64,000 nucleotides of DNA, from positions 26,607 through 90,606 of the forward strand of contig JBLFWR010000002.1 in NCBI GenBank assembly GCA_047611725.1. The letters run 5' to 3'. Below, piece by piece: positions 1 through 64,000 of the stretch. Made by a program: the position numbers and the translations under genes. The stretch comes from Candidatus Binatia bacterium. GTDB taxonomy: Bacteria > Desulfobacterota > Binatia > UBA1149 > CAITLU01. Below the pieces are notes generated by a model that worked only from the letters and a program-made list of their open reading frames with translations, was not told the origin of the DNA and did no database searches. How positions within the stretch are numbered: the first letter of the stretch is position 1; each line of letters starts with the position of its first letter.

Positions 1-1544
1 CTTGTGGCCGGAGCAAAACTAACCTCTTCGCGGCGTCCTCCGCCGACATCACCAATATAAAGGTCGCCAGTGAGTCGATCGAAGCTGAACCGCCAGGGGT
101 TGCGTAGCCCCTTCGCCCACACGTACTCAAGCTCGCTCGACCCGTCGACGTAGCTCGGATTGGTGGGCGGCACACTGACGAAAGGCGCAACCGCATGGAC
201 CACGTCAAGACGCAGCAGTTTGCCCAACATCGAAGCGTCGTCTTGCGAGTTCACCCCGCGTCCTCCGTCTCCCATGCTCCAGTAAAGGTAACCGTCGCCA
301 CCAAACTGAACCTGACCGCCGTTGTGGTTTGATGCGCCGGGATGAGGAATGACCAGAAGTTCCTGTCTCGTTAGTTCGTTGGCAATACCGGAGTTGCCAG
401 CGTCAACCTCGTAACGAGCCAGAACCAGGGCACCCGATGTATTTGTGTAGCTGATGAAGAAGCGACCGTTGTTTTCGTAGTCCGGATCGAACGCCATGCT
501 GAACAAGCCGCGTTCACCGCCGGTTGTGGTCAGGTCGCCAATGTCGAGAAACGGCGTCGTGTTTACCGAGTTGTCCACCAGATTCAGAATACGAATGATC
601 CCGCCCCTCTCCACAACGAACAAGCGGCCCGTGTCCAGACGCGGAGCGGTGAGAAACAAGGGGGCCATGAAGTCATCGCTGACAAAGATCGCATCGATCG
701 CGGTCCCGGCGACCGCGGGGACGCCCGTACAAAGCGCGCTTGCATCCTCGAGCTGGCATACCGAGGAACAGCCGTCACCGTCGTTCAAGTTGGCGTCGTC
801 ACACTCTTCGGGCAGCTCGGCGAGTCCGTCGCCGCAGTTTGGTGGAAAGACACAAATGCAGTTCTGGTTACACAGCCCCGGGCACGCTGCATCGCCTCCG
901 GCCTCGCACTCTTGGGTGGGGCCTTGAAGATCGTCGCCACAAACCGGCGAAACACTGCGCACCAGTGAAGCGACAGTATCATCGGCCAGATCGCCGACAG
1001 CGTCGCGGTCACCTAGCGTCGTGCACCCGTCTCGACGTTCGGCTTTGAAGAAACCGGAGACGAGCTTCTTGTCGGTGCGTTCCAAACACTGGTCATCCGG
1101 GCCAAAACTGCGAACCGCCGTTCGGCCGTAGCAATTCAGGTGACCTTTAATATAGCGGCCCGCACTCAACAGCTTCGTACTCGCGCACTTGAGTGCTTCT
1201 TTCGTAGCGTCGGGATCAAGCAGAGCCCCAACTGCAACAACGGCAGCCTCGACATCGGCTCCAACCGCCACCTCGTCGTCGATGGTCACGCAGCCGCCAA
1301 AAGCCTCGGCCTTGTCGAACGCGGACAAGAGCCGGACGGCAGCCCTATCGGTGCACCTGGCGTCAACCGCTTCGTCCTTGCGAAGCGCCTTCGCATGACA
1401 CGAGAAAAGAACCTTGGCGTACTTCGCCGCTGCCTTGGTCTTCGTGCCCCCGCATCGATCTGCCGCTGGATCGGCGGCCGCGTAATTCCCACCGGCCATC
1501 AAAAGGGCTGCAACTAGCACCGCTACGAACTGGGTCTTTTTCAT
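1..1544 (-). CDS. Secreted soluble quinoprotein (PQQ-dependent) sugar dehydrogenase-like beta-propeller protein with myxobacterial-type Cys-rich repeat; start at 1544, C-terminal part runs off window
   Basis: Minus-strand reading from ATG at 1542-1544 gives MKKTQFVAVLVAALLMAGG... (signal peptide), Cys-rich CxxDxxC repeats (DGDGCSSVCQLE), then GSDH-family motifs (HPGASNHNGGQVQFGGDGYLYWSMGDGG). Frame open to position 1, hence absent from complete-ORF track. Confidence 0.6.
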   Translation of the reverse strand, partial: MKKTQFVAVLVAALLMAGGNYAAADPAADRCGGTKTKAAAKYAKVLFSCHAKALRKDEAVDARCTDRAAVRLLSAFDKAEAFGGCVTIDDEVAVGADVEAAVVAVGALLDPDATKEALKCASTKLLSAGRYIKGHLNCYGRTAVRSFGPDDQCLERTDKKLVSGFFKAERRDGCTTLGDRDAVGDLADDTVASLVRSVSPVCGDDLQGPTQECEAGGDAACPGLCNQNCICVFPPNCGDGLAELPEECDDANLNDGDGCSSVCQLEDASALCTGVPAVAGTAIDAIFVSDDFMAPLFLTAPRLDTGRLFVVERGGIIRILNLVDNSVNTTPFLDIGDLTTTGGERGLFSMAFDPDYENNGRFFISYTNTSGALVLARYEVDAGNSGIANELTRQELLVIPHPGASNHNGGQVQFGGDGYLYWSMGDGGRGVNSQDDASMLGKLLRLDVVHAVAPFVSVPPTNPSYVDGSSELEYVWAKGLRNPWRFSFDRLTGDLYIGDVGGGRREEVSFAPAT

Positions 1545-1750
1545 CGGAAATCCTCTGACACGGTAGGCCGGTCGCGCAAGACAGCGTTGCGCAACCCTGC
1601 GGCCCAAGCTTCAATCTTTCAGTGTACTGTGGCGTGGCGGGTGAAATCCAGCGACCATTTGTCGCACCCATCGCGTTGCATTGCGCAGGCTGTCCCTCTC
1701 GCTAAAACAGCGTCGGGCCGCCTGAAACGCCACACTCATTTGAAACCGGT

Positions 1751-2659
1751 GTGGCGACAAGATTCATTGCGTCCTTCGTTACGCCCGCCCCCGTTGCCAA
1801 CGCCCTCCTAAGGATACTCATGGATCTTCCAAGCCTCTCCGATTTGCCGACAAAAGAACTTCTCGACCGTGCATTGCCGCTCTTGATGGCCTGGGGATTC
1901 AAAGTCGTTGGCGCAATCGGGATCCTGTTCATTGCGCTGATTTTCGCCGGCTGGGCCTCGCGGGCCATAGAACGGGGGCTTGCGAAAACAAGCGTCGATC
2001 TGACCCTTTCGCGTTTTCTTACGCGCTTGGTTCGCTGGTTGATCTTGCTTTTGGCGGCAATCGGTTGCCTTGGGGCTTTTGGCATCAATGTCACCACGTT
2101 CGCGGCTGTCATCGGTGCCGCTGGGCTCGCGGTCGGGCTGGCGTTTCAGGGGACCCTTTCCAACTTTGCCTCGGGTATCATGCTGTTGCTTTTCCGACCC
2201 TTCGGCGTCGGCGATTTCGTCAACATGGGTGGACAAAGCGGCACCGTGTTCGGGATCGAAATGTTCACCACGACCCTGGATACACCCGATAATCGACGGT
2301 TGATTCTTCCTAACTCTACGATCTTCGGTCAAGTCATTGAGAACGTCACCTTCAATACCGAACGGCGCGCAGATGTGGATGTGGGCGCCGACTACAGCGC
2401 CGATATTGATCAAACCCGCGAAGTTCTGGTCGCCGCAGCCGAAGGCGTACCGGGACGATTGCAAACACGCGACGTGCAAGTGGTGCTTGTCGGCCTTGGC
2501 GGCTCGTCAGTGGACTGGCAGGTTCGTGTTTGGGGTCTAACCAGCGACTATCTAGCGATTCGCCAAGCGACGATTCGCGCCGTGAAGATCGCCTTAGATG
2601 AAGCTGGTATTGGTATTCCGTTTCCGCAGGTGGATGTGCACCTTCCGCCGCGGCAGTGA
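1751..2659 (+). CDS. Small-conductance mechanosensitive channel (MscS family)
   Basis: 302 aa; N-terminal TM helices then classic MscS core VIGAAGLAVGLAFQGTLSNFASGIMLLLFRPFGVGDFV. Confidence 0.88.
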   Translation: MATRFIASFVTPAPVANALLRILMDLPSLSDLPTKELLDRALPLLMAWGFKVVGAIGILFIALIFAGWASRAIERGLAKTSVDLTLSRFLTRLVRWLILLLAAIGCLGAFGINVTTFAAVIGAAGLAVGLAFQGTLSNFASGIMLLLFRPFGVGDFVNMGGQSGTVFGIEMFTTTLDTPDNRRLILPNSTIFGQVIENVTFNTERRADVDVGADYSADIDQTREVLVAAAEGVPGRLQTRDVQVVLVGLGGSSVDWQVRVWGLTSDYLAIRQATIRAVKIALDEAGIGIPFPQVDVHLPPRQ

Positions 2660-2671
2660 TGAGTTTCTAGG

Positions 2672-3031
2672 TCAGCCGCCGGCAAGCACGAGTTCGATCA
2701 AGTCCGCAACGCTGACGTGGCGTTCGATCGGATGGCGAAGGAGTTGGTCGCCGCGTACATGATAGCGATTGCGTCTACCGTCACGCTCCCGGTCTAAGTA
2801 TCCGGCTGCTTCCAATTCTGCGACGATTCGTAGCACCGCTCTCTCGGTGATCCCGACTTCGACGGCCATGTCCCGCATGCGAGCGTCGGGGTTGCCCGCA
2901 ATGTGCAACAGCACGTGGGCGTGGTTGGTCAGGAAGGTCCAAGGTGCCGTCGGAGTCCGCCCTGATTTGGCGCTTGGGGCATTCTCGGAAACGGAACCGG
3001 TCGAGTCTTGCGGCTGGGAGACTTTGGCCAT
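2672..3031 (-). CDS. Winged helix-turn-helix transcriptional regulator (MarR/ArsR-like), divergent from SulP-CA gene
   Basis: HTH segment MRDMAVEVGITERAVLRIVAELEAAGYLDRERDGRRNRY; start taken at MAKVSQ (ORF extends to 3046). Confidence 0.55.
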   Translation of the reverse strand: MAKVSQPQDSTGSVSENAPSAKSGRTPTAPWTFLTNHAHVLLHIAGNPDARMRDMAVEVGITERAVLRIVAELEAAGYLDRERDGRRNRYHVRGDQLLRHPIERHVSVADLIELVLAGG

Positions 3032-3199
3032 CCTATTAGGATACATTTATGTCATGCTTTATCAAACATGAATTTGACTTCCTGTGTTTTACGCCTCTAT
3101 CCTTCTGGCTGTTTAGAAGGTAGTGCCTGAGCCGCGAACGCCTTCAGGCCAGACTCGCGCCCAGCGGGCCACGCTGAACACCCGAAAGGAACGTCCACC

Positions 3200-5443
3200 A
3201 TGACCGCCACCACCTCCACGACCCCAGGATCTCTTCAATCGTTGATCCGCGACCTTTCGGCCAGCCTTGTCGTATTCCTTGTGGCGCTACCGCTTTGTTT
3301 GGGCATAGCGCTGGCCTCAAACGCACCACTGTTTTCGGGGCTTGTCGCCGGCATCGTCGGTGGGATCATCGTCGGAGCACTGAGCGGCTCTTCGACGAGC
3401 GTTAGTGGCCCGGCGGCGGGACTCACGGCGATTGTTGCTGCCCAAATCTCAGCGCTCGGCAGCTTCGAAGCGTTTCTATTTGCCGTCGTCCTCGCGGGCA
3501 TGATCCAAGTCTGCCTCGGCGTGGCTCAGGCAGGGTTCATCGCGTCGTACTTTCCTTCCAGTGTCATCAAAGGCCTGCTCGCAGCGATCGGCACCATCTT
3601 GATCCTGAAGCAGATCCCACACCTTTTCGGTCACGATGCAGATCCCGAAGGGGAGATGTCATTCTTTCAGCCGGATCACGAGACAACCTTCTCCGAACTC
3701 GCAGCGGTTTTCGACAACCTTCATCCAGGGGCAAGTCTGATCGGTCTTGCCTGCCTCGCACTACTCATTTTTTGGGAGCGCAGCCCTGCACTGAAAAAAT
3801 TGAGCGTTCCTGCGCCGCTCGTCGTCGTCCTGTTGGGTAGCGCGCTTGCGGGATTGTTGAGTTTCATCGGCGAAGAGTGGGCAATCGGCGCGCAACATTT
3901 GGTTCAAGTTCCGGCGGCGGAGTCGTTCGCGGGCTTCTTGAATTTCTTCACTACTCCTGACTTCTCGGTCTGGTCGAATCCAGTGCTCTACTCAGCGGCG
4001 ATTACAATCGCACTGGTCGCTTCGCTCGAAACGCTTCTCAACCTTGAGGCTGTAGACAAAATCGACCCCCGCCAGCGCTCCTCTCCAGCCAGCCGGGAGC
4101 TGGTAGCTCAGGGCATCGGAAACATCACTTCCGGAATGCTGGGCGGCCTGCCGGTCACGTCGGTTATTGTGCGCAGCTCCGTCAACGTTTCGACTGGTGC
4201 CGAGACCAAACTCTCCGCCATTTTTCACGGTGTACTACTACTGGGCTGCGTCGGGCTACTGCCCACAATGCTGAACCGGATCCCGCTGTCGTGCCTGGCG
4301 GCGATTCTACTGGTTACTGGCTTCAAGCTGGCCAGCCCAAAGTTGATTCGCCAGCTTTGGAACGAAGGGGTCTATCAGTTCTCCCCCTTCATCATTACGG
4401 TCGTTGCGATTGTCCTAACCGATCTTCTGGTCGGCATCATGATCGGATTGTTGGTCAGCGTCAGTTTCATTTTATACAGCAACTTCCGCGTTCCGATTCG
4501 CCGCGTCGTTGAAAAGCATGTGGGCGACGAAGTCGTGCATGTGCAGCTTTCCGATCAGGTCAGCTTTCTCAAGCGAGCCGCGCTTCTGAAGGTTCTCAAC
4601 GAAGTACCCGAAGGCGGACACATTCTGCTCGACGCGCAGAACACCGACTTCATCGACCCAGACATTCTCGACTTGTTGCAAGATTACACCGAGATCACCG
4701 CACCGGCCCGCAACATCGAAGTCAGCCTGCTGGGCTTCAAGAAGCGCTATAACCTCGAAGACCGAATCCAATTCGTTGACTACTCCAGCCGCGACCTGCA
4801 GTCGGCCATGTCGCCCCAAGACGCGTTGCAGGTTCTCAAAGAAGGACACGCTCGCTTCCGCAGCGGCAACCGCCTGCTGAGCCGTAACCTCGGAAGGCAA
4901 ATCGACGCAACTGCTGCATCACAACACCCGATCGGTGCGATCCTCGCCTGCATTGATTCACGCGTGCCAACAGAGCTCGTTTTCGATGCTGGGGTCGGTG
5001 ACATCTTTAGTGTCCGCGTTGCTGGGAATGTTTCCAGCCGCAAGATTCTGGGAAGCCTTGAGTACGCCTGCGGTGTTGCCGGTGCGAAAGTGATCGTGGT
5101 GATGGGACATACATACTGCGGCGCCGTGAGCGCTGCCGTTAACCTTGCTCATTCCGGACAAACGGCCAAGGAAGCAACTGGATGCGATCATGTACAGCAC
5201 ATCATCGACGGGCTGACCCCATCCATCGACATGGCGGGAGTTCGAGCGCTGGACAACGCGACCGCAGAAGAAAAAGAAGCGTTCATTAACTTGACGGCCC
5301 GAAAAAACGTGCAGCGCACAATGCAGATACTCGTCGAAAGCAGCTCGACCCTGTCCAAACTCCAAACCGAGGGCAAAGTCCTGATTGTCGGGGCAATGTA
5401 CGACGTGAGAACCGGGGATCTCGAATTCCTGGCTGATACGTAA
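3200..5443 (+). CDS. SulP-family anion transporter fused to C-terminal beta-carbonic anhydrase
   Basis: 747 aa; ~10 TM SulP core, STAS-like region, then beta-CA motifs CIDSRVPTELVFDAGVGDIFSVRVAGN and HTYCGAV. Confidence 0.88.
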   Translation: MTATTSTTPGSLQSLIRDLSASLVVFLVALPLCLGIALASNAPLFSGLVAGIVGGIIVGALSGSSTSVSGPAAGLTAIVAAQISALGSFEAFLFAVVLAGMIQVCLGVAQAGFIASYFPSSVIKGLLAAIGTILILKQIPHLFGHDADPEGEMSFFQPDHETTFSELAAVFDNLHPGASLIGLACLALLIFWERSPALKKLSVPAPLVVVLLGSALAGLLSFIGEEWAIGAQHLVQVPAAESFAGFLNFFTTPDFSVWSNPVLYSAAITIALVASLETLLNLEAVDKIDPRQRSSPASRELVAQGIGNITSGMLGGLPVTSVIVRSSVNVSTGAETKLSAIFHGVLLLGCVGLLPTMLNRIPLSCLAAILLVTGFKLASPKLIRQLWNEGVYQFSPFIITVVAIVLTDLLVGIMIGLLVSVSFILYSNFRVPIRRVVEKHVGDEVVHVQLSDQVSFLKRAALLKVLNEVPEGGHILLDAQNTDFIDPDILDLLQDYTEITAPARNIEVSLLGFKKRYNLEDRIQFVDYSSRDLQSAMSPQDALQVLKEGHARFRSGNRLLSRNLGRQIDATAASQHPIGAILACIDSRVPTELVFDAGVGDIFSVRVAGNVSSRKILGSLEYACGVAGAKVIVVMGHTYCGAVSAAVNLAHSGQTAKEATGCDHVQHIIDGLTPSIDMAGVRALDNATAEEKEAFINLTARKNVQRTMQILVESSSTLSKLQTEGKVLIVGAMYDVRTGDLEFLADT

Positions 5444-5993
5444 AATTCGACCCGAGCTTCGGTGATTTCCTCTGAGCGCTCGTCCTACCGAATCGCCTCG
5501 TCGTCGGTAGGTGCGAGCGAGTCATCGGGGTCCAGTTCCGACTGGAACAGCTGAAGCCGTGCCTCCGAGGCTCTGGCCCAGCGAATTTTGCTTGCGCGAC
5601 ACCTAACGCACCGTTACGACTGGGGTCGAGCAATCACGACGCTGTGCTCATCGGTCAGCGCACTGAGAATGAAAACGAAACCAACCGTTTGGGGAAAGCC
5701 CCGCACTCACCGCTGCCGAAGCAGCACGCACCGTAAATTGGACAAATCACACCCTCTGTGAAGCCGTGGACACCGGAACTCTCGCAAAAACTGCCAGGCC
5801 CCGAAAAGAACCCGCCGACCTCGTTTTCACAAGAAAGCTGCGTGGCAACCTGTCAGCCGCCACTGGTTGTACAGCAGGCGCCCGTAACTTCCGGCGCGCA
5901 GGTCGCCGTATCGCCGGTAGTAAACGTGCCCGACCCTGGACATGTCGATCCGTCACCTTGGTATTCCCCTTCACACCCCAGGGAGGCCGTCTC

Positions 5994-6113
5994 CTAACAA
6001 CCGCCATCCGCAGCACAACATGCTCCGAAAATCACGGCCTGCGCCGGTCCAGCAGATAAACCAACCGCAGCTGCCATCACGGCCGCTACAAAATAGTACG
6101 AAAATTCGATCAT
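5994..6113 (-). CDS. Candidate 39-aa hydrophobic/secreted Cys-containing peptide (speculative small ORF)
   Basis: ATG preceded by GGGGGAAAAG (spacing ~4); MIEFSYYFVAAVMAAAVGLSAGPAQA|VIFGACCAADGGC stop; AT-rich third positions atypical for this genome; only ORF-like element in 0.8 kb gap; coordinates approximate. Confidence 0.2.
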   Translation of the reverse strand: MIEFSYYFVAAVMAAAVGLSAGPAQAVIFGACCAADGGC

Positions 6114-6276
6114 ATACTTTTCCCCCGGAAGCCCTGGTAGAAAGGGGCGCACGCCGCGGTCGCAACGCGTGCGTCGATACTTTGTTCAACACGAATCCTA
6201 TTGAAACCCCTCGGATTTCGCCAGAATTTCAGCCCACCTCTTGCGCACATTGATCCGCCGTGAAAAGGCCATCGGC

Positions 6277-7119
6277 ATGGACTTTATCCACGGGAAGCGG
6301 GCGTTTATCACTGGCGGGTCCGAAGGAATCGGGCGCGCCACAGCTCTAGAGCTGGCCCGGCGAGGCGCAGCGGCCGTGGTTATCTGCGCACGAAGGCAGC
6401 AACCGCTCGACGATACCGTCAAAGAGATGACCCGCGTCGGGCGCTCCGATGCTGTGTTCGCCGCAGTATCAGCCGACGTCACCAACCGCGCAGCCATGAT
6501 ACGGGCCGCCAACGAAGCGATCCTCTGCGCCGGCGGAATCGATTTGTTGATTGCCAATAGCGGTTTCGCCAAAGCCAAAGCCATCGCCGATGCCGACGAG
6601 GAACATTTTCGCTCGCAGATGGATGTGAACTTCTTCGGCCATGTGAACACCGTGCAAGCTTTCCAGCCCCATTTTCGAGAACGAGGACGAGGCGACATCG
6701 TCCTCGTCTCGTCGGTGATCGCCGACATGTCGGTTTGGGGATACGGCGCTTACTCGGCAACAAAAATGGCCATCCGCGGTTTCGCCGAGGCACTTCGCCA
6801 AGAAATGATGTTGGAAGGAATCACAGTGAAACTCTTCCTCCCGCCTACAACCGACACACCGGGACTGGCCAAAGAAAACGAAGACAAGCCCCCGATCACG
6901 ATGGCCCTTGAGATGGACTCGGCATTCAACACTCAGGCCAGTGCCGAAGACGTCGCCAAAGCTCTCATCGATTGGCTGCCACGCACAGGGTTCGTAGGCT
7001 ACGCGGGTCGTGCCAGCGCCATGCAGGCCTTTTTAATGCGCCACGCTCCATCGTTGGCTCGTCGTATTGCCGACGGTGAAGTGCGCACGGCGGCTACAGC
7101 AAAACCGAAGAACCGCTGA
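6277..7119 (+). CDS. SDR-family NAD(P)-dependent oxidoreductase (3-ketosphinganine reductase-like signature)
   Basis: FITGGSEGIGRATALELARRGA Rossmann motif; catalytic YSATK; ORF from TTG 6241, ATG at 6277 with AAAAGG RBS. Confidence 0.85.
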   Translation: MDFIHGKRAFITGGSEGIGRATALELARRGAAAVVICARRQQPLDDTVKEMTRVGRSDAVFAAVSADVTNRAAMIRAANEAILCAGGIDLLIANSGFAKAKAIADADEEHFRSQMDVNFFGHVNTVQAFQPHFRERGRGDIVLVSSVIADMSVWGYGAYSATKMAIRGFAEALRQEMMLEGITVKLFLPPTTDTPGLAKENEDKPPITMALEMDSAFNTQASAEDVAKALIDWLPRTGFVGYAGRASAMQAFLMRHAPSLARRIADGEVRTAATAKPKNR

Positions 7120-7130
7120 CGTTCGGGCAA

Positions 7131-7964
7131 CTACCCGCCAACCGCCAACGCCGCAAAGAACGCGGTGGTCGCCTCGTCAGCCGCAAAGAAACTCTCGACC
7201 CGTAGTTCGTCGGCCGTAACATCCTGAGCCGTGCCAAACGTTGAAATCATCGTAAATAGTTTTAGTGAGACGTCGCCGACCTGTACCTCCAAATGTAGAA
7301 GCGGCGCTGTCGTGGGTGGCCAAACAGCGGTGCGCCAAGCAGGAAGTACTGCGGGGTATTCGAGAATCTCTTCGTAGAGTCGTCGCAACGACGTGTTGGC
7401 CGGGTCAGCGGTAACCTCACGCTGCAACCGAGACAACAGCAGCGGACCAACGTCGTCCCAATTGGCCACCAATGGTTGCATCCCGTCTGGATGGAACGTC
7501 AAGCGCATGACATTGACGGGCTCTCCCGGCGAAGTACCGAGCGAGAAGGCACCGAGAAAGCCCGACGCGGCGGTGTTTGCCATGACCAGGTCCCAGCCCC
7601 GGTTGATCACCAGAGCCGGAAGTGGCTCGTGATGGTCGAGCATCAACTGCAACGCATGGCGCACAGCCGCCATATCGGCGTTTTCTAGGCCTCGCTCGCG
7701 ATATAGCGGTGCGAACCCGGCGGTCTGCAGCAGGACATTCCGCTCTCGCAACGGAACGTCCATCGCACCCGCAAGCTGAACCACCATCTCGCGACTGGGC
7801 TGGGCTCGGCCAGATTCCAGAAAGCTTACATGACGCTGGGAAACGTCTGCTTCCAGCGCCAGATCCAATTGCGAAAGCTTGCGTACCCGGCGCCAGCCAC
7901 GCAGTAGATCTCCAAAAGGACAAGACGTCGTGGACAAATCCATCGGGATGGTCGCTGTGCTCAT
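7131..7964 (-). CDS. MmyB-like XRE-family transcriptional regulator
   Basis: N-terminal XRE HTH (LRGWRRVRKLSQLDLALEADVSQRHVSFLESGRAQPSREMV) plus C-terminal MmyB-like ligand domain; convergent/adjacent to SDR. Confidence 0.8.
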   Translation of the reverse strand: MSTATIPMDLSTTSCPFGDLLRGWRRVRKLSQLDLALEADVSQRHVSFLESGRAQPSREMVVQLAGAMDVPLRERNVLLQTAGFAPLYRERGLENADMAAVRHALQLMLDHHEPLPALVINRGWDLVMANTAASGFLGAFSLGTSPGEPVNVMRLTFHPDGMQPLVANWDDVGPLLLSRLQREVTADPANTSLRRLYEEILEYPAVLPAWRTAVWPPTTAPLLHLEVQVGDVSLKLFTMISTFGTAQDVTADELRVESFFAADEATTAFFAALAVGG

Positions 7965-8087
7965 AGGCTAGAGTTTCGCGAATTGGCGCGGCCGAAGCGA
8001 TTACCTGCCAGGTAATTGAGAACAGTTGGGAACCTGAGCCACACTAGCGCCATCGATCATGAACCCGGTCGAAACAGGAGAATCTCA

Positions 8088-8384
8088 ATGAACGTCAAGA
8101 AGATACTACTTTGGTTCGTACTCATCGATTTTTCGGCTCTAACCGCCTGGGCTATCTGGCATGTTGGTTACTTAGGAATCTTCGAGGCCGCCATGGCCTC
8201 GCCTGGCTCCATCCAGTTGGGCGTCGATTTGGTGATCGCGCTGACGTTGTTTATGGGCTGGATGGTCCAGGACGCTCAACGTCGAGGTGTTGCAGCATGG
8301 CCGTGGGTGGTAGCCACACTTTTCCTCGGATCCCTGGCGCCGCTGGCGTACCTGGTGCGGCGCGAGAGCACCGCCACCAACTAG
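8088..8384 (+). CDS. Small integral membrane protein (DUF2834-like)
   Basis: MNVKKILLWFVLIDFSALTAWAIWHVGY... three TM helices; AGGAG RBS before internal ATG of ORF 8016..8384. Confidence 0.5.
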   Translation: MNVKKILLWFVLIDFSALTAWAIWHVGYLGIFEAAMASPGSIQLGVDLVIALTLFMGWMVQDAQRRGVAAWPWVVATLFLGSLAPLAYLVRRESTATN

Positions 8385-8473
8385 AGCGGCTCCCAACTAG
8401 AGCGGCCAAGCTTTCGTCGACAACCAAACCGACGAGTCGTGTCCGGCGCAGCCCCGGCCTATATCGTTGACCC

Positions 8474-9295
8474 ATGAACGGCGGTGAACGTTGGCGAGGG
8501 CTCGCCGTGGATATTCGGCGCGCGAGCACCCCAGCAAGCCGCGAACAGCTCGGTGTCGCGGCGATCGAAGGGTCGCGACTTTTCGAACGCGCGCTGCGTG
8601 CCGAAGCTGTGATCACCGAAGCTCTGGTCGCGCAGTCCCTTCTTGACGGCACAAACGAGCGCATCGGCCAGCTCCTAAAAGAACTGAAGCAGGCCGGAAC
8701 GATCATCGTACCGGCACCAGACGAATTGGTCGCCGAGTTGTGTGGGGGGCGAGATTTAGGACGGTTGCTGGGGTTGGTGCGATTGCCGCCGCGCCGCACA
8801 GTAGCCGAACTCATGAACGTCACCTCGAACGTAACGTCACTAGCTCCACGCTTTCTGATGCTGGTAGACGTTGAAGAACCGGGCAACGTCGGCGCGCTGG
8901 TTCGCACTGCTTTGGCATCGGGGGCCTGCGCCTGTGTCTGCGTGGGCAGGAGCGATCCCTGGCATCCCAAAGCGGTACGCACCTCGATGGGCAGCGTGTT
9001 TCGGCTGCCCACGCCACACATCCCCACAGCTGCCGCCGCTATTGCGGAACTGCGCGCAGCAGGCATCCGTTCTTATGGTGCCCTCTCCGGCGGCGGCCAG
9101 GCTCCTTGGGCTGTCCCAGGCAATATTCCCACCGCCATTGTGATGGGAAGTGAAGCGTTCGGACTTTCTCCCGAAGTTGTCGCCCAACTCGATGCGACGG
9201 TCACGATTCCCATGCCCACAACCGTGGATTCCTATTCGGTCAACGCGGCCGCAGCCATCTTGCTGTACGAAGCAGCGCGCCCGCGCGAAACCTAG
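8474..9295 (+). CDS. TrmH/SpoU-family RNA 2'-O-methyltransferase
   Basis: Motifs LMLVDVEEPGNVGALVRTALASGA, IVMGSEAFGLS, VDSYSVNAAAAILLYE. Confidence 0.85.
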   Translation: MNGGERWRGLAVDIRRASTPASREQLGVAAIEGSRLFERALRAEAVITEALVAQSLLDGTNERIGQLLKELKQAGTIIVPAPDELVAELCGGRDLGRLLGLVRLPPRRTVAELMNVTSNVTSLAPRFLMLVDVEEPGNVGALVRTALASGACACVCVGRSDPWHPKAVRTSMGSVFRLPTPHIPTAAAAIAELRAAGIRSYGALSGGGQAPWAVPGNIPTAIVMGSEAFGLSPEVVAQLDATVTIPMPTTVDSYSVNAAAAILLYEAARPRET

Positions 9296-9921
9296 ACGCT
9301 CAAAGCGATCAACACCTGCCCTGCGAAATATAGCGGCAGGCCCCAGATTCGATTGCTGAATTCAGGCCGCAAAAAACGATCGCGCGCTACCGCGAGATCC
9401 GAGAGATAGAACAGGGTCGCCCCTGCGAGAATCCGAACATCTCCAAGCCCTGCGAACGTACCAGCGGCCAACGACAACATAACCGAGATCACGGCGATGT
9501 AGGCTACCACCAGTGGTCGCATCTCGCTTGGAACCAACGGCCCCAACCACTTCAAGATCACCACAGCCACGATGCCAACGGCCATTCCAACAAGAAGAAC
9601 GGTTTGCGGATCAACGCCGCGTAACAGGAACGCTGCGCAGTAGGCGACGTGCCCCAAGAGAAAGCTGGCTGCTCCAGCCTGAAACGCCAGTGAAGCACCG
9701 CGCGAAATGAGCAGAATGTCTCCACCCATCGACAGCACCAGCCCGGTAAGTACAGCCAGTCCGTAGGGCGTTTCCCAAGCACGACCAGCAACGGCGATCG
9801 CGATAAAGGCCGCAGCGGCAACGGGTTTCGTTGCCCATTTCCCGGCCTGGGAGTCGAAATACTCCGCTACCAGCAAGCCAGCCACCGCCACCCCGCACAA
9901 AATCACCCAAACTCCAGTCAT
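9292..9921 (-). CDS. YhhN-family membrane protein (lysoplasmalogenase-like)
   Basis: Multi-TM protein MTGVWVILCGVAVAGLLVAEYF...GGDILLI...FLLGHVAYCAAF; start placed at internal Met to avoid overlap with divergent recQ. Confidence 0.7.
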   Translation of the reverse strand: MTGVWVILCGVAVAGLLVAEYFDSQAGKWATKPVAAAAFIAIAVAGRAWETPYGLAVLTGLVLSMGGDILLISRGASLAFQAGAASFLLGHVAYCAAFLLRGVDPQTVLLVGMAVGIVAVVILKWLGPLVPSEMRPLVVAYIAVISVMLSLAAGTFAGLGDVRILAGATLFYLSDLAVARDRFLRPEFSNRIWGLPLYFAGQVLIALSV

Positions 9922-10054
9922 CTCCGTCCTCCAGTGGAATTCAATATCAGAACCAAACCTGTTCGCAGATAGGGTCGCAACCAGCCTCTGCACGAAAGCA
10001 GGATTGAACACTTCGGAATACAGACATGGCCGTCGCGCATGGTATCTAGCCGTG

Positions 10055-11974
10055 ATGACCAAACGGGCGTCTTTGGCAGAAGCACGACAGGTGCTGACCG
10101 ACGTATTCAAGCATGCGGATTTCCGCGCGGGTCAGGATGACGCCGTGGTGGCCGCTCTAACCGGACGCGACGTATTGGTGCTACTTCCTACCGGCGCAGG
10201 AAAGTCGCTGTGCTACCAAATTCCAGCCCTTGTTGCCGCACACCGGGGCAACGGAACGACGATCGTGATCTCACCATTGATCGCACTCATGCAGGATCAG
10301 GTGGCCAGCCTAGGCAGCCGCGGAATCACCGCGGCTGCAATGCACAGCCACCTCAGCGACGAAGAGCGCAAGCAGGCCACTGCCAAATTTCTCGACGGGG
10401 AACTCGAACTACTTTATGTCTCGCCGGAACGAGCCGCTAGCCCAAGTTTTCGACGCCTGCTGAAACGCGCTGCTGTCGCACTCATCGCGATCGACGAAGC
10501 CCACTGCGTAAGCCAATGGGGACACGACTTTAGACCGGACTACATGCTGCTGGGCGAACTGCGCGAATTACCCGAAGTGGCCGACGCGCCCATGATTGCG
10601 CTGACCGCAACCGCAACGCCGGTGGTTATGAAGGAGATTGCAGCGCGCCTCGGGATGCGCGACCCAGCAATCGTACGAACTGACTTCGATCGCCCCAATC
10701 TCTCGTTCGCAGTGAATGCAATTAGCACTGAACGCGAGCGCAACGACGTCCTTGTGGAAGAGCTCGATCGCGCAGGGATTCGTGGCCGTTCGGGCCGTGG
10801 ACGCGCCATCCTATATTGCAGCACACGCAAGGTTACGGAACGGGTAGCAAAGGCGCTTCGAGCCTGCGGAGTAAGTGTGGGGTACTATCACGCCGGTCGC
10901 ACCAAGCTTGCGCGCGAACGAGCTCAACAGGCTTTCCTCGCCGGGCGCGTCCGCGTTCTCGTCGCCACCAACGCTTTCGGTATGGGGATCGACCTCCCAG
11001 ACGTTCGGCTGATCGTGCACTTTCAAATTCCTGGCAGTATTGAGGCGTACTACCAAGAGGCAGGCCGCGCAGGACGCGATGGCGACCCGGCACGTTGTCT
11101 TTTGTTCTTTGGCCGCGCCGATCTGATGACCCAGCGCCGACTGTCCGAAAAGTCCACGACGAGCGCAGCCTTGGGCGAGCGCCGCGATGACGCACTAGCC
11201 GGGATCGAACGCTACGCCACGCAATCCAATTGTAGGCACCAAACCCTGGTCTCCCATTTCAGCGGGAATCCCGACGAGCCAGAGTGTGGCCGCTGCGACT
11301 TCTGTCTTGGCGACATGTTTCTTGGCGGCATGTTTCTTGGCGGCAACGTGGAAACCGACAGCACGGCATCAAGCCGACGGGCAAGCGTACCTCTTGTTGT
11401 GCTTCCCGATGCCGCGAACGACGTAATCTTGGCAGCTGTAGACCGTCTCAAGCGACCCGTTGGGCGGCGAAACCTCGCGCAAGCATTGCGAGGAGGAAAG
11501 GCCAAAACTCTTTCACGGGGAGGGCTGTTGACGCTGCCCGAGTATGGAACGCTTTCCGAATTCAACGAAGATTCAGTGATCGCAGCGATCGATGATTTGT
11601 TGGCTAGCGGATTGCTGCAGCGTACGGGGAAAAAATACCCGACAGTCTGGATGCCCGGGAAACCGCTGCGCGCAGCAAACAAAACCCGCGGCGACGGAAC
11701 CGAAGCGCCGGTAGCGCGCAAAAAGGCTACGTCCAGTCGCTATGGCGGAGACATTGCTCGAGCGCTTGAAAACTATCGCAAGCGAACCGCTCGCACGCTG
11801 GGATGGAAGGCGTACATGATTTTCCAACGCCGGGTAATCATGGAAATCGATCGCAAGGAGCCTGATTCACTCGAAGCGCTGTCAAACATCGTGGGACTGG
11901 GGCCTGCGAAGATCGAGCGATTTGGAGAGGACGTGCTTGGGTTGGTACGGCAACATCGCCGCAAGGTGACCTAG
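10055..11974 (+). CDS. recQ: ATP-dependent DNA helicase RecQ (with C-terminal HRDC domain)
   Basis: FRAGQDDAVVAALTGRDVLVLLPTGAGKSLCYQIPAL, DEAH box (AIDEAHCVSQWGHDFRPDY), Zn-binding Cys cluster, HRDC at C-terminus; ORF begins 10004, start likely MTKRAS at 10055. Confidence 0.9.
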   Translation: MTKRASLAEARQVLTDVFKHADFRAGQDDAVVAALTGRDVLVLLPTGAGKSLCYQIPALVAAHRGNGTTIVISPLIALMQDQVASLGSRGITAAAMHSHLSDEERKQATAKFLDGELELLYVSPERAASPSFRRLLKRAAVALIAIDEAHCVSQWGHDFRPDYMLLGELRELPEVADAPMIALTATATPVVMKEIAARLGMRDPAIVRTDFDRPNLSFAVNAISTERERNDVLVEELDRAGIRGRSGRGRAILYCSTRKVTERVAKALRACGVSVGYYHAGRTKLARERAQQAFLAGRVRVLVATNAFGMGIDLPDVRLIVHFQIPGSIEAYYQEAGRAGRDGDPARCLLFFGRADLMTQRRLSEKSTTSAALGERRDDALAGIERYATQSNCRHQTLVSHFSGNPDEPECGRCDFCLGDMFLGGMFLGGNVETDSTASSRRASVPLVVLPDAANDVILAAVDRLKRPVGRRNLAQALRGGKAKTLSRGGLLTLPEYGTLSEFNEDSVIAAIDDLLASGLLQRTGKKYPTVWMPGKPLRAANKTRGDGTEAPVARKKATSSRYGGDIARALENYRKRTARTLGWKAYMIFQRRVIMEIDRKEPDSLEALSNIVGLGPAKIERFGEDVLGLVRQHRRKVT

Positions 11975-12245
11975 CAACACGGAGACCTAGCCACAGGGTG
12001 AGCCGCACGTGCCGCGCACCCTCCCATCGAAAACCGGAAGATAGCCCCTTCGCCGGGAGCACCCTGAGCGCTGATTGTACCCCCGTGACCGCGTACGATT
12101 CGTTCGGCCAACGCCAGCGCGACCCCAATCGCCGACACAACCGCAAGCAAACGGGCATTGGGAGTAGCCCAAGCCGTTCGCAACACAGCGAACAATATCG
12201 TCAAAGCCACGATACGGGTGCGGCTCTGAAGCGTCAGTGCGGTTT
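11971..12245 (-). pseudogene. Possible remnant of histidine kinase C-terminus (HATPase_c G2 box) without sensor/DHp portion
   Basis: GVALALAERIVRGHGGTISAQGAPGEGAIFRFSM resembles GLGLaIvkrIveaHGGrI...G.GttF; frame closed by TAA ~85 codons upstream, no room for full kinase between recQ and P450. Confidence 0.3.
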
Positions 12246-12454
12246 CGCGTTATAGTTCGTCCGCGATCTTCATCTGGTGACTCTCCTCGAAGGCCTAGCC
12301 GACCGAATCTAACATCCGGTGGCAACGTTAGAAACGACGAATCCAGTCGTAGAGAACTCGGACCCGCAGGCCGCGACATAGGCCGCCACCACAGGTATGG
12401 TCATCGCTCCGAGCCCCGCCACGAGTGAGACCTGACCAACGGAGAAAATGCTGC

Positions 12455-13639
12455 ATGCCGCCGAAAGCCACTGCCACCTTCAAACTACGCTCCGGCGAAA
12501 GCTGGCGAGACCCGTTTTCGATGTACAAGGCCTTACGCGACTTCGACCCTGTCCATCACGCGAGTGACGGCGACTACTACGTACTGACCCGTTTCGACGA
12601 TGTTTTCGCCGCAGCGGCCGACAGCGAAACGTTCTCGTCGGCCTCGGGCTTGACGGTCAACTACGGAGAGATCGAATCAGCCGGTATGGGCGATGCCACG
12701 CCAATGGTGTTTCTCGATCCGCCGGAGCACACGCAGTTTCGAAACCTGGTCACCAAACGATTGACGCCGAGAAAGGTCGCCGACATCGAGCCAGCGATTC
12801 GCGAATTTGTCGTTTCGCGAATCGAGCGTTGCCGTGAACTGGGCCAGGCCGACATTGTCTCAGAGTTGTTCAAACCCTTGCCCAGCTTCGTCGTCGCGCA
12901 CTATTTGGGCGTCCCCGAAGACGAACGCGCCTTGTTTGACGTGTGGACGGAAGCAATCGTCCAAGCCGCAGCCACTGGCGACGTTGCCACCTCCGGTGAT
13001 GCTTTTGGAGATCTACTCGGTTACTTCGCAGGCCTAATTGAAAGACGACGCACGGAACCGGCCGATGATATTGTCTCGGAGCTGGTCGCGCTCGGCGAAG
13101 ACACCGTTTCGATCGCGCGAATTCTCGGCTTCACCTTCACCATGGTTACAGGCGGAAACGACACAGTAACCGGCCTTTTGTCAGGAGGCTCCTGCCTGCT
13201 CACCGACCGACCGGAACAACGAACTAAGCTTCTGCGCGATCCTGACCTGATCGCAGGCGCTGTCGAGGAACTGCTACGACTCACCTCGCCGGTGCAAAAT
13301 CTGGCCCGCACGGCGACACGCGACGTCACGATCAACGGAGTCAAGATTCCCAAAGGCCGCAAGGTTCTATTGTCGTATGCCGCCGCCAATCGCGATGATC
13401 GTGAGTTCGGGCCGGCGGCAGAGGAATGCGAGGTCGAACGAAAAATCAAAAAGATCTTGAGTCTGAGTTACGGCACTCACTACTGTATCGGCGCCGCCGC
13501 AGCACGACTGCAGGGCCGTGTCGTATTTGAAGAGCTCCTAGCTCGATGTCCAGATTTTTCGGTTGATGTCGATGGCGGCCGCTACGCACCCGGCAACTAC
13601 GTACGCCGTCACGAGTCACTACCGTGGGCGACTAGCTAG
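12455..13639 (+). CDS. Cytochrome P450
   Basis: Heme-binding loop FGTHYCIGAAAARLQ (FxxGxHxCxG), EELLR (ExxR) motif; ORF from 12425, RBS-supported ATG at 12455. Confidence 0.9.
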   Translation: MPPKATATFKLRSGESWRDPFSMYKALRDFDPVHHASDGDYYVLTRFDDVFAAAADSETFSSASGLTVNYGEIESAGMGDATPMVFLDPPEHTQFRNLVTKRLTPRKVADIEPAIREFVVSRIERCRELGQADIVSELFKPLPSFVVAHYLGVPEDERALFDVWTEAIVQAAATGDVATSGDAFGDLLGYFAGLIERRRTEPADDIVSELVALGEDTVSIARILGFTFTMVTGGNDTVTGLLSGGSCLLTDRPEQRTKLLRDPDLIAGAVEELLRLTSPVQNLARTATRDVTINGVKIPKGRKVLLSYAAANRDDREFGPAAEECEVERKIKKILSLSYGTHYCIGAAAARLQGRVVFEELLARCPDFSVDVDGGRYAPGNYVRRHESLPWATS

Positions 13640-13763
13640 CTAGCTAACTAATTAGGCAGGCAGGCAGGCAGCCAGCCAAACCAGCTTTATGGTGGCCCTT
13701 CCCTATTGGGCGGCGCAGGTGCTAAGTCCGGTTTCGCCGAAATCCGGCCAAGGTAGGGACCAG

Positions 13764-14189
13764 ACCATGGAAGCAAGTGCGATTCTTCAACCCGTTATCG
13801 TCATGGGGCTACTTAGCACCGCAATGTTTGTGTGGATGCTCGCCACGCGCATTCCGGCGATGACAAAGCTAAAAATCTCCCCCCAGAAAGCTCAGAACAC
13901 TTCGGCGCTCATCGACCTGCTGCCGGCTGAGGTCACCCGCGTCTCAAACAACTACAACCATCTGTTCGAACAGCCGACGCTATTCTACGCCGTCGCGATT
14001 TCGCTTGCGGTTCTTGGTCACGTCGACTCCCTTCACGTCCAGTGTGCCTGGGCCTTCGCCACCATTCGCATCGTCCATTCAGTGGTGCAAGCCACGGTGG
14101 ACAACGTCAATGTTCGCTTCGGTCTGTTCTTACTTTCCTGGATTGCGCTGGGAACGATGATCGTGCGCGAAGCACTGATTATTTTCTAA
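13764..14189 (+). CDS. MAPEG-like small membrane protein
   Basis: ~140 aa, 3-4 TM helices; pattern resembling MAPEG superfamily; tentative. Confidence 0.4.
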   Translation, partial: TMEASAILQPVIVMGLLSTAMFVWMLATRIPAMTKLKISPQKAQNTSALIDLLPAEVTRVSNNYNHLFEQPTLFYAVAISLAVLGHVDSLHVQCAWAFATIRIVHSVVQATVDNVNVRFGLFLLSWIALGTMIVREALIIF

Positions 14190-14196
14190 ACCGCGT

Positions 14197-15132
14197 TTAA
14201 GGAATGGGATTGTTCCACGCGTCCTGATCGGCCGTGATGACGTTCCAGATCGTGGTGGTGTACAACGCCGCATCCTCTTCGGATATCCGTCGCGGGCGCC
14301 AAATGTCGGCGTCGAATTCGCGGGTGATCGTGTAGAGGAGAGTCACAGCAGCAACCCAGCGCCCGGTGGTGACAAGATGCTTACCGTCGCGGCGATAAAA
14401 AACCGCTGGGTTGCCCAAGGTCTTAAAAACTTCGCCTACCGGAGCAATCCTCGCGTTGAGATACGGGTCTTTGGCTATCGGAACATAGCCGCTGCAGGTT
14501 TGGGTTTGCGTGTCGCAACTATCGTCGGCCGTAAAGCACCACAGCTCGTTCGAACAGTTCTTCACTCCACTGCGCAAAACCTCGTAGTCAGGAATCCCTT
14601 CTTTCTTGCTCCCAACGCCACCCTGCCACGTCATAAGCAGAATGTGCTCTGAGGTCGGAGTCTGTTGGGCTAATCGGCAAAACCCACGATATCCATCGTT
14701 CTGAATGTCGTTGTCATTAAGGTCGGTAACATCTGTTTGACCGCCTGGAACGCAGGGATACTCGGCCGGACCCGGAGCGCCCGGATTGTAGTCAGCGGCG
14801 CCAAGCGAGTTTTCCTGAAGGACTACGAAGTCCCAACCCTGTGACAAAATGCGCGCGGTTCGGGCTCTCGTGGAATGTTCGCCAAGGGTCGCTCCGTTCT
14901 TTCGCGCATCCTTGAGGCGCGCATCAACGGCCAGCCCTTTGAACATGCGAGACAAGCCACGCTTGAGTCCTGCGGATAGGCTGTTGCCGACTAAGACCAC
15001 ACGCAGCTCTTCGGCCTGTGCCTGTTGCTGACTGGCGTTGGCAGTCTGCGCAACCCCGGCCAGGCCAAGCACTAGCGAGAGTGCGCCCGCTGCGGCGATA
15101 GAAATTGCACGTGCCTCGAAAAATAATCTCAC
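14197..15132 (-). CDS. Secreted SGNH/GDSL-like hydrolase
   Basis: GTG start with GGGGAG RBS gives signal peptide MRLFFEARAISIAAAGALSLVLGLAGVAQTANA; block I VVLVGNSLSAG and C-terminal DGKH (DxxH) typical of SGNH fold. Confidence 0.55.
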   Translation of the reverse strand: MRLFFEARAISIAAAGALSLVLGLAGVAQTANASQQQAQAEELRVVLVGNSLSAGLKRGLSRMFKGLAVDARLKDARKNGATLGEHSTRARTARILSQGWDFVVLQENSLGAADYNPGAPGPAEYPCVPGGQTDVTDLNDNDIQNDGYRGFCRLAQQTPTSEHILLMTWQGGVGSKKEGIPDYEVLRSGVKNCSNELWCFTADDSCDTQTQTCSGYVPIAKDPYLNARIAPVGEVFKTLGNPAVFYRRDGKHLVTTGRWVAAVTLLYTITREFDADIWRPRRISEEDAALYTTTIWNVITADQDAWNNPIP

Positions 15133-15149
15133 TATAGGACTCCCCAAAA

Positions 15150-15902
15150 CTATCGCCGGTCTTGCAACTTGGCGAGAAGGCGGAGGATTTCTAGGTACAG
15201 CCACACCAACGTCACCAGCAGACCAAACGCAGCGTACCATTCCATGTACGCGGGTGCGCCAGCTTCGGCCCCTTCCTCGATGAAATCGAAGTCGAGCACG
15301 AGGTTGAGCGACGCAATAATCACGACGCCCACGCTGAAAAGAATTCCAAAGGTTCCGCTCGAATGAATCAACGGAATGCTCGATCCGAAGAAACTCATCA
15401 CGAAGGACACCACGTAGATCATCATGATCCCACCGGTGGCGGCAAAAACTCCGAGCTTGAAGTTCTCAGTCGCCTTGATGAGCCCTGAGCGGTAAGCCAT
15501 CAACAGGGCGCCCAGCGTTCCGAACGTAAGAAAAATCGCCTGACTTGCGATGCCCGGATAGCGGGCCTCGAACGAAACAGAAATTCCGCCAAGCGCCAAC
15601 CCCTCCAGGGCCGCATAGGCCGGGGTAGTATAGGGTGCCCAGGTCTTCTTGAAAATGGTGGCCATGGCCATCACGAAGCCGCCAATGAAACCACCCATCA
15701 TCAATGCGCCAGCGCGGGGATCGGCGGGGCCAAGGCTCCAGGTCCAGCTTGCGGTGGCGAAAAGAATGATCAGCGCCACTGCGGTCTTGTTCACGGTGCC
15801 GGCCACCGTCATCACGTCGTTGTCACCAAACGACGTGGCGTTGCTGAAGGTTTTGGCGGACAGGGCGGGATTTCCGGATCGAAGGGCCAAGTGTGAGCTC
15901 AT
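15150..15902 (-). CDS. Bax inhibitor-1/YccA-family membrane protein
   Basis: 7-TM protein with characteristic BI-1/YccA hydrophobic pattern and charged C-terminus (LAKLQDRR). Confidence 0.78.
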   Translation of the reverse strand: MSSHLALRSGNPALSAKTFSNATSFGDNDVMTVAGTVNKTAVALIILFATASWTWSLGPADPRAGALMMGGFIGGFVMAMATIFKKTWAPYTTPAYAALEGLALGGISVSFEARYPGIASQAIFLTFGTLGALLMAYRSGLIKATENFKLGVFAATGGIMMIYVVSFVMSFFGSSIPLIHSSGTFGILFSVGVVIIASLNLVLDFDFIEEGAEAGAPAYMEWYAAFGLLVTLVWLYLEILRLLAKLQDRR

Positions 15903-15997
15903 AGGGTGATCCTTGGTTGTTCCGCCCGTGCCGTCAACTCAGGCACCGGCGAAACGCGACAACCACGCGAATAACCGAGCGCGGCTGCCTCGCCGAA

Positions 15998-17217
15998 CTA
16001 CTCCTCAGAAAGCCCGCCGCAGGGTGGGCACAGAAGATCCACGTCCTGTCCCACTGCGTTTCGAAGACAGATCAAAGCATCGCTGGCAGCTGGAGTCGCG
16101 CGTCCGCTCTTTGGAATACCGCATTGCTGACAAACGATCTCAGTCACCTCGACCACCGGCACTGTCCCGCCGCACATGGCATCGAACGGGCCAATGGTGA
16201 TCGCGAAATCCTCGGGCAAGACCGGGTCGGAAATCGTCACGTAGGTACATTCGGCCAATTTGGCTGGGGTCTGCAACATCGTCGTCGCTTCGAAGTTCGC
16301 GTTGAGACGCTTTTCGGCCAGGTCGGCTCCAAAGGACCATTCGCCGTCGGAGGCAATGGCCTCGCAGCCGCCACCTTTACCCGGAAAGCTTCCCTTCTCC
16401 CGATCGAAGCCAACTCTAAACTCCAACGCTTCCAACGGTCCGACATCGACGGCGCCGAATCAAATCGTGCACTGCCTGTCCGCATCAGCACCGCAGACCG
16501 GGGCTCGCGTCGGCGGGTGACTGCAGGAACCCGCGCCATCGCAGAAGTCATCCGTGCAAATGTCGGCGTCGTCGGTGCAAGCGGTAGGCTCGTTAACTAT
16601 ACAGTCGTCGTCGATCTCGTCGCAGGCGTCCTGACATTCCGCGCTGCCGATACAGGGATCGCCGTCGTTACAAACAACGTCGGTACACGGGTCCGGATTT
16701 CGCCGAGCGGCGTGAGTTCAAAACTAACCATGGCACTGTCAAAACGAAGAAAACTTGTTGCAATGAACGTATCGGGGGCAGGATTCTCGCCCCGCGCCCC
16801 TTCAACGGCAGGTGCAACGATGGCAATTACGCTGAACTGATCGACGGGAACCGGAAACTCAAGAATTTCACCCGCGCCGACTTCTCGGTCACCGTTCTCA
16901 GTGTCGCTGACCAGAAAACGCCCGTCGGTAATCTCGTAGTCGAACCCCTCAGCTTCATTCGCCGCGAACCAAAGCCCACTACCATCCTGCTCGGTGGTCA
17001 CCGGCCGCTCAAACGAACCCGGGATCCCAGCTCGAACCGTGACGCCGACCAAATCCTGAAAGCCACTGATCTTCGCAAGCTCTGACTGGGTCACCGATGC
17101 CTGAAAGAAGGGAACGCCTCGGATCCCGGCATTGGCGAAAAACTGAAGCACCTCGTCGGAAGACGCCCCGAGGCAAGTAGCACACATCGACTTCGCACTG
17201 ACTTCCCGATTGCGCAA
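15998..17217 (-). pseudogene. Disrupted gene for Cys-rich repeat (CxxDxxCxDG) protein: frameshift near 16700-16740 and in-frame TGA at ~16460-16462
   Basis: N-terminal part in ORF 16597..17217; Cys-rich repeats NPDPCTDVVCNDGDPCIGSAECQDACDEIDDDCIVNEPTACTDDADICTDDFCDGAGSC lie in the -1 frame with no start; that frame hits TGA then continues as ORF 15998..16435 (8 codons later). Confidence 0.5.
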
Positions 17218-17253
17218 AAATCACCTGAGAACCGAAATGAGACCCCAATCCCG

Positions 17254-17709
17254 ATGTTAACTATTTTTGTCGATGCTGACGCCTGCCCCGTCAAGGACGA
17301 GGTCTACCGCGTCGCCACCCGCTGCGAGCTCCAGGTGAGAGTTGTAGCCAACAGCTTCATTAACGTTCCGCGTGATGGACGGGTTGAACTCATCACCGTG
17401 GGTTCAGGCGACGACGTGGCCGATGACTGGATCGCCGAACGGGCGGGCCCCGGCGATATCGTGGTCACCGCCGATATTTTGTTGGCCTCTCGCTGCCTAA
17501 AGGCCGGAGCTCGCGTCATCGGAACCAAAGGACTCGAGTTCACCGAAGACTCGATTGGCGGAGCGCTGGCCGGACGCGAACTCTCGCAACAGCTGCGCGA
17601 GATGGGCATGGAGACACGCGGCCCCGCCCCCATGGAAAAGAAGGACCGCGGACGCTTTCTGAACACTTTGGACACTGTGATTCAGGCGATTCGTCGCGCC
17701 AACGGATGA
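17254..17709 (+). CDS. YaiI/YqgV-family protein (UPF0178/DUF188)
   Basis: [33 protein letters not shown]... typical UPF0178 N-terminus. Confidence 0.8.
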
Positions 17710-18419
17710 AACACGCGCTTGTAATCGGGGATTCTGACGGCATCGGGCTCGCGCTTACCAGGCGCCTTATCGGGGAAGGCTGGAGCGTAAGCGGAATTTC
17801 CCGCAGCGAACTCGAATTGCCAGACTTGGCCGACAGCGCGTACACACACCTAACTTGTGATGTTCGGGCCGAAGACTTCCGGCAGCGGCTTCAGGAACTC
17901 GACCAGAACCATCCGGTTGATCTGTGTGTTTACTGCGCTGGAGTGGGAGAGGAACTCGACTTGGTTGCACTCAAGGCGGGCCAGCTCGCCAACGACGCGG
18001 CCACCTTCGACGTCAATTTGAACGGAGCTGTGGCGGCGATGGAAATCATTGGTGGCGCAATGTTACGACGTGACTCCGGGCACTTCATCACACTTTCGTC
18101 TCTAGCCGACGCGACGCCGTCGGCCTCGGCACCATCGTACGCAGCGTCGAAAGCGGCGATGAGTTACTACTTCGAATCTCTCGGCTTGGCCCTGCCGCGA
18201 AGCTCGGGCGTGGCGATCACAAATGTTCGCTATGGTTTTGTCGATACGAAGATGGCCAAGTCACCTGTGCGCCCCTTCATGATGAGCGTGCCGCGTGCGG
18301 TTGACGTTGTGATGCGAGCGATCCAAACCCGTCCGCTTCGCGTAACAAAGCCTTGGCCGATGGCCGCGATTATGAGCGTACTTCGCTGGACCACACAGTG
18401 GAGAATTCGTTTGCGCTGA
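17706..18419 (+). CDS. SDR-family oxidoreductase
   Basis: [16 protein letters not shown] Rossmann motif, YAASKAA catalytic motif; ATGA overlap with upstream gene. Confidence 0.8.
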
Positions 18420-18487
18420 CGGTTCAAACGAACCAAGCGGTCGCCCCCCAGGCACCGCCAAGAGCACATGCAAGAAGGAGTTTTGGA

Positions 18488-19084
18488 ATGAGTGAAGCCA
18501 GCGCAGCCAAGCAAACAACGTTCACCGCCATGCGAGATGGCACACGCGAAGATTTCCAGATCATCGGCCAGCACAGCCTCGAGCTGTTCACGGGCCTACC
18601 CGGCCGTGTGCTCGCCCACTTAAATCTCTTGGCCGGCGACACGGGTGGTTATGCGGTCGATCGACTCACCCACAGCTTGCAAACCGCAACACGTGCGCGC
18701 AGAGACGGCCGTGACGACGAATATGTTGTCTGCTCGCTGCTCCACGACATCGGCGACACGCTGGCTACGTCGAACCACGCCGACCTTGCAGCAACCATTC
18801 TCGAACCTTTCGTTTCTGAGAAGAACCACTGGATCGTGAAGCATCACGCCATCTTCCAAGGGTACTACTTCTTTGAACACCTCGGACTCGACCCGAACAT
18901 GCGCGATCAGTTCCGTGACAACCCATGGTGGCGCGACTGTGCCGAGTTCTGCGAGATCTACGATCAGAACAGCTTCGACCCCGAGTACGACACGCTACCA
19001 CTGGAAGCGTTTACCCCCGCCGTACAAGCCGTCTTCGCCCAACCGCGCAAGTCGATTTACTTAAAAGAGCCCAAACAGGACTAG
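18488..19084 (+). CDS. HD-domain metal-dependent phosphohydrolase/oxygenase-family protein
   Basis: HSLQTA...LLHDIGD HD motif; AAGGAG RBS 8 nt before ATG 18488 (ORF from 18353 overlaps SDR). Confidence 0.72.
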   Translation: MSEASAAKQTTFTAMRDGTREDFQIIGQHSLELFTGLPGRVLAHLNLLAGDTGGYAVDRLTHSLQTATRARRDGRDDEYVVCSLLHDIGDTLATSNHADLAATILEPFVSEKNHWIVKHHAIFQGYYFFEHLGLDPNMRDQFRDNPWWRDCAEFCEIYDQNSFDPEYDTLPLEAFTPAVQAVFAQPRKSIYLKEPKQD

Positions 19085-19093
19085 GGCTGCGCA

Positions 19094-19684
19094 CTATTCG
19101 TCGCGCAACCACCAAGCCAGCAACGCTTCGCAGTCCTGTCGTTCAAGAGGGCGACCGGTAAACCGTTCTATTTCTTCCGCGACCATTGAAGCGACGCGAT
19201 CAGCCGCTGCGCGAACCCGTTGGCTAAGCCCTGTTCCAATTTCGCTCGTGGCCGGAATCGCCCCGATCAAGAGAACTTCGCGTGGCCCCGTACCCGCAAG
19301 TTCAACAAGCCAAAGTGCTTCGGCGAGAGCCGGGTCATGCGGACTCACCCGCGGCTTCATCGGAAGATTGCGAAGTTCTTCGCCTTGGTAACAGCAGATA
19401 TCACCGGGGTCGCCTTCGGCGGCCACCGCGTCGATTAGCACAACTTTCTCGCGTTCGTGGAGGTGCCCGGCCAGATCAAGACCCGGGGTTCCCGCGTCGA
19501 GCAGTTCGACATCGTCGGGGATCTTCCACCCCGCCCTTACCAACTCAACAACGCTTGGGCCGAACCCGTCGTCGCCAAGCAGCACGCTCCCGATCCCAAC
19601 AACGACAAGCGCAGCACGCGGTCCATCGATAGTCTGCGCAGGTGGACGCTCGGTGCCCTGCGTCGCGTAAACCGCAGTGGTCAC
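19094..19684 (-). CDS. [NiFe]-hydrogenase maturation endopeptidase (HyaD/HybD/HoxM family)
   Basis: LVVVGIGSVLLGDDGFGPSVVELV, LDAGTPGLDLAGHL, VVLIDAV; start uncertain (ORF to 19750, GTG at 19684 plausible). Confidence 0.78.
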   Translation of the reverse strand: MTTAVYATQGTERPPAQTIDGPRAALVVVGIGSVLLGDDGFGPSVVELVRAGWKIPDDVELLDAGTPGLDLAGHLHEREKVVLIDAVAAEGDPGDICCYQGEELRNLPMKPRVSPHDPALAEALWLVELAGTGPREVLLIGAIPATSEIGTGLSQRVRAAADRVASMVAEEIERFTGRPLERQDCEALLAWWLRDE

Positions 19685-19713
19685 AGCACCTTCACTGTCG
19701 CGATCTCGCGACC

Positions 19714-20058
19714 CTAAACGTCTAACGTGTGACAGGCGCAGGCCATACACGGGTCAAACGAGTGGACGGTTCGCAACAATTCCAATGGCCGTTCGGCATC
19801 GGCAACCGGATTTCCCAACAGCGACGCCTCGTAGGGCCCGGGCACCGATGCTTCGTCGCGGGGGCTGGCATTCCAAGTCGTCGGTACCACCGCTTGGTAG
19901 TTGGCGATCGCATGTACAGTCGAAAGATCTCCGTCGAAAATCGTCCCACCCGGAATATCGAACTCTGTCGAGGCCGAGTCGGTGGGTAAATCCGGGACTG
20001 CTAAGTAGTCGCGCACACCACCACCGATCTCGAACCACTCCGGATAGAACCCGGCGAT
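19714..20058 (-). pseudogene. 3' remnant of [NiFe]-hydrogenase large subunit (C-terminal ~110 codons only)
   Basis: IANYQAVVPTTWNASPRD...LRTVHSFDPCMACACH is the large-subunit C-terminal Ni-binding DPCxxCxxH motif; frame closes at 20059-61 where IS-derived sequence begins; no N-terminal 400+ codons present. Confidence 0.75.
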
Positions 20059-20243
20059 CTAGAGCAGGCCATTGGCCGCTTCGTGAGCTACTACAACGAA
20101 CGGCGCTACCACGAGTCTTTAGGGAACATCACGCCAACAGACATGCACGACGGCCGCCAGAACGAAATACAGATGCGTCGAATTAAGCTTAAACGGGAAA
20201 CGATGGCCGAACGCCGTCGCGAGAACTTAAAAACCGCGGCCTA
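20056..20243 (+). mobile_element. IS3-family transposase C-terminal remnant (last ~60 codons of integrase/rve domain)
   Basis: DLEQAIGRFVSYYNERRYHESLGNITPTDMHDGRQ matches conserved IS3 OrfB tail (..YYNheRpHsaLgy.tPaef); no upstream transposase body, abuts hydrogenase fragment. Confidence 0.65.
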
Positions 20244-20293
20244 GCCGCATAGACACGGCAAGGAGTGACTCTTATTTAGCGCCACAATTTTTC

Positions 20294-21478
20294 TCAATTC
20301 AGCTGACGACGTACACGCATCGCGAGTTCTTTAAGCGCAGCGACTATTTCGCTGGCGCGGACGGGGTTCCCGCCCGGGCGGGCAAACGACCCAACACCAG
20401 CGGGCATATCAATGAACATACGAAGCACCCTGTATAGCTGCCCCATATAAGAAGTTTCGACGACCAATCCTGCTTCAACGGTCGCGAAGAACCGACGGTA
20501 GAGACCTTCGTTTATGGGGAACAGAAAACGCGGCACAAGCAACTTGACATTCAACCCTTGTTGCGTTGCACGGCGAAGCGCCTCACGACACACACCGGCG
20601 TTAGATCCCCACGCAATCAGTGCCAGCGGTGCTGTCAATTCACCCTCGATATCGAAGAGATCGTCGCGCTTGCACAGGGGTTCGAACTTGCGAATGCGCT
20701 TCTCAGTCATCAGCGCATGCATACGACCGCTGGACGTAGGGTTGCCGTGTGCGGAGAACACAGCTTGGAATAGATCACTCTGCTCGGCCTTAGTGGGCAT
20801 TCCGGTAGAAGGGCCACCTCGTTGCACGTTGACAATCACCAACGGCAGTTCCGCGATCGTCGCCAGCCCCATGATTTCGGTCTTCAGCGACATGTCGGGA
20901 CCCGACGTCGCGGTCATCGCCTTCTTGCCACCGAACGAGGCGCCAAGCGCTGCCCCAATACTCGCAATTTCGTCTTCGCATTGCAGAACCACGCCGCCGT
21001 AGCCCCAGATCTCGCGCGAGAGAAACTGCATGATCTCGGTTGAGGGCGTAATCGGGTATCCGCCAAAAAAATCACAGCCGGCGAAAATGGCGGCGGCGGC
21101 GCACATCTCGTTTCCATCGACGAGCATTCGCTTTCCAGCCTCAGCGACTGGGTCGATGGTGCGTGGCTGGGCCATAGGATTGGCTTGAGCGAACTCTAGG
21201 CCAGCGGCGAACGCGCGCTCGTTGGCTTCGACCAGCTTCTCTCCCTTCTTGGCGAACCTGGCTGTCAATCCTTTCAAAATCGCGTGTTGGTCGATCCCGA
21301 ACCAACCGGCGATGAGGCCAAGCACGACGGTGTTCTTTGCCTTGTCAGTACTGGCGGTCTTGCGCGCGATTTCTGAAATGGGGACGGGGATTACTTCAAG
21401 CGGAGTGACGCCGGCCAGCGGCAGGGCGTCTGGAGCAATTTTGGAGGCGATGTCATAAACGACAACGGTTTTTCCCCT
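20294..21478 (-). CDS. 2-oxoacid:ferredoxin oxidoreductase alpha subunit-like (KorA/OorA) with partial N-terminal gamma-like domain; possibly 5'-truncated
   Basis: DGNEMCAAAAIFAGCDFFGGYPITPSTEI, MTATSGPDMSLKTEIMGL, domain II WGSNAG; upstream frame open only to 21478 (GKTVVVYDIASKIAPDALPL...), too short for full gamma domain; no korB adjacent. Confidence 0.65.
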   Translation of the reverse strand, partial: RGKTVVVYDIASKIAPDALPLAGVTPLEVIPVPISEIARKTASTDKAKNTVVLGLIAGWFGIDQHAILKGLTARFAKKGEKLVEANERAFAAGLEFAQANPMAQPRTIDPVAEAGKRMLVDGNEMCAAAAIFAGCDFFGGYPITPSTEIMQFLSREIWGYGGVVLQCEDEIASIGAALGASFGGKKAMTATSGPDMSLKTEIMGLATIAELPLVIVNVQRGGPSTGMPTKAEQSDLFQAVFSAHGNPTSSGRMHALMTEKRIRKFEPLCKRDDLFDIEGELTAPLALIAWGSNAGVCREALRRATQQGLNVKLLVPRFLFPINEGLYRRFFATVEAGLVVETSYMGQLYRVLRMFIDMPAGVGSFARPGGNPVRASEIVAALKELAMRVRRQLN

Positions 21479-21565
21479 TCATCGCACCAGTAATGCCGCT
21501 TTCATGCCAACCTTGGGAACGACGCTGGTCACCGCGCCGGGACAGTTCGGTTACGGCGTTCGGGT

Positions 21566-22654
21566 CTAGTCTTGTCCGTGCTGCTGCACCCGACGCCACC
21601 CTCGTGGCGATAGGCCGACATGTCGGCGGAATGCACGATCGAAAGCACTCAAATCTCCATAGCCCAAAAGGAATGCGATCTCGGTGACCGCCAGACCGGG
21701 CTGCGCTAGGTACTGTTTGGCGAGTTCCGTACGTACTTCGCCGAGCAACGACTTGAAACCCAGCCCCCGCAGCTGCAACTGCCGTTGCAGGGTACGCGGA
21801 CTCGTGGCCAGCCGCCGCGCGACATGGCCGATGTCCGGACTTCCATCGCAGAGCGTTCGCGCGAGTTCGTCTCGCAGCCGCGTCACGAGTGGATCCGATT
21901 CGCCACGCCCGATGACATCGCCGACATACTTCTCGATGACTGGAAGTAAACTACGATCGGCATTCGGAACAGCGCGAGCGAGATACGCCGCGTCGAAAAA
22001 AATAGAGTTTCGTTCGGCCTGGTAACGAACGGTTGCCTGAAGGCGCGCCTCAACTCCTTCAATGGAGTCAAAGGAGTCAACGGGGGCGTGCTCGAACCAA
22101 ATTTCGCGAGGCTTCCAGTCGTCGCCCGCCAGCGCTTTCATCATCACGCACAATACTAAGGCCGTACTTTCGAAGAACTGTCGGTGCCGGTCCGGATCAG
22201 GCAACCCCACTGTGAACGCGATCCGCGCGACGTCGTCGGCCACGGTCAGCTCAGCATTGATTCCCGTCACCGAAAGATTGCCCGAGTAGCGCGCGAGATT
22301 CTTCAGCGCCGTTTCAACATCTGCAGCGTTGAGAACGACGTAAGACAACAACCCAAACGATTGCAGGGGCACAATCGCACCGAAGCTCAATCCAAACTGT
22401 GGGTCGTTGAGTTCTTCGGCGGCGGCTTCGTAGAGCCAGGCCATGCGATCCAACGCCAGCCAGCCCTCGGGTTGGGAAAGCTCGGCCTCCACGATGCCGA
22501 CGGCATGCAGAACACGGAGGCCGGAGCCACCGCGGGCGTCTATATAAGCGGGCAACGTGGCGGTTCCGCCGATACGTATCTTTGGAGCTGACGCTGACCT
22601 GGTCGCTGATCTGGCTTCTGATTTGGCCTTTGATTTGGCCTCTGATGACGACAT
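21566..22654 (-). CDS. AraC-family transcriptional regulator (AraC-binding-like N-domain + C-terminal AraC HTH)
   Basis: C-terminal LLGEVRTELAKQYLAQPGLAVTEIAFLLGYGDLSAFDRAFRRHVGLSP; ORF to 22666 (GTG) with low-complexity KSKAKSEARS N-terminus. Confidence 0.85.
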   Translation of the reverse strand: MSSSEAKSKAKSEARSATRSASAPKIRIGGTATLPAYIDARGGSGLRVLHAVGIVEAELSQPEGWLALDRMAWLYEAAAEELNDPQFGLSFGAIVPLQSFGLLSYVVLNAADVETALKNLARYSGNLSVTGINAELTVADDVARIAFTVGLPDPDRHRQFFESTALVLCVMMKALAGDDWKPREIWFEHAPVDSFDSIEGVEARLQATVRYQAERNSIFFDAAYLARAVPNADRSLLPVIEKYVGDVIGRGESDPLVTRLRDELARTLCDGSPDIGHVARRLATSPRTLQRQLQLRGLGFKSLLGEVRTELAKQYLAQPGLAVTEIAFLLGYGDLSAFDRAFRRHVGLSPRGWRRVQQHGQD

Positions 22655-22676
22655 GAACGCCGACACTGCTGCTTCA

Positions 22677-22708
22677 TGGCGCGTTATGTCAAGAACTTGG
22701 CGCGTTAT
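22677..22708. promoter_or_regulatory. Direct repeat GGCGCGTTATG x2 (10-bp spacer) in araC-desaturase divergent intergenic region; candidate operator
   Basis: catGGCGCGTTATGtcaagaactTGGCGCGTTATGacaattc between araC start and desaturase start. Confidence 0.3.
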
Positions 22709-22768
22709 GACAATTCAATCGAGTGATTCTGAGTTAGAATCCGGCCAGCCCACTTAGGAGACCCATCG

Positions 22769-23683
22769 ATGAGCCAAACCCAAACACCCCCCAGCAAGGC
22801 AGGCCCAGCCAGCAGCGATCGCATTCGCGTACGCCGCGAGTGGGTGGGGGCTCCGGCGGGCACCTTGACCAACCCTACAGTCTGGCTCGCGGTGTGTGTG
22901 GTCGTCGTATTCGGCGCCACGACGTGGGCGTACCTAGCTTCGACGCTGCCGGCGATCGCCACGATCGCGATCAACTCGGTGGCAATCTACGCCGGGTTCA
23001 CCGTCATGCACGAGTCGATGCACGGCGTTGCTCACAGCAATCGCCGGGTCAATGCGTGGATTGGCCGCCCCATGGGCATGCTCCTGTCGATTTCAGCTCC
23101 CATGTTTCGAGGCGCGCACTACGAGCACCACTCCCATACCAACGACCCGGGACGCGACCCTGACCTGTTTTTGGCCAAATCGCCGATGTGGTTATTGCCC
23201 ATTTGGACGTTGGCCGTGACCGTTGAATATCGCCGTCACTTCTACGGCCGAAAGCTTTGGCGCAACCGTGCCGAGCTGACGGAAGCATTGACCATGGAGG
23301 CGGTCTTTAGCTTGGCAATCGTCGCGGCCGTAGCCACGGGGAACTTTACAACACTGGCCGTAGTCTGGCTGGTTCCGGCGTTGTTCGCCGTTATGTTTCT
23401 CGCCATAACCTTCGACTACCTGCCTCACTACCCCTACGACTCGCGCGAGCGCTATCTCGACACGCGAGTGTATCCGGGCCGCACCGCGTTCGTGGTGTTG
23501 CTCGGCCAGAACTACCACCTGATCCATCACCTGTGGACGACCGTGCCCTGGTTCCGCTACCCCACCGTGTTTCGTGCCATTCGCCCTGAACTCGAGGCGC
23601 GCGGCGCGCGAATCGGCTGGAAGGTGGAGCCGCGTGAGGTCTCGGTGGACACGTCCGCACCGCCTTACGCGGCGTCGGCGTAA
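22769..23683 (+). CDS. Membrane fatty-acid desaturase-family protein (His-box diiron enzyme)
   Basis: Histidine boxes HESMHG, HYEHHSH, HLIHHLW; 4 TM helices; divergent from AraC regulator. Confidence 0.8.
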   Translation: MSQTQTPPSKAGPASSDRIRVRREWVGAPAGTLTNPTVWLAVCVVVVFGATTWAYLASTLPAIATIAINSVAIYAGFTVMHESMHGVAHSNRRVNAWIGRPMGMLLSISAPMFRGAHYEHHSHTNDPGRDPDLFLAKSPMWLLPIWTLAVTVEYRRHFYGRKLWRNRAELTEALTMEAVFSLAIVAAVATGNFTTLAVVWLVPALFAVMFLAITFDYLPHYPYDSRERYLDTRVYPGRTAFVVLLGQNYHLIHHLWTTVPWFRYPTVFRAIRPELEARGARIGWKVEPREVSVDTSAPPYAASA

Positions 23684-23788
23684 CCCCTGGCTATGGCCGG
23701 CGGTAGCGACCGGTCGACCACCTTTTTCTCGGCAGCCACGCGCCCAGCCTTCGCTCGCGCTTCCGGCGCACGCTAGAGTCACGGCCAA

Positions 23789-25015
23789 ATGGAAGGCTCC
23801 GACAACAACGAAAATGAAGATTTCGCGGCAATGTTCGCCGCTTCCGAGACCCAAAGCCGAAGCGGTGGCGACGACGCGATCACTGAAGGAAAGCTCGTTA
23901 GTGGCACGGTCGTTTCGATTTCCGCGGAAACGGTGTTCGTCAGCCTCGGCGGCAAAGCTGAAGGGGTTCTCGAGACTACCCAGGTCACCGACGCCGACGG
24001 CCAATTGACCGTGAAGGTCGGCGACACTGTACGCGCGCATGTGGTTGACGCAGGCGAGCGCACCGGAGTCATCCAGCTTCGCTGTAAGCTCGGACGCGGA
24101 GCCGAAGCGCGCGACGAGCTACAACTGGCTGCCGAACACGGAATTCCCGTTGAAGGTTTGGTCTCGGCCGTAAACGACGGCGGCTTCGAAGTGCAAGTCG
24201 CCGGGCTGCGCGCGTTCTGCCCCGTTTCCCAAATCGACTTGCGCTACGTTGAGAAGCCCGAAACATTCGTTGATCAACGCCTCGAGTTCCGCATCACACG
24301 CTTCGAAGACAAAGGCCGCGGTGAGCCCAACATCGTCCTGTCGCGTCGCGTACTTCTCCAAGAGGACATGGAAGTCCAGTCTCAGTTCACGCGCGCGAAA
24401 CTCGAAGTCGGCGCCGTATTCCCAGGCATCGTGCGTACCATTCGTGAGTACGGCGCATTCGTAGACATCGGCGGTATCGAAGGCATGCTTCACATCAGTG
24501 AGCTTGGATACCATCGTGTCGAGCATCCGTCGGAGATTCTGAGCGTCGACCAGAAAGTCGAAGTACAGGTCATCAAGATCGAGACCACCGATGACCCACG
24601 AAAACCGGAGAAAATCGCACTCTCTCTGAAAGCCCTTACCAAGGACCCTTGGGAAACTATCGTCTCCGAGTTTCCGGTTGGCCATGCAGGCATCGGGCGC
24701 GTAATGCGCATTGAACCCTTCGGGGCTTTCGTTGAACTCAAGAAGGGAATCGAAGGGCTTGTCCATATCAGCGAAATGGGGGGCGGCACGCGGGTATCCA
24801 GTCCGCGCAAAGTCGTAACCGAAGGCGAGGAAGTGCGGATTTCGGTGTTGTCCGTTGATCCCGAAAAACGTCGCATTTCGTTGTCGATCGATGCCGCAGG
24901 CCGGGCTGAACGCGCCGCCGACGAGCGCGCCGCCATCGATGAGTTCTCCCCGTCCAAACAAGGATTCGGAACCTTTGGCGATCTGCTCGCCAACAGCCTG
25001 ACAAAGAAGAGTTAA
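23789..25015 (+). CDS. S1 RNA-binding domain protein (4 S1 repeats; RpsA-like)
   Basis: Repeated S1 motifs (G.V.G.V......G.FV..G...G..H.SE.....V.....G). Confidence 0.75.
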   Translation: MEGSDNNENEDFAAMFAASETQSRSGGDDAITEGKLVSGTVVSISAETVFVSLGGKAEGVLETTQVTDADGQLTVKVGDTVRAHVVDAGERTGVIQLRCKLGRGAEARDELQLAAEHGIPVEGLVSAVNDGGFEVQVAGLRAFCPVSQIDLRYVEKPETFVDQRLEFRITRFEDKGRGEPNIVLSRRVLLQEDMEVQSQFTRAKLEVGAVFPGIVRTIREYGAFVDIGGIEGMLHISELGYHRVEHPSEILSVDQKVEVQVIKIETTDDPRKPEKIALSLKALTKDPWETIVSEFPVGHAGIGRVMRIEPFGAFVELKKGIEGLVHISEMGGGTRVSSPRKVVTEGEEVRISVLSVDPEKRRISLSIDAAGRAERAADERAAIDEFSPSKQGFGTFGDLLANSLTKKS

Positions 25016-25200
25016 ACACCGGGGAAACCGGGGCTTCCCCATCCCCCGGACTGACGTTTCGTCATAAAGTTTCCGCCATCGGCTCAAAACGTCGATGACG
25101 CGTTGCGTCCACCGTGTCATTGCTCTAGTATCAGCGAGTTAAGATCTCCGACCCGTCTTTAACAGACGCGAGTCGCGCAGCATCCGAGGCAACAATCCCT

Positions 25201-27306
25201 ATGAAACACCTTTCCCTGGTCGCAAGCGCGGCCGATGAGCGCGTGAACGAGCTTGCGTTGGAAGACGCTCCCACTACGCCCGAGGCGGACGCCGCACCTG
25301 AGGCGGAAGCCAAAGAAGCCGTAGCAGCCCCCTCTCCGTTCGAAGGGGTTGCGGACCCGCTTCGCAAAGCCCTGGAAAAGCGTGGCTTCGACTCGCTCAC
25401 CGAGGTGCAAACCGCCGTACTTGCCGCCGGCGCGGAGCAGCGTGATCTGCAGATTTCCTCTCAAACGGGATCTGGCAAAACCGTCGCGCTGGGGCTTGTC
25501 CTGGCCCCGAGGCTGCTTGAAGCGGCAAAGGATGGCGGAGGCGGCCGTCCACTCGCCGCCTTGGTCATCGTTCCAACGCGTGAGTTGGCGGTGCAGGTCA
25601 GTGGCGAACTGAAATGGCTGTACGCCAAGATTCCGGGTCTAAACGTTGAATGCGTCACTGGCGGAAGCAGCGTTGGGCAGGAACGGCGGCGACTGGAACG
25701 ACGCCCCACCCTTGTTGTCGGAACACCTGGGCGCATGCTCGATCACATTCGCACGCGCGCCATCGATTGTAGCAAGGTCAATGAAGTCGTCCTCGACGAA
25801 GCTGACCGTATGCTCGACATGGGCTTTCGCGAAGAACTTGAAGGCATTCTCGATGCAACGCCTTCAGAGCGCAGCACCCATCTAGTATCCGCCACATTCT
25901 CCACGCTGATTCAGAAACTCGCGAAGAAGTATCAGAATGACCCGCTTCCCGTGCAGGGCACCCGCCTGGGCGCAGCCAATCAGGACATCGAGCACGTCGC
26001 GCACCTGACTCGTTTTCCCGATCGCTATGATGCCATCGTCAATCTCCTTCTTTTGGCTGGAGACGAGCGCGCGCTGATTTTTGTGAACACACGCGTGGAA
26101 GCGTCATCGCTTGCCGAAAAACTCGCGGCCGACGGTTTCCCCGCTGCTCCAATCAGTGGAGAGCTGGAACAGGCACAACGGACGCGCACTTTGGATTCGT
26201 TCCGAAACGGCAGAACCACTGTGCTTGTCGCAACTGATGTGGCCGCGCGTGGACTCGACATTCCTGACGTCGCAGTGGTGATTCACACCGATGCGCCCAT
26301 GGACCACGAAAGCTATACGCATCGATCAGGTCGTACGGGTCGCGCCGGCAACAAGGGTCGCAGCGTCTTGCTGGTTTCCCCCCAACGTCGCAAGAAGGTC
26401 GAGTACCTGCTCTCACGTGCCAAGGTTAAATTGACGTGGGCCGATGTGCCGACCGCAGCCAGCGTCGAGAAGACTATCGCCAAACGCGCAAGACAGCGGC
26501 TGCACGAATCCCTGACGACCGCCGCGGCGCCCGATGAAGCGCAGATCAACCACGCCAAAGGCCTTTTGGAAGATATGGAGCCGGAAGTTTTGGTCGCTCG
26601 TCTTGTCGAGCTTTGCCGAAGCGCAACCAAAGCCGCTCCCCGCAAGGTTGAAACCATGCCGGTGGACAACGACAACAGTCGTGGTGGTGACAAACGAAAC
26701 TCCTACCGCGACCGTCACGAAACCGGACGGCGTGGCTACGAGCCAAGTGGCGGAAGTGGCGGAGGATACCGCAACGACCGCAGCCAAGACTCCCGCGGCG
26801 GCGGCTACCGTGACCGTGACGATCGTGGGCAAGCCCCTCGTAGTGGTGGCGGCTATCGTGACGATCGCGGGCAAGACTCCCGTGGCGGCGGCTACCGTGA
26901 CGACCGCGGCCAAGACAACCGTGGTGGTGGCGGCTATCGCGACGACCGCGGCCAAGACAACCGTGGTGGCGGCGGCTATCGCGACGACCGCAGCAGCGGC
27001 GGTTACCGCGACAACCGTGGTGGTGATCCGCGCGGCGAACGCACGGTCCCGGAAGACTCAAGACCCGCCGAATTTGAAGTCAATTGGGGGCACCGAGGCG
27101 GGGCTACCCCTCAGCGGCTTGTCGCATTGCTATGCCGACGTGGGGACATCACGAGCCGCATGATTGGAGCAATCGACATCGACACACATACGGCCCGTTT
27201 CGAAGTTTCGGGTCGCGTCGCCCGTCGATTCGAAGACAGCGCTGGGATGCCCGACTCACGCGATCCTGACATCTTCATCCGTCGCGCCAAGATCAATCGG
27301 CGCTAG
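25201..27306 (+). CDS. DEAD-box ATP-dependent RNA helicase with RGG/GYRDDRGQD repeat linker and C-terminal DbpA-type RNA-binding domain
   Basis: Q-motif/Walker A SQTGSGKT, DEAD (VVLDEADRMLDMGF), SAT, HRSGRTGRAG; six GGGYRDDRGQDxR repeats; DbpA-like C-terminus. Confidence 0.9.
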   Translation: MKHLSLVASAADERVNELALEDAPTTPEADAAPEAEAKEAVAAPSPFEGVADPLRKALEKRGFDSLTEVQTAVLAAGAEQRDLQISSQTGSGKTVALGLVLAPRLLEAAKDGGGGRPLAALVIVPTRELAVQVSGELKWLYAKIPGLNVECVTGGSSVGQERRRLERRPTLVVGTPGRMLDHIRTRAIDCSKVNEVVLDEADRMLDMGFREELEGILDATPSERSTHLVSATFSTLIQKLAKKYQNDPLPVQGTRLGAANQDIEHVAHLTRFPDRYDAIVNLLLLAGDERALIFVNTRVEASSLAEKLAADGFPAAPISGELEQAQRTRTLDSFRNGRTTVLVATDVAARGLDIPDVAVVIHTDAPMDHESYTHRSGRTGRAGNKGRSVLLVSPQRRKKVEYLLSRAKVKLTWADVPTAASVEKTIAKRARQRLHESLTTAAAPDEAQINHAKGLLEDMEPEVLVARLVELCRSATKAAPRKVETMPVDNDNSRGGDKRNSYRDRHETGRRGYEPSGGSGGGYRNDRSQDSRGGGYRDRDDRGQAPRSGGGYRDDRGQDSRGGGYRDDRGQDNRGGGGYRDDRGQDNRGGGGYRDDRSSGGYRDNRGGDPRGERTVPEDSRPAEFEVNWGHRGGATPQRLVALLCRRGDITSRMIGAIDIDTHTARFEVSGRVARRFEDSAGMPDSRDPDIFIRRAKINRR
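26745..27010 (+). repeat. Degenerate ~39-bp in-frame tandem repeats encoding (GGGYRDDRGQDSR)n inside helicase gene
   Basis: Six consecutive protein-level repeats visible in translation; nucleotide copies diverged. Confidence 0.8.
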
Positions 27307-28357
27307 TAGCGGTCGGAGCCTGCGCGCCCCTAGAGGCGCCTAGCGCAAGTCCGTTCTCCCGGGCGGGAGAACGGGGACTGCGCCATTCGCCGCTGCGAAG
27401 TACGCCGACGTAGTGCGCTACGAGAAGCCGCAGCACGCGCGCACTTCGATTCAAATTGGCCGAACGGCGCAAGGCGAGAAGCGAGACCATGGATACGGTC
27501 GCCAACGTCGCCAAGCTACGAATCGCCAGCAACGACTGACCCGCAAAAAGACTGATGCCGCTTAGGTGTCGCTCGAAGAAAATGTGTTTGGAGATGAACG
27601 TCTCCAAGCGTGTGCGTGCTGCAACGTCGTTGTCGAGCCTGCTCGCGGCACCGTGGGCGTGAACAACCTCGACCGACGGCGTAAACGCCACGATCCCCCC
27701 GCACTCGCGCGCGCATCGACAAAGGTCTACATCCTCGCTGTACATCCAATAGTCCTCTGACCACCCTCCGAATCGCGCAAGATCGTTTCGAGAAACGAGC
27801 AGAAAGGAACCGGACACCCAATCACACGCGACCAGACTCTTCTGATTGGCATAGGGATCCGGGTGACCACCCGGGGTGACGAACCGCGCTAGCACCTTGA
27901 AAATCTTGAAATGCGTAAGCGGGGTCGGAAATTCGTCGAATGCCTTTTGGCGCCGCCCGCGAGGATCGACCTGACGCGCGCTTAGGATCGAGACTTCAGG
28001 GTGATCGCGCTTCTCATTGAGCAGGGTTTGAACGGCAACAACCGAGGCGATCACATCGGGGTTCATGAAGAGCAAGAGCTCTCCGTGGGAATGAAGCACT
28101 CCTGTGTTGCAGCCTTGAGCGAAGCCTCCATTGATCGGACTGGCAACGAATCGGGCCTGCGGGAAACGCTGCGCAAAACTGTCTAGGCGGCCGTCGCCGG
28201 AACAGTTGTCGACCACCACGATTTCCCAGGAAACCGGCAAATCCTCGACGAGGCCGTTCAAGGCGAGTTCCAAATGATCCCACGTCCGATAGTTCACAAT
28301 GACTATCGACAGCGCGACGGTGCTAACGTCGGCGCCTGGGCTCGGCCGCGATTCCAT
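27293..28357 (-). CDS. Family 2 glycosyltransferase
   Basis: LSIVIVNYRTWDHLELALNGL...VVDNCSGDG GT-A fold motifs; start placed at MESRP (ORF to 28648). Confidence 0.8.
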   Translation of the reverse strand: MESRPSPGADVSTVALSIVIVNYRTWDHLELALNGLVEDLPVSWEIVVVDNCSGDGRLDSFAQRFPQARFVASPINGGFAQGCNTGVLHSHGELLLFMNPDVIASVVAVQTLLNEKRDHPEVSILSARQVDPRGRRQKAFDEFPTPLTHFKIFKVLARFVTPGGHPDPYANQKSLVACDWVSGSFLLVSRNDLARFGGWSEDYWMYSEDVDLCRCARECGGIVAFTPSVEVVHAHGAASRLDNDVAARTRLETFISKHIFFERHLSGISLFAGQSLLAIRSLATLATVSMVSLLALRRSANLNRSARVLRLLVAHYVGVLRSGEWRSPRSPARENGLALGASRGAQAPTATSAD

Positions 28358-28483
28358 CTGGCGGCTGTAACAGAAGGCCCGGCGGCGGGGAAACTCCCCC
28401 GGTTGCGCAACGATGGCGAGCGCACGAGCGCGGGCTCGCATCGGCCGACGAGTTGCCGGAAACAAAGCAGGGCCATAACCACT

Positions 28484-28924
28484 ATGATGACCATAACAAC
28501 CACGACGACCACGACACCACCACTGTACGGCACCGATGACGCTTCCTTCCAGGCTGCTGGCGGCGTCGACGGACTTCGCGTTCTCGTTGATGACTTCTAC
28601 CGCATCATGGGCGAGCTGCCGCAGGCTCACACCATCTTGAGAATGCATCCTGCCGATCTCACCGAATCGCGCGACAAACTCACCAGGTTTCTATGTGGCT
28701 GGCTCGGTGGTCCGAAGCTGTTCTCGCAAACGTATGGTCCGATTCGAATCCCCGCTGCCCATTCGCACTTGCGTATAGGACAACCGGAACACGACGCTTG
28801 GCTCGCATGTATGGAACAGGCCATTGCGCTGCAACCGTTCGAGCCCGACTTTGCGGTCTATCTATTAGAGCAGCTGCGCGTTCCCGCCGGGCGTGTTCTG
28901 ACCGCAAGTAAGGATCCTGTCTAA
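28484..28924 (+). CDS. Group II truncated hemoglobin (2/2 globin) with Thr-rich N-terminus
   Basis: LYGTDDASFQAAGGVDGLRVLVDDFYRIMGELPQAHTILRMHPADLTESRDKLTRFLCGWLGGPKLFSQTYGPIRIPAAHSHLRIGQPEHDAWLACMEQAI; MMTITTTTTTTPP start. Confidence 0.8.
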   Translation: MMTITTTTTTTPPLYGTDDASFQAAGGVDGLRVLVDDFYRIMGELPQAHTILRMHPADLTESRDKLTRFLCGWLGGPKLFSQTYGPIRIPAAHSHLRIGQPEHDAWLACMEQAIALQPFEPDFAVYLLEQLRVPAGRVLTASKDPV

Positions 28925-28993
28925 TATCTCAGGATATATCTCAGGATATATCTCAGGAATATCTCGCGAAGTTTCCGCGAAGGTCTCGCGAAC
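28924..28993. promoter_or_regulatory. Two sets of triple direct repeats upstream of DUF4212-symporter operon: (ATATATCTCAGG)x3 then (TCYCGCGAAS)x3
   Basis: taATATCTCAGGATATATCTCAGGATATATCTCAGGaatATCTCGCGAAGtTTCCGCGAAGgTCTCGCGAAC, ~40-110 bp upstream of GTG 29034. Confidence 0.5.
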
Positions 28994-29033
28994 GAACCCG
29001 CGCAAAGCGGCGTTCATCAAGAGGAGAGCACCA

Positions 29034-29375
29034 GTGTCGCAAGCGCGAAAGCGAGCACACGCCTACTGGCGTGCAAATCTGAAAGTTCTGGCCATTCTAC
29101 TATCGGCCTGGTTTCTCGCCGGGTTCGTACTGAGCATCATGCTGGTCGAGCCACTGAACACAATGCACGTGGCTGGATTCCCTCTTGGTTTCTGGTTCGC
29201 CCAACAAGGCGCCATTGTCGTGTTCGTCTTTCTCATCCTGATCTATGCGTGCTGGATGGATGCAATCGAATCCCGCATGGCGGCCGACGCCCGTGCTGAT
29301 GGTGCTAATGCTGATAGCGCTGCTGAAGGCTCAAACTCCGACGTAAACTCCGACGTAAAGGCCGGCCAACGATGA
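29034..29375 (+). CDS. DUF4212 small membrane protein (putative subunit of solute:sodium symporter)
   Basis: Two-TM protein RAHAYWRANLKVLAILLSAWFLAGFVLSIMLV...PLGFWFAQQGAIVVFVFLILIYACWMD; GTG start with AGAGGAGAG RBS; ATGA overlap with symporter. Confidence 0.8.
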   Translation: MSQARKRAHAYWRANLKVLAILLSAWFLAGFVLSIMLVEPLNTMHVAGFPLGFWFAQQGAIVVFVFLILIYACWMDAIESRMAADARADGANADSAAEGSNSDVNSDVKAGQR

Positions 29376-31057
29376 GCATCCAAGTCTGGACCTACCTCAT
29401 CGTCGCAGTGACGTTCGCCCTGTACATCGGCATCGCCTTTTGGACTCGTGTGCGTACGACGTCGGACTTCTATGTCGCGGGTCAGGGTGTACCAGCGTTG
29501 GCTAACGGCATGGCCACGGGTGCGGATTGGATGAGCGCGGCCTCGTTCATTTCGATGGCCGGCCTGATCAGTTTCATGGGCTACGATGGTTCGATCTACT
29601 TGTTGGGCTGGACCGGCGGGTATGTGCTTCTAGCTCTGCTTCTCGTTCCCTACCTTCGAAAGTTCGGAAAGTTCACCGTCCCGGACTTTGTAGGCGATCG
29701 ATACTACTCACAGACCGCGCGAGTCGTGGCTGTAGTCTGCGCCGTATTCATCTCGTTTACCTATGTCGCCGGACAGATGCGTGGCGTTGGCGTCGTGTTC
29801 TCGCGTTTTTTGGAAGTTGACATCAACACCGGAGTTTTCATCGGCGTTAGTATTGTCCTCGTGTACGCAACTTTGGGCGGAATGCGCGGCATCACTTACA
29901 CTCAGGTGGCACAGTACTGTGTGTTGATCGTCGCCTATTTGATTCCAGCCGTAGCCATTTCGCTGAAAATGACAGGCAACCCGATCCCTCAAATCGGGTT
30001 CGGCAGCGAACTCATAGAAGGCCCCAACGCGGGGCGTTTTCTGCTCGAAGCCATCGACGGCATCCACTCCGATTTGGGCCTACCCGAATACACCGGGGCC
30101 TTTGTGGCTGGCAAGAAATCGATGGTCGACATGTTGGCGATTACGGCCGCGTTGATGGTAGGCACCGCCGGCCTGCCCCACGTCCTGATCCGCTTCTACA
30201 CGGTCAAGAGTGCGCGGGCTGCGCGTTGGAGCGCGTTCTATGCCCTGATTTTCATCGCTCTGCTGTATACGGCAGCCCCCGCCGTAGCAGCGTTCGCCCG
30301 CGTGAATCTGATCCAGACGCTTCATCAGCAAAGCTATGACGAAGCGCCCACTTGGTTCCGCAACTGGGAAGCCACCGGCCTGATCCGCTTCACCGACCGC
30401 AACGGCGATGGGTTGATCCAATACAGTGAGGACCCCGCCACACGAGAGCTCGAGATCGACCGCGACATCATGGTTCTCGCGAACCCGGAGATCGCGCAAC
30501 TACCGCCTTGGGTCATCGCACTGGTTGCAGCCGGCGGGTTGGCGGCTGCGTTGTCGACCGCCGCGGGCCTATTGCTCGTTATCTCAGCATCAATTTCGCA
30601 CGATCTTGTGAAGTCGATTTTCATGCCCCACATGACCGACGAAGCCGAGTTACGTGTAGCCCGAATTTCCGCAGGCGGAGCCGTAATCATCGCAGGCTAT
30701 TTCGGAATCCACCCTCCCGACTACGTGGCTGCTGTGGTCGCGTTCGCCTTCGGGCTTGCCGCTGCCAGCTTCTTCCCGGTGCTTGTTCTCGGAATTTTCA
30801 GCAAGCGTGTGACCAAAGAAGGGGCCATCGCCGGTATGGTGACCGGCATCGGCTTCACCGCCAGCTACATCATGTGGTTCAAAATCCTCGGCCGCGGCAC
30901 ACCGGAAGACTGGCTGTTCGGAATTTCACCGGAAGGAATCGGCACCGTCGGCATGCTCCTGAACTTCATCGTCGCAATCGCAATCAGCGCCGTCACCCCT
31001 CCACCACCACAGCACGTGCAGGATATGGTGGAGAGAATTCGGTTACCGAGTGCTTAG
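29372..31057 (+). CDS. Sodium:solute symporter family protein (VC_2705/ActP-like)
   Basis: 561 aa, ~13 TM; SSF signature and conserved pairing with DUF4212. Confidence 0.88.
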   Translation: MSIQVWTYLIVAVTFALYIGIAFWTRVRTTSDFYVAGQGVPALANGMATGADWMSAASFISMAGLISFMGYDGSIYLLGWTGGYVLLALLLVPYLRKFGKFTVPDFVGDRYYSQTARVVAVVCAVFISFTYVAGQMRGVGVVFSRFLEVDINTGVFIGVSIVLVYATLGGMRGITYTQVAQYCVLIVAYLIPAVAISLKMTGNPIPQIGFGSELIEGPNAGRFLLEAIDGIHSDLGLPEYTGAFVAGKKSMVDMLAITAALMVGTAGLPHVLIRFYTVKSARAARWSAFYALIFIALLYTAAPAVAAFARVNLIQTLHQQSYDEAPTWFRNWEATGLIRFTDRNGDGLIQYSEDPATRELEIDRDIMVLANPEIAQLPPWVIALVAAGGLAAALSTAAGLLLVISASISHDLVKSIFMPHMTDEAELRVARISAGGAVIIAGYFGIHPPDYVAAVVAFAFGLAAASFFPVLVLGIFSKRVTKEGAIAGMVTGIGFTASYIMWFKILGRGTPEDWLFGISPEGIGTVGMLLNFIVAIAISAVTPPPPQHVQDMVERIRLPSA

Positions 31058-31100
31058 GCCTGCCGAATTGCGCGTGGGTGTCACCCACGCGCTCATTTCC

Positions 31101-31132
31101 TAACCGCCGCCAACAGTCTGCGCAGACTGTTG
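31101..31132. repeat. Palindromic repeat copy A (TAACCGCCGC + CAACAGTCTGCGCAGACTGTTG)
   Basis: Perfect 22-bp palindrome also present at ~32340, ~33844 and as variants at ~32295 and ~33925. Confidence 0.7.
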
Positions 31133-31280
31133 AGAAATCTCGCCCAAGTGGGGCTTCCGGACGCAGAAAGAAAGCGCGATCCTGGCAATGCTGGCGACGC
31201 TGAGCCTAGGAGTCGCGGCGTAAACGGAGCAACACGTCGGCGCACTCCCCCACCCCCTGCTCACATGCTACCGTCGTCCG

Positions 31281-31766
31281 ATGATCGGCGCCGACATACC
31301 CAAGATCATTGAGCGATCGTTCCCTTCCAGGTACGAACCGATCCGCGAGAGCCTTACTAAATGCTTTACTGCAGCGGGGATCTCGCTGGCCGTAGTGCAC
31401 GGATCGCAGGCGCAGGGCCGTGCTCATGAGGCGAGCGATCTTGACGTGGGCTTGCTCGGCGCCCAAGGCGAGCCGCTGTCTTACTCGAGAATGGGCCGAC
31501 TTGCGGCAGATCTGTCCGAACTGCTTTCGACGAAAGTTGACGTGAGCGATCTTGCGACCACCGATGCTATTTTTCGCTTCGAAGTCGCGAAGTGCGCGCG
31601 GGTGCTGTTCGAAGAAGGGCCGAAATCTTTCAGCGATTTTCTCGCCAAAACTCTCATCGACTACGCCGACATTCAGCGCTTTGTGCCAGAACTCGTGGCA
31701 GGCGTGGCACGGAAAGCCCGACGCCAATCCCGACTCTCCAACCGCACGAAAGGATCGAAGGCATGA
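31281..31766 (+). CDS. Nucleotidyltransferase (MNT) antitoxin of HepT/MNT type VII TA module
   Basis: LAVVHGSQAQGRAHEASDLDVGLL polymerase-beta-type NTase motif (GS...DLDV); ATGA overlap with hepT. Confidence 0.75.
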   Translation: MIGADIPKIIERSFPSRYEPIRESLTKCFTAAGISLAVVHGSQAQGRAHEASDLDVGLLGAQGEPLSYSRMGRLAADLSELLSTKVDVSDLATTDAIFRFEVAKCARVLFEEGPKSFSDFLAKTLIDYADIQRFVPELVAGVARKARRQSRLSNRTKGSKA

Positions 31767-32185
31767 GCGGCGAGATACTCGCCCGCAAAGTTGCCGCAAT
31801 TCAGACACGCACGACGCGCGTCCGCGAACTTTTTCCGCGAACCGTGGAAGAGTTTCTCTCCCGACGCACCGAGGCAGAGGCTCTACTATTGAATCTGTTT
31901 CTCGCGCTTCAGGAGTGCAACGATTTGGCGCTCCACTTAATCGCCGATCTCGGTCTCGGTGTTCCAGGGGAGCCCCTCGCCGCGTTCGAAGCCCTTGCAC
32001 GTGCCGATGTGATCACTGCAGAATTGGCACGGAAACTTGGCGCGGCGGTCGGGCTGCGCAACCGCATAGCTCACGAGTACGGCGGGTTAGATCTTGCGAA
32101 GGTGTACGAGGCAGTTCGTCATGACCTCGGGGACTTGGATGACTTCGCGTCGGCGGTAGCAGCTGCTCGTCTCCCGGAAGATTGA
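31763..32185 (+). CDS. HepT-like RNase toxin (DUF86)
   Basis: Rx4HxY motif RNRIAHEY near C-terminus; 140 aa. Confidence 0.8.
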   Translation: MSGEILARKVAAIQTRTTRVRELFPRTVEEFLSRRTEAEALLLNLFLALQECNDLALHLIADLGLGVPGEPLAAFEALARADVITAELARKLGAAVGLRNRIAHEYGGLDLAKVYEAVRHDLGDLDDFASAVAAARLPED

Positions 32186-32258
32186 GATTCAGAAACGCGG
32201 ACGCGCATGCCAGAACCGGGTACGACCGTGGCGACGGCGCAAGGTCAAACACGAGAGG

Positions 32259-32365
32259 CGGCAGCTACCCTGACACCTGGGGCCTAGCCGCCATCAACAG
32301 TCTGCGCCGACTATTGGCAATTCTGACGGCCTAACTACCGGCAACAGTCTGCGCAGACTGTTGCC
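32259..32365. repeat. Composite repeat copy B: GGCAGCTACCCTGACACCTGGGGCC + degenerate palindrome + perfect palindrome GGCAACAGTCTGCGCAGACTGTTGCC (overlaps 3' end of HNH gene)
   Basis: Same modules as copies A and C; palindrome encodes the last residues (QQSAQTVAGS) of HNH ORF. Confidence 0.7.
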
Positions 32366-33527
32366 GACCGCGCCCGCGCTTGGCTCGCATGAAGCTTCGG
32401 CCGAAATCGAGGTCAGCCTGATATTGGTTATGCCCGTGGCAGCGCAGTTCGATGTTCCCGAGTTCGTGCTGCCCGCCACGCCCGAAGGGCATTTTGTGAT
32501 GGAATTCCAGGTTACGTGTCGCGCGACACCGATGGCCGTTGTCATCTTCGAATCTGCAACGCCCGACATCCCGCAGCCAAACCGCGCGGCGTAGAGCTGC
32601 CGGGATGGCTCGGGTTCGAAGTTCTTTCGTGGTGACAGTTCCAGACTTTCGGACTGTGTTAGGCTGTCGCTGCGTTCGCGGCCGATCCACGAGAGCCGCT
32701 TTCTTCTTCAAGGTTTCCGCGAGCAGCAGATCGATGGCGCGACTGATGATGGCTGCGGGGTCCTCCGCAGCTGTGTGACTCAACAAATCTTCAAGGGCCC
32801 GAAGCTTGTCGTGGGTCTGCTGATCGACAGTTATTTCAACTTTGTAGCGACGCGGGGCCAACGGTGTGACCCGACCACGAGCCGCCGTCGGGCGTGTGCC
32901 AGCAGCGGGCAACGATAGACTCCGCGAATTGGACCCCGGCACGGCTTGCGACACTTCTCCGAGTCGAGTTGTCGTTGGCGACTCGACTCGGGGCTCACTG
33001 TTCGTCGACGCCCTGGGGCCGTCGCGGTTCACAACAGGCAACGCTCGAACCCGTGATGGGACATCAGGCTGCGGCGCAATCCGGGCGATCAAACATTCTA
33101 TCTCCCGCGCACTCTTGTGTCGCGCACAGGAAAGAACCTCGCGGTGATTGGCCTCGGTCAAATGCTTGGCAAGTAAATGCACCGCCGTCAGATGCAGCTC
33201 CCCACGCTCAATCATTTCCAACACGACAGGAAATCGACGAGCCACGCGCGCCGCCCAAATTCGTTTCGCAGTCATCCCTTCGGACATGTGGTAGCGCTGC
33301 ATGCAAAACGTGAACATCGACGAACAAGCATGCTTCGCCCAAAGTTTGCGCTCATCGATCTCGCTCATCGCGACCAACAGTTGAACGGTGTTGTGGCGCC
33401 CCTCCGCGATCACACGTGCGAAGTGATCGAGTAGTTTTTGTTCACAGAGTTCGGAAAGATTGGAGAGAGGCTGCTGCGAGTTGTTCATACAGCAATCGTA
33501 ACATGGGTTTTCAGGCGGGCTTTTCAT
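32331..33527 (-). CDS. HNH endonuclease with N-terminal DUF222-like domain (REP13E12-type family)
   Basis: C-terminal HNH: CRFEDDNGHRCRATRNLEFHHKMPFGRGGQHELGNIELRCHGHNQYQ; long helical N-domain typical of DUF222. Confidence 0.8.
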   Translation of the reverse strand: MKSPPENPCYDCCMNNSQQPLSNLSELCEQKLLDHFARVIAEGRHNTVQLLVAMSEIDERKLWAKHACSSMFTFCMQRYHMSEGMTAKRIWAARVARRFPVVLEMIERGELHLTAVHLLAKHLTEANHREVLSCARHKSAREIECLIARIAPQPDVPSRVRALPVVNRDGPRASTNSEPRVESPTTTRLGEVSQAVPGSNSRSLSLPAAGTRPTAARGRVTPLAPRRYKVEITVDQQTHDKLRALEDLLSHTAAEDPAAIISRAIDLLLAETLKKKAALVDRPRTQRQPNTVRKSGTVTTKELRTRAIPAALRRAVWLRDVGRCRFEDDNGHRCRATRNLEFHHKMPFGRGGQHELGNIELRCHGHNQYQADLDFGRSFMRAKRGRGRQQSAQTVAGS

Positions 33528-33528
33528 C

Positions 33529-33552
33529 GTGTCTACGCTCGAGCGTAGACAC
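33529..33552. promoter_or_regulatory. Perfect 24-bp palindrome GTGTCTACGCTCGAGCGTAGACAC immediately upstream of HNH gene start
   Basis: Seen directly; candidate operator or bidirectional terminator. Confidence 0.4.
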
Positions 33553-33843
33553 GCTAGAAGAACGCGCTACGCCGCCGCTAGTCGTCTATTGGAAAATTCA
33601 GGTCAAAAGTTCCACGACCGCCGATGGTCGTCCGGTACACGCAAAATGACGACGCCCAAAAGGCTGTCAAGAAAATTCGGCGGTACGGACCTGGCACGCG
33701 CGATTCTATGACATCAATGGCTTAACGAGGAGTTTGCCGAAATGGTGGAAGTTCTTTCGGTGGCTAGAGAACCTAAAGCCCATTCTTCGTTTGATCGCGC
33801 ACCCGGCAATCGCTCGCCAGCACCGGGCAGGACTTACCGACTT

Positions 33844-33950
33844 CAACAGTCTGCGCAGACTGTTGGCAGCTACCCTGACAGCTGGAGCCTCGCACCTGGG
33901 GCTAACACCCAGGAAACCACTCCCGGCAACAGTCCGCGCGGACTGTTGCC
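33844..33950. repeat. Composite repeat copy C: perfect palindrome + GGCAGCTACCCTGACAGCTGGAGCC + CACCTGGGGC + variant palindrome GGCAACAGTCCGCGCGGACTGTTGCC
   Basis: Shares both modules with copy B in rearranged order. Confidence 0.7.
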
Positions 33951-34217
33951 GTTGGCAGTCGATAGTTGGATGCAAAAGTTTGCCGCCTCGGCGGTGCTCG
34001 GTCCGACCAATAGCGCCAAGCCTAAAATTCCTGCCACGATCGCACCAAAAAACTTTGTACCTATTCTCGTAGTCATTTCGGTTCTCCTGTTTTGGGACAC
34101 CCCTTTTGGGCTGCTCCCCCTTTAATCAACCACTGCACCGTTCACGATGTAGGCGTTCAAAAAGGTAGAACCGTTGTTCACTGCATGTGAACGAACTCGC
34201 GTCACAGCGCGATCGCG

Positions 34218-34841
34218 TTATTTTCGTCGTTTCCGGGCGGGGCTCTCGGGCTTTTTTGGCAGCTGACGTAAGCCCATCCAAGCAAGCGCCGCGATGTGAC
34301 TCGCTACGATTTCGACCGACGGCTTGCGTACGTTCACCCACCATTGGCCGACAAACGAAACCATGCCGACCAGAGCATGCGCATAAATAGGAGCGACCCT
34401 GGGGCTGTATCCGGCGGCCTTGAATGTGCTCGCGAAGACATCGCTCACCCTCTCGGCAACTTCATTGAGGACACTGGAAAGCGTTCCATCGTCACTACCG
34501 GACGGTTTGTCGTGTGACAGAACCGCGAAGCCTTCGGGGTTGTCCTTGACGTACTCCAGAAATGCCAAAGCAGCGGCCTCGACACGTTCGCGAGGCTCAC
34601 CAATAGAAATCGCGTCAGAGATCATCGTAACGACGTAGTCGATCTCACGATCAACCACGACGGCGTAAAGCCCCTCTTTGCCACCAAAGTGCTGGTAGAG
34701 GATTGGCTTTGAGACCTTGGCCCGCTCGGCAATCTCCTCAACAGTGATCCCCTCGAAGCCTTTTTCGGCGAATGCTTTGCGGCCAACATCGATGAGCTGG
34801 GCCCGGCGCGCGGCTGCGGGAAGTTTTTTTGTACCTGCCAT
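34218..34841 (-). CDS. TetR/AcrR-family transcriptional regulator
   Basis: N-terminal HTH KGFEGITVEEIAERAKVSKPILYQHFGGKEGLY; divergent from desaturase. Confidence 0.85.
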   Translation of the reverse strand: MAGTKKLPAAARRAQLIDVGRKAFAEKGFEGITVEEIAERAKVSKPILYQHFGGKEGLYAVVVDREIDYVVTMISDAISIGEPRERVEAAALAFLEYVKDNPEGFAVLSHDKPSGSDDGTLSSVLNEVAERVSDVFASTFKAAGYSPRVAPIYAHALVGMVSFVGQWWVNVRKPSVEIVASHIAALAWMGLRQLPKKPESPARKRRK

Positions 34842-34963
34842 GGTTGACAACCATACTACGGATCCGTAAGTTACGGAAACGTAACATAACGCTTGCGTAA
34901 CTTTAGATCCGGCGCCCCCGCCCCCCACAAGGTGGGCACGCGCGCCGACCGGGAGAAAATCAC

Positions 34964-35761
34964 ATGTATATTCTGGCCTGTCTGACCGTCCTGCTCGTCA
35001 CCTACTTGATCAACACCACCACCATCACGGTCCTGTATCACCGCGGCCTCGCCCATGGCGCCGTAGCCTTGAGCCCAAAAACCCGCAAATTCACCGCCAC
35101 TATGGGAGTCTGGCTAACCGGCCTGGATCCGAAAGGTTGGGTCTGCATGCACCGCCAGCATCATGATTTTTCCGACACCGCCGACGACCCGCATAGCCCG
35201 GTTCACTATGGACTGTTTGGTGTGTTGCTCGGCCAACTTCGATCCTACGAGCGCACGCTCGTAGGCCTTGCCAAGCGCAACCCCACCTACAGCGACGTTG
35301 TCGAAGACCTCGACTTTCCGCTTAGTTGGGTGACCCGCAACGGCATCTGGTATCTCCCCTATCTGGTCCACTTCGCAGTCGCTCTCAGCCTCGGTCTTGT
35401 AGGTGGGTGGTGGTTGCTGGGCGCATGCTACTTTGGCGGCATGATGAGCCATCCAGTAGAAGGCTGGATCGTCAACTCTCTTGGCCATGCTGTTGGCGGT
35501 CGTAATTTTGAGACCAACGACAACTCACGCAACAACCACCTCGCCGCATGGCTGATTTTGGGAGAAGGGTTCCAGAACAACCATCATCGCTATCCGGCCT
35601 CCGCGCGATTCTCTTATCAAAAATGGGAAGTCGATCTCGGCTACGCAGTTTGCCTAACGCTGGAAATGATCGGCGTTCTAGAGATCCAGCGAGACAGCTT
35701 GATACCGAGACCGGCACGTTCGACTGAAGAGACGACGCTGGCTGCGCAAATCGCCGGATAA
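34964..35761 (+). CDS. Acyl-CoA/acyl-lipid delta-9-type fatty-acid desaturase
   Basis: His boxes HRGLAH, HRQHH, and C-terminal NNHH; 4 TM. Confidence 0.85.
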   Translation: MYILACLTVLLVTYLINTTTITVLYHRGLAHGAVALSPKTRKFTATMGVWLTGLDPKGWVCMHRQHHDFSDTADDPHSPVHYGLFGVLLGQLRSYERTLVGLAKRNPTYSDVVEDLDFPLSWVTRNGIWYLPYLVHFAVALSLGLVGGWWLLGACYFGGMMSHPVEGWIVNSLGHAVGGRNFETNDNSRNNHLAAWLILGEGFQNNHHRYPASARFSYQKWEVDLGYAVCLTLEMIGVLEIQRDSLIPRPARSTEETTLAAQIAG

Positions 35762-35795
35762 CGGAACTGTCCGCGTAGAAAAAGGAGATCCGACA

Positions 35796-36698
35796 ATGAC
35801 CTCATACGAACTGAAGACCGTTACGATTCATGGTCATGAAGTTGGTTACCGTCGCGCGGGACAAGGACCGGCAATCTTGCTCATCCATGGGATGGCCGGA
35901 AGCTCGCGAACTTGGGAAGAAGTCATTCCCCTGCTCGCGCGCAACCACACCGTAATTGCCCCCGACCTGCTCGGCCACGGCGAATCGGCCAAGCCGCTGG
36001 GCGACTATTCATTGGGCTCGCACGCCAGCGGTCTTCGCGACATGCTCGCCATTCTCGGAATCGAGCGGGCGACGATCGTCGGGCAATCGCTGGGCGGTGG
36101 TGTCGCGATGCAGTTAGCCTACCAACACCCAGAGCTAGCCGAGCGGTTGGTCTTGGTAGGATCCGGCGGCCTGGGCCAGGAAGTGAGCTGGATGATTCGC
36201 CTGTTTTCCCTGCCGGGCAGCGAGTATCTGATGCCGCTGATTTTCCCGTCTTTCATTCGCGAGCAGGGCGACAAACTCGCCCAGTGGTTCAAGGATCAAG
36301 GATGGTCGGCACCTCACCTCGCCGAAATTTGGCGCGCCTATACATCGTTGGCTGAGCCAGAAAATCGACACGCCTTCGTGCGCACCCTACGGGCAGTTGT
36401 CGATCCCTGGGGCCAAGCCGTCAGTGCAACCGATCGTCTCTATCTAACTGGTGGGGTTCCCGTGCTGATCGTGTGGGGCGACAAGGACAGAATCATTCCC
36501 GTGGCCCATGCCTACGCTGCACACGAAGCAATGCCGGGAAGCAGACTGGAGATCGTCGAAAACGCTGGGCACTTTGTTCACGTGGAAAAACCAGTGTGGT
36601 TTGCGGATTTACTCACGGAGTTCGTCGACACGACCGAAGCGGCAACTGCTAGCTTCGACGGGTTTAGGGAGCTGTTGCTCGGCGACAAGTGCGCCTAG
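35796..36698 (+). CDS. Alpha/beta-fold hydrolase
   Basis: LLIHGMAGS oxyanion region, nucleophile elbow GQSLGG, C-terminal His. Confidence 0.85.
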   Translation: MTSYELKTVTIHGHEVGYRRAGQGPAILLIHGMAGSSRTWEEVIPLLARNHTVIAPDLLGHGESAKPLGDYSLGSHASGLRDMLAILGIERATIVGQSLGGGVAMQLAYQHPELAERLVLVGSGGLGQEVSWMIRLFSLPGSEYLMPLIFPSFIREQGDKLAQWFKDQGWSAPHLAEIWRAYTSLAEPENRHAFVRTLRAVVDPWGQAVSATDRLYLTGGVPVLIVWGDKDRIIPVAHAYAAHEAMPGSRLEIVENAGHFVHVEKPVWFADLLTEFVDTTEAATASFDGFRELLLGDKCA

Positions 36699-36734
36699 AA
36701 GGCTAGCTGGGCAGCCGGGCTACTCAGCAGGCTG

Positions 36735-38423
36735 CTACTTAATGCCGGCCGCGGCCTCGACCACGTTGAAGGAATGGTCTCCCATCTTCTCGAAACTGCT
36801 CAGCATGTCGCTAAAGATGATCCCGCTTAGCGGATCGCAAAGTCCCTCCGACACTCGCTTCATGTGAGCCTGCCGGAAACGTTCTCGCATTTCGTTGAGA
36901 AGGTTCTCCCTTTCCTTTCCTTCGGGCATTGGATCTCGCCCTGGAGTCAGGATCGTCTTCTTCATCGCAGCCAGATTGGCTTCGGCTGTCTCCGCGATCT
37001 CGCGAACCTCGTCCATCGCTTCATCGCTGAAGCCGGTGGGCGCCTGAGTGAGTTTTCCGAGCAACATAGCGACCTTCTCGCCATGATCCCCGATTCTCTC
37101 CAGGTCGTTGATCATGCTCATCAGCGAAAGCACCTGGCGAGTTGCAGCGGTGGAAAGCTGACCGTGTACAAGCTGAGCCAAGTACTCGTTGATCTTGTGT
37201 TCGAGAACGTCGGTCGCGGTTTCATCCGCTTGAATTTTTTCGAGCAGCGGCGGCAACTCTTCGGGCGACGCATCCAGCGCTCTCCGAATTCGGCCGAGCA
37301 TTTTCACCGTCACGCGAGCCATGCGATCGACCTCTCGAGACGCTGCGGTGATGGCCAACTCGGGCGTATCACCAAAGGCAGTGGTCAGGTAGATCAGGTC
37401 GTGCTCGTTCTCCTCCTCCTCAAGCGTATGCGGCATGAGGCGAACGATAAGCTTCTCGAAAGGCGTGGTCAGCGGCAAAAACACCACGGTGTTAAGAACA
37501 TTGAACGTGGTGTGGAACGCTGCGATGTGCGTCGGTATCGCAACCAGTAACGATTGAGGGCCCGTGCCATACGGATCACCGGGAACAATCGAATCCACGA
37601 ACGCCAAAAAGGGTGCGAGCAGAAAAACCGGCCAGATAGAACCGATCAGGTTGAACAAAACGTGAGCCAGAGCGGCACGGCGCGCGACCAGCGGTGCACC
37701 GATCGCAGCCAACGCAGCGGTCACCGTGGTTCCGATGTTCTGCCCGAGGGCAATCGCACAGGCGGTTGGGAAGTCGATGTAGCCCTTGGCCGCCGCCGTC
37801 AGGGTGATTGCCATGGATGCGCTGGAAGACTGGACAATCACCGTAATCACGGTCCCGAAAAGAACCGCGGAGACCAGACCAAGCACCGTGTCCGGCTCCA
37901 ACTGCGCGAGCCATGCCGTGACCTGAGGCGCGTTTCCGACATCAGGAATCGCATGCTTGAGCAGATCGAGACCGAGAAACAGCAACCCGAAGCCAACCAG
38001 AACCTGGCCAAGTTTGTGCGGCGTGCTCCAGCGCTTGATAAACTGGGAGAAGAAACCGATTCCGATTAACGGTACCGCAAACTCCGCAATCTTAACTTTG
38101 AAGCCGAGCAACGAGACCAGCCAGGCAGTCGTCGTTGTTCCAATGTTGGCACCAAAGATCACGCCGAGGCTCTGGCTTAGATTGAGCAAGCCGGAACTGC
38201 AGAACGCCACTACCATGACGGTCGTCGCACTCGAAGACTGCACCGCGCAAGTGACCAGGAAGCCCGAGATGGTCCCCATCACGCGATTGTCAGTCGCCTT
38301 CGCCAAGATCGAACGTAAGCTTGAGCCCGCAGCCTTCTGAAGGCCCTCGCTCATCACCTTTAGTCCGTAGAGAAAGACGCCCAGCGCTCCGAGAATCTCC
38401 AAGCCATAATAAAGGACAGTCAT
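36735..38423 (-). CDS. Na/Pi cotransporter family protein with C-terminal PhoU-like domain
   Basis: Duplicated Na/Pi-cotransporter II-related TM repeats, then soluble PhoU-like helical domain. Confidence 0.85.
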   Translation of the reverse strand: MTVLYYGLEILGALGVFLYGLKVMSEGLQKAAGSSLRSILAKATDNRVMGTISGFLVTCAVQSSSATTVMVVAFCSSGLLNLSQSLGVIFGANIGTTTTAWLVSLLGFKVKIAEFAVPLIGIGFFSQFIKRWSTPHKLGQVLVGFGLLFLGLDLLKHAIPDVGNAPQVTAWLAQLEPDTVLGLVSAVLFGTVITVIVQSSSASMAITLTAAAKGYIDFPTACAIALGQNIGTTVTAALAAIGAPLVARRAALAHVLFNLIGSIWPVFLLAPFLAFVDSIVPGDPYGTGPQSLLVAIPTHIAAFHTTFNVLNTVVFLPLTTPFEKLIVRLMPHTLEEEENEHDLIYLTTAFGDTPELAITAASREVDRMARVTVKMLGRIRRALDASPEELPPLLEKIQADETATDVLEHKINEYLAQLVHGQLSTAATRQVLSLMSMINDLERIGDHGEKVAMLLGKLTQAPTGFSDEAMDEVREIAETAEANLAAMKKTILTPGRDPMPEGKERENLLNEMRERFRQAHMKRVSEGLCDPLSGIIFSDMLSSFEKMGDHSFNVVEAAAGIK

Positions 38424-38635
38424 CTAGTTCGATTTCCTTGGCGGGGGGCGGCGCTCAATTCGCAGCCAGCCACCCGTTCTTGGCGGCCATCGACACCCAC
38501 GGTCATCTTCATGTCCGCCAACCAGCGCGGTGCCAAACGGATCGCCGGAATCTATACACAGGCATTCCACAGGGTCGGTCGATGACCTGTGTTTTCGCCG
38601 GAGAAAACCAGCTGGCAGGCGGGCCTGCGGGCTCT

Positions 38636-40042
38636 CTAGAGGTAGCCCAGGGCCTTGAGTTTGGCCTCGGCGTCTTCGTCGAGATCAATGGCCTCGGGGG
38701 GAATGGCCGTCCGCTCAAGCTCGGCCTGGAGCCGGTCTAGGTTCTCGGCAAGCCCACGCCTGGTTTCTCCCATCCGCTTACCACCAAGCAAATGGATCTC
38801 GCCGGGATCATTGGCCATGTCGTAGAGTTCGCGGTGCAGACCGGCCGACCGGAAGCCCTCATCGATCTTCGTCGTGATCAGCTTGTGGTCGCCATCGATG
38901 AGCGCACGGACCTCGGTCCCGCCTAAGTTTTCCAGTTTGTGGACAAGGGTCTCGGAGTACAGCTGCGCCGGTTCGATGGTCTCGCCCTTCAAAGTCGGCA
39001 CCAGCGAGCGTCCTGCAAGCTGGGTCGGGTGTGACGTGATGTTGAGAAGCTCAAGAATGGTGGGTAACAGATCGATGTGCCCGACATTCTGAGGCACTCG
39101 CAGGCCAGCCACGGTGGTCTCCTCAAGCGAAATGATGAGTGGCACATGCAGAGTCGAATTGTAGAGGTACTGGGTATGCAGAAACTCGCCATGCTCCTTC
39201 AGACCTTCTCCGTGGTCGGCTGTGAACACCACCAGAGTCCGACCCGGCATCGACCGTACCTTCTCCATGAGGCGCCCGAATTGTTCGTCCATGAACGAGA
39301 TTTCTGCATCGTACGCGATATCAAAACGCTCTGACCAAGGAGCTTCTGGTTGGTAAGGCCAGTGGGCGTCGAAGTAATGCGCAAAAAGAAACCATCGATC
39401 GTTTTTCGAATTTACCCGTGCGTCGAGCCACTCGATGGCCAATTGGGTAACTTCATCTGCGCCGCGCTCGAAATCGTCATAGTCCAGTGACAACCACTTT
39501 CCCGGCTCATCCATCCGCCCCGGAGAGCGTGTGGCATTCGGCGCAGACTTACTGAAATCGGCATCGTAAACCTCGAATCCCTGATCCAAACCGAAGCGAC
39601 GATCCAGCGGCAGTGCCGCCAAAATGGCACCAGTATCGAAACCGTTCGCCGACAACGTTTCTGCCAGCGTCGTATGTGCTTCGGGTACACGAAACCGCCC
39701 GTTGCAACGGACTCCATGGCTCGGAGGCAAAAGGCCAGTGAACATTGTCGTGTGGGCACCCAGGGTTGACGGCATCGCCGTAAAAGCCCGCTCGTACAAA
39801 ACCCCGTCGCGCGCCAAAGAATCCACATTAGGGCTGGTGGGCGCCTCATATCCGTAGGCGGAAAGATGGTCGGCACGGGTCGTATCGAACGAGACAAACA
39901 GGATGTTATCGGCCGGTGGCGGACGCCAGCAACCAATCGACGAAATCGAAATCAAGACCAACAACAGGCCGTGAAGGGCGGGCCAGGCTTTGTAGGGGCA
40001 ACGAGGTGCCGACGGCCGAAGCCCCAATTTCATGATTGGCAT
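38636..40042 (-). CDS. Sulfatase-like hydrolase/transferase (alkaline phosphatase superfamily) lipoprotein
   Basis: ILFVSFDTTRADHLSAYGY metal-binding N-terminus, lipobox-like SSIGC; no canonical C/S-x-P-x-R so probably not a formylglycine sulfatase. Confidence 0.72.
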   Translation of the reverse strand: MPIMKLGLRPSAPRCPYKAWPALHGLLLVLISISSIGCWRPPPADNILFVSFDTTRADHLSAYGYEAPTSPNVDSLARDGVLYERAFTAMPSTLGAHTTMFTGLLPPSHGVRCNGRFRVPEAHTTLAETLSANGFDTGAILAALPLDRRFGLDQGFEVYDADFSKSAPNATRSPGRMDEPGKWLSLDYDDFERGADEVTQLAIEWLDARVNSKNDRWFLFAHYFDAHWPYQPEAPWSERFDIAYDAEISFMDEQFGRLMEKVRSMPGRTLVVFTADHGEGLKEHGEFLHTQYLYNSTLHVPLIISLEETTVAGLRVPQNVGHIDLLPTILELLNITSHPTQLAGRSLVPTLKGETIEPAQLYSETLVHKLENLGGTEVRALIDGDHKLITTKIDEGFRSAGLHRELYDMANDPGEIHLLGGKRMGETRRGLAENLDRLQAELERTAIPPEAIDLDEDAEAKLKALGYL

Positions 40043-40227
40043 CACTTCAATGTAGCAGCGTTGAGAACCGCAGCAACGAATCGCCCCCCAGCCGGCCGCC
40101 AGGGGGGCAAGCGCAGACTTGGCGTTGGCTCTCGCTTCGCGCAACAGTGGAGACAGAACCCGCCAGGCGCCTCGCTAACGGCCTCCGGAACGGCCAGCGA
40201 GAACCAAAGTGGAACAAGGAAAACATC

Positions 40228-40671
40228 TTGAATGAGTCCGTAACGCCCATCGACTGCATTTTTTGCAAGATCGTGCGCGGCGAAATGCCAGCCCACAAAG
40301 TCTACGAGAATGAACGGATCCTGGTTTTCATGGATATCTTTCCAGTCGCCGATGGGCACACTCTGCTGATCCCCAAAGTCCATGGCTCCAATCTGCTCGA
40401 CACCCCGGTCGAAGATCTCGAGTGTGTCATGGCGCAATCACGTCGCGTCGCACACGCGCTGCGCGACGTTTTCACTCCGGATGGAATCGGGGTGTTTCAG
40501 CTCAACGGCGCAGCTGCCGGGCAAACGGTTTTTCACTACCACATGCATCTTCTTCCGCGCATGAAAGGTGATTCGTTACAGATTCATTCTCGGACTCCGG
40601 GAGATCCGGATCGTCTGGCGGGCAACGCGCAGAAAATCGCTGCAGCACTCGCGTCACTGGAGTCACAATAG
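40228..40671 (+). CDS. HIT-family hydrolase
   Basis: Histidine triad HYHMHLLPR; TTG start with AAGGA RBS (ORF from 40036). Confidence 0.8.
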   Translation: MNESVTPIDCIFCKIVRGEMPAHKVYENERILVFMDIFPVADGHTLLIPKVHGSNLLDTPVEDLECVMAQSRRVAHALRDVFTPDGIGVFQLNGAAAGQTVFHYHMHLLPRMKGDSLQIHSRTPGDPDRLAGNAQKIAAALASLESQ

Positions 40672-40684
40672 GCGACATCTGCAC

Positions 40685-42220
40685 GTGCCCAAACATCACC
40701 ATACGCGCGAGCTTCGAACTTCGCGTTCGTTCGCGGGTTGTTTTGCAATCATAGGATTGGCCTGGGTAGCGCTTTTGGGTCCATGCGTCGCCCTGGCTTC
40801 CGAAAGATCGGAGCGAGAGGCTTCACTCGGGCTCGTTGACTTTCACGCAGCCCGCTACCACGACGCCTTGGCTCGCTTTGAACGGGCGGCAACCGACGAT
40901 AGCGCAGACGCCATGGCGCAATTCCTCGTTGGATCTGCCCTAGCTCGAATGAACCGCTGGGAAGACGCCATCGCAGCCTTCAGCGCTGCCGCGCAGATCG
41001 ACCCAACCATGAACCAGGCCGACCTTGAGATCGGCAACGCCTATTACCGTGTATCCCGATACAAAGCAGCGTTGGCGCCGTTACAGCGAGCGGCCACCAA
41101 GGACGAAACTCGGACTCGCGCCCAACTGTTGCGCGGACGAGTTCTACTTGCGTTAGGCCGCAATGAAGACGCGCGCCAGGACTTTGAAAGGGTTCTGGCG
41201 AGCGGCCCAGACCATGTAGCGAGCGGGCATTTCTACTTGGGTATTCTCGACCTTCACCAGCAACACGCGAGCGCGATCGAGCATTTTCGCGCGGTCCAAA
41301 CTCTGGCTCCGGGAACGGTGCTGGCTAGCCAGGCCGAATCGTATGTGGACGCGTTAACGACCGAACCGCCATCGCCTTGGACAATGCACGGCGCACTGGG
41401 CCTGGAGTACGATAGCAACCCGGGCCTGATCGCGATCACCGGGTTGGCACAGTCAACTCCGCAGCTGGTTGTCAGTGGTGATTTCCGAACTGTACTCGAC
41501 CTGGGCACCGACTATCGGTTGCTAGAAAAAGGTCGCGTTACGGTCGACGCTGGCTACGGTTTTTTTCAAACCATCCACCTCGATCTCAACGAAAACGATC
41601 TCCAGAACCATCGCATCTCGCTAATTGCAGCTGTAGACGAAGGAGAACTGCAATACGGACTCGCGTCGTTCTATGACTTCTATCTTCGCGACAACGACAG
41701 TCTGCTGCACCAAGGCAGCATCCGCCCTTGGGCTGCATTCGCCCGCTCGGGTCTGGGGCGTACTGAAGTCTATTACGAGGGGCGCCTTCGCGGCTACGCG
41801 CAGGACCAGTTCGAACAGCTCGAAGGCGCGAACCACGCGCTTGGTATTGGATGGTCGTTCCTTCCGTTCGGCCCGCGCCTCGCGGTGATTCTTGGATATC
41901 GCTGGGATCGTGAAGATGTCGGAAACGGATCGGACCGACCCTTCGCCTACCAGGGACATCAGGGCGAGTTCCGCGTGCGCGCCCTCCTTGATGCGCGAAC
42001 ACTCGTCGAAGCCGGACTTCAGTATCGCGACGAAAACTACGACGACCCCAGCCAGAATCGCGAAGATACGGAGCACGCATTCGACCTCTCGGTCACGCGC
42101 CAGATTCGCAACTCGATTTGGGTGGTTGCGGCTTACCGCGCTGAACTCAACGATTCGACCGAGTCGCAGTTCGAGTACGACCGACACATTACCACTTTGG
42201 CCTTGGAGATTCGTAAATGA
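40685..42220 (+). CDS. TPR-repeat protein with C-terminal outer-membrane beta-barrel (Slam/DUF560- or YaiO-like architecture)
   Basis: Signal peptide RSFAGCFAIIGLAWVALLGPCVALA, ~4 TPR units, then ~280 aa Y/G/D/R-rich alternating segment; GTG start immediately after HIT stop; ATGA overlap with next gene. Confidence 0.5.
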   Translation: MPKHHHTRELRTSRSFAGCFAIIGLAWVALLGPCVALASERSEREASLGLVDFHAARYHDALARFERAATDDSADAMAQFLVGSALARMNRWEDAIAAFSAAAQIDPTMNQADLEIGNAYYRVSRYKAALAPLQRAATKDETRTRAQLLRGRVLLALGRNEDARQDFERVLASGPDHVASGHFYLGILDLHQQHASAIEHFRAVQTLAPGTVLASQAESYVDALTTEPPSPWTMHGALGLEYDSNPGLIAITGLAQSTPQLVVSGDFRTVLDLGTDYRLLEKGRVTVDAGYGFFQTIHLDLNENDLQNHRISLIAAVDEGELQYGLASFYDFYLRDNDSLLHQGSIRPWAAFARSGLGRTEVYYEGRLRGYAQDQFEQLEGANHALGIGWSFLPFGPRLAVILGYRWDREDVGNGSDRPFAYQGHQGEFRVRALLDARTLVEAGLQYRDENYDDPSQNREDTEHAFDLSVTRQIRNSIWVVAAYRAELNDSTESQFEYDRHITTLALEIRK

Positions 42221-43074
42221 AGCGACTTGCGATCGTTACCTTACTCATCGGCGCGATATTCATCACTTCCGACGCATACGCCGACCAAGTCGTGGGTTCG
42301 GTAACCGGAACCGAAGGCAGCGCCGAGCTTTCTCGAGGCGAAGTATCGAGGCCCGCGCGAATTCAAGACGGCATTCAACCCTTGGATATTGTGCGCACCG
42401 GCCCAAGGGGACGCATCGGGATCGTGTTCCTCGACGAAACCGTTTTGAACCTCGGAAACGCAACAACGCTGGTCGTTGACCAAACCGTGTACGATCCTGA
42501 CGCGCACCAGTCAGTCTTCGAGCTTCTCAAGGGAACCGTGCGCGCACTGGTGTCCGAGCACTACAGCGATCCGCTCGCCCTGTTCCAGATCAAGACACCG
42601 AACTCCGTAACCGGCGTACGCGGAACCGACTTTGTGGTCAGCTATGACGAGAGCACGGGAACCACCGACGTCTCTTGCCTGGGCGGGACCGTCGTTGTTC
42701 ACAGCACCCGCGACCTCGCGAGCAACAGCGCCCATTGTTCCGCAGGTCGATTCACCCGTGTCGCGCCGGGAGAGTTTCCAGCGAAGACAGCGCCCTTGCC
42801 CGCAAGTCGAATCAAAAACTTGAAAAAATCGCTGTCGTTCGTAGGTTCGGGACGTTCTGAGAGTTCGCTTGTCAACGAACCTATTCTCGGTTCAACCGAA
42901 GCGCCGCCTCCCAAGGCAATCGCGCCGCCTCCCCCAAACAGCCCCAGCGCGAAGACAGCACTTGGCGCAACAAAGCCTTCCCTCAAAGCACTATCGGGAA
43001 AGCGCCAAACGCCGGGCAGTCTGATCGGCCAACCTCCCAACGCTGTCCGAAGCTTGGGAACGGACCAGCCCTAG
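42217..43074 (+). CDS. Secreted FecR-domain protein with Pro/Ala-rich C-terminal tail
   Basis: Signal peptide MKRLAIVTLLIGAIFITSDAYA; FecR-like beta-sandwich (IVRTGPRGRIGIVFLDETVLNLGNATTLVV...VRGTDFVV...). Confidence 0.55.
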   Translation: MKRLAIVTLLIGAIFITSDAYADQVVGSVTGTEGSAELSRGEVSRPARIQDGIQPLDIVRTGPRGRIGIVFLDETVLNLGNATTLVVDQTVYDPDAHQSVFELLKGTVRALVSEHYSDPLALFQIKTPNSVTGVRGTDFVVSYDESTGTTDVSCLGGTVVVHSTRDLASNSAHCSAGRFTRVAPGEFPAKTAPLPASRIKNLKKSLSFVGSGRSESSLVNEPILGSTEAPPPKAIAPPPPNSPSAKTALGATKPSLKALSGKRQTPGSLIGQPPNAVRSLGTDQP

Positions 43075-43279
43075 TATTCCACGCCCTGGGTGCCGCCAAA
43101 CGCGAAACAATTCCTGCGCCTCTAACCTTGAGTTAGCCGTGCCATGCTCGATACTGTTGCCGTGCGGTGGTTCTCCAAAGAACCACGCGAGCTGGTGCCC
43201 ACCTTGTCGCTCGCCCTTTGACGCACAGTATTCGCGGCTCGAAGGCTCCCCGATTTCCTTCGTTCGCCAAGGGCAAAGG

Positions 43280-44117
43280 CATGGCAAAAGCGCAGACCAC
43301 GGCCACCAAAAGCCGTCGTAAACCCGGGAAAAAACAACGAATGCTGGCGGCCGTCACGGGCGCGTCGGCTGGAATCGGCGAGTCCTTTGCCCGCGAGTTG
43401 GCAAAACGCGGCTGGGATCTACTTCTTGTTGCCCGTCGCAAGCAACGACTCGAAAAATTGGCGGCCGAACTTCGAGCCGACCACGGATGTCGTGTTGACA
43501 TACTGGCGGCCGATCTCACCCGCCCGGCTGCCCTGCGCCGAGTTGAGGATGCACTGTCGGCTAGCCGCCGCCTCGGCCTGCTCGTCAACAACGCGGGCAT
43601 GGGAGATTTCGGAGTTTTCAGCAAAAGTGACCGCGATCGCGAAGAGAGTGAGATTCGCCTGAACACAATCGCGGTGGTCCGACTCACCCATGCAGCACTG
43701 CCGGGAATGGTACGTCGCAAGAGCGGCAGCATCATCAACGTATCCTCAACTGCTGGCTTTGCCCCCTGTCCTAACTTCGCCACCTACGGTGCCACCAAAG
43801 CGTTCCTCAATAGTTTCACCGAGGCACTGCACGAGGAATTGGCAGACAGCGGTGTCGCCGTGCAGGCGCTATGCCCGGGCCTGACGCACACCGAGATCTT
43901 CGAGGCCGCCGGCACCGACACGTCGGGCCTGCCCGAGTTTCTTTGGATGGAATCCGAAGACGTCGTCATCGAGTCGCTCAACGCCCTAGAAACCGGGACG
44001 GTCGTGTGTGTGCCCGGCCTCGGCAACCGCGCGCTGTCCACCCTGGCGCGCATGCTGCCCCATATTGTCGGCAGTCGCTTCGCCTCTATTTTTGGCTCCC
44101 AAATGAAGGAGAAGTAG
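43280..44117 (+). CDS. SDR-family oxidoreductase
   Basis: AAVTGASAGIGESFARELAKRG, NNAG, YGATKAF. Confidence 0.8.
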
Positions 44118-44121
44118 AGCC

Positions 44122-45289
44122 ATGGCTTACACGCACTACGACCGCTTGTCGGCGTTGGATTCGACATTCCTCGACATTGAAGATCCGTCCGTCCACATGC
44201 ATGTTGGTGCGGTCGCAATTTTAGAAAAGGATCGCCCGCGTACCGTTGGTGGGACAGCCGGTGTGGGTTGTCGAGGGGCTCGAAGATGGTCGTTTCGCCC
44301 TGATCGTCAAAGCTCACCACTGCATGGTCGATGGCATCGCCGGCATGGATTTACTGACCGCAATTCTTCGGCTGGAACGCGACGATACGAGCATTGATCA
44401 CGAGCGGAAATGGGTGCCGCGTCCACGCCCGAGCGAAACAAGCTTGCTCGCAGGAGAAATCCTGCACCGGGTGTCCTGACCACTGTCGGCAATCCGCGCG
44501 TTGCCGAGTTCACTGCTGAATCCGATCGACACGATCAGCAAAACCGCCGACCAGGTCATGAGCCTCGTTGAAACCCTCAGCGCCGGATTCACGTCGACCA
44601 CCGACACCCCGATCAATGTTGCGATCGGGCCTTACCGTCGCTTCGATTGGGTAAACCTCGCGCTCGAAGATTTTCGGACCATTCATAAGGCGTTCGGCGG
44701 CAGCTTAAACGATGTTTTTTTGGCCACGGTCGCCGGAGCAGTCGGTGATTTTCTTCGTCGCCGAGGCGAAGTCGCCAATGCCGAGACAATGTTCCGTGTC
44801 ATGGTTCCGGTCAGTGTTCGCTCGGGCGACGAGCACGGCATGCCTGGAAATCGCGTCGTGAACTTTCTGGCGCGCCTGCCTATTGACGCAACCGACCCCG
44901 TCTCGCGACTCCAACGCACCACCGAGATCACACGAGAGCTCAAGGGCTCACGTATGACTCAGGGCGCAGAGTTAAAGGAGGAACTGAGCGACCACAGCCT
45001 TACCACACTGTTGGTTGAATTCGTCAAGTTGGGTGCGAAGGCACGAGCCTACAACATGGTTGTGACCAATGTTCCCGGACCACCAGTACCGATCTACTTT
45101 CTTGGCGCACAGATGGAAGAAATCTATCCGTTGGTCGCGCTGTTTAGCTACAACGATCGACTGAGTTGGGGATTCAACGCCGACTGGGAGGCGATGCCCG
45201 ACCTCCATGACTTCGTGGGTTTGGTCGAGGAAGAGTTCGAACGCCTACTGGCCTGCGCTCAGCGCGCAGCTTCCGAATCGACCGGGTAG
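44122..45289 (+). pseudogene. Disrupted wax-ester synthase/diacylglycerol acyltransferase (WS/DGAT) gene: ~55-60 codon internal deletion + frameshift near 44235, in-frame TGA at 44477-44479
   Basis: N-term MAYTHYDRLSALDSTFLDIEDPSVHMHVGAVAILEK in one frame; PVWVVEGLEDGRFALIVKAHHCMVDGIAG (active-site HHxxxDG) in +1 frame only ~9 codons later; C-terminal 262 aa after TGA. Confidence 0.7.
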
Positions 45290-45306
45290 GAAACGCAGTC
45301 GCAGTT

Positions 45307-45516
45307 TCAGACGCCTTTCTTAGCCTGCGCTGTGATAGCGCGTTCATGGCGCAGCCGACGCGACAGCGCGATGACAGCCAGCAACAGACCTAGCCCCAGC
45401 AGGGGATGCCCGACAAACGAGAACACGATGGCTGCCGCGCCGTCCATAACGAGGCTGGTATAGGCGAGAATCGCCATCGCCACGAAAATCAACAACGCTG
45501 CTAGGCGCGCAATCAT
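45307..45516 (-). CDS. Small 2-TM membrane protein, last gene of cytochrome operon (tentative)
   Basis: MIARLAALLIFVAMAILAYTSLVMDGAAAIVFSFVGHPLLGLGLLLAVIALSRRLRH; overlaps stop of upstream gene. Confidence 0.3.
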   Translation of the reverse strand: MIARLAALLIFVAMAILAYTSLVMDGAAAIVFSFVGHPLLGLGLLLAVIALSRRLRHERAITAQAKKGV

Positions 45517-46166
45517 TTGGAAGCCTCCCATGCAGCCGCACCGATCAACGCATCGTCGGGGTGGGCTGAAAGGTGGCAGACGCCAGCGCAACTAAGCTCC
45601 CCCGAAATTAGAGCCTCCTGAATGTCGGGATCTTGATGTGACTCTTCGTTGCGAAACGGTGCCGCCTCAGCGTGGCAGTCAAGACAGGCCTTGATGTCGA
45701 AGGTGTGCGAGATCTCAAGCGGATACTCGTAGTCCCCGGTCACCGTGTGAATCATGTGATTCACGCCGGCCTTTTTTGCGTCAACGTCTCCCCATATCCC
45801 GTAGCCGCTGTGACAGACGTAACACGCTTCTTCGTGCGATATTGCGCCGCGACTCCAGTGGAGTCCGGCCAGTGACTCGGTGTCGTTCTTAAGTGCGTCA
45901 ACCAAGGGGCTCATTGTCTCATGACAGGAGCCGCAAAAGGATACGCGCTTGGATTCTTCGAGCACGTGCAGGTCACCCAGCAGATAGCCGACAGCCGGGA
46001 GCAGCAGAAAGACATACGAACTGAACACCGCCGGAAGGCGCCCGCGCACCATCACAACGATCGATGTCGCCATCACCACCAGCGCGATGGACACCGTCAG
46101 GATCCAAAAATGATCCGGCGAGTGTGGTCGTTCGAACAGTGGTCCGAGCCCGTCAAGAGTCTCCAT
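45513..46166 (-). CDS. NapC/NirT/CymA-like membrane-anchored tetraheme cytochrome c (quinol dehydrogenase candidate)
   Basis: N-terminal TM helix; heme motifs CGSCH, CYVCH, CLDCH plus atypical CAGVCH. Confidence 0.7.
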   Translation of the reverse strand: METLDGLGPLFERPHSPDHFWILTVSIALVVMATSIVVMVRGRLPAVFSSYVFLLLPAVGYLLGDLHVLEESKRVSFCGSCHETMSPLVDALKNDTESLAGLHWSRGAISHEEACYVCHSGYGIWGDVDAKKAGVNHMIHTVTGDYEYPLEISHTFDIKACLDCHAEAAPFRNEESHQDPDIQEALISGELSCAGVCHLSAHPDDALIGAAAWEASK

Positions 46167-46247
46167 CGAGGTTCTTCCTTATCGCCTCACGGCGGCCTTA
46201 CAGATGCTGGCGAATCACCCTTACCTAGAAATCAGAAGCCGCCGAAG

Positions 46248-46670
46248 CTATTCGGCGGCTGGCACTGCTGGCACAGCGTCGTCTGCAGCGCCCTCTACTG
46301 GAGCGGCAACGGTTCCGGAGAACGCGAAGACGAAATCAGTCAGGGCCTCGATCTCTTCGTCCGAAAGTTTTGACGCGAACGGCTTCATCACCTTCTTGCC
46401 TTTCGCGTTGGCGATCCCGGCTTTCGTGCCTTCGATCATGCGGTCGCGATCAAAATTGGCCACTATTTCTGGATCGGTCAGATCGGAAACCTTCAGGAGC
46501 TTGCCAACCTTCGTGTCGGCCTTTCCATCGGCACCATGACAGGAGGCGCAGTTCTTGGTCCAAAGCGCAGCAGTGTCGATCTCGGCGTTGGCAGGCGTAG
46601 CCGTCAACGAAGAGACAAGAAAGGCTCCGACAGCGAAGTAGGCGATTAGGAAAGGGGCTCGGTGTTTCAT
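46248..46670 (-). CDS. Monoheme class I cytochrome c, periplasmic
   Basis: Signal peptide MKHRAPFLIAYFAVGAFLVSSLTATPANA, single CASCHG, distal Met region. Confidence 0.75.
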   Translation of the reverse strand: MKHRAPFLIAYFAVGAFLVSSLTATPANAEIDTAALWTKNCASCHGADGKADTKVGKLLKVSDLTDPEIVANFDRDRMIEGTKAGIANAKGKKVMKPFASKLSDEEIEALTDFVFAFSGTVAAPVEGAADDAVPAVPAAE

Positions 46671-46671
46671 G

Positions 46672-48828
46672 TTAGAATCCGTACTCAAGGCTGGTTTGCA
46701 GGATACTGGCTTGGTAGTCATTGCGCCCTCCAAACGTTTCGTCCTGGCTGTCAATAAATCCATAGCGGGCACGTAGCAGAATGTTTTCTTGCACGCGGTG
46801 TGCCAAACCGACGGTCACACGATGCTCTTCAAGATTCGAACCGTACCCCAACGAAACCGGAGACAGGTCATCGTAGTTGTCAGAGAACAGCCCGTTGTAG
46901 AGAAACTCGACATCGGTGTGCTCGCTTAGCGCCTTGCCTGCTGCCAGTCGAGCATTCCAGAAATCGTTGTCGAAGTCGGCGACAAGGCCTCCCGCGGCAC
47001 CGGTAAGATCGGAGACCGGCGTCTGTGTTTCACTCCACACACGACCAACTTCTCCCTGAATCCAACCATTGGCGATCGGGCTCAGCGTGGCCGTGACGCT
47101 GGCGTGATGCGTGTCGATTCGGGCGGTCTCGATCACTGCGAGCTCGGCCTTGCCGGTGTCACGTTCGGTGATGCGGAAGTTGTAGTTCGCCCCCAACCTC
47201 AAGAAAGAAGTCGGTCGTAGACTCCCCTTCAAGTACCAACGATGGGTCTTCACATCCTGCGAACTAATGTAGGCGGGGTATCGGTTCAGACTGCCACTGG
47301 TCACCGTCGTGCCGGGATCGTTGCTGGTGCTATCCACCCGATCATCAAAATCTTCGTCGCTTTTACGATAGCTGTAGCCAGCCGAAAGATTCCCCCTCGT
47401 GCTCGGGTACCAGCGTAGGCGAAGTCCGTATTGTTGCGCGAAACCATCGGTGTCGGTGCGGTGAGCCAGCTCTGGCGTAAGCGCAGCCCCAGCCAAGACC
47501 TCTTCGGTCACGTCACGATCACTTTCCTCAAACTCAGCACGAACTGACAACGACAGCGTCTCGATTCCCGTGTAGCGAAGCTCTAGAACCTGAGTGAAAA
47601 TCGTTTCGTCAGCGCTGCTCGAAATTCCAACTCCCTCGGTTTCAGTGGGCAAACCTAAAGCCGACGACACTAACGTATCGGTGAAAGCGGAAGTTCCATC
47701 AGCCTCTTCTGCTTTCAGGCGTGCCTGAACAAGAATTCGGAGATCTTCGACAGGGGTCGCAGAAACGTTAAACGCCGCCGAATGGTGCTCTACATCAACG
47801 TTCGTATCCAAATCGAGGAACCCGCGATCAAACGACTGGCGATTCGCCGATGCAGCATCGAAGACTGGATTCACGCTCGCTCCGTAGATCCGGCTGCCAC
47901 CACCGTCGCTGTCCAAATCCGAGTAAGCGTACATCGCCGAAACAATGACCGCGTCGTCGGCCATCCGGTGTTCGCCGAAACCACGAAGGGTGAGCGAGTC
48001 GTTTCGCACTTCGTCACGCTGGCTGACCCAACGCATACGACCGGCCTCTCCGGGGCGACGTTGTGTACCCCTAGTGTTGTTGATTTCGCTGGTTTCGTAG
48101 CGCGCGCCGCCACCGACCATCGTTACATCGTTGAAGCGGTGACGAATGTCAGCCTCGACCGTGTGGACCCGCTCGTCGATATCCGAAACCGCCGGACCGA
48201 TATTTTTAACACCTGAACTCCCGCCAAACGCAGCAGTGTTGACATCACCCCGAACGAGCGAAGCACGCGATCCGTCGCGGTAACGATAACGATAGCCAAC
48301 CGTCAACTCGGGAACGTTTGGGCGACGCAAACCTGCTCGAAACCAGGCATTTCCTCTTTCCAAGTATGCCTCATCGCCACCTTCGGTGGGAAGGAAAAGC
48401 CCGCCGTCACCCGGGAAAAAGTTACCCGTCCGATCTTGCCAAGTTCGATACTGCTTATAGCCAGCTTCAAGAAACCCGCGCTCGGGAAGCTCCAGCTTGA
48501 ACGAACCCAAGTAGTCGCCCGCATCGATGATCGCGCGGCCATCGAAAGAAAGCGTGCCGTCGTCACCCCAGGCACGTTCGATCTCGACGCTCTGGATACC
48601 ACCAGAGACATCGTTCGGAATTCCAACTCGTCGTTGAAACGCCGCGTCGTCATCGCTAACGGAAGCATGATCAACGGAAGCATGGTCAACGGAAGCATGG
48701 TTAGCTTGAAGCACGATGCGACCAGTCGGCTGATCATCGGCGGCAGCTGTGGTGGGAACGCCAAACAGGACGGCCCCGGCACCCAATGCCGCAAATGCGA
48801 TCGTCGTAGAAATAGTTAACGCACGCAT
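46672..48828 (-). CDS. Large outer-membrane beta-barrel protein, MtrB/PioB-like porin partner of multiheme cytochrome
   Basis: Signal peptide MRALTISTTIAFAALGAGAVLFGVPTTAAA; 700+ aa rich in alternating Y/R/D/G/S/T strands; terminates ...LEYGF (C-terminal Phe); start coupled to cytochrome stop (SD GGAGG overlaps). Confidence 0.6.
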   Translation of the reverse strand: MRALTISTTIAFAALGAGAVLFGVPTTAAADDQPTGRIVLQANHASVDHASVDHASVSDDDAAFQRRVGIPNDVSGGIQSVEIERAWGDDGTLSFDGRAIIDAGDYLGSFKLELPERGFLEAGYKQYRTWQDRTGNFFPGDGGLFLPTEGGDEAYLERGNAWFRAGLRRPNVPELTVGYRYRYRDGSRASLVRGDVNTAAFGGSSGVKNIGPAVSDIDERVHTVEADIRHRFNDVTMVGGGARYETSEINNTRGTQRRPGEAGRMRWVSQRDEVRNDSLTLRGFGEHRMADDAVIVSAMYAYSDLDSDGGGSRIYGASVNPVFDAASANRQSFDRGFLDLDTNVDVEHHSAAFNVSATPVEDLRILVQARLKAEEADGTSAFTDTLVSSALGLPTETEGVGISSSADETIFTQVLELRYTGIETLSLSVRAEFEESDRDVTEEVLAGAALTPELAHRTDTDGFAQQYGLRLRWYPSTRGNLSAGYSYRKSDEDFDDRVDSTSNDPGTTVTSGSLNRYPAYISSQDVKTHRWYLKGSLRPTSFLRLGANYNFRITERDTGKAELAVIETARIDTHHASVTATLSPIANGWIQGEVGRVWSETQTPVSDLTGAAGGLVADFDNDFWNARLAAGKALSEHTDVEFLYNGLFSDNYDDLSPVSLGYGSNLEEHRVTVGLAHRVQENILLRARYGFIDSQDETFGGRNDYQASILQTSLEYGF
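48657..48701 (-). repeat. 15-bp tandem repeat x3 encoding (HASVD)3 near N-terminus of outer-membrane barrel protein
   Basis: AACGGAAGCATGRTY x3 on plus strand. Confidence 0.6.
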
Positions 48829-48841
48829 TCTCATCCCCTCC

Positions 48842-49663
48842 TCAGAAGCGCAGCGACGAGCTGACTTGCGAGCCGTGCACGGCCTCGTGACACCCAGCGC
48901 TGAAGCAAGTCCCCTGACTGAGGAACAAGCTATGGTCTTGTCCGCCGATTTCCACGACACCGGGCCGTGGTTGTTCTTGGGTGTGACACTTCAAACACAC
49001 CGTAGCGTTGCTCTCGGTCAGCATCGCCTCATTCAAAGCACCGTGGGCGGCGTGGCAGGTGGTACAACCCTCACGCATCGCCTCGTGCACGAATACAAAC
49101 GGACCTCGTTGAGCGGTATGGCACTCGGTGCACCCCTGGTTCATCTCGTCGCCAGGCTCGACACGAAACGCTACCGATGACCCGGTATGCGGATCGTGGC
49201 AGTCGTTGCACGCCATTCGTGCAGGGCGCATCCCCAGCGGACCAACCGAAACCGGATGGCTATATGGAAGCGAGAAATGACCACGCACATTGGTGTGACA
49301 ACCGTAGCAGGTCTCCGGATTGTCCTCGGGGTTCACGATCAGCGCCGCCTCGCCTCCGGACTCGCCGTGTAAACTACCGGGGCCATGGCAGGACTCGCAT
49401 CCCAGTGTGTCGGCCGCCGGGCCCTTGACGCTTAAGAGAGCATGGGTCGCGTCATGGAAGTCCCGAGCGATGTCCTCGTGACAGACAGCGCATGTCTCGG
49501 TGCCCACAAACTCGGCACCAGGCTCGCCCACCGGCGTCACAAGAGGACCCGTGGTTGGGCTCGTACAGCCGGAGACCCCACCGAGCGTCGAACATGCGAA
49601 TATAAGTGTGAATGCGAGTGCCCGGCTCCAGCCGAGTTCTTGCCGTCGATTACGCAGACCCAT
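48842..49663 (-). CDS. Octaheme c-type cytochrome, periplasmic lipoprotein (MtrA/OmaB-like conduit component)
   Basis: Lipoprotein-type signal (…TLGGVSGC); CxxCH x7 (CAVCH, CESCH, CYGCH, CNDCH, CTECH, CTTCH, CLKCH) + atypical CFSAGCH; GGGGGAG RBS before ATG 49663. Confidence 0.8.
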   Translation of the reverse strand: MGLRNRRQELGWSRALAFTLIFACSTLGGVSGCTSPTTGPLVTPVGEPGAEFVGTETCAVCHEDIARDFHDATHALLSVKGPAADTLGCESCHGPGSLHGESGGEAALIVNPEDNPETCYGCHTNVRGHFSLPYSHPVSVGPLGMRPARMACNDCHDPHTGSSVAFRVEPGDEMNQGCTECHTAQRGPFVFVHEAMREGCTTCHAAHGALNEAMLTESNATVCLKCHTQEQPRPGVVEIGGQDHSLFLSQGTCFSAGCHEAVHGSQVSSSLRF

Positions 49664-50152
49664 TTTCAAATCTCCCCCCATCACGCTCCAGAACGGAACA
49701 CCCATCAGTGTAACACAGCGCTCTCATCAAGTTCATCCTGTTCGCCCTGTTCAAGACTCACGGCCTGTTAAAGTTCGCGCGGAGGAAAAGAGGAAATAAA
49801 TTCAGCGCGATTCCACAAGTACGTATCCAAGCTTGGTGCCAGTCCGGCGTTTGGCTTCGGTCCGCCTCGTCCTAACGGTGAGCACGGTAGATTCAACAGT
49901 ACTTGAGCGACATTTCGTCGCGCAGAATTCCCGCCGATGCGAATTCCTCTTCACTCTTGGGAAAAGTAGTCGACACGAAGCACAACAAGCCGAACTCGAC
50001 CCAAGTCTCATGCGATGCCTGCAGCAGTTTTGTTGGCGCAGGCGTTGCATGTCTTCCGCTGGCAGACTAATTCAAGTGCGAATGCTGTCGTATCGACGGC
50101 GATCAGTAACGGACGAAGTTCGTTCAGAGCTTTGGGGGGTCAGGGCTTCAGC

Positions 50153-51868
50153 ATGCGAAATTCCAGAGGAAGCAAATTTAATTTTGGCGGGATCTTGGCC
50201 GCGTGCCTTGTGTCGGTTATCGCACTCGGCTGCGACGGTGACGACAACACCACGGTTATCAACGAGACCGACTTGCCGATAGCGGTTGCCGCCGACGCGG
50301 CGACAATAACAACCGGCAACCAGATTCAGGTCAGCGCCACCGCCGGTGGTGGTGGCGATGCCGGTATTAGCGGATCGCTATCCTACGAATGGTTTGCCGC
50401 TGGCGGTCGCTTCACGAACGCGAACGCCGCCGAAACAGGCTGGACTGCGCCCGACGAAACCGGAGTTTTCACTGTCTCGGTTTTGATCAGCGACGGTGTA
50501 CGCGCGGGCATCGGTTCGGTTAACATCACGGTCGATCAATACGAACCGACGGTTGAGCCTCATTACGTAGGCGCCGTTGTCTGCTCGGGTTGCCACGCCA
50601 GCGACGAGATTGCCGGTGATCAGTTCAACCCCTGGAGCCAAAGCGACCATGGCGACGCTCTCGCGACCCTCGATGACATCGGCCAAGGGGAGAATGGTTT
50701 CTGTGTCGGGTGTCATACGGTCGGCACCTACGGGATTTTGGCCGACGAGGATCTCGACAACGGCGGCTACGACGATACCGCCGTACCGCGGTTGGCGAAT
50801 GTGCAGTGTGAAAACTGCCACGGCCCGGGTAGCGAGCACCCCACGACCAACTTCACGTCGGTGCAGGTCAGCATGGATCCGTCGATCTGCGGCGATTGTC
50901 ACAACGGAACGCATCACCCTACGTTTGATGAATGGTCCGATTCGCTCCACGCAGTTCCGATCGGATTCGCCGCAGGCCGCAACACTTGCGCTAAATGTCA
51001 CAACGGCATCGAAGCGGTGCGCTACCTCGACGATCCGCTTAACTATGTGGCGCCATCCGCGAATCCGACGGAAATCGTCGGCCAGGTTTGCGCGACCTGC
51101 CACGATCCGCACGGCAACGACAACCCTAGTCAGCTTCGCAACGCATCTGTCACCGATGTCGTTCTTCCAAACTCGGTTATCGTCGAAGAAGCCGGTGCCG
51201 GACGCCTGTGCATGTCGTGCCACAACGGTCGTCGCCAAGACTTCGACGTCTTAGAACAGATTGACGAAGGCTCTGGCCACTTCGGGCCGCACCATTCGGT
51301 GCAGGGCGACATGCTCAAAGGGGTTAACGCCTACGAGGAGCTCGCGCCTGGCTTCAGCTTCGTTTCAAGCAAGCACTTGCTGATCGGCGACGGTTGCGTG
51401 AATTGCCACACCGCAGCTTTTGATGTCGACACGGTCGGTGGCATCGAACACTTCACAGGACACACCTTCAGGCCTCACGTCGAAGCCTGTCAGGACTGTC
51501 ACGGCAACGTCGAAGAATTCGAAGACATTGGCGCGAAGCAGGACTTTGATGGCGACGGTGTGATCGAAGGCGTTCAAGATGAAGTTCGTGGTCTCGCCGA
51601 CAACCTGCGAGAAGCAATCATCGATGCCAGCACGAGCCCCGAGGCGCGGCAGGCGCTGCTCGACGACTTCGAAGGCGCGGTTGGCAACATCACAATCAGC
51701 ACGCGCAAGCAGCGTGAAGCGGCGTACAATCTGTTCTTTGTTGAATTCGATGGATCCAGCGGCGTCCACAACGCCAACTACGCGATCCAGCTTTTGCAGC
51801 AGAGCATTCTGTACATTGATGAATCGGGCATGCCCGCCGGTGCCCAGCTGCTAGTCGCCGCAGACTGA
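50153..51868 (+). CDS. Nonaheme c-type cytochrome lipoprotein with N-terminal Ig/PKD-like domain (MtrC/OmcB-like outer-surface candidate)
   Basis: Signal + lipobox FGGILAACLVSVIALGC; CxxCH x9 (CSGCH, CVGCH, CENCH, CGDCH, CAKCH, CATCH, CMSCH, CVNCH, CQDCH). Confidence 0.8.
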   Translation: MRNSRGSKFNFGGILAACLVSVIALGCDGDDNTTVINETDLPIAVAADAATITTGNQIQVSATAGGGGDAGISGSLSYEWFAAGGRFTNANAAETGWTAPDETGVFTVSVLISDGVRAGIGSVNITVDQYEPTVEPHYVGAVVCSGCHASDEIAGDQFNPWSQSDHGDALATLDDIGQGENGFCVGCHTVGTYGILADEDLDNGGYDDTAVPRLANVQCENCHGPGSEHPTTNFTSVQVSMDPSICGDCHNGTHHPTFDEWSDSLHAVPIGFAAGRNTCAKCHNGIEAVRYLDDPLNYVAPSANPTEIVGQVCATCHDPHGNDNPSQLRNASVTDVVLPNSVIVEEAGAGRLCMSCHNGRRQDFDVLEQIDEGSGHFGPHHSVQGDMLKGVNAYEELAPGFSFVSSKHLLIGDGCVNCHTAAFDVDTVGGIEHFTGHTFRPHVEACQDCHGNVEEFEDIGAKQDFDGDGVIEGVQDEVRGLADNLREAIIDASTSPEARQALLDDFEGAVGNITISTRKQREAAYNLFFVEFDGSSGVHNANYAIQLLQQSILYIDESGMPAGAQLLVAAD

Positions 51869-51878
51869 AATCAGCAGA

Positions 51879-53558
51879 GTGACCACAGCTCGGCCGCTCG
51901 ACGAAACGACGGCCGATGACCTCCTGAAGCCCGACGCCTACCCGGATGATCCGAGTACGGCGTCGGGCCTTCACCAAATCCAAACGCATATTTCGCGCGT
52001 CTTCCTGAGTGGAGAGCGCGTCTATAAATTCCGCAAGCCTGTTGCGTTCGACTTCGTCGATTTCTCCACCATCGAGGCGCGCAATCACGATTGCTGCCGA
52101 GAAGTCGAGCTCAACCGTCGGCTCGCGGCCAACGTCTATTTCGGCATTGCTCCGCTACTGACCGTTTCAGGACACGCCGTGGTGGGGCCCGTCGGCGAAA
52201 CAATCGTCGACCCAACGCTCGAACACTGCGTCGTCATGCGTCGTCTTCCGGACGGGCGAGACGGGCTGTCGTTGTTGGATAAGAACCTGCTCGGAGTTTC
52301 CGAGATCGACCAGACAGCCGAGCGCATCGCCGAGTTTCATCGCCACGCTCAGCTGACGCCGGTTCCAGTATTGGATCGTGAAACTTGGTACGCGCGAGTC
52401 TCGGGCCCGATGCTCGCCAACTTCGAGTCTTTCGATGATGAGACCGCGTCTGTCGACGATTCTGATCAGGACCCTGACCAACCATCACTTCAACAGACAA
52501 TGTCGAGTTTGCGCCGTGCCACAAAAGCCGCATTGGCTGCGAACCGCGAAACCTTAGAGACCCGGCGCCTGGCCGGGAAAGTCGTGGACGGCCACGGCGA
52601 CCTGCATGTCGCGCATCTTTGGTTCGATGAAAGTTCACCGGACGTGTTGGTCGTGGATTGCTTGGAGTTTCGCGATGACTTGCGACAGATCGACCAGGCA
52701 GCCGATGTCGCCTTCCTCGCGATGGATCTCACCTATCGTGGCCGCGCTGATTTGGCTGGCCGATTCGTTCGTCGCTACGCACGCGCGATTGATGACTACG
52801 GGCTGTATGAAGTCCTGGATCTGTTCTGCGCCTACCGCGCCACCGTGCGCGCAAAGGTGGCTCACCTTTCGGCGATCGCTCCCGAGATTCCAGCCTCGCA
52901 GCGTGAAAACGCCAGCCATAGCGCCAAGCGCCACGCAGAGCTCGGGCTACAGTTTCTTGCTGCTCAACGCCGCCCTGGGCTTGTTGTGATGACCGGCACG
53001 GTCGGCTCCGGGAAGTCCACGGTTGCCGAGTACCTGGCCGACGCACTGGATGCTGTCGTTATTTCGTCCGACCACGTGCGCCGGCACGTTCACGCCACTG
53101 CCGCTGCCACCGACGCTGCCGCAGCATCCGGGCCCGGCACCGGGCGCTACGAGCCGGAACTAAAGCAGCAGGTTTACGAAGAAATGCTCAACCGCGCGGA
53201 GGCAGTTGTGCGGTCGGGACGCGTCGCAATTTTGGACGCCACATTCTCAAAAACGACAACGCGCGATGCGGCCCGGCGATGGGCCGCCGATCATTCCTTG
53301 CCAGCCTGGCTCGTGCGAGCTGAGATTTCGCCGGAGGTCGCGCGCAGTCGACTGCACGTAAGAAGCATACGAGGGCAGGACGCTTCAGAGGCCGGCCCCG
53401 AACTGCTCGAGTACAGCCTCAACAACTACGAGGCTCCCGAAGAGTGGCCCGCGGATTGCATATTCGGTGTCCGAACGGATCCGACCGACTGGCACCAATC
53501 GCTGGAGCCAATTGTGGCCACCATAGCCCAAGGCACACGGATCCCTTCAAAGGGATGA
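51879..53558 (+). CDS. Bifunctional phosphotransferase-like / P-loop kinase (AAA_33-type) protein
   Basis: C-terminal Walker A VVMTGTVGSGKSTVAEYLA; N-terminal APH-like fold suggested. Confidence 0.5.
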   Translation: MTTARPLDETTADDLLKPDAYPDDPSTASGLHQIQTHISRVFLSGERVYKFRKPVAFDFVDFSTIEARNHDCCREVELNRRLAANVYFGIAPLLTVSGHAVVGPVGETIVDPTLEHCVVMRRLPDGRDGLSLLDKNLLGVSEIDQTAERIAEFHRHAQLTPVPVLDRETWYARVSGPMLANFESFDDETASVDDSDQDPDQPSLQQTMSSLRRATKAALAANRETLETRRLAGKVVDGHGDLHVAHLWFDESSPDVLVVDCLEFRDDLRQIDQAADVAFLAMDLTYRGRADLAGRFVRRYARAIDDYGLYEVLDLFCAYRATVRAKVAHLSAIAPEIPASQRENASHSAKRHAELGLQFLAAQRRPGLVVMTGTVGSGKSTVAEYLADALDAVVISSDHVRRHVHATAAATDAAAASGPGTGRYEPELKQQVYEEMLNRAEAVVRSGRVAILDATFSKTTTRDAARRWAADHSLPAWLVRAEISPEVARSRLHVRSIRGQDASEAGPELLEYSLNNYEAPEEWPADCIFGVRTDPTDWHQSLEPIVATIAQGTRIPSKG

Positions 53559-53562
53559 TTTC

Positions 53563-56500
53563 ATGAACAGTGGCCACGCCGTCACGATCGACGGCAATGA
53601 AGCCGCGGCCTCAGTCGCGTACCGAACCAGTGAAGTGATTGCGATTTACCCGATCACCCCCGCATCGACAATGGGAGAACTCGCCGACGATTGGTCGGCG
53701 CATGGCCGCAGTAATATTTGGGGCGGGACACCCGACGTCATCGAGATGCAATCTGAAGGTGGCGCCGCCGGCGCCGTTCACGGCGCGCTTCAAGCCGGCG
53801 CCTTGACCACCACCTTCACGGCCTCGCAGGGCCTGCTGTTAATGATCCCCAACATGTACAAGGTCGCTGGCGAGCTCACACCGTTTTGCATGCACGTGGC
53901 AGCGCGAACTTTGGCGACCCACGCGCTGTCGATCTTCGGAGATCATTCCGACGTAATGGCCTGCCGTCAGACCGGCTTCGCCATGCTTGCTTCCGCGTCG
54001 CCGCAGGAAGCCCAAGACATGGCGTGCATCGCCACGATGGCCACCTTGCGCTCGCGGATTCCGTTCCTCCATTTTTTCGACGGCTTTAGAACCTCACACC
54101 AAATCGACACGCTAACGACTCTGTCCGACGACGACTTGCGCGCTTTGATCGATCATGAAGCGATTGATGCCCATCGCGCCCGCGCCCTGACCCCCGACAA
54201 TCCGGTTTTGCGTGGCACCGCGCAAAACCCAGACGTGTTTTTTCAAGCGCGCGAGGCGATCAACCCGTACTACGAGGCCTGCACACGCGAAGTCATCGAC
54301 GCGATGGATGCCTTCGGCGCAAGAACGGGCCGGCATTACTCTCCTTTCGAGTACATTGGCGATCCAAACGCAGAACGCGTCATCGTGATCATGGGCTCGG
54401 GAGCGGAAACCGTCCAAGCAACCGTAGAGTGGCTGGCCGAACGCAACGAACGCGTCGGAGTTCTACGCGTTCGTCTCTTCCGCCCGTTCTCCTGTGAACT
54501 GATGCTCGCCGCATTGCCGGATACCGTTAAGACAATAGCGGTGATGGATCGCACCAAGGAGCCTGGTTCAGCAGGTGAACCGCTGTACCAGGATATCGTC
54601 ACCGCACTGTGGGAGCGGAGCCAAAACCCTGACCGCGCCGCACAAGAACAAGGCAAACGATCCAGGGTAGAGCCCATGGTTATCGGCGGACGCTACGGGC
54701 TTTCATCCAAAGAGTTCACCCCAGCGATGGTCGCCGCCGTGTACAAGGAACTGGCAGCCGAGCGACCTCGCACGCGATTCACCGTTGGTATTGTTGACGA
54801 CGTTACCCACCTGTCGCTGACCGTTGACGCCGAATTCGAGATCGAAGAGCCCGAAGTTATGCGCACCGTGGTTTACGGACTTGGGTCTGACGGAACGGTG
54901 GGCGCCAATAAGAGTTCGATCAAACTGATCGGTGAAGAAACCGACAACTACGCCCAGGGCTACTTCGTCTACGATTCGAAGAAAGCAGGGGCAGTCACAA
55001 TTTCGCACCTTCGCTTCGGCCCCAATCCATTTCGGGCCCCTTACCTGATTCGAAAAGCGAGCTTCGTAGCCTGCCATCAGTATTCGTTTCTCGAACAGTT
55101 CGATGTCCTTGAATTGGCCGAACCTGGCGCAGTGTTTCTGCTCAACGCTCCCTATGACCCCGACGCGGTATGGGATCGGCTGCCAAGAGAAGTACAGGAC
55201 ACAATTGTCGAAAAGCGCCTTCGCTTCTATGTGATCGATGCCTACGCGCTGGCCCGCGAAGCTGGAGTCGGGCCGCGCATCAATACGATCATGCAGACCT
55301 GCTTTTTCGAGATTTCCGGGATTCTCGGCGCTGTTGACCCCGTTGCAAGAATCAAAAAGTCGGTCGAGGCCAACTATGGCAAGAAGGGGCCCGAGATTTT
55401 GCGGCGCAACTTTGCGGCGATTGAACAGACGTTACCTCGGCTACACGAGGTTACCGTCCCCACTGCCGCGACCGCCACGCACTACCGGCCCCCCATTGTC
55501 GCGCCGGAAGCACCGGATTTTGTGCAACGTGTAACGGCGGTCATTCTCGCCAATCGCGGAGACTACCTGCCGGTCAGCGCTTTTCCGGTAGATGGAACGT
55601 GGCCTCTGGGAACAAGCAAGTGGGAGAAACGAAATCTTGCGGCGGAAATTCCCGTCTGGGATACGGCGATTTGTATCCAATGCAACAAGTGCGTTCTGGT
55701 GTGTCCCCATGCAGCGATTCGCGCCAAGGTCTATCCGGACGCAGAACAGTCGGCACCTGCTACATTTAAGTCGACCCCGTATCGCGGACGAGAGTTACCC
55801 GATCACACCTACTCTCTTCAGGTCGCCCCCGAAGACTGCACCGGCTGTTCACTGTGCGTCGAAGTTTGTCCCGCCAAGGACAAGGCCAACCCACGCCACA
55901 AAGCGATCGACATGGTCTCTCAGCCGCAGCTTCGTGAGTCCGAACGAGACAACTACGACTACTTCCTTTCGATACCCGAAATTGATCGCACAACGATGCG
56001 CATCGATCTCAAAAGCTCACAGTTTCTCGAGCCGTTGTTCGAGTACTCCGGTGCCTGTGCGGGTTGCGGTGAAACTCCATACCTAAAGTTACTCACCCAG
56101 CTGTTCGGCGACCGTGCGTTGATCGCCAACGCTACCGGTTGTTCTTCCATCTACGGTGGGAACTTACCGACTACGCCCTACACCGTTAACACCGAAGGGC
56201 GCGGTCCCGCGTGGTCGAATTCTTTGTTCGAAGACAACGCCGAGTTCGGACTTGGGATGCGCTTGGCGGTGGACTATCAGCGAGAGCTCGCCCGCGCGGC
56301 AGTATCAACCCTGGCTACGCAGCTCGGTGAACCGCTCGTCACCGAAACACTGACTGCCGACATGACACACGAAGCTGGCATCGCACGGCAACGGGAACGC
56401 GTTAGTGCCATTCGAAAAAAGCTCAACGGACTTACAGCCGGAACGGGCCTGAGCACAGAAGAAACAGCCGCAGTAGGCGTCCTGCGAACCTGCGCCGACC

Positions 56501-57249
56501 AGTTGGTCAAGAAAAGCGTATGGCTTGTGGGTGGCGATGGCTGGGCCTACGACATCGGTTTCGGTGGTCTCGACCACGTTCTTTCCACCGGCCGTGACGT
56601 CAACATTCTTGTGTTAGACACCGAGGTCTACTCGAATACCGGAGGGCAACAATCGAAGGCGACTCCGATGGCGGCGTCTGCCAAGTTCGCTGTAGCCGGG
56701 AAAGAGTCGAGCAAGAAAGACCTGGGACTGATCGCGATGAGTTACGGCAACGCCTACGTTGCCCGCGTTGCGTTCGGAGCCAAGGATCAGCAAACCGTAA
56801 GAGCGTTCCAAGAGGCCGAGGCCTACCCGGGCCCGTCACTGATCATTGCCTACTCGCATTGCATCGCACACGGCTACGATCTTGCGCAGGGAGCGCGCCA
56901 GCAAAAACTCGCCGTAGACTCTGGTGTTTGGCCGCTCTACCGATTCGACCCGTTGCGCCGAGAAAATGGCGACCCTCCCCTGCATTTGGATTGCCCTCCG
57001 CCCAAGATTCGCGCGACCGAGTATATGCGCGGCGAAGCCCGCTTCCGCATTGCCGAGAAAGTGGATCCGAAACGCTTCAAGAGATTGATCGCGACCGCGT
57101 CGCAACAGGCGACGGAACGCTACGCGCTGTATCAGCAACTCGCTGGGATCACGGTCAACCATGCTGACAACCATGCGGACAAGCATACGGGCGACGCATC
57201 ACCTACGGAGAAAGCCCACGCGCCTACCTCCACATCAAAAAAGGATTGA
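53563..57249 (+). CDS. Pyruvate:ferredoxin (flavodoxin) oxidoreductase, single-chain PFOR/NifJ type
   Basis: 1228 aa; domains I-VII including ferredoxin-like CIQCNKCVLVCPHAAIR / CTGCSLCVEVCP and TPP-binding GDGW. Confidence 0.9.
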   Translation: MNSGHAVTIDGNEAAASVAYRTSEVIAIYPITPASTMGELADDWSAHGRSNIWGGTPDVIEMQSEGGAAGAVHGALQAGALTTTFTASQGLLLMIPNMYKVAGELTPFCMHVAARTLATHALSIFGDHSDVMACRQTGFAMLASASPQEAQDMACIATMATLRSRIPFLHFFDGFRTSHQIDTLTTLSDDDLRALIDHEAIDAHRARALTPDNPVLRGTAQNPDVFFQAREAINPYYEACTREVIDAMDAFGARTGRHYSPFEYIGDPNAERVIVIMGSGAETVQATVEWLAERNERVGVLRVRLFRPFSCELMLAALPDTVKTIAVMDRTKEPGSAGEPLYQDIVTALWERSQNPDRAAQEQGKRSRVEPMVIGGRYGLSSKEFTPAMVAAVYKELAAERPRTRFTVGIVDDVTHLSLTVDAEFEIEEPEVMRTVVYGLGSDGTVGANKSSIKLIGEETDNYAQGYFVYDSKKAGAVTISHLRFGPNPFRAPYLIRKASFVACHQYSFLEQFDVLELAEPGAVFLLNAPYDPDAVWDRLPREVQDTIVEKRLRFYVIDAYALAREAGVGPRINTIMQTCFFEISGILGAVDPVARIKKSVEANYGKKGPEILRRNFAAIEQTLPRLHEVTVPTAATATHYRPPIVAPEAPDFVQRVTAVILANRGDYLPVSAFPVDGTWPLGTSKWEKRNLAAEIPVWDTAICIQCNKCVLVCPHAAIRAKVYPDAEQSAPATFKSTPYRGRELPDHTYSLQVAPEDCTGCSLCVEVCPAKDKANPRHKAIDMVSQPQLRESERDNYDYFLSIPEIDRTTMRIDLKSSQFLEPLFEYSGACAGCGETPYLKLLTQLFGDRALIANATGCSSIYGGNLPTTPYTVNTEGRGPAWSNSLFEDNAEFGLGMRLAVDYQRELARAAVSTLATQLGEPLVTETLTADMTHEAGIARQRERVSAIRKKLNGLTAGTGLSTEETAAVGVLRTCADQLVKKSVWLVGGDGWAYDIGFGGLDHVLSTGRDVNILVLDTEVYSNTGGQQSKATPMAASAKFAVAGKESSKKDLGLIAMSYGNAYVARVAFGAKDQQTVRAFQEAEAYPGPSLIIAYSHCIAHGYDLAQGARQQKLAVDSGVWPLYRFDPLRRENGDPPLHLDCPPPKIRATEYMRGEARFRIAEKVDPKRFKRLIATASQQATERYALYQQLAGITVNHADNHADKHTGDASPTEKAHAPTSTSKKD

Positions 57250-57252
57250 GTC

Positions 57253-58266
57253 ATGGATCTTTCCACAACGTATCTCGGCCTGAACCTTCCGCACCCGCTC
57301 ATGCCCGGGGCATCGCCTATGGTTGATGATCTCGACACCGTTCGACAGCTCGAAGATGCCGGGGCGGCAGCGATCGTGCTTCACTCGCTGTTCGAAGAAC
57401 AACTGGTGGGGGAACAGATGGAATCGTTCCATGCGACCGATTTCCACAGCGATGCATTCGCGGAAGCCAGTTCGTTCTTGCCTGAACCCGATGCGTTCGT
57501 CCTTGGGCCAGACGACTATCTTGAAATGCTGGCCAGCATTAAGGAGTCCGTCAGTGTTCCCGTCATTGGTTCACTGAACGGTTCAACGCTGGGAGGTTGG
57601 CTAGAACAGGCCGGAATGATCGAACAGGCGGGCGCCGACGCGCTCGAACTCAACCTATACTCCGTCGCCGGAGATCTGTCGGAGCAAGGGCACACCATAG
57701 AGGCGCGCGCTATTGAAATTTGCGAGGCCGTCAAACAAACGGTCTCGATTCCAGTGGCGGTCAAACTCTCGCCCTTCTACACGTCGCTTCCCAATCTAGC
57801 TCACGGCCTAGATGGAGTCGGCGTTGACGGCTTGGTCTTGTTCAACCGCTTCTATCAACCCGACATCGACATTGAAGAGCTTGAGGTCAAGCACACGCTG
57901 CAGCTGTCCGATTCAAGTGAACTCCTCCCGCGCCTTCGATGGCTAGCGATATTGGCCGGACGCGTAGATTGTTCGCTAGCGGTGACCGGCGGTGTTCACA
58001 CCACAGAAGATGCGATCAAATCGATCATGTGTGGTGCGCATGCGGTTCAAATGGTTTCAGCGTTGTTGCAGCACGGCCCCGCGCACCTCACTAAGATTCA
58101 TCGCGAACTAGAGACCTGGATGGAAGAACACGAGTACGAATCCCTGACACAAATGCAGGGGAGCATGAGCCTGGAACGATGCCCCAACCCCACCGCTTAC
58201 GAGCGCGCAAATTATGTACAGGTACTTCAGAGTTGGTGGCGTCACGTTCCCGGGACCTCGCACTAG
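57253..58266 (+). CDS. Dihydroorotate dehydrogenase-like (class 1 DHOD/DHPD TIM-barrel) protein
   Basis: 337 aa; starts 4 nt after PFOR stop. Confidence 0.65.
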   Translation: MDLSTTYLGLNLPHPLMPGASPMVDDLDTVRQLEDAGAAAIVLHSLFEEQLVGEQMESFHATDFHSDAFAEASSFLPEPDAFVLGPDDYLEMLASIKESVSVPVIGSLNGSTLGGWLEQAGMIEQAGADALELNLYSVAGDLSEQGHTIEARAIEICEAVKQTVSIPVAVKLSPFYTSLPNLAHGLDGVGVDGLVLFNRFYQPDIDIEELEVKHTLQLSDSSELLPRLRWLAILAGRVDCSLAVTGGVHTTEDAIKSIMCGAHAVQMVSALLQHGPAHLTKIHRELETWMEEHEYESLTQMQGSMSLERCPNPTAYERANYVQVLQSWWRHVPGTSH

Positions 58267-58365
58267 CGCCGTTTTTCATAACCACAAAGAACGCAGGAAA
58301 AGTGGTGTTTGTCGCGAAAGCAGAGCTAAAGTACAGATGTCCTCGGGCCGCGTCCTAACCGTGAC

Positions 58366-59226
58366 ATGAACATTCAGCATTTCTTCGATGAGGCTACATC
58401 TAGCCTGACCTACGTGGTAGATGACGGTACAATCGGAGTCGTTATCGACCCTGTTCGTGACTACGACCCGAACAACGCCCGAACCTCCTGGGAATCAGCA
58501 GAGCACGTAGCACGATTCATCGACGCGCGAGGGATCTCTATTCCTTACGTGATCGACACCCACGCCCACGCCGATCACCTGACCGGGCTTCCTTTTTTCA
58601 AAGACCGCTACGGCGCCAAGACGGTAACCGGAGCGAGAATCGGCGAAATCCAGAAAAGCTTTCGCGACATCTACGATTTCGACCCCACATTTCCCGCCAA
58701 CGGCAGTCAATTCGACGTCTTGGTTGATGAAGGACAGCGCCTGACTTTCGGTTCGTTGCAGGTCGAAGCGCTACATACACCCGGCCACACACCGGCCCAC
58801 ATGTCCTGGCGTATCCTCGACGTTGTATTTGTTGGCGACACCCTGTTCATGCCCGACTACGGATCTGCCCGTTGCGACTTCCCAGGTGGATCGGCAGCCA
58901 TGCTCTTCGACTCCATCCAACGCCTCTATGCGATGCCCGACGAAACCCGACTGTTCATGTGCCACGACTACCGTCCCGACGGACGCCCGTTGGCCTACCA
59001 CACGACCGTCGGCGAGCAGAAGCGACGCAACATTCAGATCAGTGAGCGAACAACGCGAGAGGAGTACATCGCGTTCCGTGCCAAAAGAGATGCGACCCTA
59101 GCCGCGCCTCGCCTTATTCTGCCATCGGTCCAGGTCAATATTTGTGCGGGCGAGCTTCCATCTGCTGCTGCCAACGGAACGTCGTACTTAAAAATTCCTT
59201 TGAACCGACTTGGAGCCACGAAGTGA
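58366..59226 (+). CDS. MBL-fold metallo-hydrolase (persulfide dioxygenase/ETHE1-like)
   Basis: DTHAHADHLTG metal-binding motif; followed by TauE and YeeE genes. Confidence 0.78.
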   Translation: MNIQHFFDEATSSLTYVVDDGTIGVVIDPVRDYDPNNARTSWESAEHVARFIDARGISIPYVIDTHAHADHLTGLPFFKDRYGAKTVTGARIGEIQKSFRDIYDFDPTFPANGSQFDVLVDEGQRLTFGSLQVEALHTPGHTPAHMSWRILDVVFVGDTLFMPDYGSARCDFPGGSAAMLFDSIQRLYAMPDETRLFMCHDYRPDGRPLAYHTTVGEQKRRNIQISERTTREEYIAFRAKRDATLAAPRLILPSVQVNICAGELPSAAANGTSYLKIPLNRLGATK

Positions 59227-59302
59227 GTCTGACCCGCTTCGCGTCTGGTCGTGGAAAAGCACTGCCGTGTAACGACACCGAAACTACGGGTGAGACGCTT
59301 CG

Positions 59303-60205
59303 ATGACGGTCCTAGGCCTGGCGATGAGTTTATTGATTGGCGTTTCGCTTGGTCTGTTCGGGGGCGGCGGGTCAATTCTTACCGTTCCACTTCTCGTCTA
59401 CGTCTTCGGCTTAGATGCCAAGACGGCGATCGCGAGTTCACTTCTCATTGTCGGCATAGCCAGTGCTTCGGGCGCCTTGCAGCACTGGTGGGCTGGCAAC
59501 CTTCGGATCAAAACAGGTTTGGTTTTTGGCACCAGCGGTATGGTCGGCGCCTACTTCGGCGGCAGAGCGGGCGCGTTTCTGGACGGGCCACTTTTGCTGC
59601 TGCTTTTCTCTGCAACCATGGTTCTTACGGCTGCAGCCATGTGGCGGGGTCGCTCAACTCCAACCCCCTCGGCAACATACGAGCGAAACAACCGGCGCCT
59701 GCTCCAGCAAGGACTGGCCGTAGGCAGCTTCACTGGACTGGTCGGTGCTGGCGGTGGGTTTCTCATTGTCCCGGCGCTGGCATTATGGGCGGGTCTTCCG
59801 ATGCGTGCCGCCGTCGGCACGTCGCTGTTCATTATCGTGCTCAACACTGGTGCCGGGTTTTCCGGCTACGCAAGCCACGTAGCGGTCGATTACCCACTGA
59901 TCGGAAAGATCGCGATCGCCGCAATTATTGGATCATTCGCAGGCTCTCGCCTTTCTGATCACGTTGACCCAAACTCCTTGCGTCGTGGCTTTGCCGGATT
60001 CGTCGGCGTCATGGCGGCATTTATTTTTGTTCGAGAAGCCGACGCCTGGGCTCGCATTGCAAAAGACGCTCTTCCCGATTCCGTCCCGCAGATGGCGTTC
60101 GCGCTGGTCATGCTCGCCATCGGTGTTTTCGCAGGGCGTACGACCCAGTCAGGACCACAGCAAACCTCGGCAAGCCCCGTTTTTTCGAATGGCGGTGGAA
60201 TCTAA
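59303..60205 (+). CDS. TauE/SafE-family sulfite/sulfonate exporter (TSUP)
   Basis: LLIGVSLGLFGGGGSILTVPLLVY and internal duplication. Confidence 0.85.
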   Translation: MTVLGLAMSLLIGVSLGLFGGGGSILTVPLLVYVFGLDAKTAIASSLLIVGIASASGALQHWWAGNLRIKTGLVFGTSGMVGAYFGGRAGAFLDGPLLLLLFSATMVLTAAAMWRGRSTPTPSATYERNNRRLLQQGLAVGSFTGLVGAGGGFLIVPALALWAGLPMRAAVGTSLFIIVLNTGAGFSGYASHVAVDYPLIGKIAIAAIIGSFAGSRLSDHVDPNSLRRGFAGFVGVMAAFIFVREADAWARIAKDALPDSVPQMAFALVMLAIGVFAGRTTQSGPQQTSASPVFSNGGGI

Positions 60206-60275
60206 TCACGAACCACGACGCCAATCGGTCCAATTCCAAACGGCTGCTTAACCCGATTCTTCGAAAGAGGCCTAG

Positions 60276-60713
60276 ATGATGGAAACAAGTTTCACTCCGT
60301 GGGCTGGGATAACTGGCGGCGCGTTGATCGGACTGGCCAGCGCGATGCTCCTTCTGGCCCGAGGTCGAATCGCGGGAATCAGCGGCATCCTCGGCCGCAG
60401 CTTTTTTGCGACTGCCGACGATCGTGGCTGGCACTTCGCATTTTTGTTCGGCCTACCGCTGGGGTCCTGGTTCGCCATGGTGGCGACCTCGGATGCGGCC
60501 GGATTCACGATCACGGCGAACCCGCTTCTTCTCATCGGCGGCGGACTTCTTGTCGGCATCGGAACGCAAATGGGCAACGGCTGCACAAGCGGACACGGCG
60601 TTTGCGGCATGGCTCGTGGTTCAAAGCGCTCGATCATCGCCACACTTACTTTTATGGGCACCGCAGGCGTTACAGTCTTCATCATCCGCCACGTCATTGG
60701 GGGCGCCCTGTGA
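60276..60713 (+). CDS. YeeE/YedE-family sulfur-transport membrane protein (half-transporter 1)
   Basis: Conserved GxGxxxxGGC...GxC pattern (GTQMGNGCTSGHGVCG). Confidence 0.75.
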   Translation: MMETSFTPWAGITGGALIGLASAMLLLARGRIAGISGILGRSFFATADDRGWHFAFLFGLPLGSWFAMVATSDAAGFTITANPLLLIGGGLLVGIGTQMGNGCTSGHGVCGMARGSKRSIIATLTFMGTAGVTVFIIRHVIGGAL

Positions 60714-61132
60714 AAACTGTCATCGCAGGGGTATGCGGCATCGTCTTCGGAGTTGGGCTGGGCGTTTCCGGAATGACCAACCCGGCCAAGGTGCTGGCCT
60801 TTCTTGATGTCGCCGGTAGTTGGGATCCGACACTGGCACTTGTCATGGGAGCTGCGCTTAGCGTGAGCACGGTCGGCTACGCGCTGGCGGGAACTCGCGA
60901 ACGGCCATGGCTGGCAGATGCTTTCGAGATCCCAACCCGCCAAGACCTGGACCCCTCATTGTTTGGTGGGGCGATCCTGTTTGGAATTGGCTGGGGCTTG
61001 GTCGGTCTTTGCCCTGGACCCGCGTTGGCCAACCTTTCACGCGGATCGGGTAGCGCCTGGTTGTTCGTAGCGGCCATGATCGCCGGAGTTCTCGCGTATC
61101 GAGCAGCGACACAAGAGCCCAAACGGGCCTAG
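60710..61132 (+). CDS. YeeE/YedE-family sulfur-transport membrane protein (half-transporter 2)
   Basis: GTGA overlap start; MTNPAKVLAFLDVAG...GIGWGLVGLCPGPA. Confidence 0.75.
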   Translation: MKTVIAGVCGIVFGVGLGVSGMTNPAKVLAFLDVAGSWDPTLALVMGAALSVSTVGYALAGTRERPWLADAFEIPTRQDLDPSLFGGAILFGIGWGLVGLCPGPALANLSRGSGSAWLFVAAMIAGVLAYRAATQEPKRA

Positions 61133-61146
61133 GCAGAAAGAACTTT

Positions 61147-62553
61147 CTAGAACTGAAAGTAGATAAACGCTGAGCCCGCCCCGGAGGCGGCGACCGCCAA
61201 CCCGACGGCAACGCCGAACATCGTTCCTTCGACCACGCCGGCGAACGGCCCATTGCCCAGACGGGCGCGCACTGCTGGCATACGCGGGCGCAGCCAGCGC
61301 TCCACGATGTGCGAAGCAAAGGCCACGGCAACGATCAGTGTCGCCAGCACCGGCCACGGCTGCCCCCGCCAAGCTCCAAACATCGCCTTGAGCATAGCCC
61401 ACGCGATAGTCAGGTTGGGGGCTCGGAATACGAGGAAGAGCAGCGCCGCGGCGCTGAACATCGCGAAGACGCGCCAGACATCGCTTAGAGCGAACGGCCG
61501 TTCTGGATCTCGACGCACCCTGGTCACAAGTCGATGTCCGACCAACAGCAAGCCGTGACCGCCTCCCCAAGCCAGATACGTCCAACCAGCTCCGTGCCAA
61601 AGTCCTCCCAGAAGCATGGTTAAGAACAAGTTGAGCTGAGTACGCACCTTGCCGTGTCGGTTGCCGCCTAACGGAACGTAAAGGTAGTCACGAAGCCAGT
61701 GTGAAAGCGTAATGTGCCATCGATTCCAAAACTCACTCGGGTCCCGCGAGAGATACGGTTCCTTGAAATTGAGCGGGAGTTCGTAGCCAAGCAACAAGGC
61801 CATGCCACGCGCCATGTCGGTGTATCCAGAAAAATCGAAATAGATCTGCAGCGCGAACGCGTAGGCAGCAATCAGTTGGAACGAGGCCGGGTCGAAGCCG
61901 CGGTTGCCGAAGACTTCGTTGACGAAGGGAGCAAGAAAGAAGTCGCCAAGTACGACCTTCTTCAACAGGCCGGAAGACAAGAGCCAAAGGCCACGCCGGT
62001 CGCGATCTCGCGAGTTGAAGCCCCCGGTTTCCAGTTGCGGCAGTAGCTCGGCGCCGCGCAAAATTGGACCGGCAATGAGCTGCGGAAAGAAAACAATGAA
62101 CAGGGCGTAACGTCGAAACGAAGCCGGCACAGCGATCGTGCCCCGGTATACGTCGATGGTCAGCCCGAGTAGCTGGAAGGAATAGAACGAAATTCCCAAT
62201 GGCAAAACGAACTCGATTAAGGGCGGCGAAAAACCCCACAACCCTTCAGTGAGCGGCGCCACGCTAGCCAAGAAGAAATCGGCATACTTGAACGTGCTTA
62301 GAATTCCGAGGGTCCAAACGACCGCGGCAGCCAGCCAGCGACGGGGCCGATCAGAGGTCGCGAGCTTCCCGAGAATCCACCAGTTCACGGCCAGGTCTGC
62401 GCCCAGCAAAAGCAGATAAGCCGGGTGCCACAGGCCATAGAAAACCAGGCTACTACCCAGCAGCCACCCGCGACGCGCCCGAGGCCCAAGCAAGCGCATC
62501 AGGAACAAGACGACTGCGAAGAAGACTCCGAACTGAACGCTGTTGAACAGCAC
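61147..62553 (-). CDS. MBOAT-family membrane O-acyltransferase (AlgI/DltB-like)
   Basis: ~10 TM with conserved His; ORF to 62640, GTG at 62551-62553 overlaps partner stop (TAGTG). Confidence 0.85.
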   Translation of the reverse strand: MLFNSVQFGVFFAVVLFLMRLLGPRARRGWLLGSSLVFYGLWHPAYLLLLGADLAVNWWILGKLATSDRPRRWLAAAVVWTLGILSTFKYADFFLASVAPLTEGLWGFSPPLIEFVLPLGISFYSFQLLGLTIDVYRGTIAVPASFRRYALFIVFFPQLIAGPILRGAELLPQLETGGFNSRDRDRRGLWLLSSGLLKKVVLGDFFLAPFVNEVFGNRGFDPASFQLIAAYAFALQIYFDFSGYTDMARGMALLLGYELPLNFKEPYLSRDPSEFWNRWHITLSHWLRDYLYVPLGGNRHGKVRTQLNLFLTMLLGGLWHGAGWTYLAWGGGHGLLLVGHRLVTRVRRDPERPFALSDVWRVFAMFSAAALLFLVFRAPNLTIAWAMLKAMFGAWRGQPWPVLATLIVAVAFASHIVERWLRPRMPAVRARLGNGPFAGVVEGTMFGVAVGLAVAASGAGSAFIYFQF

Positions 62554-63779
62554 TAGGGTCGTTCTCCAAGAAGCTCGCGCACCGCTTCCATCAAACGAGT
62601 ACTGAGCCGCGCCACACCATCGGCTTGGTTCGGCGGGCAAAGGTGATCGCCTTGATCACAGAATGCCGAATCGGGCAGAAAATCATGCAGGTCGAGGAAT
62701 TCGGCTTGCGCGCGAGTCGAAACGGTTCGCACGGAGTTCAGGGTTTTCGCCAGACCAACCTCGTTCAACACATTGATGGAGCGCAGGTACTCAATGTTTC
62801 GCGGGGCGACGTAAACAAGAACCTCAGTGCCGTACTCACGTAGGATCTCGACGGTAGCCTCCAACGCCTTGAGCGCCGGATGGTTGGTCGCGGCCCCAGC
62901 CATCGTCGGGTCGAAGATAACGTGTGCAAAGAGTTCGGTGGCGCGGCTACGTCCATCCCCGCTGTGGGTCTGAATATCGGGAACGGCCATCGTGCCAGCG
63001 GCTATCGCACGCGGGGTAGCAGTGGTGACTTGCGGCAACGTACGGCGGCGCAACGACTGAGCAGCATCGTTGTAGATTTGATTGGCTCGCACCTGCATGC
63101 GCTGCACCTGCCGAAGAGCTTGGAGGCCTCCAACTGCGTAGGTGCTGCGCCAAGTGATCATTGTGTCGGTAGAAAGACCGAACTTAGAAAGAGGTAAACG
63201 CGCAATGCCTTCCGGCCACCTCGCAGCCGGGAGCAACGCGGCGTAGGGCGTGTTGTCGGTCTTGAAGATCTGATCAGCAAGTTCGAGCAAGTTGAACTCG
63301 ACAATGGCGAGTTGCGGCTTAAGCGCGCCCACCCGGTCGGAGATCATCCAGAAGCCAAGTGGGCCAAGGCCAGGGTTCACCACGTCTACCAGATCGCCGC
63401 CACCATGGTCCTTGAATTCCGATTTGATCCGCTCGCGTAGGCCGACCAGCACACTGTCGGTGTAACAATCGAGCTCCGAGCCCGGATTTAAGACGTTGCA
63501 TTGAAAGGCCAAGGTCAAAGAATCGCCGAACAAAGCGACCCGATGGGTGCTCGGTGACGTTGCGGCACCGGCTTTCAGCTTCTCGTCTAAGCCGACAACC
63601 GAATCGCTGGTCACCGCAGGTATGCCGGGTCGAACGTACTCAACCGACGTCGCGATCACTCGCAACGTGACCAGTAGGCCCACGGCAGATGCGCAGAGGC
63701 ACGCCAAAGCCCAAGCTCGAGTTCGAGTTCCAGTTCCAGTTCCAGTTCGAGATGACGAATGCGATCGGGTGGTGTTCAA
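62553..63779 (-). CDS. SGNH-fold periplasmic partner of MBOAT (AlgJ/AlgX/DltD-like O-acetyltransferase)
   Basis: N-terminal signal-anchor after (TG)n; block I ALFGDSLT; TTG start overlapping stop of upstream gene. Confidence 0.6.
   Translation of the reverse strand: MNTTRSHSSSRTGTGTGTRTRAWALACLCASAVGLLVTLRVIATSVEYVRPGIPAVTSDSVVGLDEKLKAGAATSPSTHRVALFGDSLTLAFQCNVLNPGSELDCYTDSVLVGLRERIKSEFKDHGGGDLVDVVNPGLGPLGFWMISDRVGALKPQLAIVEFNLLELADQIFKTDNTPYAALLPAARWPEGIARLPLSKFGLSTDTMITWRSTYAVGGLQALRQVQRMQVRANQIYNDAAQSLRRRTLPQVTTATPRAIAAGTMAVPDIQTHSGDGRSRATELFAHVIFDPTMAGAATNHPALKALEATVEILREYGTEVLVYVAPRNIEYLRSINVLNEVGLAKTLNSVRTVSTRAQAEFLDLHDFLPDSAFCDQGDHLCPPNQADGVARLSTRLMEAVRELLGERP
63715..63750 (-). repeat. 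Hexanucleotide microsatellite (GTTCSA)x6 encoding TGTGTGTRTR in N-terminus of SGNH partner
   Basis: Seen directly; in-frame. Confidence 0.6.
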
Positions 63780-64000
63780 ACTTCACTCAGGCGGAAGCGA
63801 AGCTCCCATTCAAGGCCGTCCACGGCCGAGTTCTCTACTGTGAATGCCGATAAGGCGCGTCGTCGGAGCTCGGAAGCGTCCGCGAGTTCGGCACCGATCG
63901 CTACGCGTTCGGTGCTTACATCAATAGTAATGAGCGCCACCCCCGGCATCGGCGGACCCTAACACCGCATCGACGGCAGAGGAATCGAGGCGCCTCGGGT
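63776..64000 (-). CDS. C-terminal end of unidentified gene running into window from right, translationally coupled to SGNH partner
   Basis: Open minus-strand frame ...ITIDVSTERVAIGAELADASELRRRALSAFTVENSAVDGLEWELRFRLSEV stop at 63776-63778. Confidence 0.3.

Follow-up and report, generated by a model that had tools for sequence, protein, structure and literature searches.

Independent lesions probably left hydrogenase, 2-oxoacid oxidoreductase and IS3 remnants beside an intact hybD-like protease gene

Results

A cluster of gene remnants with at least six lesions

Positions 19094-21480 of the analysed DNA (a 64-kb stretch from a Candidatus Binatia bacterium, hereafter the window) probably represent a cluster of dead gene remnants that was generated by several independent lesions and not by one event (probability about 0.85). 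Within ~2.4 kb, broken pieces of a hydrogenase gene, a 2-oxoacid oxidoreductase gene and an insertion sequence (IS) lie beside one intact protease gene, and at least six separate lesions were counted (Table 1). A sequence-only reading of the same DNA had named a hydrogenase, an IS3 element, a protease and a korA-like gene and had explained the locus as a single deletion scar. Homology searches confirmed all four gene identities. A single deletion also remains the simplest account of the junction at 20058|20059, but it covers only part of the lesions at the locus. Judged from the coding potential that is left, none of the remnants (hybC, korA-like gene and IS) can provide a working enzyme. Searches of the 64-kb window by tblastn with proteins of relatives detected neither korB, nor hyp genes, hybOAB or the remaining parts of the IS.

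Table 1. Features and lesions of the remnant locus (positions in the window).
Feature	Position	Strand	Basis
hybD-like [NiFe]-hydrogenase maturation endopeptidase gene, apparently intact	19094..19684	-	PF01750, TIGR00072, 1cfz alignment
hybC remnant, Hyd-2-type [NiFe]-hydrogenase large subunit	19681..20058	-	PF00374, structural matches, tblastn
Premature TAG, hybC C-terminal extension	19714..19716	-	Glu (GAG) in homologues
Internal hybC deletion junction, in frame, 177 codons	19903..19908	-	ATCGCC (Ile-Ala) at both L006 partner sites
Head-to-head junction, hybC codon 264 (-) / IS3 transposase interior (+)	20058..20059	.	Homology limits
IS3-family 3'-terminal piece, 257 bp	20059..20315	+	Transposase C-terminus homology and right-end comparison
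korA-like remnant, 2-oxoacid:ferredoxin oxidoreductase alpha subunit (gamma-alpha fusion)	20316..21475	-	Pfam, TIGR03710, BLASTP/tblastn
In-frame 106-codon korA deletion junction, Gly codon GGC	20744..20746	-	Comparison with L009, L007
Spacer, korA 5' breakpoint to AraC-family gene stop, 90 bp	21476..21565	.	Homology limits
AraC-family regulator gene, intact	21566-22666	-	
Lesion 1: IS insertion into korA			
Lesion 2: IS-to-hybC deletion			
Lesion 3: 177-codon in-frame deletion, hybC			
Lesion 4: nonsense codon, hybC			
Lesion 5: 106-codon in-frame deletion, korA			
Lesion 6: 5' truncation, korA			

The hydrogenase large-subunit gene is reduced to two pieces

Translation of the minus strand between 19714 and 20058 matched PF00374 in two stretches (E 2.6e-40) and displayed the sequence DPCMACACH, a DPCxxCxxH motif with two Ni-Fe cysteine ligands, which was aligned to the C-terminus of Hyd-2. 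This is in agreement with the earlier assignment of the segment to a NiFe hydrogenase large subunit. Hyd-2 large subunits were the best structural-database matches (5xvb, E 3e-38; 6ehq), both stretches could be aligned to these two proteins, and the best NCBIfam match was 'hydrogenase 2 large subunit'. Direct homologue searches with the hydrogenase fragment gave only short proteins (≤197 aa), and a full-length HybC orthologue was reached via the neighbourhoods of protease genes in relatives. The fragment covers two separate parts of a 565-aa orthologue: fragment residues 1-52 align with orthologue residues 264-315, and fragment residues 51-125 with 491-565, indicating that a mid-gene piece is joined in frame to the true tail of the protein. 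By tblastn with HybC of the relative L006, residues 264-315 were located at 20058-19903, and the tail reached down to 19684. Thus, 125 of 565 codons survive and 440 of 565 residues are absent. The earlier description of the segment as the last ~110 residues of the subunit is thus incorrect, as residues 264-315 are fused ahead of the tail 491-565 and the stop that closes the reading frame is a nonsense TAG.

At the junction of the two pieces the window reads GCGATCGCCAAC, and the corresponding partner sites in L006 are CGCATCGCCGGC on the left (residues 314-315) and AAGATCGCCAAC on the right (residues 491-492). The window C-terminus, HTLDV*GREIATVKVL*, was compared with the homologous ends HTLDVEGKTIATVKVL* (L006), HTLDVEGRTIATVKVL (P0005) and HTLDVEGNVKATVQVL (P0002). 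The TAG is the fifth codon past the His, and the ten codons beyond it (GREIATVKVL) still resemble the homologues up to the native TGA at 19683-19681. The C-terminal extension, which is the substrate of the protease, is interrupted in the remnant.

A counterpart of the N-terminal RxCGxCxxxH motif, which carries the other two Ni-Fe cysteine ligands and is present as RFCGVCTTVH near the N-terminus of the L006 orthologue, was not found anywhere in the 64-kb window by tblastn. Likewise, HybO, HybA, HybB and HypA-F of L006 gave no tblastn match in the 64 kb, consistent with the earlier statement that the small-subunit gene and the rest of the large-subunit gene are gone. In the two pieces, the remnant is identical to orthologues at 40/52 and 64/75 positions, and intact orthologues are identical to one another at 36/52 and 64/75. 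As the remnant has diverged no further from intact orthologues than these have from each other, inactivation of hybC is recent.

The relatives carry hypFCDEAB-hybOABC-hybD. In the nearest of them, the genes for the small subunit, a Fer4 protein, an NrfD-like protein, the large subunit and the protease follow the hybOABCD order of the E. coli and Citrobacter Hyd-2 operons (group 1c), and the remnant shares with Hyd-2 the DPCxxCxxH motif and a recognisable C-terminal extension of ~15 residues. The window differs from these systems in its two-piece hybC with 125 of 565 codons and a nonsense codon, and in the absence of the small-subunit, HybA, HybB and hyp genes. Best hits and the operon structure of the relatives, rather than a HydDB classification, suggest the assignment to group 1c.

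The hydrogenase remnant abuts the 3' end of an IS3-family element

Hydrogenase homology stops at 20058 and IS homology starts at ~20059. The IS piece comprises the last 62 codons of orfB (stop codon TAG at 20242-20244) and a non-coding right end of 71 bp, which finishes with …TGACGACGTACA; the fragment therefore extends past the transposase stop codon to 20315. Approximately 1.2 kb of an element of ~1.45 kb, namely orfA, the DDE core and the left end, are absent. In 225 plasmid records that bear the annotation IS3 family transposase, the 62-residue tail was matched with 100% query coverage and ~50% identity, and it coincides with the extreme 3' end of a transposase CDS (1352 nt) of Agrobacterium vitis. 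In a protein search the only non-self relatives were 63% identical. Scores against rve_3 (26.4 bits, cutoff 26.5) and NF033516 (positions 340-368 of 369; 23.1, cutoff 160) were weak because the piece is short. The earlier reading had placed the C-terminal ~60 residues of an IS3 transposase on the plus strand from ~20056, and had noted that hydrogenase and transposase both lack their 5' parts. Both observations are borne out, the two truncated genes facing each other head-to-head at 20058|20059.

The right end was defined with two copies of a related IS (L015 and L017; 63% amino acid identity), which diverge right after GACGACGTACA. This 12-mer lies at 20304-20315 of the window, and its reverse complement TGTACGTCGTCA occurs once only in the window. 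A related full-length element sharing the right terminus GACGACGTACA possesses an orfA with HTH_Tnp_1 and an orfB with rve/rve_3. The IS3 element of Agrobacterium vitis was also considered as a guide to the right end and was rejected, being too divergent (~50% amino acid identity) and providing no usable terminal repeat. IS3-family elements have the ends TG…CA. The window piece resembles the family in its tail, which aligns over the full length, and in a right end finishing in CA, and it differs in that only the last 257 bp of ~1.45 kb are kept, with no orfA, catalytic core or left inverted repeat. The orfA and orfB body of L017 had no tblastn match in the 64-kb window. The 257-bp fragment cannot transpose.

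The korA-like gene is truncated at both ends and carries an internal deletion

On the other side of the IS piece, BLASTP and tblastn revealed the segments 90-335 and 439-587 of P0242, a homologue of 597 aa, and the remnant has 57-67% identity to full-length alpha subunits. Pfam coverage comprises POR (gamma, PF01558) 92-173/173, POR_N (domain I, PF01855) 2-116/231 and PFOR_II (domain II, PF17147) 2-102/102. The domain order POR(gamma)-POR_N-PFOR_II is that of KorAB-type oxidoreductases (OFOR), and TIGR03710 is the best family, with 350.9 bits below the cutoff of 482.75. The remnant differs from these enzymes in lacking 89 N-terminal codons, 106 internal codons (half of domain I), the last 12-14 residues and the beta-subunit gene. 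The substrate would have been 2-oxoglutarate or another 2-oxoacid. The earlier description of a korA-like gene with half a gamma domain and no beta subunit is correct as far as it goes, but it had missed the internal deletion and the 3' end truncated by the IS.

In the annotated 343-aa ORF of the remnant (20294-21325), the final six codons and the stop codon are contributed by the IS end. At the internal junction the protein reads FSAHG|NPTSSG; the partner sites in L009 and L007 are SAHG|D… and …NE(K/N)G|(N/A)PT, which are 106 codons apart, and GGCG is found at both partner sites in L007. Residues 1-89 of the korA homologue had no tblastn match anywhere in the window. In relatives, korA is directly followed by korB, which lies 3-53 bp downstream. 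A beta-subunit gene (TPP_enzyme_C / PFO_beta_C) was not found after the korA-like remnant, where the IS end occupies its position, and the only KorB-like match in the 64 kb is the TPP domain of a separate PFOR of 1228 aa. Both internal deletions of the locus, in hybC and in the korA-like gene, are in frame, which has a chance of 1 in 9 and proves nothing either way.

The junctions are reproduced in independent assemblies

A misjoin at 20058|20059 is not supported by the assemblies: besides the contig of the window, the junction is seen in a JGI contig assembled independently and in a contig of the Logan collection from another run. The JGI contig (L001) differed by 2 mismatches in 14,575 bp, the Logan contig L014 by 2 mismatches in 9,611 bp, and the Logan contig L002 was identical; all of them show the same lesions over the parts that they cover. 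Within the locus, the only SNP between window and JGI contig is A>T at 21493 in the spacer next to the AraC-family gene. L014 ends at 20088, 30 nt past the junction, and L002 begins at 20286, 29 nt ahead of the last IS position (20315). These breaks lie k-1 (k = 31) into the IS fragment from both sides, suggesting that the samples also contain longer copies of this IS.

The linkage between the hybC and korA remnants is provided by two contigs, and the 257-bp IS fragment between them is apparently repeated and would have been bridged by short-read assemblers. A chimeric join through the repeated segment, in which hybC'-hybD and korA'-AraC are not truly adjacent, would be compatible with the Logan breaks, which show that the 257 bp occur repeatedly in the samples; the segment also exceeds the usual length of a short read. 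Such an artefact is nevertheless improbable: the same join occurs in the 97,851-bp contig of the window and in the 86,883-bp JGI contig, which come from different samples and are 2 SNPs apart, and each boundary junction is backed by k-mers in other runs. Moreover, a wrong linkage would alter adjacency only, leaving remnants and lesions as they are.

A proposed history of the locus

In the sequence of events that we favour, an IS3 element would first have inserted about 12-14 codons before the stop of the korA-like gene, with its transposase gene antiparallel to korA. The right IS end lies inside the korA-like gene, and insertion is the event that it suggests. Subsequently, a deletion by illegitimate recombination would have started in the interior of the transposase gene, at a distance of 62 codons from the stop, and reached hybC at codon 264, taking with it ~1.2 kb on the left side of the IS, the tip of korA, korB and everything up to the middle of hybC. 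Loss of korB would follow from the position of the right IS end in the 3' end of korA, which places korB in the deleted interval. If the ancestor possessed the 11-gene operon of the relatives, hypFCDEAB and hybOAB would have disappeared in the same step, which amounts to at least ~12 kb. The junction at 20058|20059 was observed directly; a single step and a deletion of this size are what it would imply.

Four further lesions, which come later in this scheme, are present in the window: 177 codons of hybC are deleted between two ATCGCC sites, as read in the orthologue, a GAG in the C-terminal extension is mutated to the nonsense codon TAG, 106 codons of korA are lost at a GGC(G) microhomology, and the first 89 codons of korA are removed together with upstream DNA by a deletion ending 90 bp from the AraC gene. 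A microhomology mechanism is suggested by relatives, which are not the true ancestor. hybD would then be the surviving last gene of the former operon.

The strict form of the earlier reading, in which one deletion from hybC through a nearby IS made the whole scar, accounts for the head-to-head junction and for the 5' parts missing from both genes. It can yield neither the 177-codon gap nor the TAG in hybC, and neither the 106-codon gap, the 5' truncation nor the IS end inside korA. Furthermore, the relatives L005, L006, L007 and L009 retain HybC residues 316-490 or KorA residues 336-438. As an explanation of the whole locus, it is refuted.

A rearrangement in several steps, in which two IS copies, one in korA and one in or near the hyb/hyp region, recombined and so eliminated or reordered the interval before a small deletion took away the left portion of the resulting hybrid element and the 5' half of hybC, is unlikely but deserves more weight. 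Longer IS copies appear to be present in the same samples, and korAB and hyp-hyb, which are not neighbours in the relatives found (57-67% identity), would be brought together more easily by a rearrangement. On the other hand, more events are needed than for a single deletion, and the 64 kb hold no second IS end, target duplication or other IS remnant. Flanking genes were also used as anchors. For the AraC neighbour, a scan of GTDB genomes returned as nearest match a 61% identical protein on a 3-kb contig labelled Myxococcales, with no synteny information. A metagenome scan with the HD-domain neighbour yielded 80 loci at 69-84% identity, none of which had hyb, kor, AraC or other window neighbours nearby.

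The hybD-like protease gene appears intact

The statement that the protease gene is apparently intact was corroborated by a full-length match above the cutoff to TIGR00072 (1-145/145; 124.9 bits, cutoff 47.45) and by conservation of the metal-ligand positions. PF01750 was matched with an E-value of 4.8e-21 (score 75.4, cutoff 23), and the score for the narrower subfamily TIGR00140 (108.1) fell below its cutoff of 151.8. Translation probably starts at the GTG 19684-19682, in a GTGA shared with the native stop codon of hybC; in relatives, hybD likewise closes the operon, with a 4-nt overlap with hybC. The longest ORF runs to 19750 (19094-19750, 218 aa), and databases annotate this ORF instead of the 196-aa model. 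In the 1cfz alignment, D39, D85 and H116 sit at the three metal-ligand positions of E. coli HybD, Glu16, Asp62 and His93. These three columns are invariant in 118 homologues. Of the 46 columns that are conserved at ≥85% in this set, 42 are kept in the protein, and 16% of the homologues deviate as much. One population SNP, L188S, falls into a variable column. Relaxed constraint was considered and dismissed, as the exchange N33S in the GxGN motif also occurs in 2 of 118 homologues and the number of deviations is unexceptional. Terminator-like hairpins in the hybD scan were at chance level.

Most likely, hybD is still an intact ORF because it has not yet been struck by a lesion. With only 591 bp, its escape from the few lesions that struck the neighbours is unremarkable. 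A second explanation is that the orphan gene is in use and held by selection, either because it matures another hydrogenase encoded elsewhere or because it has another role. The full-length ORF, the three metal-ligand positions and the 42 of 46 conserved columns would fit such a role. Against it, a hydrogenase maturation endopeptidase normally acts specifically on the large subunit whose gene lies next to its own, and of the large-subunit gene adjoining hybD only a remnant is left. The operon promoter and the translational coupling partner have both been lost, and a sigma-70-like promoter was not detected upstream of hybD, although the scan has little power in this phylum. Other group 1 hydrogenases (1f, 1h, 1i) are frequent in genomes of Binatota (PMC8262859) and would be conceivable partners. 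Overall, selection is quite unlikely. There is a slimmer chance still that a selected orphan HybD acts in trans on a hydrogenase of another group or is a protease with a new substrate; if true, this would challenge the concept of one protease for one hydrogenase.

Discussion

Deletions associated with IS elements or short direct repeats are known from genomes rich in IS elements and pseudogenes, such as Shigella, Bordetella pertussis and Mycobacterium leprae. The locus resembles these cases of bacterial gene loss: gene fragments border on an IS fragment, repeats of 3-6 bp, as judged from orthologues, mark the internal deletions, and an operon is lost with its terminal gene left behind. There is no difference in kind, the present case being a single locus of an uncultured organism. 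It is ordinary pseudogene decay of a kind already known and implies no new biology.

The remnants are annotated as genes. NCBI and IMG list a 'Ni,Fe-hydrogenase I large subunit' of 100 aa for the hybC piece, a 'pyruvate/2-oxoacid:ferredoxin oxidoreductase alpha subunit' of 343 aa for the korA-like piece and a 'putative transposase' of 53 aa for the IS piece. An HMM-based survey would consequently attribute to the lineage both H2 oxidation and an enzyme of the KorAB type, neither of which can be provided by this locus. This calls for caution in annotation and metabolic inference.

The locus also offers a multiply reproduced snapshot of an 11-gene hydrogenase operon in the course of disappearing, in which the terminal gene survives longest. 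Group 1c hydrogenases are patchy in Binatota, with 6 sequences across the genomes analysed (PMC8262859), and decay of the hyb operon fits this distribution.

Structure of the decayed hydrogenase locus

The region comprising hybD, a hybC remnant (hybC'), an IS3-family fragment and a korA-like remnant (korA') is more aptly viewed as a locus that decayed recently through several hits, with three gene remnants lying beside one surviving terminal operon gene. The sequence-only reading had proposed a single deletion scar; this term fits one junction and does not fit the locus as a whole. Homology searches upheld all four proposed gene identities.

Coordinates of the locus and of other features of the window
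Feature	Position	Strand	Remark
145-aa ORF	15998-16435	minus	called as gene in Logan contig
206-aa ORF	16597-17217	minus	called as gene in Logan contig
307-aa ORF	within 15917-17217	plus	overlaps minus-strand ORFs
hybD	19094-19750	minus	hydrogenase maturation protease
hybC'	20058-19714	minus	114-residue fragment
IS3-family frame	~20059 to TAG 20242-20244	plus	transposase C-terminus
korA'	21475-20294	minus	2-oxoacid:acceptor oxidoreductase alpha subunit
Helicase gene	25201-27306		DEAD-box/DbpA
Direct repeat	26815-26991	plus	within helicase gene
MNT/HepT-type pair	31281-32185	plus	toxin-antitoxin module
Porin-cytochrome-like module	46672-51868
Pyruvate:ferredoxin oxidoreductase	53563-57249	plus	1228 aa, single polypeptide

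The hydrogenase large-subunit remnant is composite

A Pfam search of the translated hybC' frame matched the Ni-dependent hydrogenase large subunit (PF00374, E 2.6e-40), and the frame encodes DPCMACACH. A contiguous hydrogenase tail had been claimed. Instead, two separate stretches are joined in frame: in a phmmer search against PDB sequences, residues 1-54 of the fragment corresponded to residues 265-318 and residues 44-114 to residues 486-556 of the Hyd-2 large subunit. Comparison with a full-length orthologue of 565 aa (L006), reached via the gene neighbours of protease homologues, gave the same picture. The first part equals L006 HybC residues 264-315 (identity 40/52), and the second, residues 491-565 (64/75), is joined straight onto residue 315, an internal in-frame loss of 177 codons. 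ATCGCC (Ile-Ala) is present at both partner sites in L006 and once at the window junction (19908-19903). Read from this relative rather than from the true ancestor, the gap bears the hallmark of deletion across a pair of short direct repeats.

The hybC C-terminus reads HTLDV*GREIATVKVL* in the window and HTLDVEGKTIATVKVL* or HTLDVEGRTIATVKVL* in homologues. Since the homologues read through where the window has a stop, TAG 19714-19716 has taken the place of a Glu codon (GAG) within the C-terminal extension; the stop codon ending the hybC ORF is thus itself a lesion. The native hybC stop, TGA (19683-19681), is retained and overlaps the start codon of the protease gene as GTGA; L006 has the same 4-nt hybC/hybD overlap. 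Because intact orthologues differ from one another at least as much as the remnant differs from them, inactivation is recent on that scale.

The IS3-family fragment and its boundaries

The plus-strand frame next to hybC' resembles the extreme C-terminus of IS3-family transposases. Profile libraries (Pfam, NCBIfam) support this assignment weakly because the piece is short. In a tblastn search against plasmids, 225 records annotated as IS3 family transposase matched the tail over its full length with ~50% identity; in Agrobacterium vitis the tail aligns with the final 62 codons of a transposase CDS of 1352 nt. At the left boundary, hydrogenase homology extends to 20058 and IS homology begins at ~20059.

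The right boundary is placed at 20315 by two independent lines of evidence. A related IS (63% amino acid identity in the tail) was recovered from several contigs. Two copies of it with different flanks (L015, L017) share their sequence as far as …TTTGACGACGTACA and differ immediately beyond it; aligned with the window, TGACGACGTACA lies at 20304-20315, and this 12-mer occurs once in the window. Logan contigs from two other sequencing runs end exactly 30 nt inside the fragment from opposite sides, L014 spanning 10478-20088 and L002 beginning at 20286. This is the expected behaviour of k = 31 de Bruijn unitigs, which we take these contigs to be, if further copies of 20059-20315 occur in the sample. 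The samples thus probably contain longer IS copies. The related element carries an HTH_Tnp_1 orfA and an rve/rve_3 orfB, so that the window's IS has lost ~1.2 kb, which included orfA and all of the catalytic core.

The korA-like gene is truncated at both ends and internally

The korA' frame scored 350.9 bits against TIGR03710, in line with its proposed KorA-like identity although under the 482.75 cutoff. It represents residues 90-335 and 439-587 of the 597-aa homologue P0242. No match to P0242 residues 1-89 was found anywhere in the window, as anticipated for a gene lacking its N-terminus, and only positions 2-116 of 231 are left of the Pfam domain POR_N. Between the 5′ breakpoint and the stop codon of the neighbouring intact AraC-family gene there are only 90 bp. 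DNA comparison with two relatives (L007, L009) revealed an in-frame gap of 106 codons at Gly codon 20744-20746, and GGCG occurs at both partner sites of this gap in L007. Compared with P0242 and a second homologue, P0243, the gene is cut ~12-14 codons ahead of its native end; with the IS ending at 20315, the annotated 343-aa ORF draws its last six codons (VRRQLN) and its stop from IS sequence.

In relatives the beta-subunit gene starts 3-53 bp downstream of korA, a position occupied in the window by the IS end. The suspected absence of KorB is borne out by this arrangement and by tblastn, whose only hit was weak and fell on the TPP domain of an intact but unrelated pyruvate:ferredoxin oxidoreductase (POR_N, PFOR_II, POR, EKR, two Fer4 and TPP_enzyme_C). 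A 2-oxoacid:ferredoxin oxidoreductase of a different type thus persists in the organism, 32 kb away from the defunct korA-like gene.

The protease gene appears intact

The hybD product matched PF01750 (E 4.8e-21) and covered TIGR00072 over 1-145/145 (124.9 bits, cutoff 47.45). In an alignment to E. coli HybD (1cfz), Asp39, Asp85 and His116 occupy the three positions that bind the metal. Against 118 homologues, the product keeps 42 of the 46 conserved columns (≥85%), and 16% of the homologues show as many deviations or more. Two of the 118 share N33S in the GxGN motif. The sole population variant observed, L188S (19122; L014), lies in a variable column. Judged from its sequence the gene looks intact, as first thought; the structural alignment, the homologues and the single variant showed no discernible decay and, likewise, nothing that speaks for selection. 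A selected orphan protease, the only reading with some novelty, is unlikely.

Two contigs of one JGI sample (86,883 and 46,800 bp) end within hybD (~19109-19750), giving partial products of 214 and 123 aa. Together with L188S, these ends point to variation between strains or to a break in the assembly graph inside the protease gene.

Missing genes and reproducibility of the locus

In the two relatives with the closest protease, its gene comes last in an 11-gene cluster (hypF-hypC-hypD-hypE-hypA-hypB, small subunit, Fer4 protein, NrfD-like protein, large subunit, protease), which has the order of E. coli hybOABCD with the hyp genes placed in front. Using tblastn over the 64 kb, only the described remnants were found of this cluster, KorB and the IS orfA and orfB body, consistent with the supposed loss of the small subunit and the remaining large subunit. 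In two long-read-style ENA contigs of relatives, a hybC orthologue shifts frame ~120 codons from its end (L005 8306-10003) and a korA orthologue is called without the gamma domain (L009 9411-10001). Both probably stem from indel errors in assembly, not from genuine pseudogenes, so that these relatives should not be tallied as additional decay cases unchecked. Genome surveys of Binatota describe scattered group 1c, 1f, 1h and 1i hydrogenases, with 1c found only six times (PMC8262859), which is compatible with lineage-specific loss.

The locus structure is real and reproducible. A residual risk is that short-read assemblers, which had to bridge a 257-bp repeat, mis-joined the hybC' and korA' halves; against this, the 97,851-bp source contig and a separate 86,883-bp JGI contig (L001), with two SNPs over 14,575 bp, have the same structure. 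Logan contigs (SRR28416802, SRR28416755) piecewise cover every lesion, the interior of the IS fragment excepted. Even with a mis-join, all remnants and lesions stay in place.

Proposed order of events

The AraC-family gene, korA', hybC' and hybD all read from the minus strand; the IS transposase reads from the plus strand, and the right IS end adjoins korA. In the simplest order, the IS would have inserted near the korA 3′ end, followed by one illegitimate deletion from the transposase interior through the left part of the IS, the korA tip, korB and intervening DNA to hybC codon 264. The two in-frame internal deletions, the hybC nonsense codon and the korA 5′ truncation would be separate events. 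If the ancestor had the relatives' operon and if the two loci were adjacent, which is an assumption, the loss would amount to at least ~12 kb. Since korAB and hyp-hyb are not neighbours in the available relatives (57-67% identity), an IS-mediated rearrangement followed by a smaller deletion stays a live alternative.

Annotation and other features of the window

IS-associated and microhomology-mediated gene loss is well known. The practical weight lies in annotation, as fragments listed as genes in public databases could mislead metabolic reconstructions. All three remnants are annotated as ordinary protein-coding genes in IMG and in two NCBI MAGs (MFT4569325-MFT4569328 and MFT5039220-MFT5039223; window 19094-21325). 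The same DNA is labeled Candidatus Binatia bacterium in one MAG and Hyphomicrobiaceae bacterium in the other; Binatia is more credible, as those protease homologues that carry a name are from MAGs of Binatia, 'Deltaproteobacteria' and Myxococcota.

The ORFs at 15917-17217 had no Pfam match. The direct repeat (138-bp stretches, 42-bp offset, 85.5% identity) is probably due to a repetitive tail at the helicase C-terminus. On the JGI contig (L001 12173-13077), a nucleotidyltransferase (Polbeta/NTP_transf_2) gene paired with a HepT-like gene was called. In the porin-cytochrome-like module, a 762-aa ORF that weakly matches the MtrB/PioB outer-membrane barrel lies between two multihaem c-type cytochromes (287 and 617 aa; MtrC/MtrF-like domains, paired CXXCH), which suggests extracellular electron transfer.

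What the first reader, a model, noticed from the sequence alone, without database searches (positions are those of the whole stretch)
31058..34125. Accessory islet built from a family of composite palindromic repeats, carrying a HepT/MNT toxin-antitoxin pair and a DUF222-HNH endonuclease
A perfect 22-bp palindrome CAACAGTCTGCGCAGACTGTTG occurs at ~31111, ~32342 and ~33844, with variants at ~32295 and ~33925. It is combined with two other reusable modules (TARCCGCC; GGCAGCTACCCTGACASCTGGRGCC + CACCTGGGGC) in different orders at three intergenic sites. The repeats bracket the MNT/HepT module and the HNH gene, and one palindrome supplies the HNH gene's last codons and stop. DUF222-HNH proteins embedded in their own repeat family recall mycobacterial REP13E12 elements, which are phage attachment sites. 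This may be a selfish/mobile repeat system or a hotspot for integration. The region between 33553 and 34217 has no convincing ORF.
Basis: seen in the sequence. Interest (0 to 1): 0.7.

Follow-up and report, generated by a model that had tools for sequence, protein, structure and literature searches.

The report
Multi-copy HNH nuclease cassette with palindromic ends
The palindromes are the conserved ends of a ~1.6-kb selfish gene cassette encoding a DNA-cutting (HNH) enzyme fused to a palindrome-binding-type domain, present in at least a dozen copies in this genome and in thousands of relatives elsewhere, which gives a concrete, testable model for a poorly understood class of repeated bacterial genes.

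Summary
In detail: five copies of a 22-bp palindrome lie in 31.1-33.95 kb and none elsewhere in the 64-kb window. It is not a free REP family. In nine paralogous loci of the source MAG (185 kb sampled), 23 of 26 repeat units belong to a ~1.6-kb unit. That unit is: repeat, ~350-nt leader, 385-aa ORF whose last codons (QQSAQTV) are the palindrome, often a second repeat. The three solo units each sit beside a toxin-antitoxin pair (here HepT/MNT).

Elements lie mostly between convergent genes, and three insertions are bracketed by 44-80-nt duplications of host 3' end or terminator sequence.

Best reading: a selfish, homing-type HNH cassette that recognises its own terminal palindromes, a distant analogue of mycobacterial REP13E12. 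The mechanism is inferred, not shown. The family is large (5,569 clusters at E<=1e-30). I found no description of this anatomy.

The parts
31100..31141 (-). Solo repeat unit S (22-bp palindrome 31111-31132 plus asymmetric flanks and a fossil in-frame TAG tail). It lies between the symporter's terminator-like hairpin (31070-31092) and the MNT gene.
   Evidence: 40.5 bits in the HNH orientation against 29.2 in the other
31281..31766 (+). MNT-type nucleotidyltransferase antitoxin (161 aa)
   Evidence: PF18765 Polbeta E 5.5e-13, PF01909 E 4.6e-6. PADLOC PDC-S09 candidates.
31763..32185 (+). HepT (HEPN) toxin, 140 aa. Its start overlaps the MNT stop by 4 nt.
   Evidence: PF01934 HepT-like E 3.8e-26
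32260..32284 (.). Spacer module copy 1 (GGCAGCTACCCTGACACCTGGGGCC). The same module adjoins palindromes in paralog loci L005, L006 and L007.
32284..32324 (-). Repeat unit D (degenerate palindrome 32295-32316), 47 nt downstream of the ORF-end unit
32331..32368 (-). Repeat unit E (palindrome 32342-32363). It encodes the last residues QQSAQTV-AGS and the stop of the HNH ORF.
   Evidence: The same position occurs in 5 of 9 paralogs (palindrome start = gene end -32).
32331..33488 (-). 385-aa protein. N-terminal ParB/KorB-like helical DNA-binding domain (~8-140), disordered linker, conserved helical middle region (~205-268), C-terminal HNH nuclease (~297-372) with invariant C-C-H-H-N-C-H-N.
33489..33843 (-). 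5' leader of the unit. The core from 33715 to the ATG is conserved in all nine paralogs (74% mean column identity). It has a putative -35 TTGACA at 33670-33665. There is no conserved RNA structure and no conserved ORF.
   Evidence: JC distance 0.48 against dS 0.96
33834..33873 (-). Repeat unit U2 (palindrome 33844-33865), the upstream terminal repeat of the HNH unit
33865..33902 (.). Spacer module copy 2 with a partial internal repeat. This is the site of a 14-bp tandem-duplication polymorphism (33890/33891) between two assemblies of this locus.
33918..33954 (-). Repeat unit U1 (palindrome 33927-33948, compensated variant TCCGCGCGGA). With U2 it can fold as one long REPIN-like hairpin in single-stranded DNA.

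Best explanation
The region holds one copy of a multi-copy, selfish HNH-nuclease cassette of about 1.6 kb, with a HepT/MNT toxin-antitoxin cassette lodged between the same repeats.

The unit is bounded by imperfect direct repeats of about 30-70 nt. Their core is a 22-bp palindrome. The right-hand repeat forms the last codons of the nuclease gene.

Proposed mechanism, all steps inferred:
1. The ParB/KorB-like N-terminal domain binds the palindrome, as a symmetric duplex site or as an extruded hairpin.
2. The HNH domain nicks or cuts there, or at similar hairpin-forming sites such as terminators.
3. The break is repaired by copying a donor cassette, using the flanking repeats as homology. This is homing-like gene conversion.
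4. Anything lying between two repeats, such as a TA pair, can be carried along or retained.

Shown here: the anatomy, the copy number, the strong constraint on protein and palindrome, the fold assignments and the insertion context.
For: Copy number and anatomy:
- At least 12 paralogs occur in one MAG.
- In 184,952 bases sampled from that genome, 23 of 26 repeat units lie within HNH units.
- One repeat lies 340-450 bp upstream (8 of 9 loci) and one at the ORF end (9 of 9).
- Upstream and ORF-end copies share 61-71 nt in the same orientation in three loci, and 43 nt in L013. All units score higher in the HNH orientation.

Conservation across genomes:
- The same architecture occurs in three other genomes with variant palindromes (ACATTCCCCGGGGAATGT, CACATTCCGCGCGGAATGTG).
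- Dyad symmetry is kept by paired changes: 82% of cells pair against 25-44% in slid controls, and 0 of 500 shuffles reach the covariation score.
- At least 60 of 119 homologs carry a palindrome-encoded tail in frame.

Selection:
- dS is ~0.96 and dN/dS 0.07-0.11 in folded domains. Catalytic and zinc residues are intact in 9 of 9 copies.
- The palindrome core has JC distance 0.14, against ~1.0-1.5 in adjacent flanks.

Insertion context:
- 9 of 11 elements with both neighbours known lie between convergent genes (gene tables).
- Host-sequence duplications bracket L011 (48/61), L012 (63/81) and the L008 TA islet (43/44).
- The only indel between two assemblies of this locus lies in the repeat spacer.

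Family size: 5,569 clusters at E<=1e-30.
Against: - No near-identical copies exist (best pair 86% aa, dS ~1), so recent mobility is not shown. MAG assembly could also hide identical repeats.
- No empty site was recovered, so the insertion boundaries and the target are inferred.
- Flanking duplications are detectable at only 2 of 9 HNH elements.
- HNH nucleases are not known recombinases or transposases.
- DNA binding and cleavage at the palindrome are untested.
- The sample is biased, because loci were fetched through HNH paralogs. Only ~170 kb of flanks is unbiased, and the whole genome could hold many more solo units.
- A common variant (CAACATTCCGCGCGGACTGTTG, 5 copies) is an imperfect palindrome, which weakens a strict hairpin requirement.
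Confidence: 0.55

Rival explanations
1. A REP/RAYT-like arrangement. The palindrome is a host-tolerated extragenic repeat that works at the RNA level (3' stabiliser or terminator) or in DNA organisation. The HNH protein is a domesticated repeat-associated nuclease that maintains or disperses it, not a mobile cassette.
For: - The gene is flanked by its cognate palindromes, as RAYTs are by REPs.
- Repeats lie at 3' ends of genes and between convergent genes.
- Doublets can fold as long REPIN-like hairpins.
- Paralogs are old and under purifying selection.
Against: - There is no HUH/Y1 transposase.
- The gene is multi-copy (at least 12), whereas RAYTs are typically single-copy per REP family (my knowledge).
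- Only 3 solo units occur in ~170 kb of flanks.
- The palindromes have no T-tract.
- The ORF-end copy lies inside the coding sequence, before the stop, which is awkward for a terminator.
Confidence: 0.15
2. An autoregulated nuclease paralog family, for example McrA-like restriction or another host function. The palindromes would be operators for the KorB-like domain. Copies would have arisen by ancient duplication and would not be mobile.
For: - KorB and ParB bind palindromic operators and can act at a distance (established knowledge; fold match).
- Sources annotate relatives as McrA.
- dS ~1 and the absence of identical copies.
Against: - The protein hits no PADLOC defence family and no NCBIfam family.
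- Operators do not explain the repeat at the ORF 3' end, the direct-repeat flanks, the tandem doublets, the solo units beside TA genes, the unrelated genomic contexts of every copy, or the host-sequence duplications bracketing insertions.
Confidence: 0.12
3. Integron-like cassettes. The palindrome would be an attC-like recombination site used by an unlinked recombinase, and both the HNH gene and the TA pairs would be cargo.
For: - Arrays of the form repeat-TA-repeat-HNH-repeat occur in the window and in L006.
- Each cassette ends in a palindrome.
- TA cassettes are typical of chromosomal integron arrays (established knowledge).
Against: - No integrase or recombinase appears in any of 12 loci, other than an unrelated IS481.
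- 23 of 26 units accompany HNH genes. The palindrome co-varies with the HNH lineage and is embedded in its ORF across genomes, which argues that HNH is not interchangeable cargo.
Confidence: 0.08

Closest known systems
Mycobacterial REP13E12 / '13E12 repeat family' (Pfam DUF222 + HNH proteins)
   Same: - A repeated unit of ~1.4-1.6 kb dominated by one ORF, with an N-terminal helical domain and a C-terminal HNH.
- Many paralogs per genome (19 DUF222 genes in M. tuberculosis, PMC13157036).
- Function undefined. In M. tuberculosis the loci are hotspots of gene conversion and inversion (PMC13061034, PMC13157036).
- Sub-threshold but collinear DUF222 hits occur in three family members.
   Different: - No family member reaches Pfam's DUF222 threshold, and this protein gives no hit at all.
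- The host is a non-actinobacterial lineage (the MAG is labelled Hyphomicrobiaceae; relatives are labelled Binatia and others).
- I found no published description of terminal palindromic direct repeats, of the ORF reading into the repeat, of a ParB/KorB-like fold, or of a TA association for REP13E12.
- The phage attB role is untested here.
REP/REPIN-RAYT systems
   Same: - A nuclease-type gene is flanked by its own short palindromic repeats.
- Repeats sit at gene 3' ends.
- Doublets can form long hairpins.
- Each protein lineage has its own palindrome variant.
   Different: - The enzyme is HNH, not a HUH/Y1 TnpA-like protein.
- The gene is multi-copy.
- Solo repeats are rare in the sample.
- The repeat overlaps the ORF end.
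Free-standing HNH homing endonuclease genes (phage mob/seg-type and intron-encoded HNH)
   Same: - A single selfish HNH nuclease gene with a sequence-specific DNA-binding module.
- The expected spread is by break-induced copying.
- The best PDB sequence match is a group II intron maturase HNH domain (E 0.018).
   Different: - These copies are chromosomal, at many unrelated sites within one genome.
- They are flanked by repeats that could themselves supply the homology.
- No relatives were found in viral contigs or PHROGs beyond the generic HNH domain.
IscB / HEARO (IS200/IS605-associated RNA-guided HNH-RuvC nucleases)
   Same: - The HNH domain is most similar at sequence level to the IscB/Cas9 type (NCBIfam domain-level hits).
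- A conserved non-coding region lies upstream of the ORF.
- The element ends are palindromic.
   Different: - There is no RuvC domain.
- There is no Rfam hit.
- The leader shows no conserved secondary structure or covariation.
ParB/KorB DNA-binding proteins
   Different: - No ParB N-terminal CTPase/Srx domain is present.
- There is no sequence-level family membership.
- The domain is fused to a nuclease.

Membership tests
Pfam DUF222 / 13E12 repeat family | DUF222 (PF02720) domain above the gathering threshold (24.4 bits) | tested here: not met
   The window protein gives no hit. One of 42 members hits at E 1e-3. P0240 scores 21.2 bits (residues 19-100 to profile 3-85) and P0121 16.7 bits. All are below the cutoff, but they are collinear, so remote homology is plausible.
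Pfam DUF222 / 13E12 repeat family | C-terminal HNH nuclease domain after the N-terminal domain | tested here: met
Pfam DUF222 / 13E12 repeat family | Dispersed multi-copy repeat unit of ~1.4 kb in one genome | tested here: met
   At least 12 paralogs in the MAG. Nine loci examined, each with a unit of ~1.6 kb.
Pfam DUF222 / 13E12 repeat family | Contains a prophage (phiRv1-type) attachment site | not tested
   No integrase or prophage lies in any locus, and there are no viral-contig relatives. No direct test was possible.
HNH nuclease superfamily (PF01844) | beta-beta-alpha-metal fold with catalytic His, Asn and His/Asn plus zinc ligands | tested here: met
ParB/KorB family | HTH DNA-binding domain fold | tested here: met
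ParB/KorB family | ParB N-terminal CTP-binding (ParB/Srx) domain and sequence-level membership | tested here: not met
   No Pfam or NCBIfam ParB hit.
REP-RAYT | IS200/IS605-like HUH/Y1 transposase flanked by REPs | tested here: not met
   The protein is HNH with no Y1 or HUH domain.
REP-RAYT | Abundant extragenic solo or doublet repeats across the genome | tested here: inconclusive
   Only 3 solo units were found in ~170 kb of flanks. The whole genome was not available.
IscB/HEARO | RuvC domain split by HNH, plus a structured omega RNA upstream | tested here: not met
   There is no RuvC. NCBIfam IscB hits cover only the HNH segment, well below the cutoff. Rfam gives nothing. The leader has no consensus structure.
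Type II TA, HepT/MNT | Adjacent MNT nucleotidyltransferase and HEPN-type HepT genes | tested here: met
   Both are above the Pfam thresholds, and the genes overlap by 4 nt.
Integron cassette array | IntI tyrosine recombinase with attI next to attC-bounded cassettes | tested here: not met
   No integrase appears in any of 12 loci.
Homing endonuclease gene | Nuclease cleaves the unoccupied target, with presence/absence polymorphism of the gene | not testable with these tools
   No empty site could be retrieved, because the collection scans and contig look-ups were exhausted.

The most novel reading that the evidence does not exclude
This is a previously unrecognised class of mobile cassette that needs neither transposase nor integrase.

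A ParB-like/HNH fusion would cut hairpin- or cruciform-forming DNA, both its own 22-bp palindrome and host terminators. Cutting at the base of the structure would leave the whole hairpin duplicated on both sides of the insert. That would account for the variable 44-80-nt duplications and for the palindrome at both ends. The enzyme would also mobilise toxin-antitoxin cassettes in trans.

Mycobacterial REP13E12 elements would then be a divergent branch of the same mechanism.
Probability: 0.2. Interest if true: 0.85.

Novelty: new variant of a known kind. Interest (0 to 1): 0.65.

Why it matters
Repeated DUF222/HNH-type genes have been known since the M. tuberculosis genome was sequenced. 2026 papers still describe them as lacking a defined function, even though they drive gene conversion and large inversions.

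This locus and its relatives (thousands of clusters) give a cleaner anatomy:
- a sharply bounded palindrome under strong constraint at both ends of the unit;
- a nuclease ORF that reads into that palindrome;
- a DNA-binding fold of the kind that recognises palindromes;
- a preference for terminator-rich gaps between convergent genes;
- a tie to toxin-antitoxin cassettes.

That turns an old 'unknown function' family into a set of direct binding, cleavage and mobilisation experiments. It may also reveal a nuclease-only route of gene spread within bacterial chromosomes.

Tried and rejected
- **Structured RNA or omega-like guide in the leader.** Rfam found only noise. RNAalifold gave -7.7 kcal/mol with no covariation. 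Rejected for the sense strand; the antisense strand was not folded.
- **Small conserved ORF in the leader.** No frame is open in all nine copies.
- **Public copies of the palindrome.** The genome and metagenome scans returned only 3 contigs. The two I checked for ORFs (L001, L003) have no HNH gene near the hit; L002 was not examined. The source MAG is not in those collections, so a true genome-wide count was impossible.
- **Phage or plasmid origin.** There are no relatives in viral contigs. Plasmids gave one spurious hit. PHROGs matched only generic HNH models.
- **Known defence system.** PADLOC has no hit for the HNH protein.
- **Intrinsic terminators.** The palindromes have no T-tracts and none was flagged.
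- **Solo units as decayed HNH genes.** tblastn found no remnant beyond the repeat itself.
- **Short fixed target-site duplications.** None was found. Only long, variable duplications appear, at L011, L012 and the L008 islet.
- **AlphaFold database search.** The afdb50 library was unavailable, so a fold-level link to DUF222 could not be tested.
- **First dN/dS run.** L006 was off by one base. It was redone.
Full report
**1. The observation**

The 22-bp palindrome CAACAGTCTGCGCAGACTGTTG is exact at 31111, 32342 and 33844. Variants lie at 32295 and 33927. None is expected by chance, and none occurs elsewhere in the 64-kb window. A profile of the repeat unit finds no extra degenerate copies.

The second module is at 32260 and 33865. 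Pfam confirms MNT (31281-31766) and HepT (31763-32185). Base composition shows no anomaly.

**2. It is a repeated unit, not a local curiosity**

The minus-strand ORF (P0001) comes from a MAG labelled Hyphomicrobiaceae (locus tags ACI8TX_). That MAG holds at least 12 paralogs at 57-86% identity.

I fetched eight further paralog loci from the same metagenome. L004 is the JGI copy of this window's locus.

- All nine loci have a palindrome copy at the ORF's 3' end. In 5 of 9 it starts exactly 32 nt before the gene end.
- Eight of nine have a copy 340-450 bp upstream of the start.
- A further copy often lies ~47-56 nt downstream.
- In 184,952 sampled bases there are 26 units: 23 inside HNH units and 3 solo.

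Caveat: the loci were chosen through the HNH gene, so only the ~170 kb of flanks is an unbiased sample.

**3. Anatomy of the unit**

Alignment of whole units shows a leader conserved from ~230 nt upstream to a conserved start codon, ATGAAYAAC. In the window that start is 33488, not the 33527 of the longest ORF.

The leader contains TTGACA-N17-TAGTTT-like hexamers. It has no consensus RNA structure, no ORF open in all copies and no Rfam match.

The repeats extend beyond the palindrome. Upstream and ORF-end copies share 61-71 nt in the same orientation in L006, L010 and L008, and 43 nt in L013. Every unit scores higher in the HNH orientation. They are therefore imperfect terminal direct repeats.

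The tail after the palindrome carries the stop codon. The solo (S) and downstream (D) copies in this window keep an in-frame TAG at the same distance (read).

It recurs in L005, L006 and L007.

**4. The palindrome is the constrained core**

Between loci, the 22-mer has a JC distance of 0.14. The adjacent 10-nt blocks are at ~1.0-1.5, synonymous sites at ~0.96 and the leader at 0.48.

In three other genomes the homologous units carry ACATTCCCCGGGGAATGT or CACATTCCGCGCGGAATGTG at the same positions. In L013 an IS481-family element lies between the upstream copy and the leader.

Across 33 copies, 82% of arm positions pair, against 25-44% in slid controls. Two positions show paired changes, and no shuffle reaches the observed covariation score. 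Many copies are related by descent, so this supports maintained dyad symmetry but is not a probability.

At least 60 of 119 homologs encode the palindrome in frame, as xHSARNV/QQSAQTV or TFPGEC. Some read through two or three tandem units.

**5. The protein**

Structured regions have dN/dS of 0.07-0.11, against 0.46 in the linker. All nine copies keep the C-C-H-H-N-C-H-N set.

By sequence:
- Pfam HNH is sub-threshold for this protein but hits 39 of 42 members.
- DUF222 appears only below threshold, though collinearly, in 3 of 52 proteins tested.
- NCBIfam gives only IscB/Cas9-type HNH segment hits.
- PADLOC gives nothing.

The family is very large: 5,569 clusters at E<=1e-30.

**6. Context**

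Of the 11 elements with both neighbours known, 9 lie between convergent genes. The downstream gene converges on the HNH gene in 11 of 12 (gene tables). Two elements follow tRNA genes.

Host sequence is duplicated on both sides of:
- L011 (60 nt, a terminator-like hairpin abutting the palindromes);
- L012 (~76 nt, the 3' end of the upstream gene);
- the L008 TA islet (44 nt, 43/44 identical).

The other loci show none.

All three solo units adjoin TA modules: HepT/MNT here, ParE/Phd in L006 and Gp49/HTH_37 in L008. These are the only TA-type genes in the loci's gene tables. In the window and in L006 the TA pair lies between two repeat units next to the HNH unit.

The only indel between two assemblies of this locus is a 14-bp tandem duplication in the repeat spacer.

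**7. Interpretation**

The evidence supports a selfish, long-resident, multi-copy HNH cassette whose terminal palindromes are a functional site.

By inference, that site is the binding and cleavage site of its own ParB/KorB-like-HNH protein, and the cassette spreads by break-induced copying templated by the repeats.

The variable duplications of hairpin-forming host sequence suggest cleavage at hairpin or cruciform structures. That is speculative.

The rivals each explain part of the picture but fit the whole less well. They are a REP/RAYT-like domesticated system, an autoregulated host nuclease family, and integron-like cargo cassettes.

**8. Relation to known systems**

The nearest named family is mycobacterial REP13E12 / DUF222-HNH. 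Its function is still undefined. In M. tuberculosis it is a recombination hotspot (PMC13061034, PMC13157036, PMC10589994).

Formal DUF222 membership is not met here. Literature searches found no description of the terminal palindromic repeats, the ORF-repeat overlap, the ParB-like fold or the TA association.

I class this as a new variant of a known kind.

Noticed in passing
window 33890/33891 (L004 9624-9637): Two assemblies of the same locus differ by 3 SNPs in 21 kb and one indel. The indel is a 14-bp tandem duplication (AGGCTCCAGCTGTC) inside the spacer module between the two upstream palindromes. This suggests slippage or instability there.
   Followed up: partly
window 33870-34100 (-): A small ORF with a signal-peptide-like N-terminus (MTTRIGTKFFGAIVAGILGLALLVGPSTAEA...). 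Its 3' part runs into the repeat units. Its C-terminus differs between the two assemblies (76 aa against 105 aa) because of the 14-bp indel. It has no Pfam hit.
   Followed up: partly
L008 2692-2735 and 4110-4153: A 1.4-kb islet carries a Gp49(HigB-like)/HTH_37 TA pair and a solo repeat unit. It is bracketed by a near-perfect 44-bp duplication of an intrinsic-terminator hairpin (AAGAAGCCCCGGAGCATTGCGCTCCGGGGCTTCTTT).
   Followed up: partly
L006 8535-9627: A ParE-like/Phd TA pair lies between two identical repeat units immediately upstream of the HNH unit. This mirrors the HepT/MNT arrangement in the window.
   Followed up: yes
L013 8506-9705: An IS481-family insertion sequence lies between the upstream palindrome and the HNH leader of a distant homolog. 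The upstream palindrome there sits 1825 nt before the start, against the usual 250-470.
   Followed up: no
L014 1-68: Three tandem 14-nt copies of a half-palindrome (ACATTCCGCGTCGC) precede the upstream palindrome in a forest-soil homolog locus.
   Followed up: no
window 33528-33553: A perfect 26-nt palindrome (CGTGTCTACGCTCGAGCGTAGACACG) lies in the leader just upstream of the start region. It is not conserved as a palindrome in the other paralogs.
   Followed up: partly
L005 9221-9297; L009 670-758: Two of the nine HNH units lie just downstream of tRNA genes (tRNA-Arg, tRNA-Leu). L005 lacks an upstream palindrome.
   Followed up: partly
window 31070-31092: A GC-rich hairpin (GCGCGTGGGTGTCACCCACGCGC) follows the sodium:solute symporter gene, directly before the solo repeat unit. 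It is probably the symporter's terminator.
   Followed up: no
source MAG: The MAG is labelled Hyphomicrobiaceae. The closest HNH relatives from other genomes carry labels such as Candidatus Binatia, Limnocylindrales and Myxococcales, so the taxonomic label may be unreliable.
   Followed up: no
window 31281-31766: The MNT antitoxin matches PADLOC candidate defence families PDC-S09 and PDC-M05A (E down to 2e-10).
   Followed up: no

Follow-up and report, generated by a model that had tools for sequence, protein, structure and literature searches.

The question raised by this locus is whether a compact group of cytochrome genes around one outer-membrane barrel gene could form a complete electron route between the quinone pool and the cell exterior, and in which direction electrons would run. 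Within the window (the whole 64-kb stretch of DNA that was analysed), the interval 45307–51868 holds six genes: four cytochromes, a barrel protein and a 69-aa protein with two transmembrane helices that was absent from the gene list of the preliminary description (Table 1). That description counted five cytochrome genes with 22–24 heme-binding motifs; we found a total of 22 motifs (8 + 1 + 4 + 9), but over four cytochrome genes accompanying the barrel gene. Canonical CxxCH motifs number 20 in the four cytochrome ORFs (6.5 kb) versus 5 across the six reading frames of the other 57.5 kb, a density that exceeds chance.

Table 1 Features of the cytochrome-barrel locus, in window coordinates.
Feature	Coordinates	Strand	Details
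69-aa two-TM protein	45307..45516	-	Translationally coupled: start codon shared with the end of the tetraheme gene (ATGA overlap); also called by public gene callers
Membrane-anchored tetraheme cytochrome, 217 aa	45513..46166	-	Two predicted N-terminal TM helices; 3 CxxCH + CAGVCH (CX3CH)
Terminator-like hairpin	46237..46260	-	10-bp stem (7 GC pairs), then T-rich tail; overlaps the monoheme stop codon
Periplasmic monoheme class I cytochrome c, 140 aa with signal peptide	46248..46670	-	CASCH; Pfam Cytochrom_C, Cytochrome_CBB3
Outer-membrane 26-strand beta-barrel (predicted), MtrB-like, 720 aa with signal peptide	46672..48834	-	Start MRMRAL; C-terminus EYGF
15-nt tandem repeat, 2.9 copies, encoding (HASVD)3	48658..48701	-	TRF; N-terminal region of the barrel protein
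Octaheme lipoprotein cytochrome, 273 aa	48842..49663	-	7 CxxCH + C253-FSAG-CH (CX4CH); lipobox-like VSGC
Divergent intergenic region, 489 nt	49664..50152	.	Separates the octaheme operon from the nonaheme gene; from gene coordinates
Nonaheme lipoprotein cytochrome, 571 aa	50153..51868	+	Nine CxxCH; lipobox IALGC; likely start 50153 (MRNSRG...IALGC)

On balance we think it probable that the cluster is a complete Mtr-type conduit from the quinone pool to the cell exterior. The inner-membrane NapC/NirT-like tetraheme cytochrome, perhaps with the 69-aa protein, would exchange electrons with quinol; the soluble His/Met monoheme cytochrome would ferry them over the periplasm; the lipid-anchored octaheme cytochrome, lying inside the MtrB-like barrel, would be the wire through the outer membrane; and the OcwA-like nonaheme lipoprotein would pass them at the surface to an extracellular acceptor, e.g., Fe(III)/Mn(IV) oxides or humic/particulate organic matter. 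We infer that outward, respiratory flow is modestly favoured over inward flow.

The octaheme cytochrome, judged by its profile matches, is an MtrA/DmsE homolog minus two central hemes, in line with its first description as the periplasmic cytochrome of a conduit. It matched MtrA (6r2q_A) with an E value of 1.5e-22 as a single sequence and of 6.2e-42 as a family profile, and the DmsE/MtrA and GSU2203 models match all 40 family members scanned, with TIGR03508 scoring 145 bits on the window protein (below the 192.2 cut-off). Its hemes 1–4 align to MtrA hemes 1–4 and its hemes 3–8 to MtrA hemes 5–10. The last heme site, CX4CH, is invariant in a 40-sequence alignment, and nearly all of 70 N-termini inspected show a lipobox Cys (62/75 by a strict regular expression). 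We take the N-terminus of MtrA in 6R2Q to be periplasmic, with heme 10 facing out, so an N-terminal lipid anchor on the octaheme cytochrome would sit in the inner leaflet of the outer membrane. Eight hemes versus ten count against the conduit reading, as they bear on the putative reach of this protein across the membrane.

Gene linkage of the parts across phyla is very strong. With the barrel as the only bait, an octaheme gene lies directly upstream in 49/49 informative loci from several phyla; together with the MtrA homology and the MtrB-like predicted barrel, this adjacency bears out the porin-cytochrome conduit originally proposed. A monoheme gene follows in 47 of the 55 informative loci and a further cytochrome in 25/57, with a NapC-domain match in both examples scanned. 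When the nonaheme protein alone served as bait, the order nonaheme-octaheme-barrel, like mtrC-mtrA-mtrB, was found in 21 of 80 loci, and five more have nonaheme and octaheme genes without a detected barrel, mostly at a contig end. Members of the cluster family occur widely in Verrucomicrobiota and in further phyla; the barrel-based scan recovers mainly Verrucomicrobiota (Limisphaerales, Opitutus, Akkermansiaceae), among them a MAG that carries the label Opitutus sp. GAS368, a taxon on published cluster lists (He 2017 / Fiorito 2026). The nonaheme gene is divergent in the window and missing from most Verrucomicrobial loci, which counts against the conduit reading.

The minus-strand genes had been described as coupled from 49663 down to 45307. 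This holds for octaheme-barrel-monoheme, where the barrel Shine-Dalgarno sequence GGAGG overlaps the octaheme stop codon and the reported 1-nt gap separates the barrel stop from the monoheme gene; the hairpin at the monoheme stop is strong, so the tetraheme and small genes may form a separate or attenuated transcription unit. Terminator-like sites in the region total no more than chance, so the function of the hairpin is read from its position only. Promoters for the nonaheme gene and the octaheme operon presumably lie in the divergent region between them, which may be regulatory; neither a sigma-70 consensus nor an FNR-like site was found in it, and a 14-nt inverted repeat occurs at 50009–50051. 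No ccm or type II secretion genes were found within the 64-kb window, which counts against the conduit reading.

At the inner membrane, the tetraheme cytochrome is a putative, divergent NapC/NirT/NrfH-type quinol dehydrogenase. It scores 19.2 bits with PF03264 (below GA 24.1) and 19.6 bits with NrfH. A tetraheme homolog from Binatia locus L004, matching the window protein at E 3e-24, clears the PF03264 threshold with 43.7 bits, which upholds the NapC-like assignment made earlier. The CX3CH site does not occur in this homolog, the nearest with that gene. The 69-aa protein may be the membrane partner of this cytochrome; a two-TM ORF also follows the L004 homolog, with similarity so weak (phmmer E 0.083) that homology is not established.

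The monoheme cytochrome, which may act as the periplasmic shuttle, has its best PDB matches among c-552/c553/c6 types, with no match to MtoD in the PDB search. Of 66 homologs, 98% retain its Met95, and His/Met ligation of the heme is predicted. Conserved His/Met monoheme cytochromes c are usually of high potential and are commoner in Fe(II)-oxidising pathways than in Shewanella or Geobacter reducers. The His/Met type counts against an outward-respiratory conduit.

The same conduit could be run inwards, for electron uptake or for oxidation of Fe(II) or reduced humics like MtoAB-MtoD-CymA, with the monoheme cytochrome passing electrons to a terminal oxidase and the NapC-like tetraheme feeding the quinone pool by reverse flow. 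The retention of the monoheme gene, its axial Met and the high potential usual for class I cytochromes of this type are all consistent with such operation, as are the four component types found in the Sideroxydans mto cluster (MtoA, MtoB, monoheme MtoD, tetraheme CymA) and the reversibility of CymA-type enzymes known from the literature. However, the monoheme cytochrome is no MtoD homolog, since MtoD is bis-His, and the Mto/Pio systems in the literature are without an extracellular cytochrome, whereas the present cluster family recurrently has an OcwA-like one. Verrucomicrobial relatives also carry an ImcH-like cytochrome (three TM helices plus a NapC domain), and the literature reports homologs of ImcH from Fe(III) reducers only. 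We consider inward operation possible but rather unlikely, and prefer the outward respiratory conduit.

The nonaheme cytochrome at the proposed outer end is, on its own profile matches, an OcwA/NrfA-superfamily protein unlike MtrC. In the PDB search it matched OcwA (6I5B) with an E value of 3.8e-6 as a single sequence and of 1.7e-49 as a family profile, collinear over near full length, and the family profile matched the C. ferrireducens surface cytochrome 6QVM at 7e-48. The longest ORF begins at 50015. An N-terminal beta-rich (Ig/PKD-like) region, the nine CxxCH motifs and a C-terminal helical region, together with the lipobox, fit the divergent 9-heme lipoprotein with an Ig-like N-domain of the preliminary description. 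OcwA is the characterised surface terminal reductase of Thermincola, and the nonaheme protein is a putative terminal cytochrome on the cell surface. The residue at +2 after its lipobox Cys is Asp, which counts against surface placement; Asp at this position signals inner-membrane retention in E. coli.

That residue, and the divergent position of the gene relative to the conduit operon, would also suit a periplasmic NrfA/ONR-like reductase (of nitrite, hydroxylamine or a sulfur oxyanion) served by the NrfH-like tetraheme and a mere neighbour of the octaheme-barrel module. The family profile does match NrfA, MccA and octaheme nitrite reductases (E 1e-14 to 1e-19), OcwA itself reduces nitrite and hydroxylamine according to the literature, and NrfH is the best NCBIfam match of the tetraheme. 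Yet the CxxCK catalytic motif is absent, all nine sites being CxxCH, and OcwA and the C. ferrireducens cytochrome match 30 orders of magnitude better than NrfA. Moreover, nonaheme genes are linked to octaheme and barrel genes and not to the tetraheme, and the 62% relative L001 keeps the nonaheme gene without a tetraheme. Such a reductase appears improbable, and we retain the nonaheme protein as the candidate outer end of the Mtr-type conduit.

The barrel protein is 720 aa from MRMRAL; the 762 aa given previously is the maximal ORF, and the EYGF ending is correct. Where 26–28 strands had been expected and at least 20 thought necessary, the predicted fold has 26. Its best structural match is MtrB, aligned over 558 residues versus ~420 for transporters. 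By sequence, the family profile gave no match to MtrB, PF11854 was matched by only 3 of 42 family members, and the window barrel is only marginally within PF11854, so the relationship rests mainly on the predicted fold. One lineage is 62% identical and all other relatives at most about 42%. The HASVD repeat is not in the 62%-identical homolog P0002 and is an insertion specific to this lineage for which no role is evident; barrel residues 48–56 have pLDDT < 50. This repeat and the CX3CH and CX4CH sites had been put forward as novelties, and all are real, the first two being lineage-specific and the third family-wide. An ordinary large porin or transporter, with periplasmic redox cytochromes that do not cross the outer membrane, is a very improbable reading given 26 strands versus 22 in TonB-dependent transporters, no plug or TonB-box domain, the longer alignment to MtrB and the MtrA homolog adjoining the barrel at every informative locus.

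Among known systems, MtrCAB of Shewanella (6R2Q) and MtoAB/PioAB share with the window a 26-strand barrel and a cytochrome gene immediately upstream of the barrel gene, and many relatives share with MtrCAB the surface cytochrome gene ahead of these. MtrA has ten hemes and is soluble, whereas the window octaheme has eight, is a predicted lipoprotein and ends in a CX4CH site; the surface cytochrome lies outside the MtrC/OmcA family. OcwA (Thermincola potens) and 6QVM share with the nonaheme cytochrome nine CxxCH, a collinear heme core plus C-terminal helical region, and a common NrfA/c554/MccA superfamily. OcwA, however, is a Gram-positive cell-wall protein without a barrel partner, and the window cytochrome is a lipoprotein of a Gram-negative cell that has an additional beta-rich domain at its N-terminus.

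The mto locus of Sideroxydans lithotrophicus ES-1 likewise joins a monoheme class I cytochrome and a NapC/NirT-type membrane tetraheme to a porin-cytochrome pair. The bis-His MtoD differs from the His/Met, c552/c553-like window monoheme, and the window tetraheme differs from CymA of ES-1 in its two predicted TM helices, CX3CH site and sub-threshold Pfam score. The likeness drawn earlier to mtoA-mtoB-mtoD-cymA extends to the component set but not to gene order, as the ES-1 locus tags place mtoD before mtoA and not after mtoB. A closer affinity to Geobacter OmaB/OmcB had heme counts as its sole basis (OmaB of OmbB-OmaB-OmcB is an octaheme as well in the literature) and is not borne out by the MtrA/DmsE and OcwA/NrfA sequence assignments. 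The window octaheme scores 145 bits with GSU2203 (NF041028, a decaheme model), far below the curated cut-off of 325, and barrel residues 374–628 match GSU2204 (NF041027) at 41 bits, far below 350.

He et al. 2017 (PMC5615132) already gave a computational description of the cluster family, with Verrucomicrobia clusters that combine a porin with an 8-heme cytochrome in the periplasm and a multiheme cytochrome outside the cell. The Fiorito et al. 2026 preprint very probably did so too, with Mtr-like EET2–EET4 clusters of MtrA-like and OcwA-like cytochromes in peat Acidobacteriota/Verrucomicrobiota; in situ transcription of related clusters in peat is reported there. The suggestion of an undescribed variant is thus withdrawn. 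These clusters and the window have in common a porin with 20 or more strands next to a periplasmic cytochrome whose eight heme sites are conserved, sometimes joined by an extracellular multiheme cytochrome, the cytochromes being likened in the published descriptions to MtrA-like and OcwA-like models. They differ in that the host of the window carries the label Hyphomicrobiaceae, the window nonaheme gene is divergent, its barrel is distant from all but the one close lineage, and a short NapC-like tetraheme and the 69-aa protein stand where relatives carry an ImcH-like ~500-aa cytochrome or NrfCD-type genes.

Six genes within 45307–51868 of the window make up the cluster, as read from the sequence and its ORFs. 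The preliminary description of this cluster was confirmed with small corrections: it had counted five cytochrome genes with 22–24 motifs, and by tallying CxxCH motifs and ORFs we found the 22 heme sites to be carried by four cytochromes. Canonical CxxCH motifs number 20 in these four ORFs versus only 5 in the other 57.5 kb across six frames. A 69-aa ORF missing from that description is also called by public gene callers, and the public NCBI record (proteins MFT4569353-59; also JGI 3300054976) annotates the cluster proteins as hypothetical or 'CXXCH cytochrome family'. The octaheme and barrel genes are co-oriented with a gap of 7 nt, the GGAGG Shine-Dalgarno sequence of the barrel gene lying across the stop codon of the octaheme. 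Exactly at the monoheme stop codon stands a strong hairpin (46260-46237) followed by a T-rich tail, which may set the tetraheme gene and the small gene after it apart or attenuate their transcription. In the divergent intergenic region, neither a sigma-70 consensus nor an FNR-like site was found; an inverted repeat, located about 100 nt before the start codon of the nonaheme gene, might act as an operator or form an RNA hairpin.

Features of the conduit cluster and of the surrounding window (window coordinates)
Feature	Position	Strand	Description
Octaheme cytochrome	49663-48842	minus	273 aa; seven CxxCH + C-FSAG-CH
SLRF end of octaheme	48842-48853		conserved family C-terminus
Barrel protein	48834-46672	minus	720 aa from MRMRAL; C-terminus EYGF
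Monoheme cytochrome c	46670-46248	minus	start 1 nt past barrel stop
Membrane-anchored tetraheme	46166-45513	minus	three CxxCH + CAGVCH; 81-nt gap after monoheme
69-aa two-TM ORF	45516-45307	minus	ATG overlapping tetraheme stop codon
Inverted repeat	50009-50051		14 nt, 86% complementary, 15-nt spacer
Nonaheme lipoprotein	50153 (likely start) to 51868	plus, divergent	nine CxxCH
SulP-family sulfate permease	3200-5443	plus	fused to beta-class carbonic anhydrase domain; 747-aa ORF
2-oxoacid:ferredoxin oxidoreductase alpha-like gene	20294-21325	minus	second, shorter
TPR-repeat protein	40568-42220	plus	C-terminal beta-barrel-like region
FecR-domain protein	42217-43074	plus	4-nt overlap with TPR-repeat gene
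WS/DGAT, first piece	44122-44397	plus	91 aa, N-terminal
WS/DGAT, second piece	44501-45289	plus	262 aa, catalytic-domain end and C-terminal domain
Pyruvate:ferredoxin oxidoreductase	53563-57249	plus	full-length

The octaheme cytochrome matched MtrA of the solved Mtr complex with E 1.5e-22 as a single sequence and E 6.2e-42 as a 40-member family profile. Hemes 1–4 of the family align with MtrA hemes 1–4 and family hemes 3–8 with MtrA hemes 5–10, a pattern indicating that the octaheme, whose sequence homology to MtrA is clear, is an MtrA homolog in which two central hemes are missing. The DmsE/MtrA and GSU2203 decaheme models matched all 40 of the family members; the window octaheme, with its eight heme sites, scored 145 bits, which falls short of the curated cut-offs for GSU2203 (325) and for TIGR03508 (DmsE/MtrA; 192.2), and is thus not a decaheme DmsE/MtrA by the latter. 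The last heme of the family has a CX4CH motif (C-[FWY]-[ST]-[AGST]-G-C-H) with invariant Cys and His columns in the 40-sequence alignment, and corresponds there to MtrA heme 10, which is outward-facing. A lipobox Cys about 25 residues before heme 1 is seen in nearly all of 70 listed N-termini (62 of 75 by a strict regular expression) and predicts a conserved lipid anchor; MtrA is not known to be a lipoprotein. At its other end the family closes on a conserved SLRF, with Leu and Arg at least 90% conserved and the terminal Phe the majority residue in the octaheme family alignment A5. Outer-membrane proteins have a similar C-terminal signature, and this end may be relevant to barrel docking or assembly. 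The names given for 6R2Q in the local PDB table that was searched are misleading, with chain A (MtrA) appearing as 'Cystathionine beta-synthase' and chain B (MtrB) as 'Uncharacterized protein', and could hide an MtrA/MtrB match from a casual reader.

For the barrel protein, the match to Pfam MtrB_PioB (PF11854) was marginal and partial, at 25.6–26 bits (GA 23) over only ~93 residues; the same model matched 3 of 42 barrel-family members, the NCBIfam Geobacter GSU2204 family was matched weakly, and PDB sequence searches with the single barrel sequence and with the family profile returned no matches, MtrB included. An AlphaFold2 model built from a 97-sequence alignment reached a pLDDT of 90.8 and a pTM of 0.86, and 26 long antiparallel strands could be counted in it. 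The model thereby passes the preliminary description's own refutation test, which asked for 20 or more strands. MtrB also has 26 strands, and the barrel as modelled has a 26-strand MtrB-like fold. A 15-nt tandem repeat of 2.9 copies, encoding (HASVD)3, falls within a low-confidence N-terminal segment of the model and is absent from a 62%-identical homolog; because it is neither conserved nor well modelled, we rejected it as a functional feature.

As a single sequence, the nonaheme lipoprotein gave a weak match (E 3.8e-6) to 6I5B, the structure of OcwA, a terminal reductase with nine hemes on the cell surface of Thermincola potens. A 68-member family profile matched OcwA with E 1.7e-49 and 172 bits in three collinear stretches spanning residues 12–498, followed by the surface cytochrome of C. 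ferrireducens (6QVM; E 7e-48), NrfA and MccA (E about 1e-19), and MtrC (E 1e-7, 33.7 bits). These scores point to an OcwA-like rather than an MtrC-like protein, that is, a predicted member of the NrfA/c554/MccA superfamily with nine CxxCH motifs, collinear with OcwA including the C-terminal helices. Membership in the MtrC/OmcA family was rejected on the difference between 33.7 and 172 bits and on TIGR03507, the surface decaheme MtrC/OmcA model, which did not match the nonaheme; PF22113 matched with 53 bits over one heme-rich stretch only. The sole localisation signal seen is a lipobox, IALGC, and a cell-surface position and a terminal reductase activity are putative. A single-sequence AlphaFold2 model of the nonaheme had a pLDDT of 33.6 and was discarded.

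The linkage of these genes was followed in relatives from two baits. By using the barrel alone to scan GTDB species representatives, we obtained 57 loci, mostly from Verrucomicrobiota (Limisphaerales, Akkermansiaceae, Opitutaceae), the closest of which carry the labels Binatia, Gemmatimonadota and Myxococcales. An octaheme with 7+1 motifs lies directly upstream of the barrel in all 49 informative loci, a monoheme lies downstream in 47 of 55, and 25 of 57 have a protein that weakly matches the tetraheme of the window. By using the nonaheme alone to scan metagenomes, we obtained 80 loci; in 21 of these, one or two nonaheme genes stand directly upstream of octaheme and barrel on the same strand, and 5 further loci, mostly located at the end of a contig, have nonaheme and octaheme but no detected barrel. 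The order nonaheme-octaheme-barrel in these relatives mirrors mtrC-mtrA-mtrB. Word-indexed barrel searches with the single sequence, a 4-sequence profile and a 97-sequence profile had found only four proteins, and the extreme rarity of the family that this would imply was rejected as an artefact of search sensitivity, since an exhaustive HMMER search gave 1,094 clusters (50% identity) of the barrel family and the genome scan gave its 57 loci. In two MAG contigs the barrel gene is in two or three ORFs (L047 9788-11940 and L055 8830-11087), which may reflect frameshifts or pseudogenes.

The monoheme is a class I cytochrome of the c-552/c553 type, with c-552/c553 proteins as its best PDB matches and an axial Met conserved in 98% of 66 homologs. 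It was rejected as an MtoD homolog because MtoD is bis-His and the monoheme is His/Met; no MtoD name occurs among its 20 PDB matches at E <= 0.01. The window tetraheme, with four heme sites of which one is CX3CH, scored 19.2 bits against NapC/NirT (PF03264), below the GA of 24.1; its homolog in the Binatia locus L004 (E 3e-24) passes with 43.7 bits and the Verrucomicrobial version scores 44.6 bits. That version, a protein of ~500 aa, is found downstream of barrel and monoheme in L022 (7528-9042) and about 24 other Verrucomicrobial loci. The L022 protein, which was scanned as the example, combines three TM helices with a NapC/NirT domain and 6+1 heme sites, a predicted ImcH-like architecture in place of the short tetraheme of the window. 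A distant relative, L002, has a different quinone-coupling module at 13229-16283, consisting of a 4Fe-4S ferredoxin-type (NrfC-type) protein and then an NrfD-family membrane protein that carries a fused cNMP-binding domain. A candidate counterpart of the 69-aa protein, the only one found, follows the tetraheme homolog in L004, but its similarity is not significant (phmmer E 0.083).

The best reading of the cluster is a complete Mtr-type pathway, in which electrons would pass from a NapC-like quinol dehydrogenase in the inner membrane to a monoheme shuttle in the periplasm, then along a lipid-anchored octaheme within the 26-strand barrel, whose lumen it presumably threads, to an OcwA-like nonaheme at the surface and finally to an acceptor outside the cell. 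The Mto-like component set and the His/Met monoheme would suggest inward electron flow through the same conduit. The surface reductase homolog, together with the ImcH-like partners found in relatives, would favour outward flow. If functional, this Mtr-type conduit would let an uncultured lineage respire on, or take electrons from, extracellular solids and humic matter. The barrel relatives comprise ~1,100 clusters at 50% identity, in Verrucomicrobiota and in phyla labelled Binatia, Gemmatimonadota and Myxococcales, and given this wide spread the family could have a large share in the redox cycling of iron, manganese and organic matter. The MtrA homology with its two-heme deletion, the lipid anchor and CX4CH terminal heme of the octaheme, the OcwA homology of the surface partner and the near-obligatory monoheme gene are targets for expression and structure work.

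Genes around the cluster are unrelated to it and encode a sulfatase, an Na/Pi transporter, an SDR, a split wax-ester synthase/DGAT (WS/DGAT), a kinase and a pyruvate:ferredoxin oxidoreductase (PFOR). A scan of 30 other large ORFs of the window, out of roughly 35–40 candidates, showed no ccm and no type II secretion genes. The cluster is even in base composition throughout and so bears no compositional sign of recent horizontal transfer. The two pieces of the WS/DGAT suggest a frameshift, a pseudogene or an assembly error. The TPR-repeat protein gave weak BBP2_2 and PEP-CTERM-associated OMP matches in its C-terminal region; its gene and that for the FecR-domain protein lie 2 kb from the conduit cluster, and no link between this pair and the cluster was found. 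The window also has a SulP-family permease fusion, and its two ferredoxin oxidoreductase genes are a hint of life under anaerobic or microaerobic conditions.

In a broader and rather unlikely reading, the family would form a third major class of Gram-negative outer-membrane conduit, in which an MtrA-like wire of eight hemes, lipid-anchored and with a conserved, outward-facing CX4CH heme, sits in an MtrB-like barrel and is coupled to a His/Met monoheme as dedicated shuttle and, at the surface, to a cytochrome of the OcwA type known from Gram-positives. The version in the window would then be deep-branching and non-Verrucomicrobial, and its inner-membrane module would be its own: a NapC-like CX3CH tetraheme and 69-aa partner that could be a previously unrecognised two-subunit quinol dehydrogenase.

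Among known systems, a Geobacter Pcc-like (OmbB-OmaB-OmcB) reading was rejected, as its basis was heme counts alone and the sole feature common with the window is a heme count of eight. The preliminary description, whose interpretation is partly supported, had also suggested a possible undescribed variant, a suggestion superseded by two published accounts of this kind of cluster. A preprint (Fiorito et al. 2026) describes four syntenic EET clusters from Acidobacteriota and Verrucomicrobiota of peat, with MtrA-like and OcwA-like cytochromes of 8–13 hemes, AF3 multimer models and in-situ transcription. 'Novel' Verrucomicrobia clusters, carried by Opitutus sp. GAS368 among others, have been described in which a porin with 20 or more strands is found with a periplasmic cytochrome bearing eight conserved heme sites, in some cases together with an extracellular multiheme cytochrome (He et al. 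2017, PMC5615132). Therefore, the conduit kind is known already, from genomics alone. The window architecture fits the published description of these porin-multiheme clusters, and relatives were found in taxa named there: L037, for instance, is a MAG under the label Opitutus sp. GAS368, and many others are lake Verrucomicrobia. These clusters were stated not to be homologous to Mtr (He et al. 2017), whereas here the octaheme is clearly MtrA-homologous and the barrel, as modelled, shares the MtrB fold.
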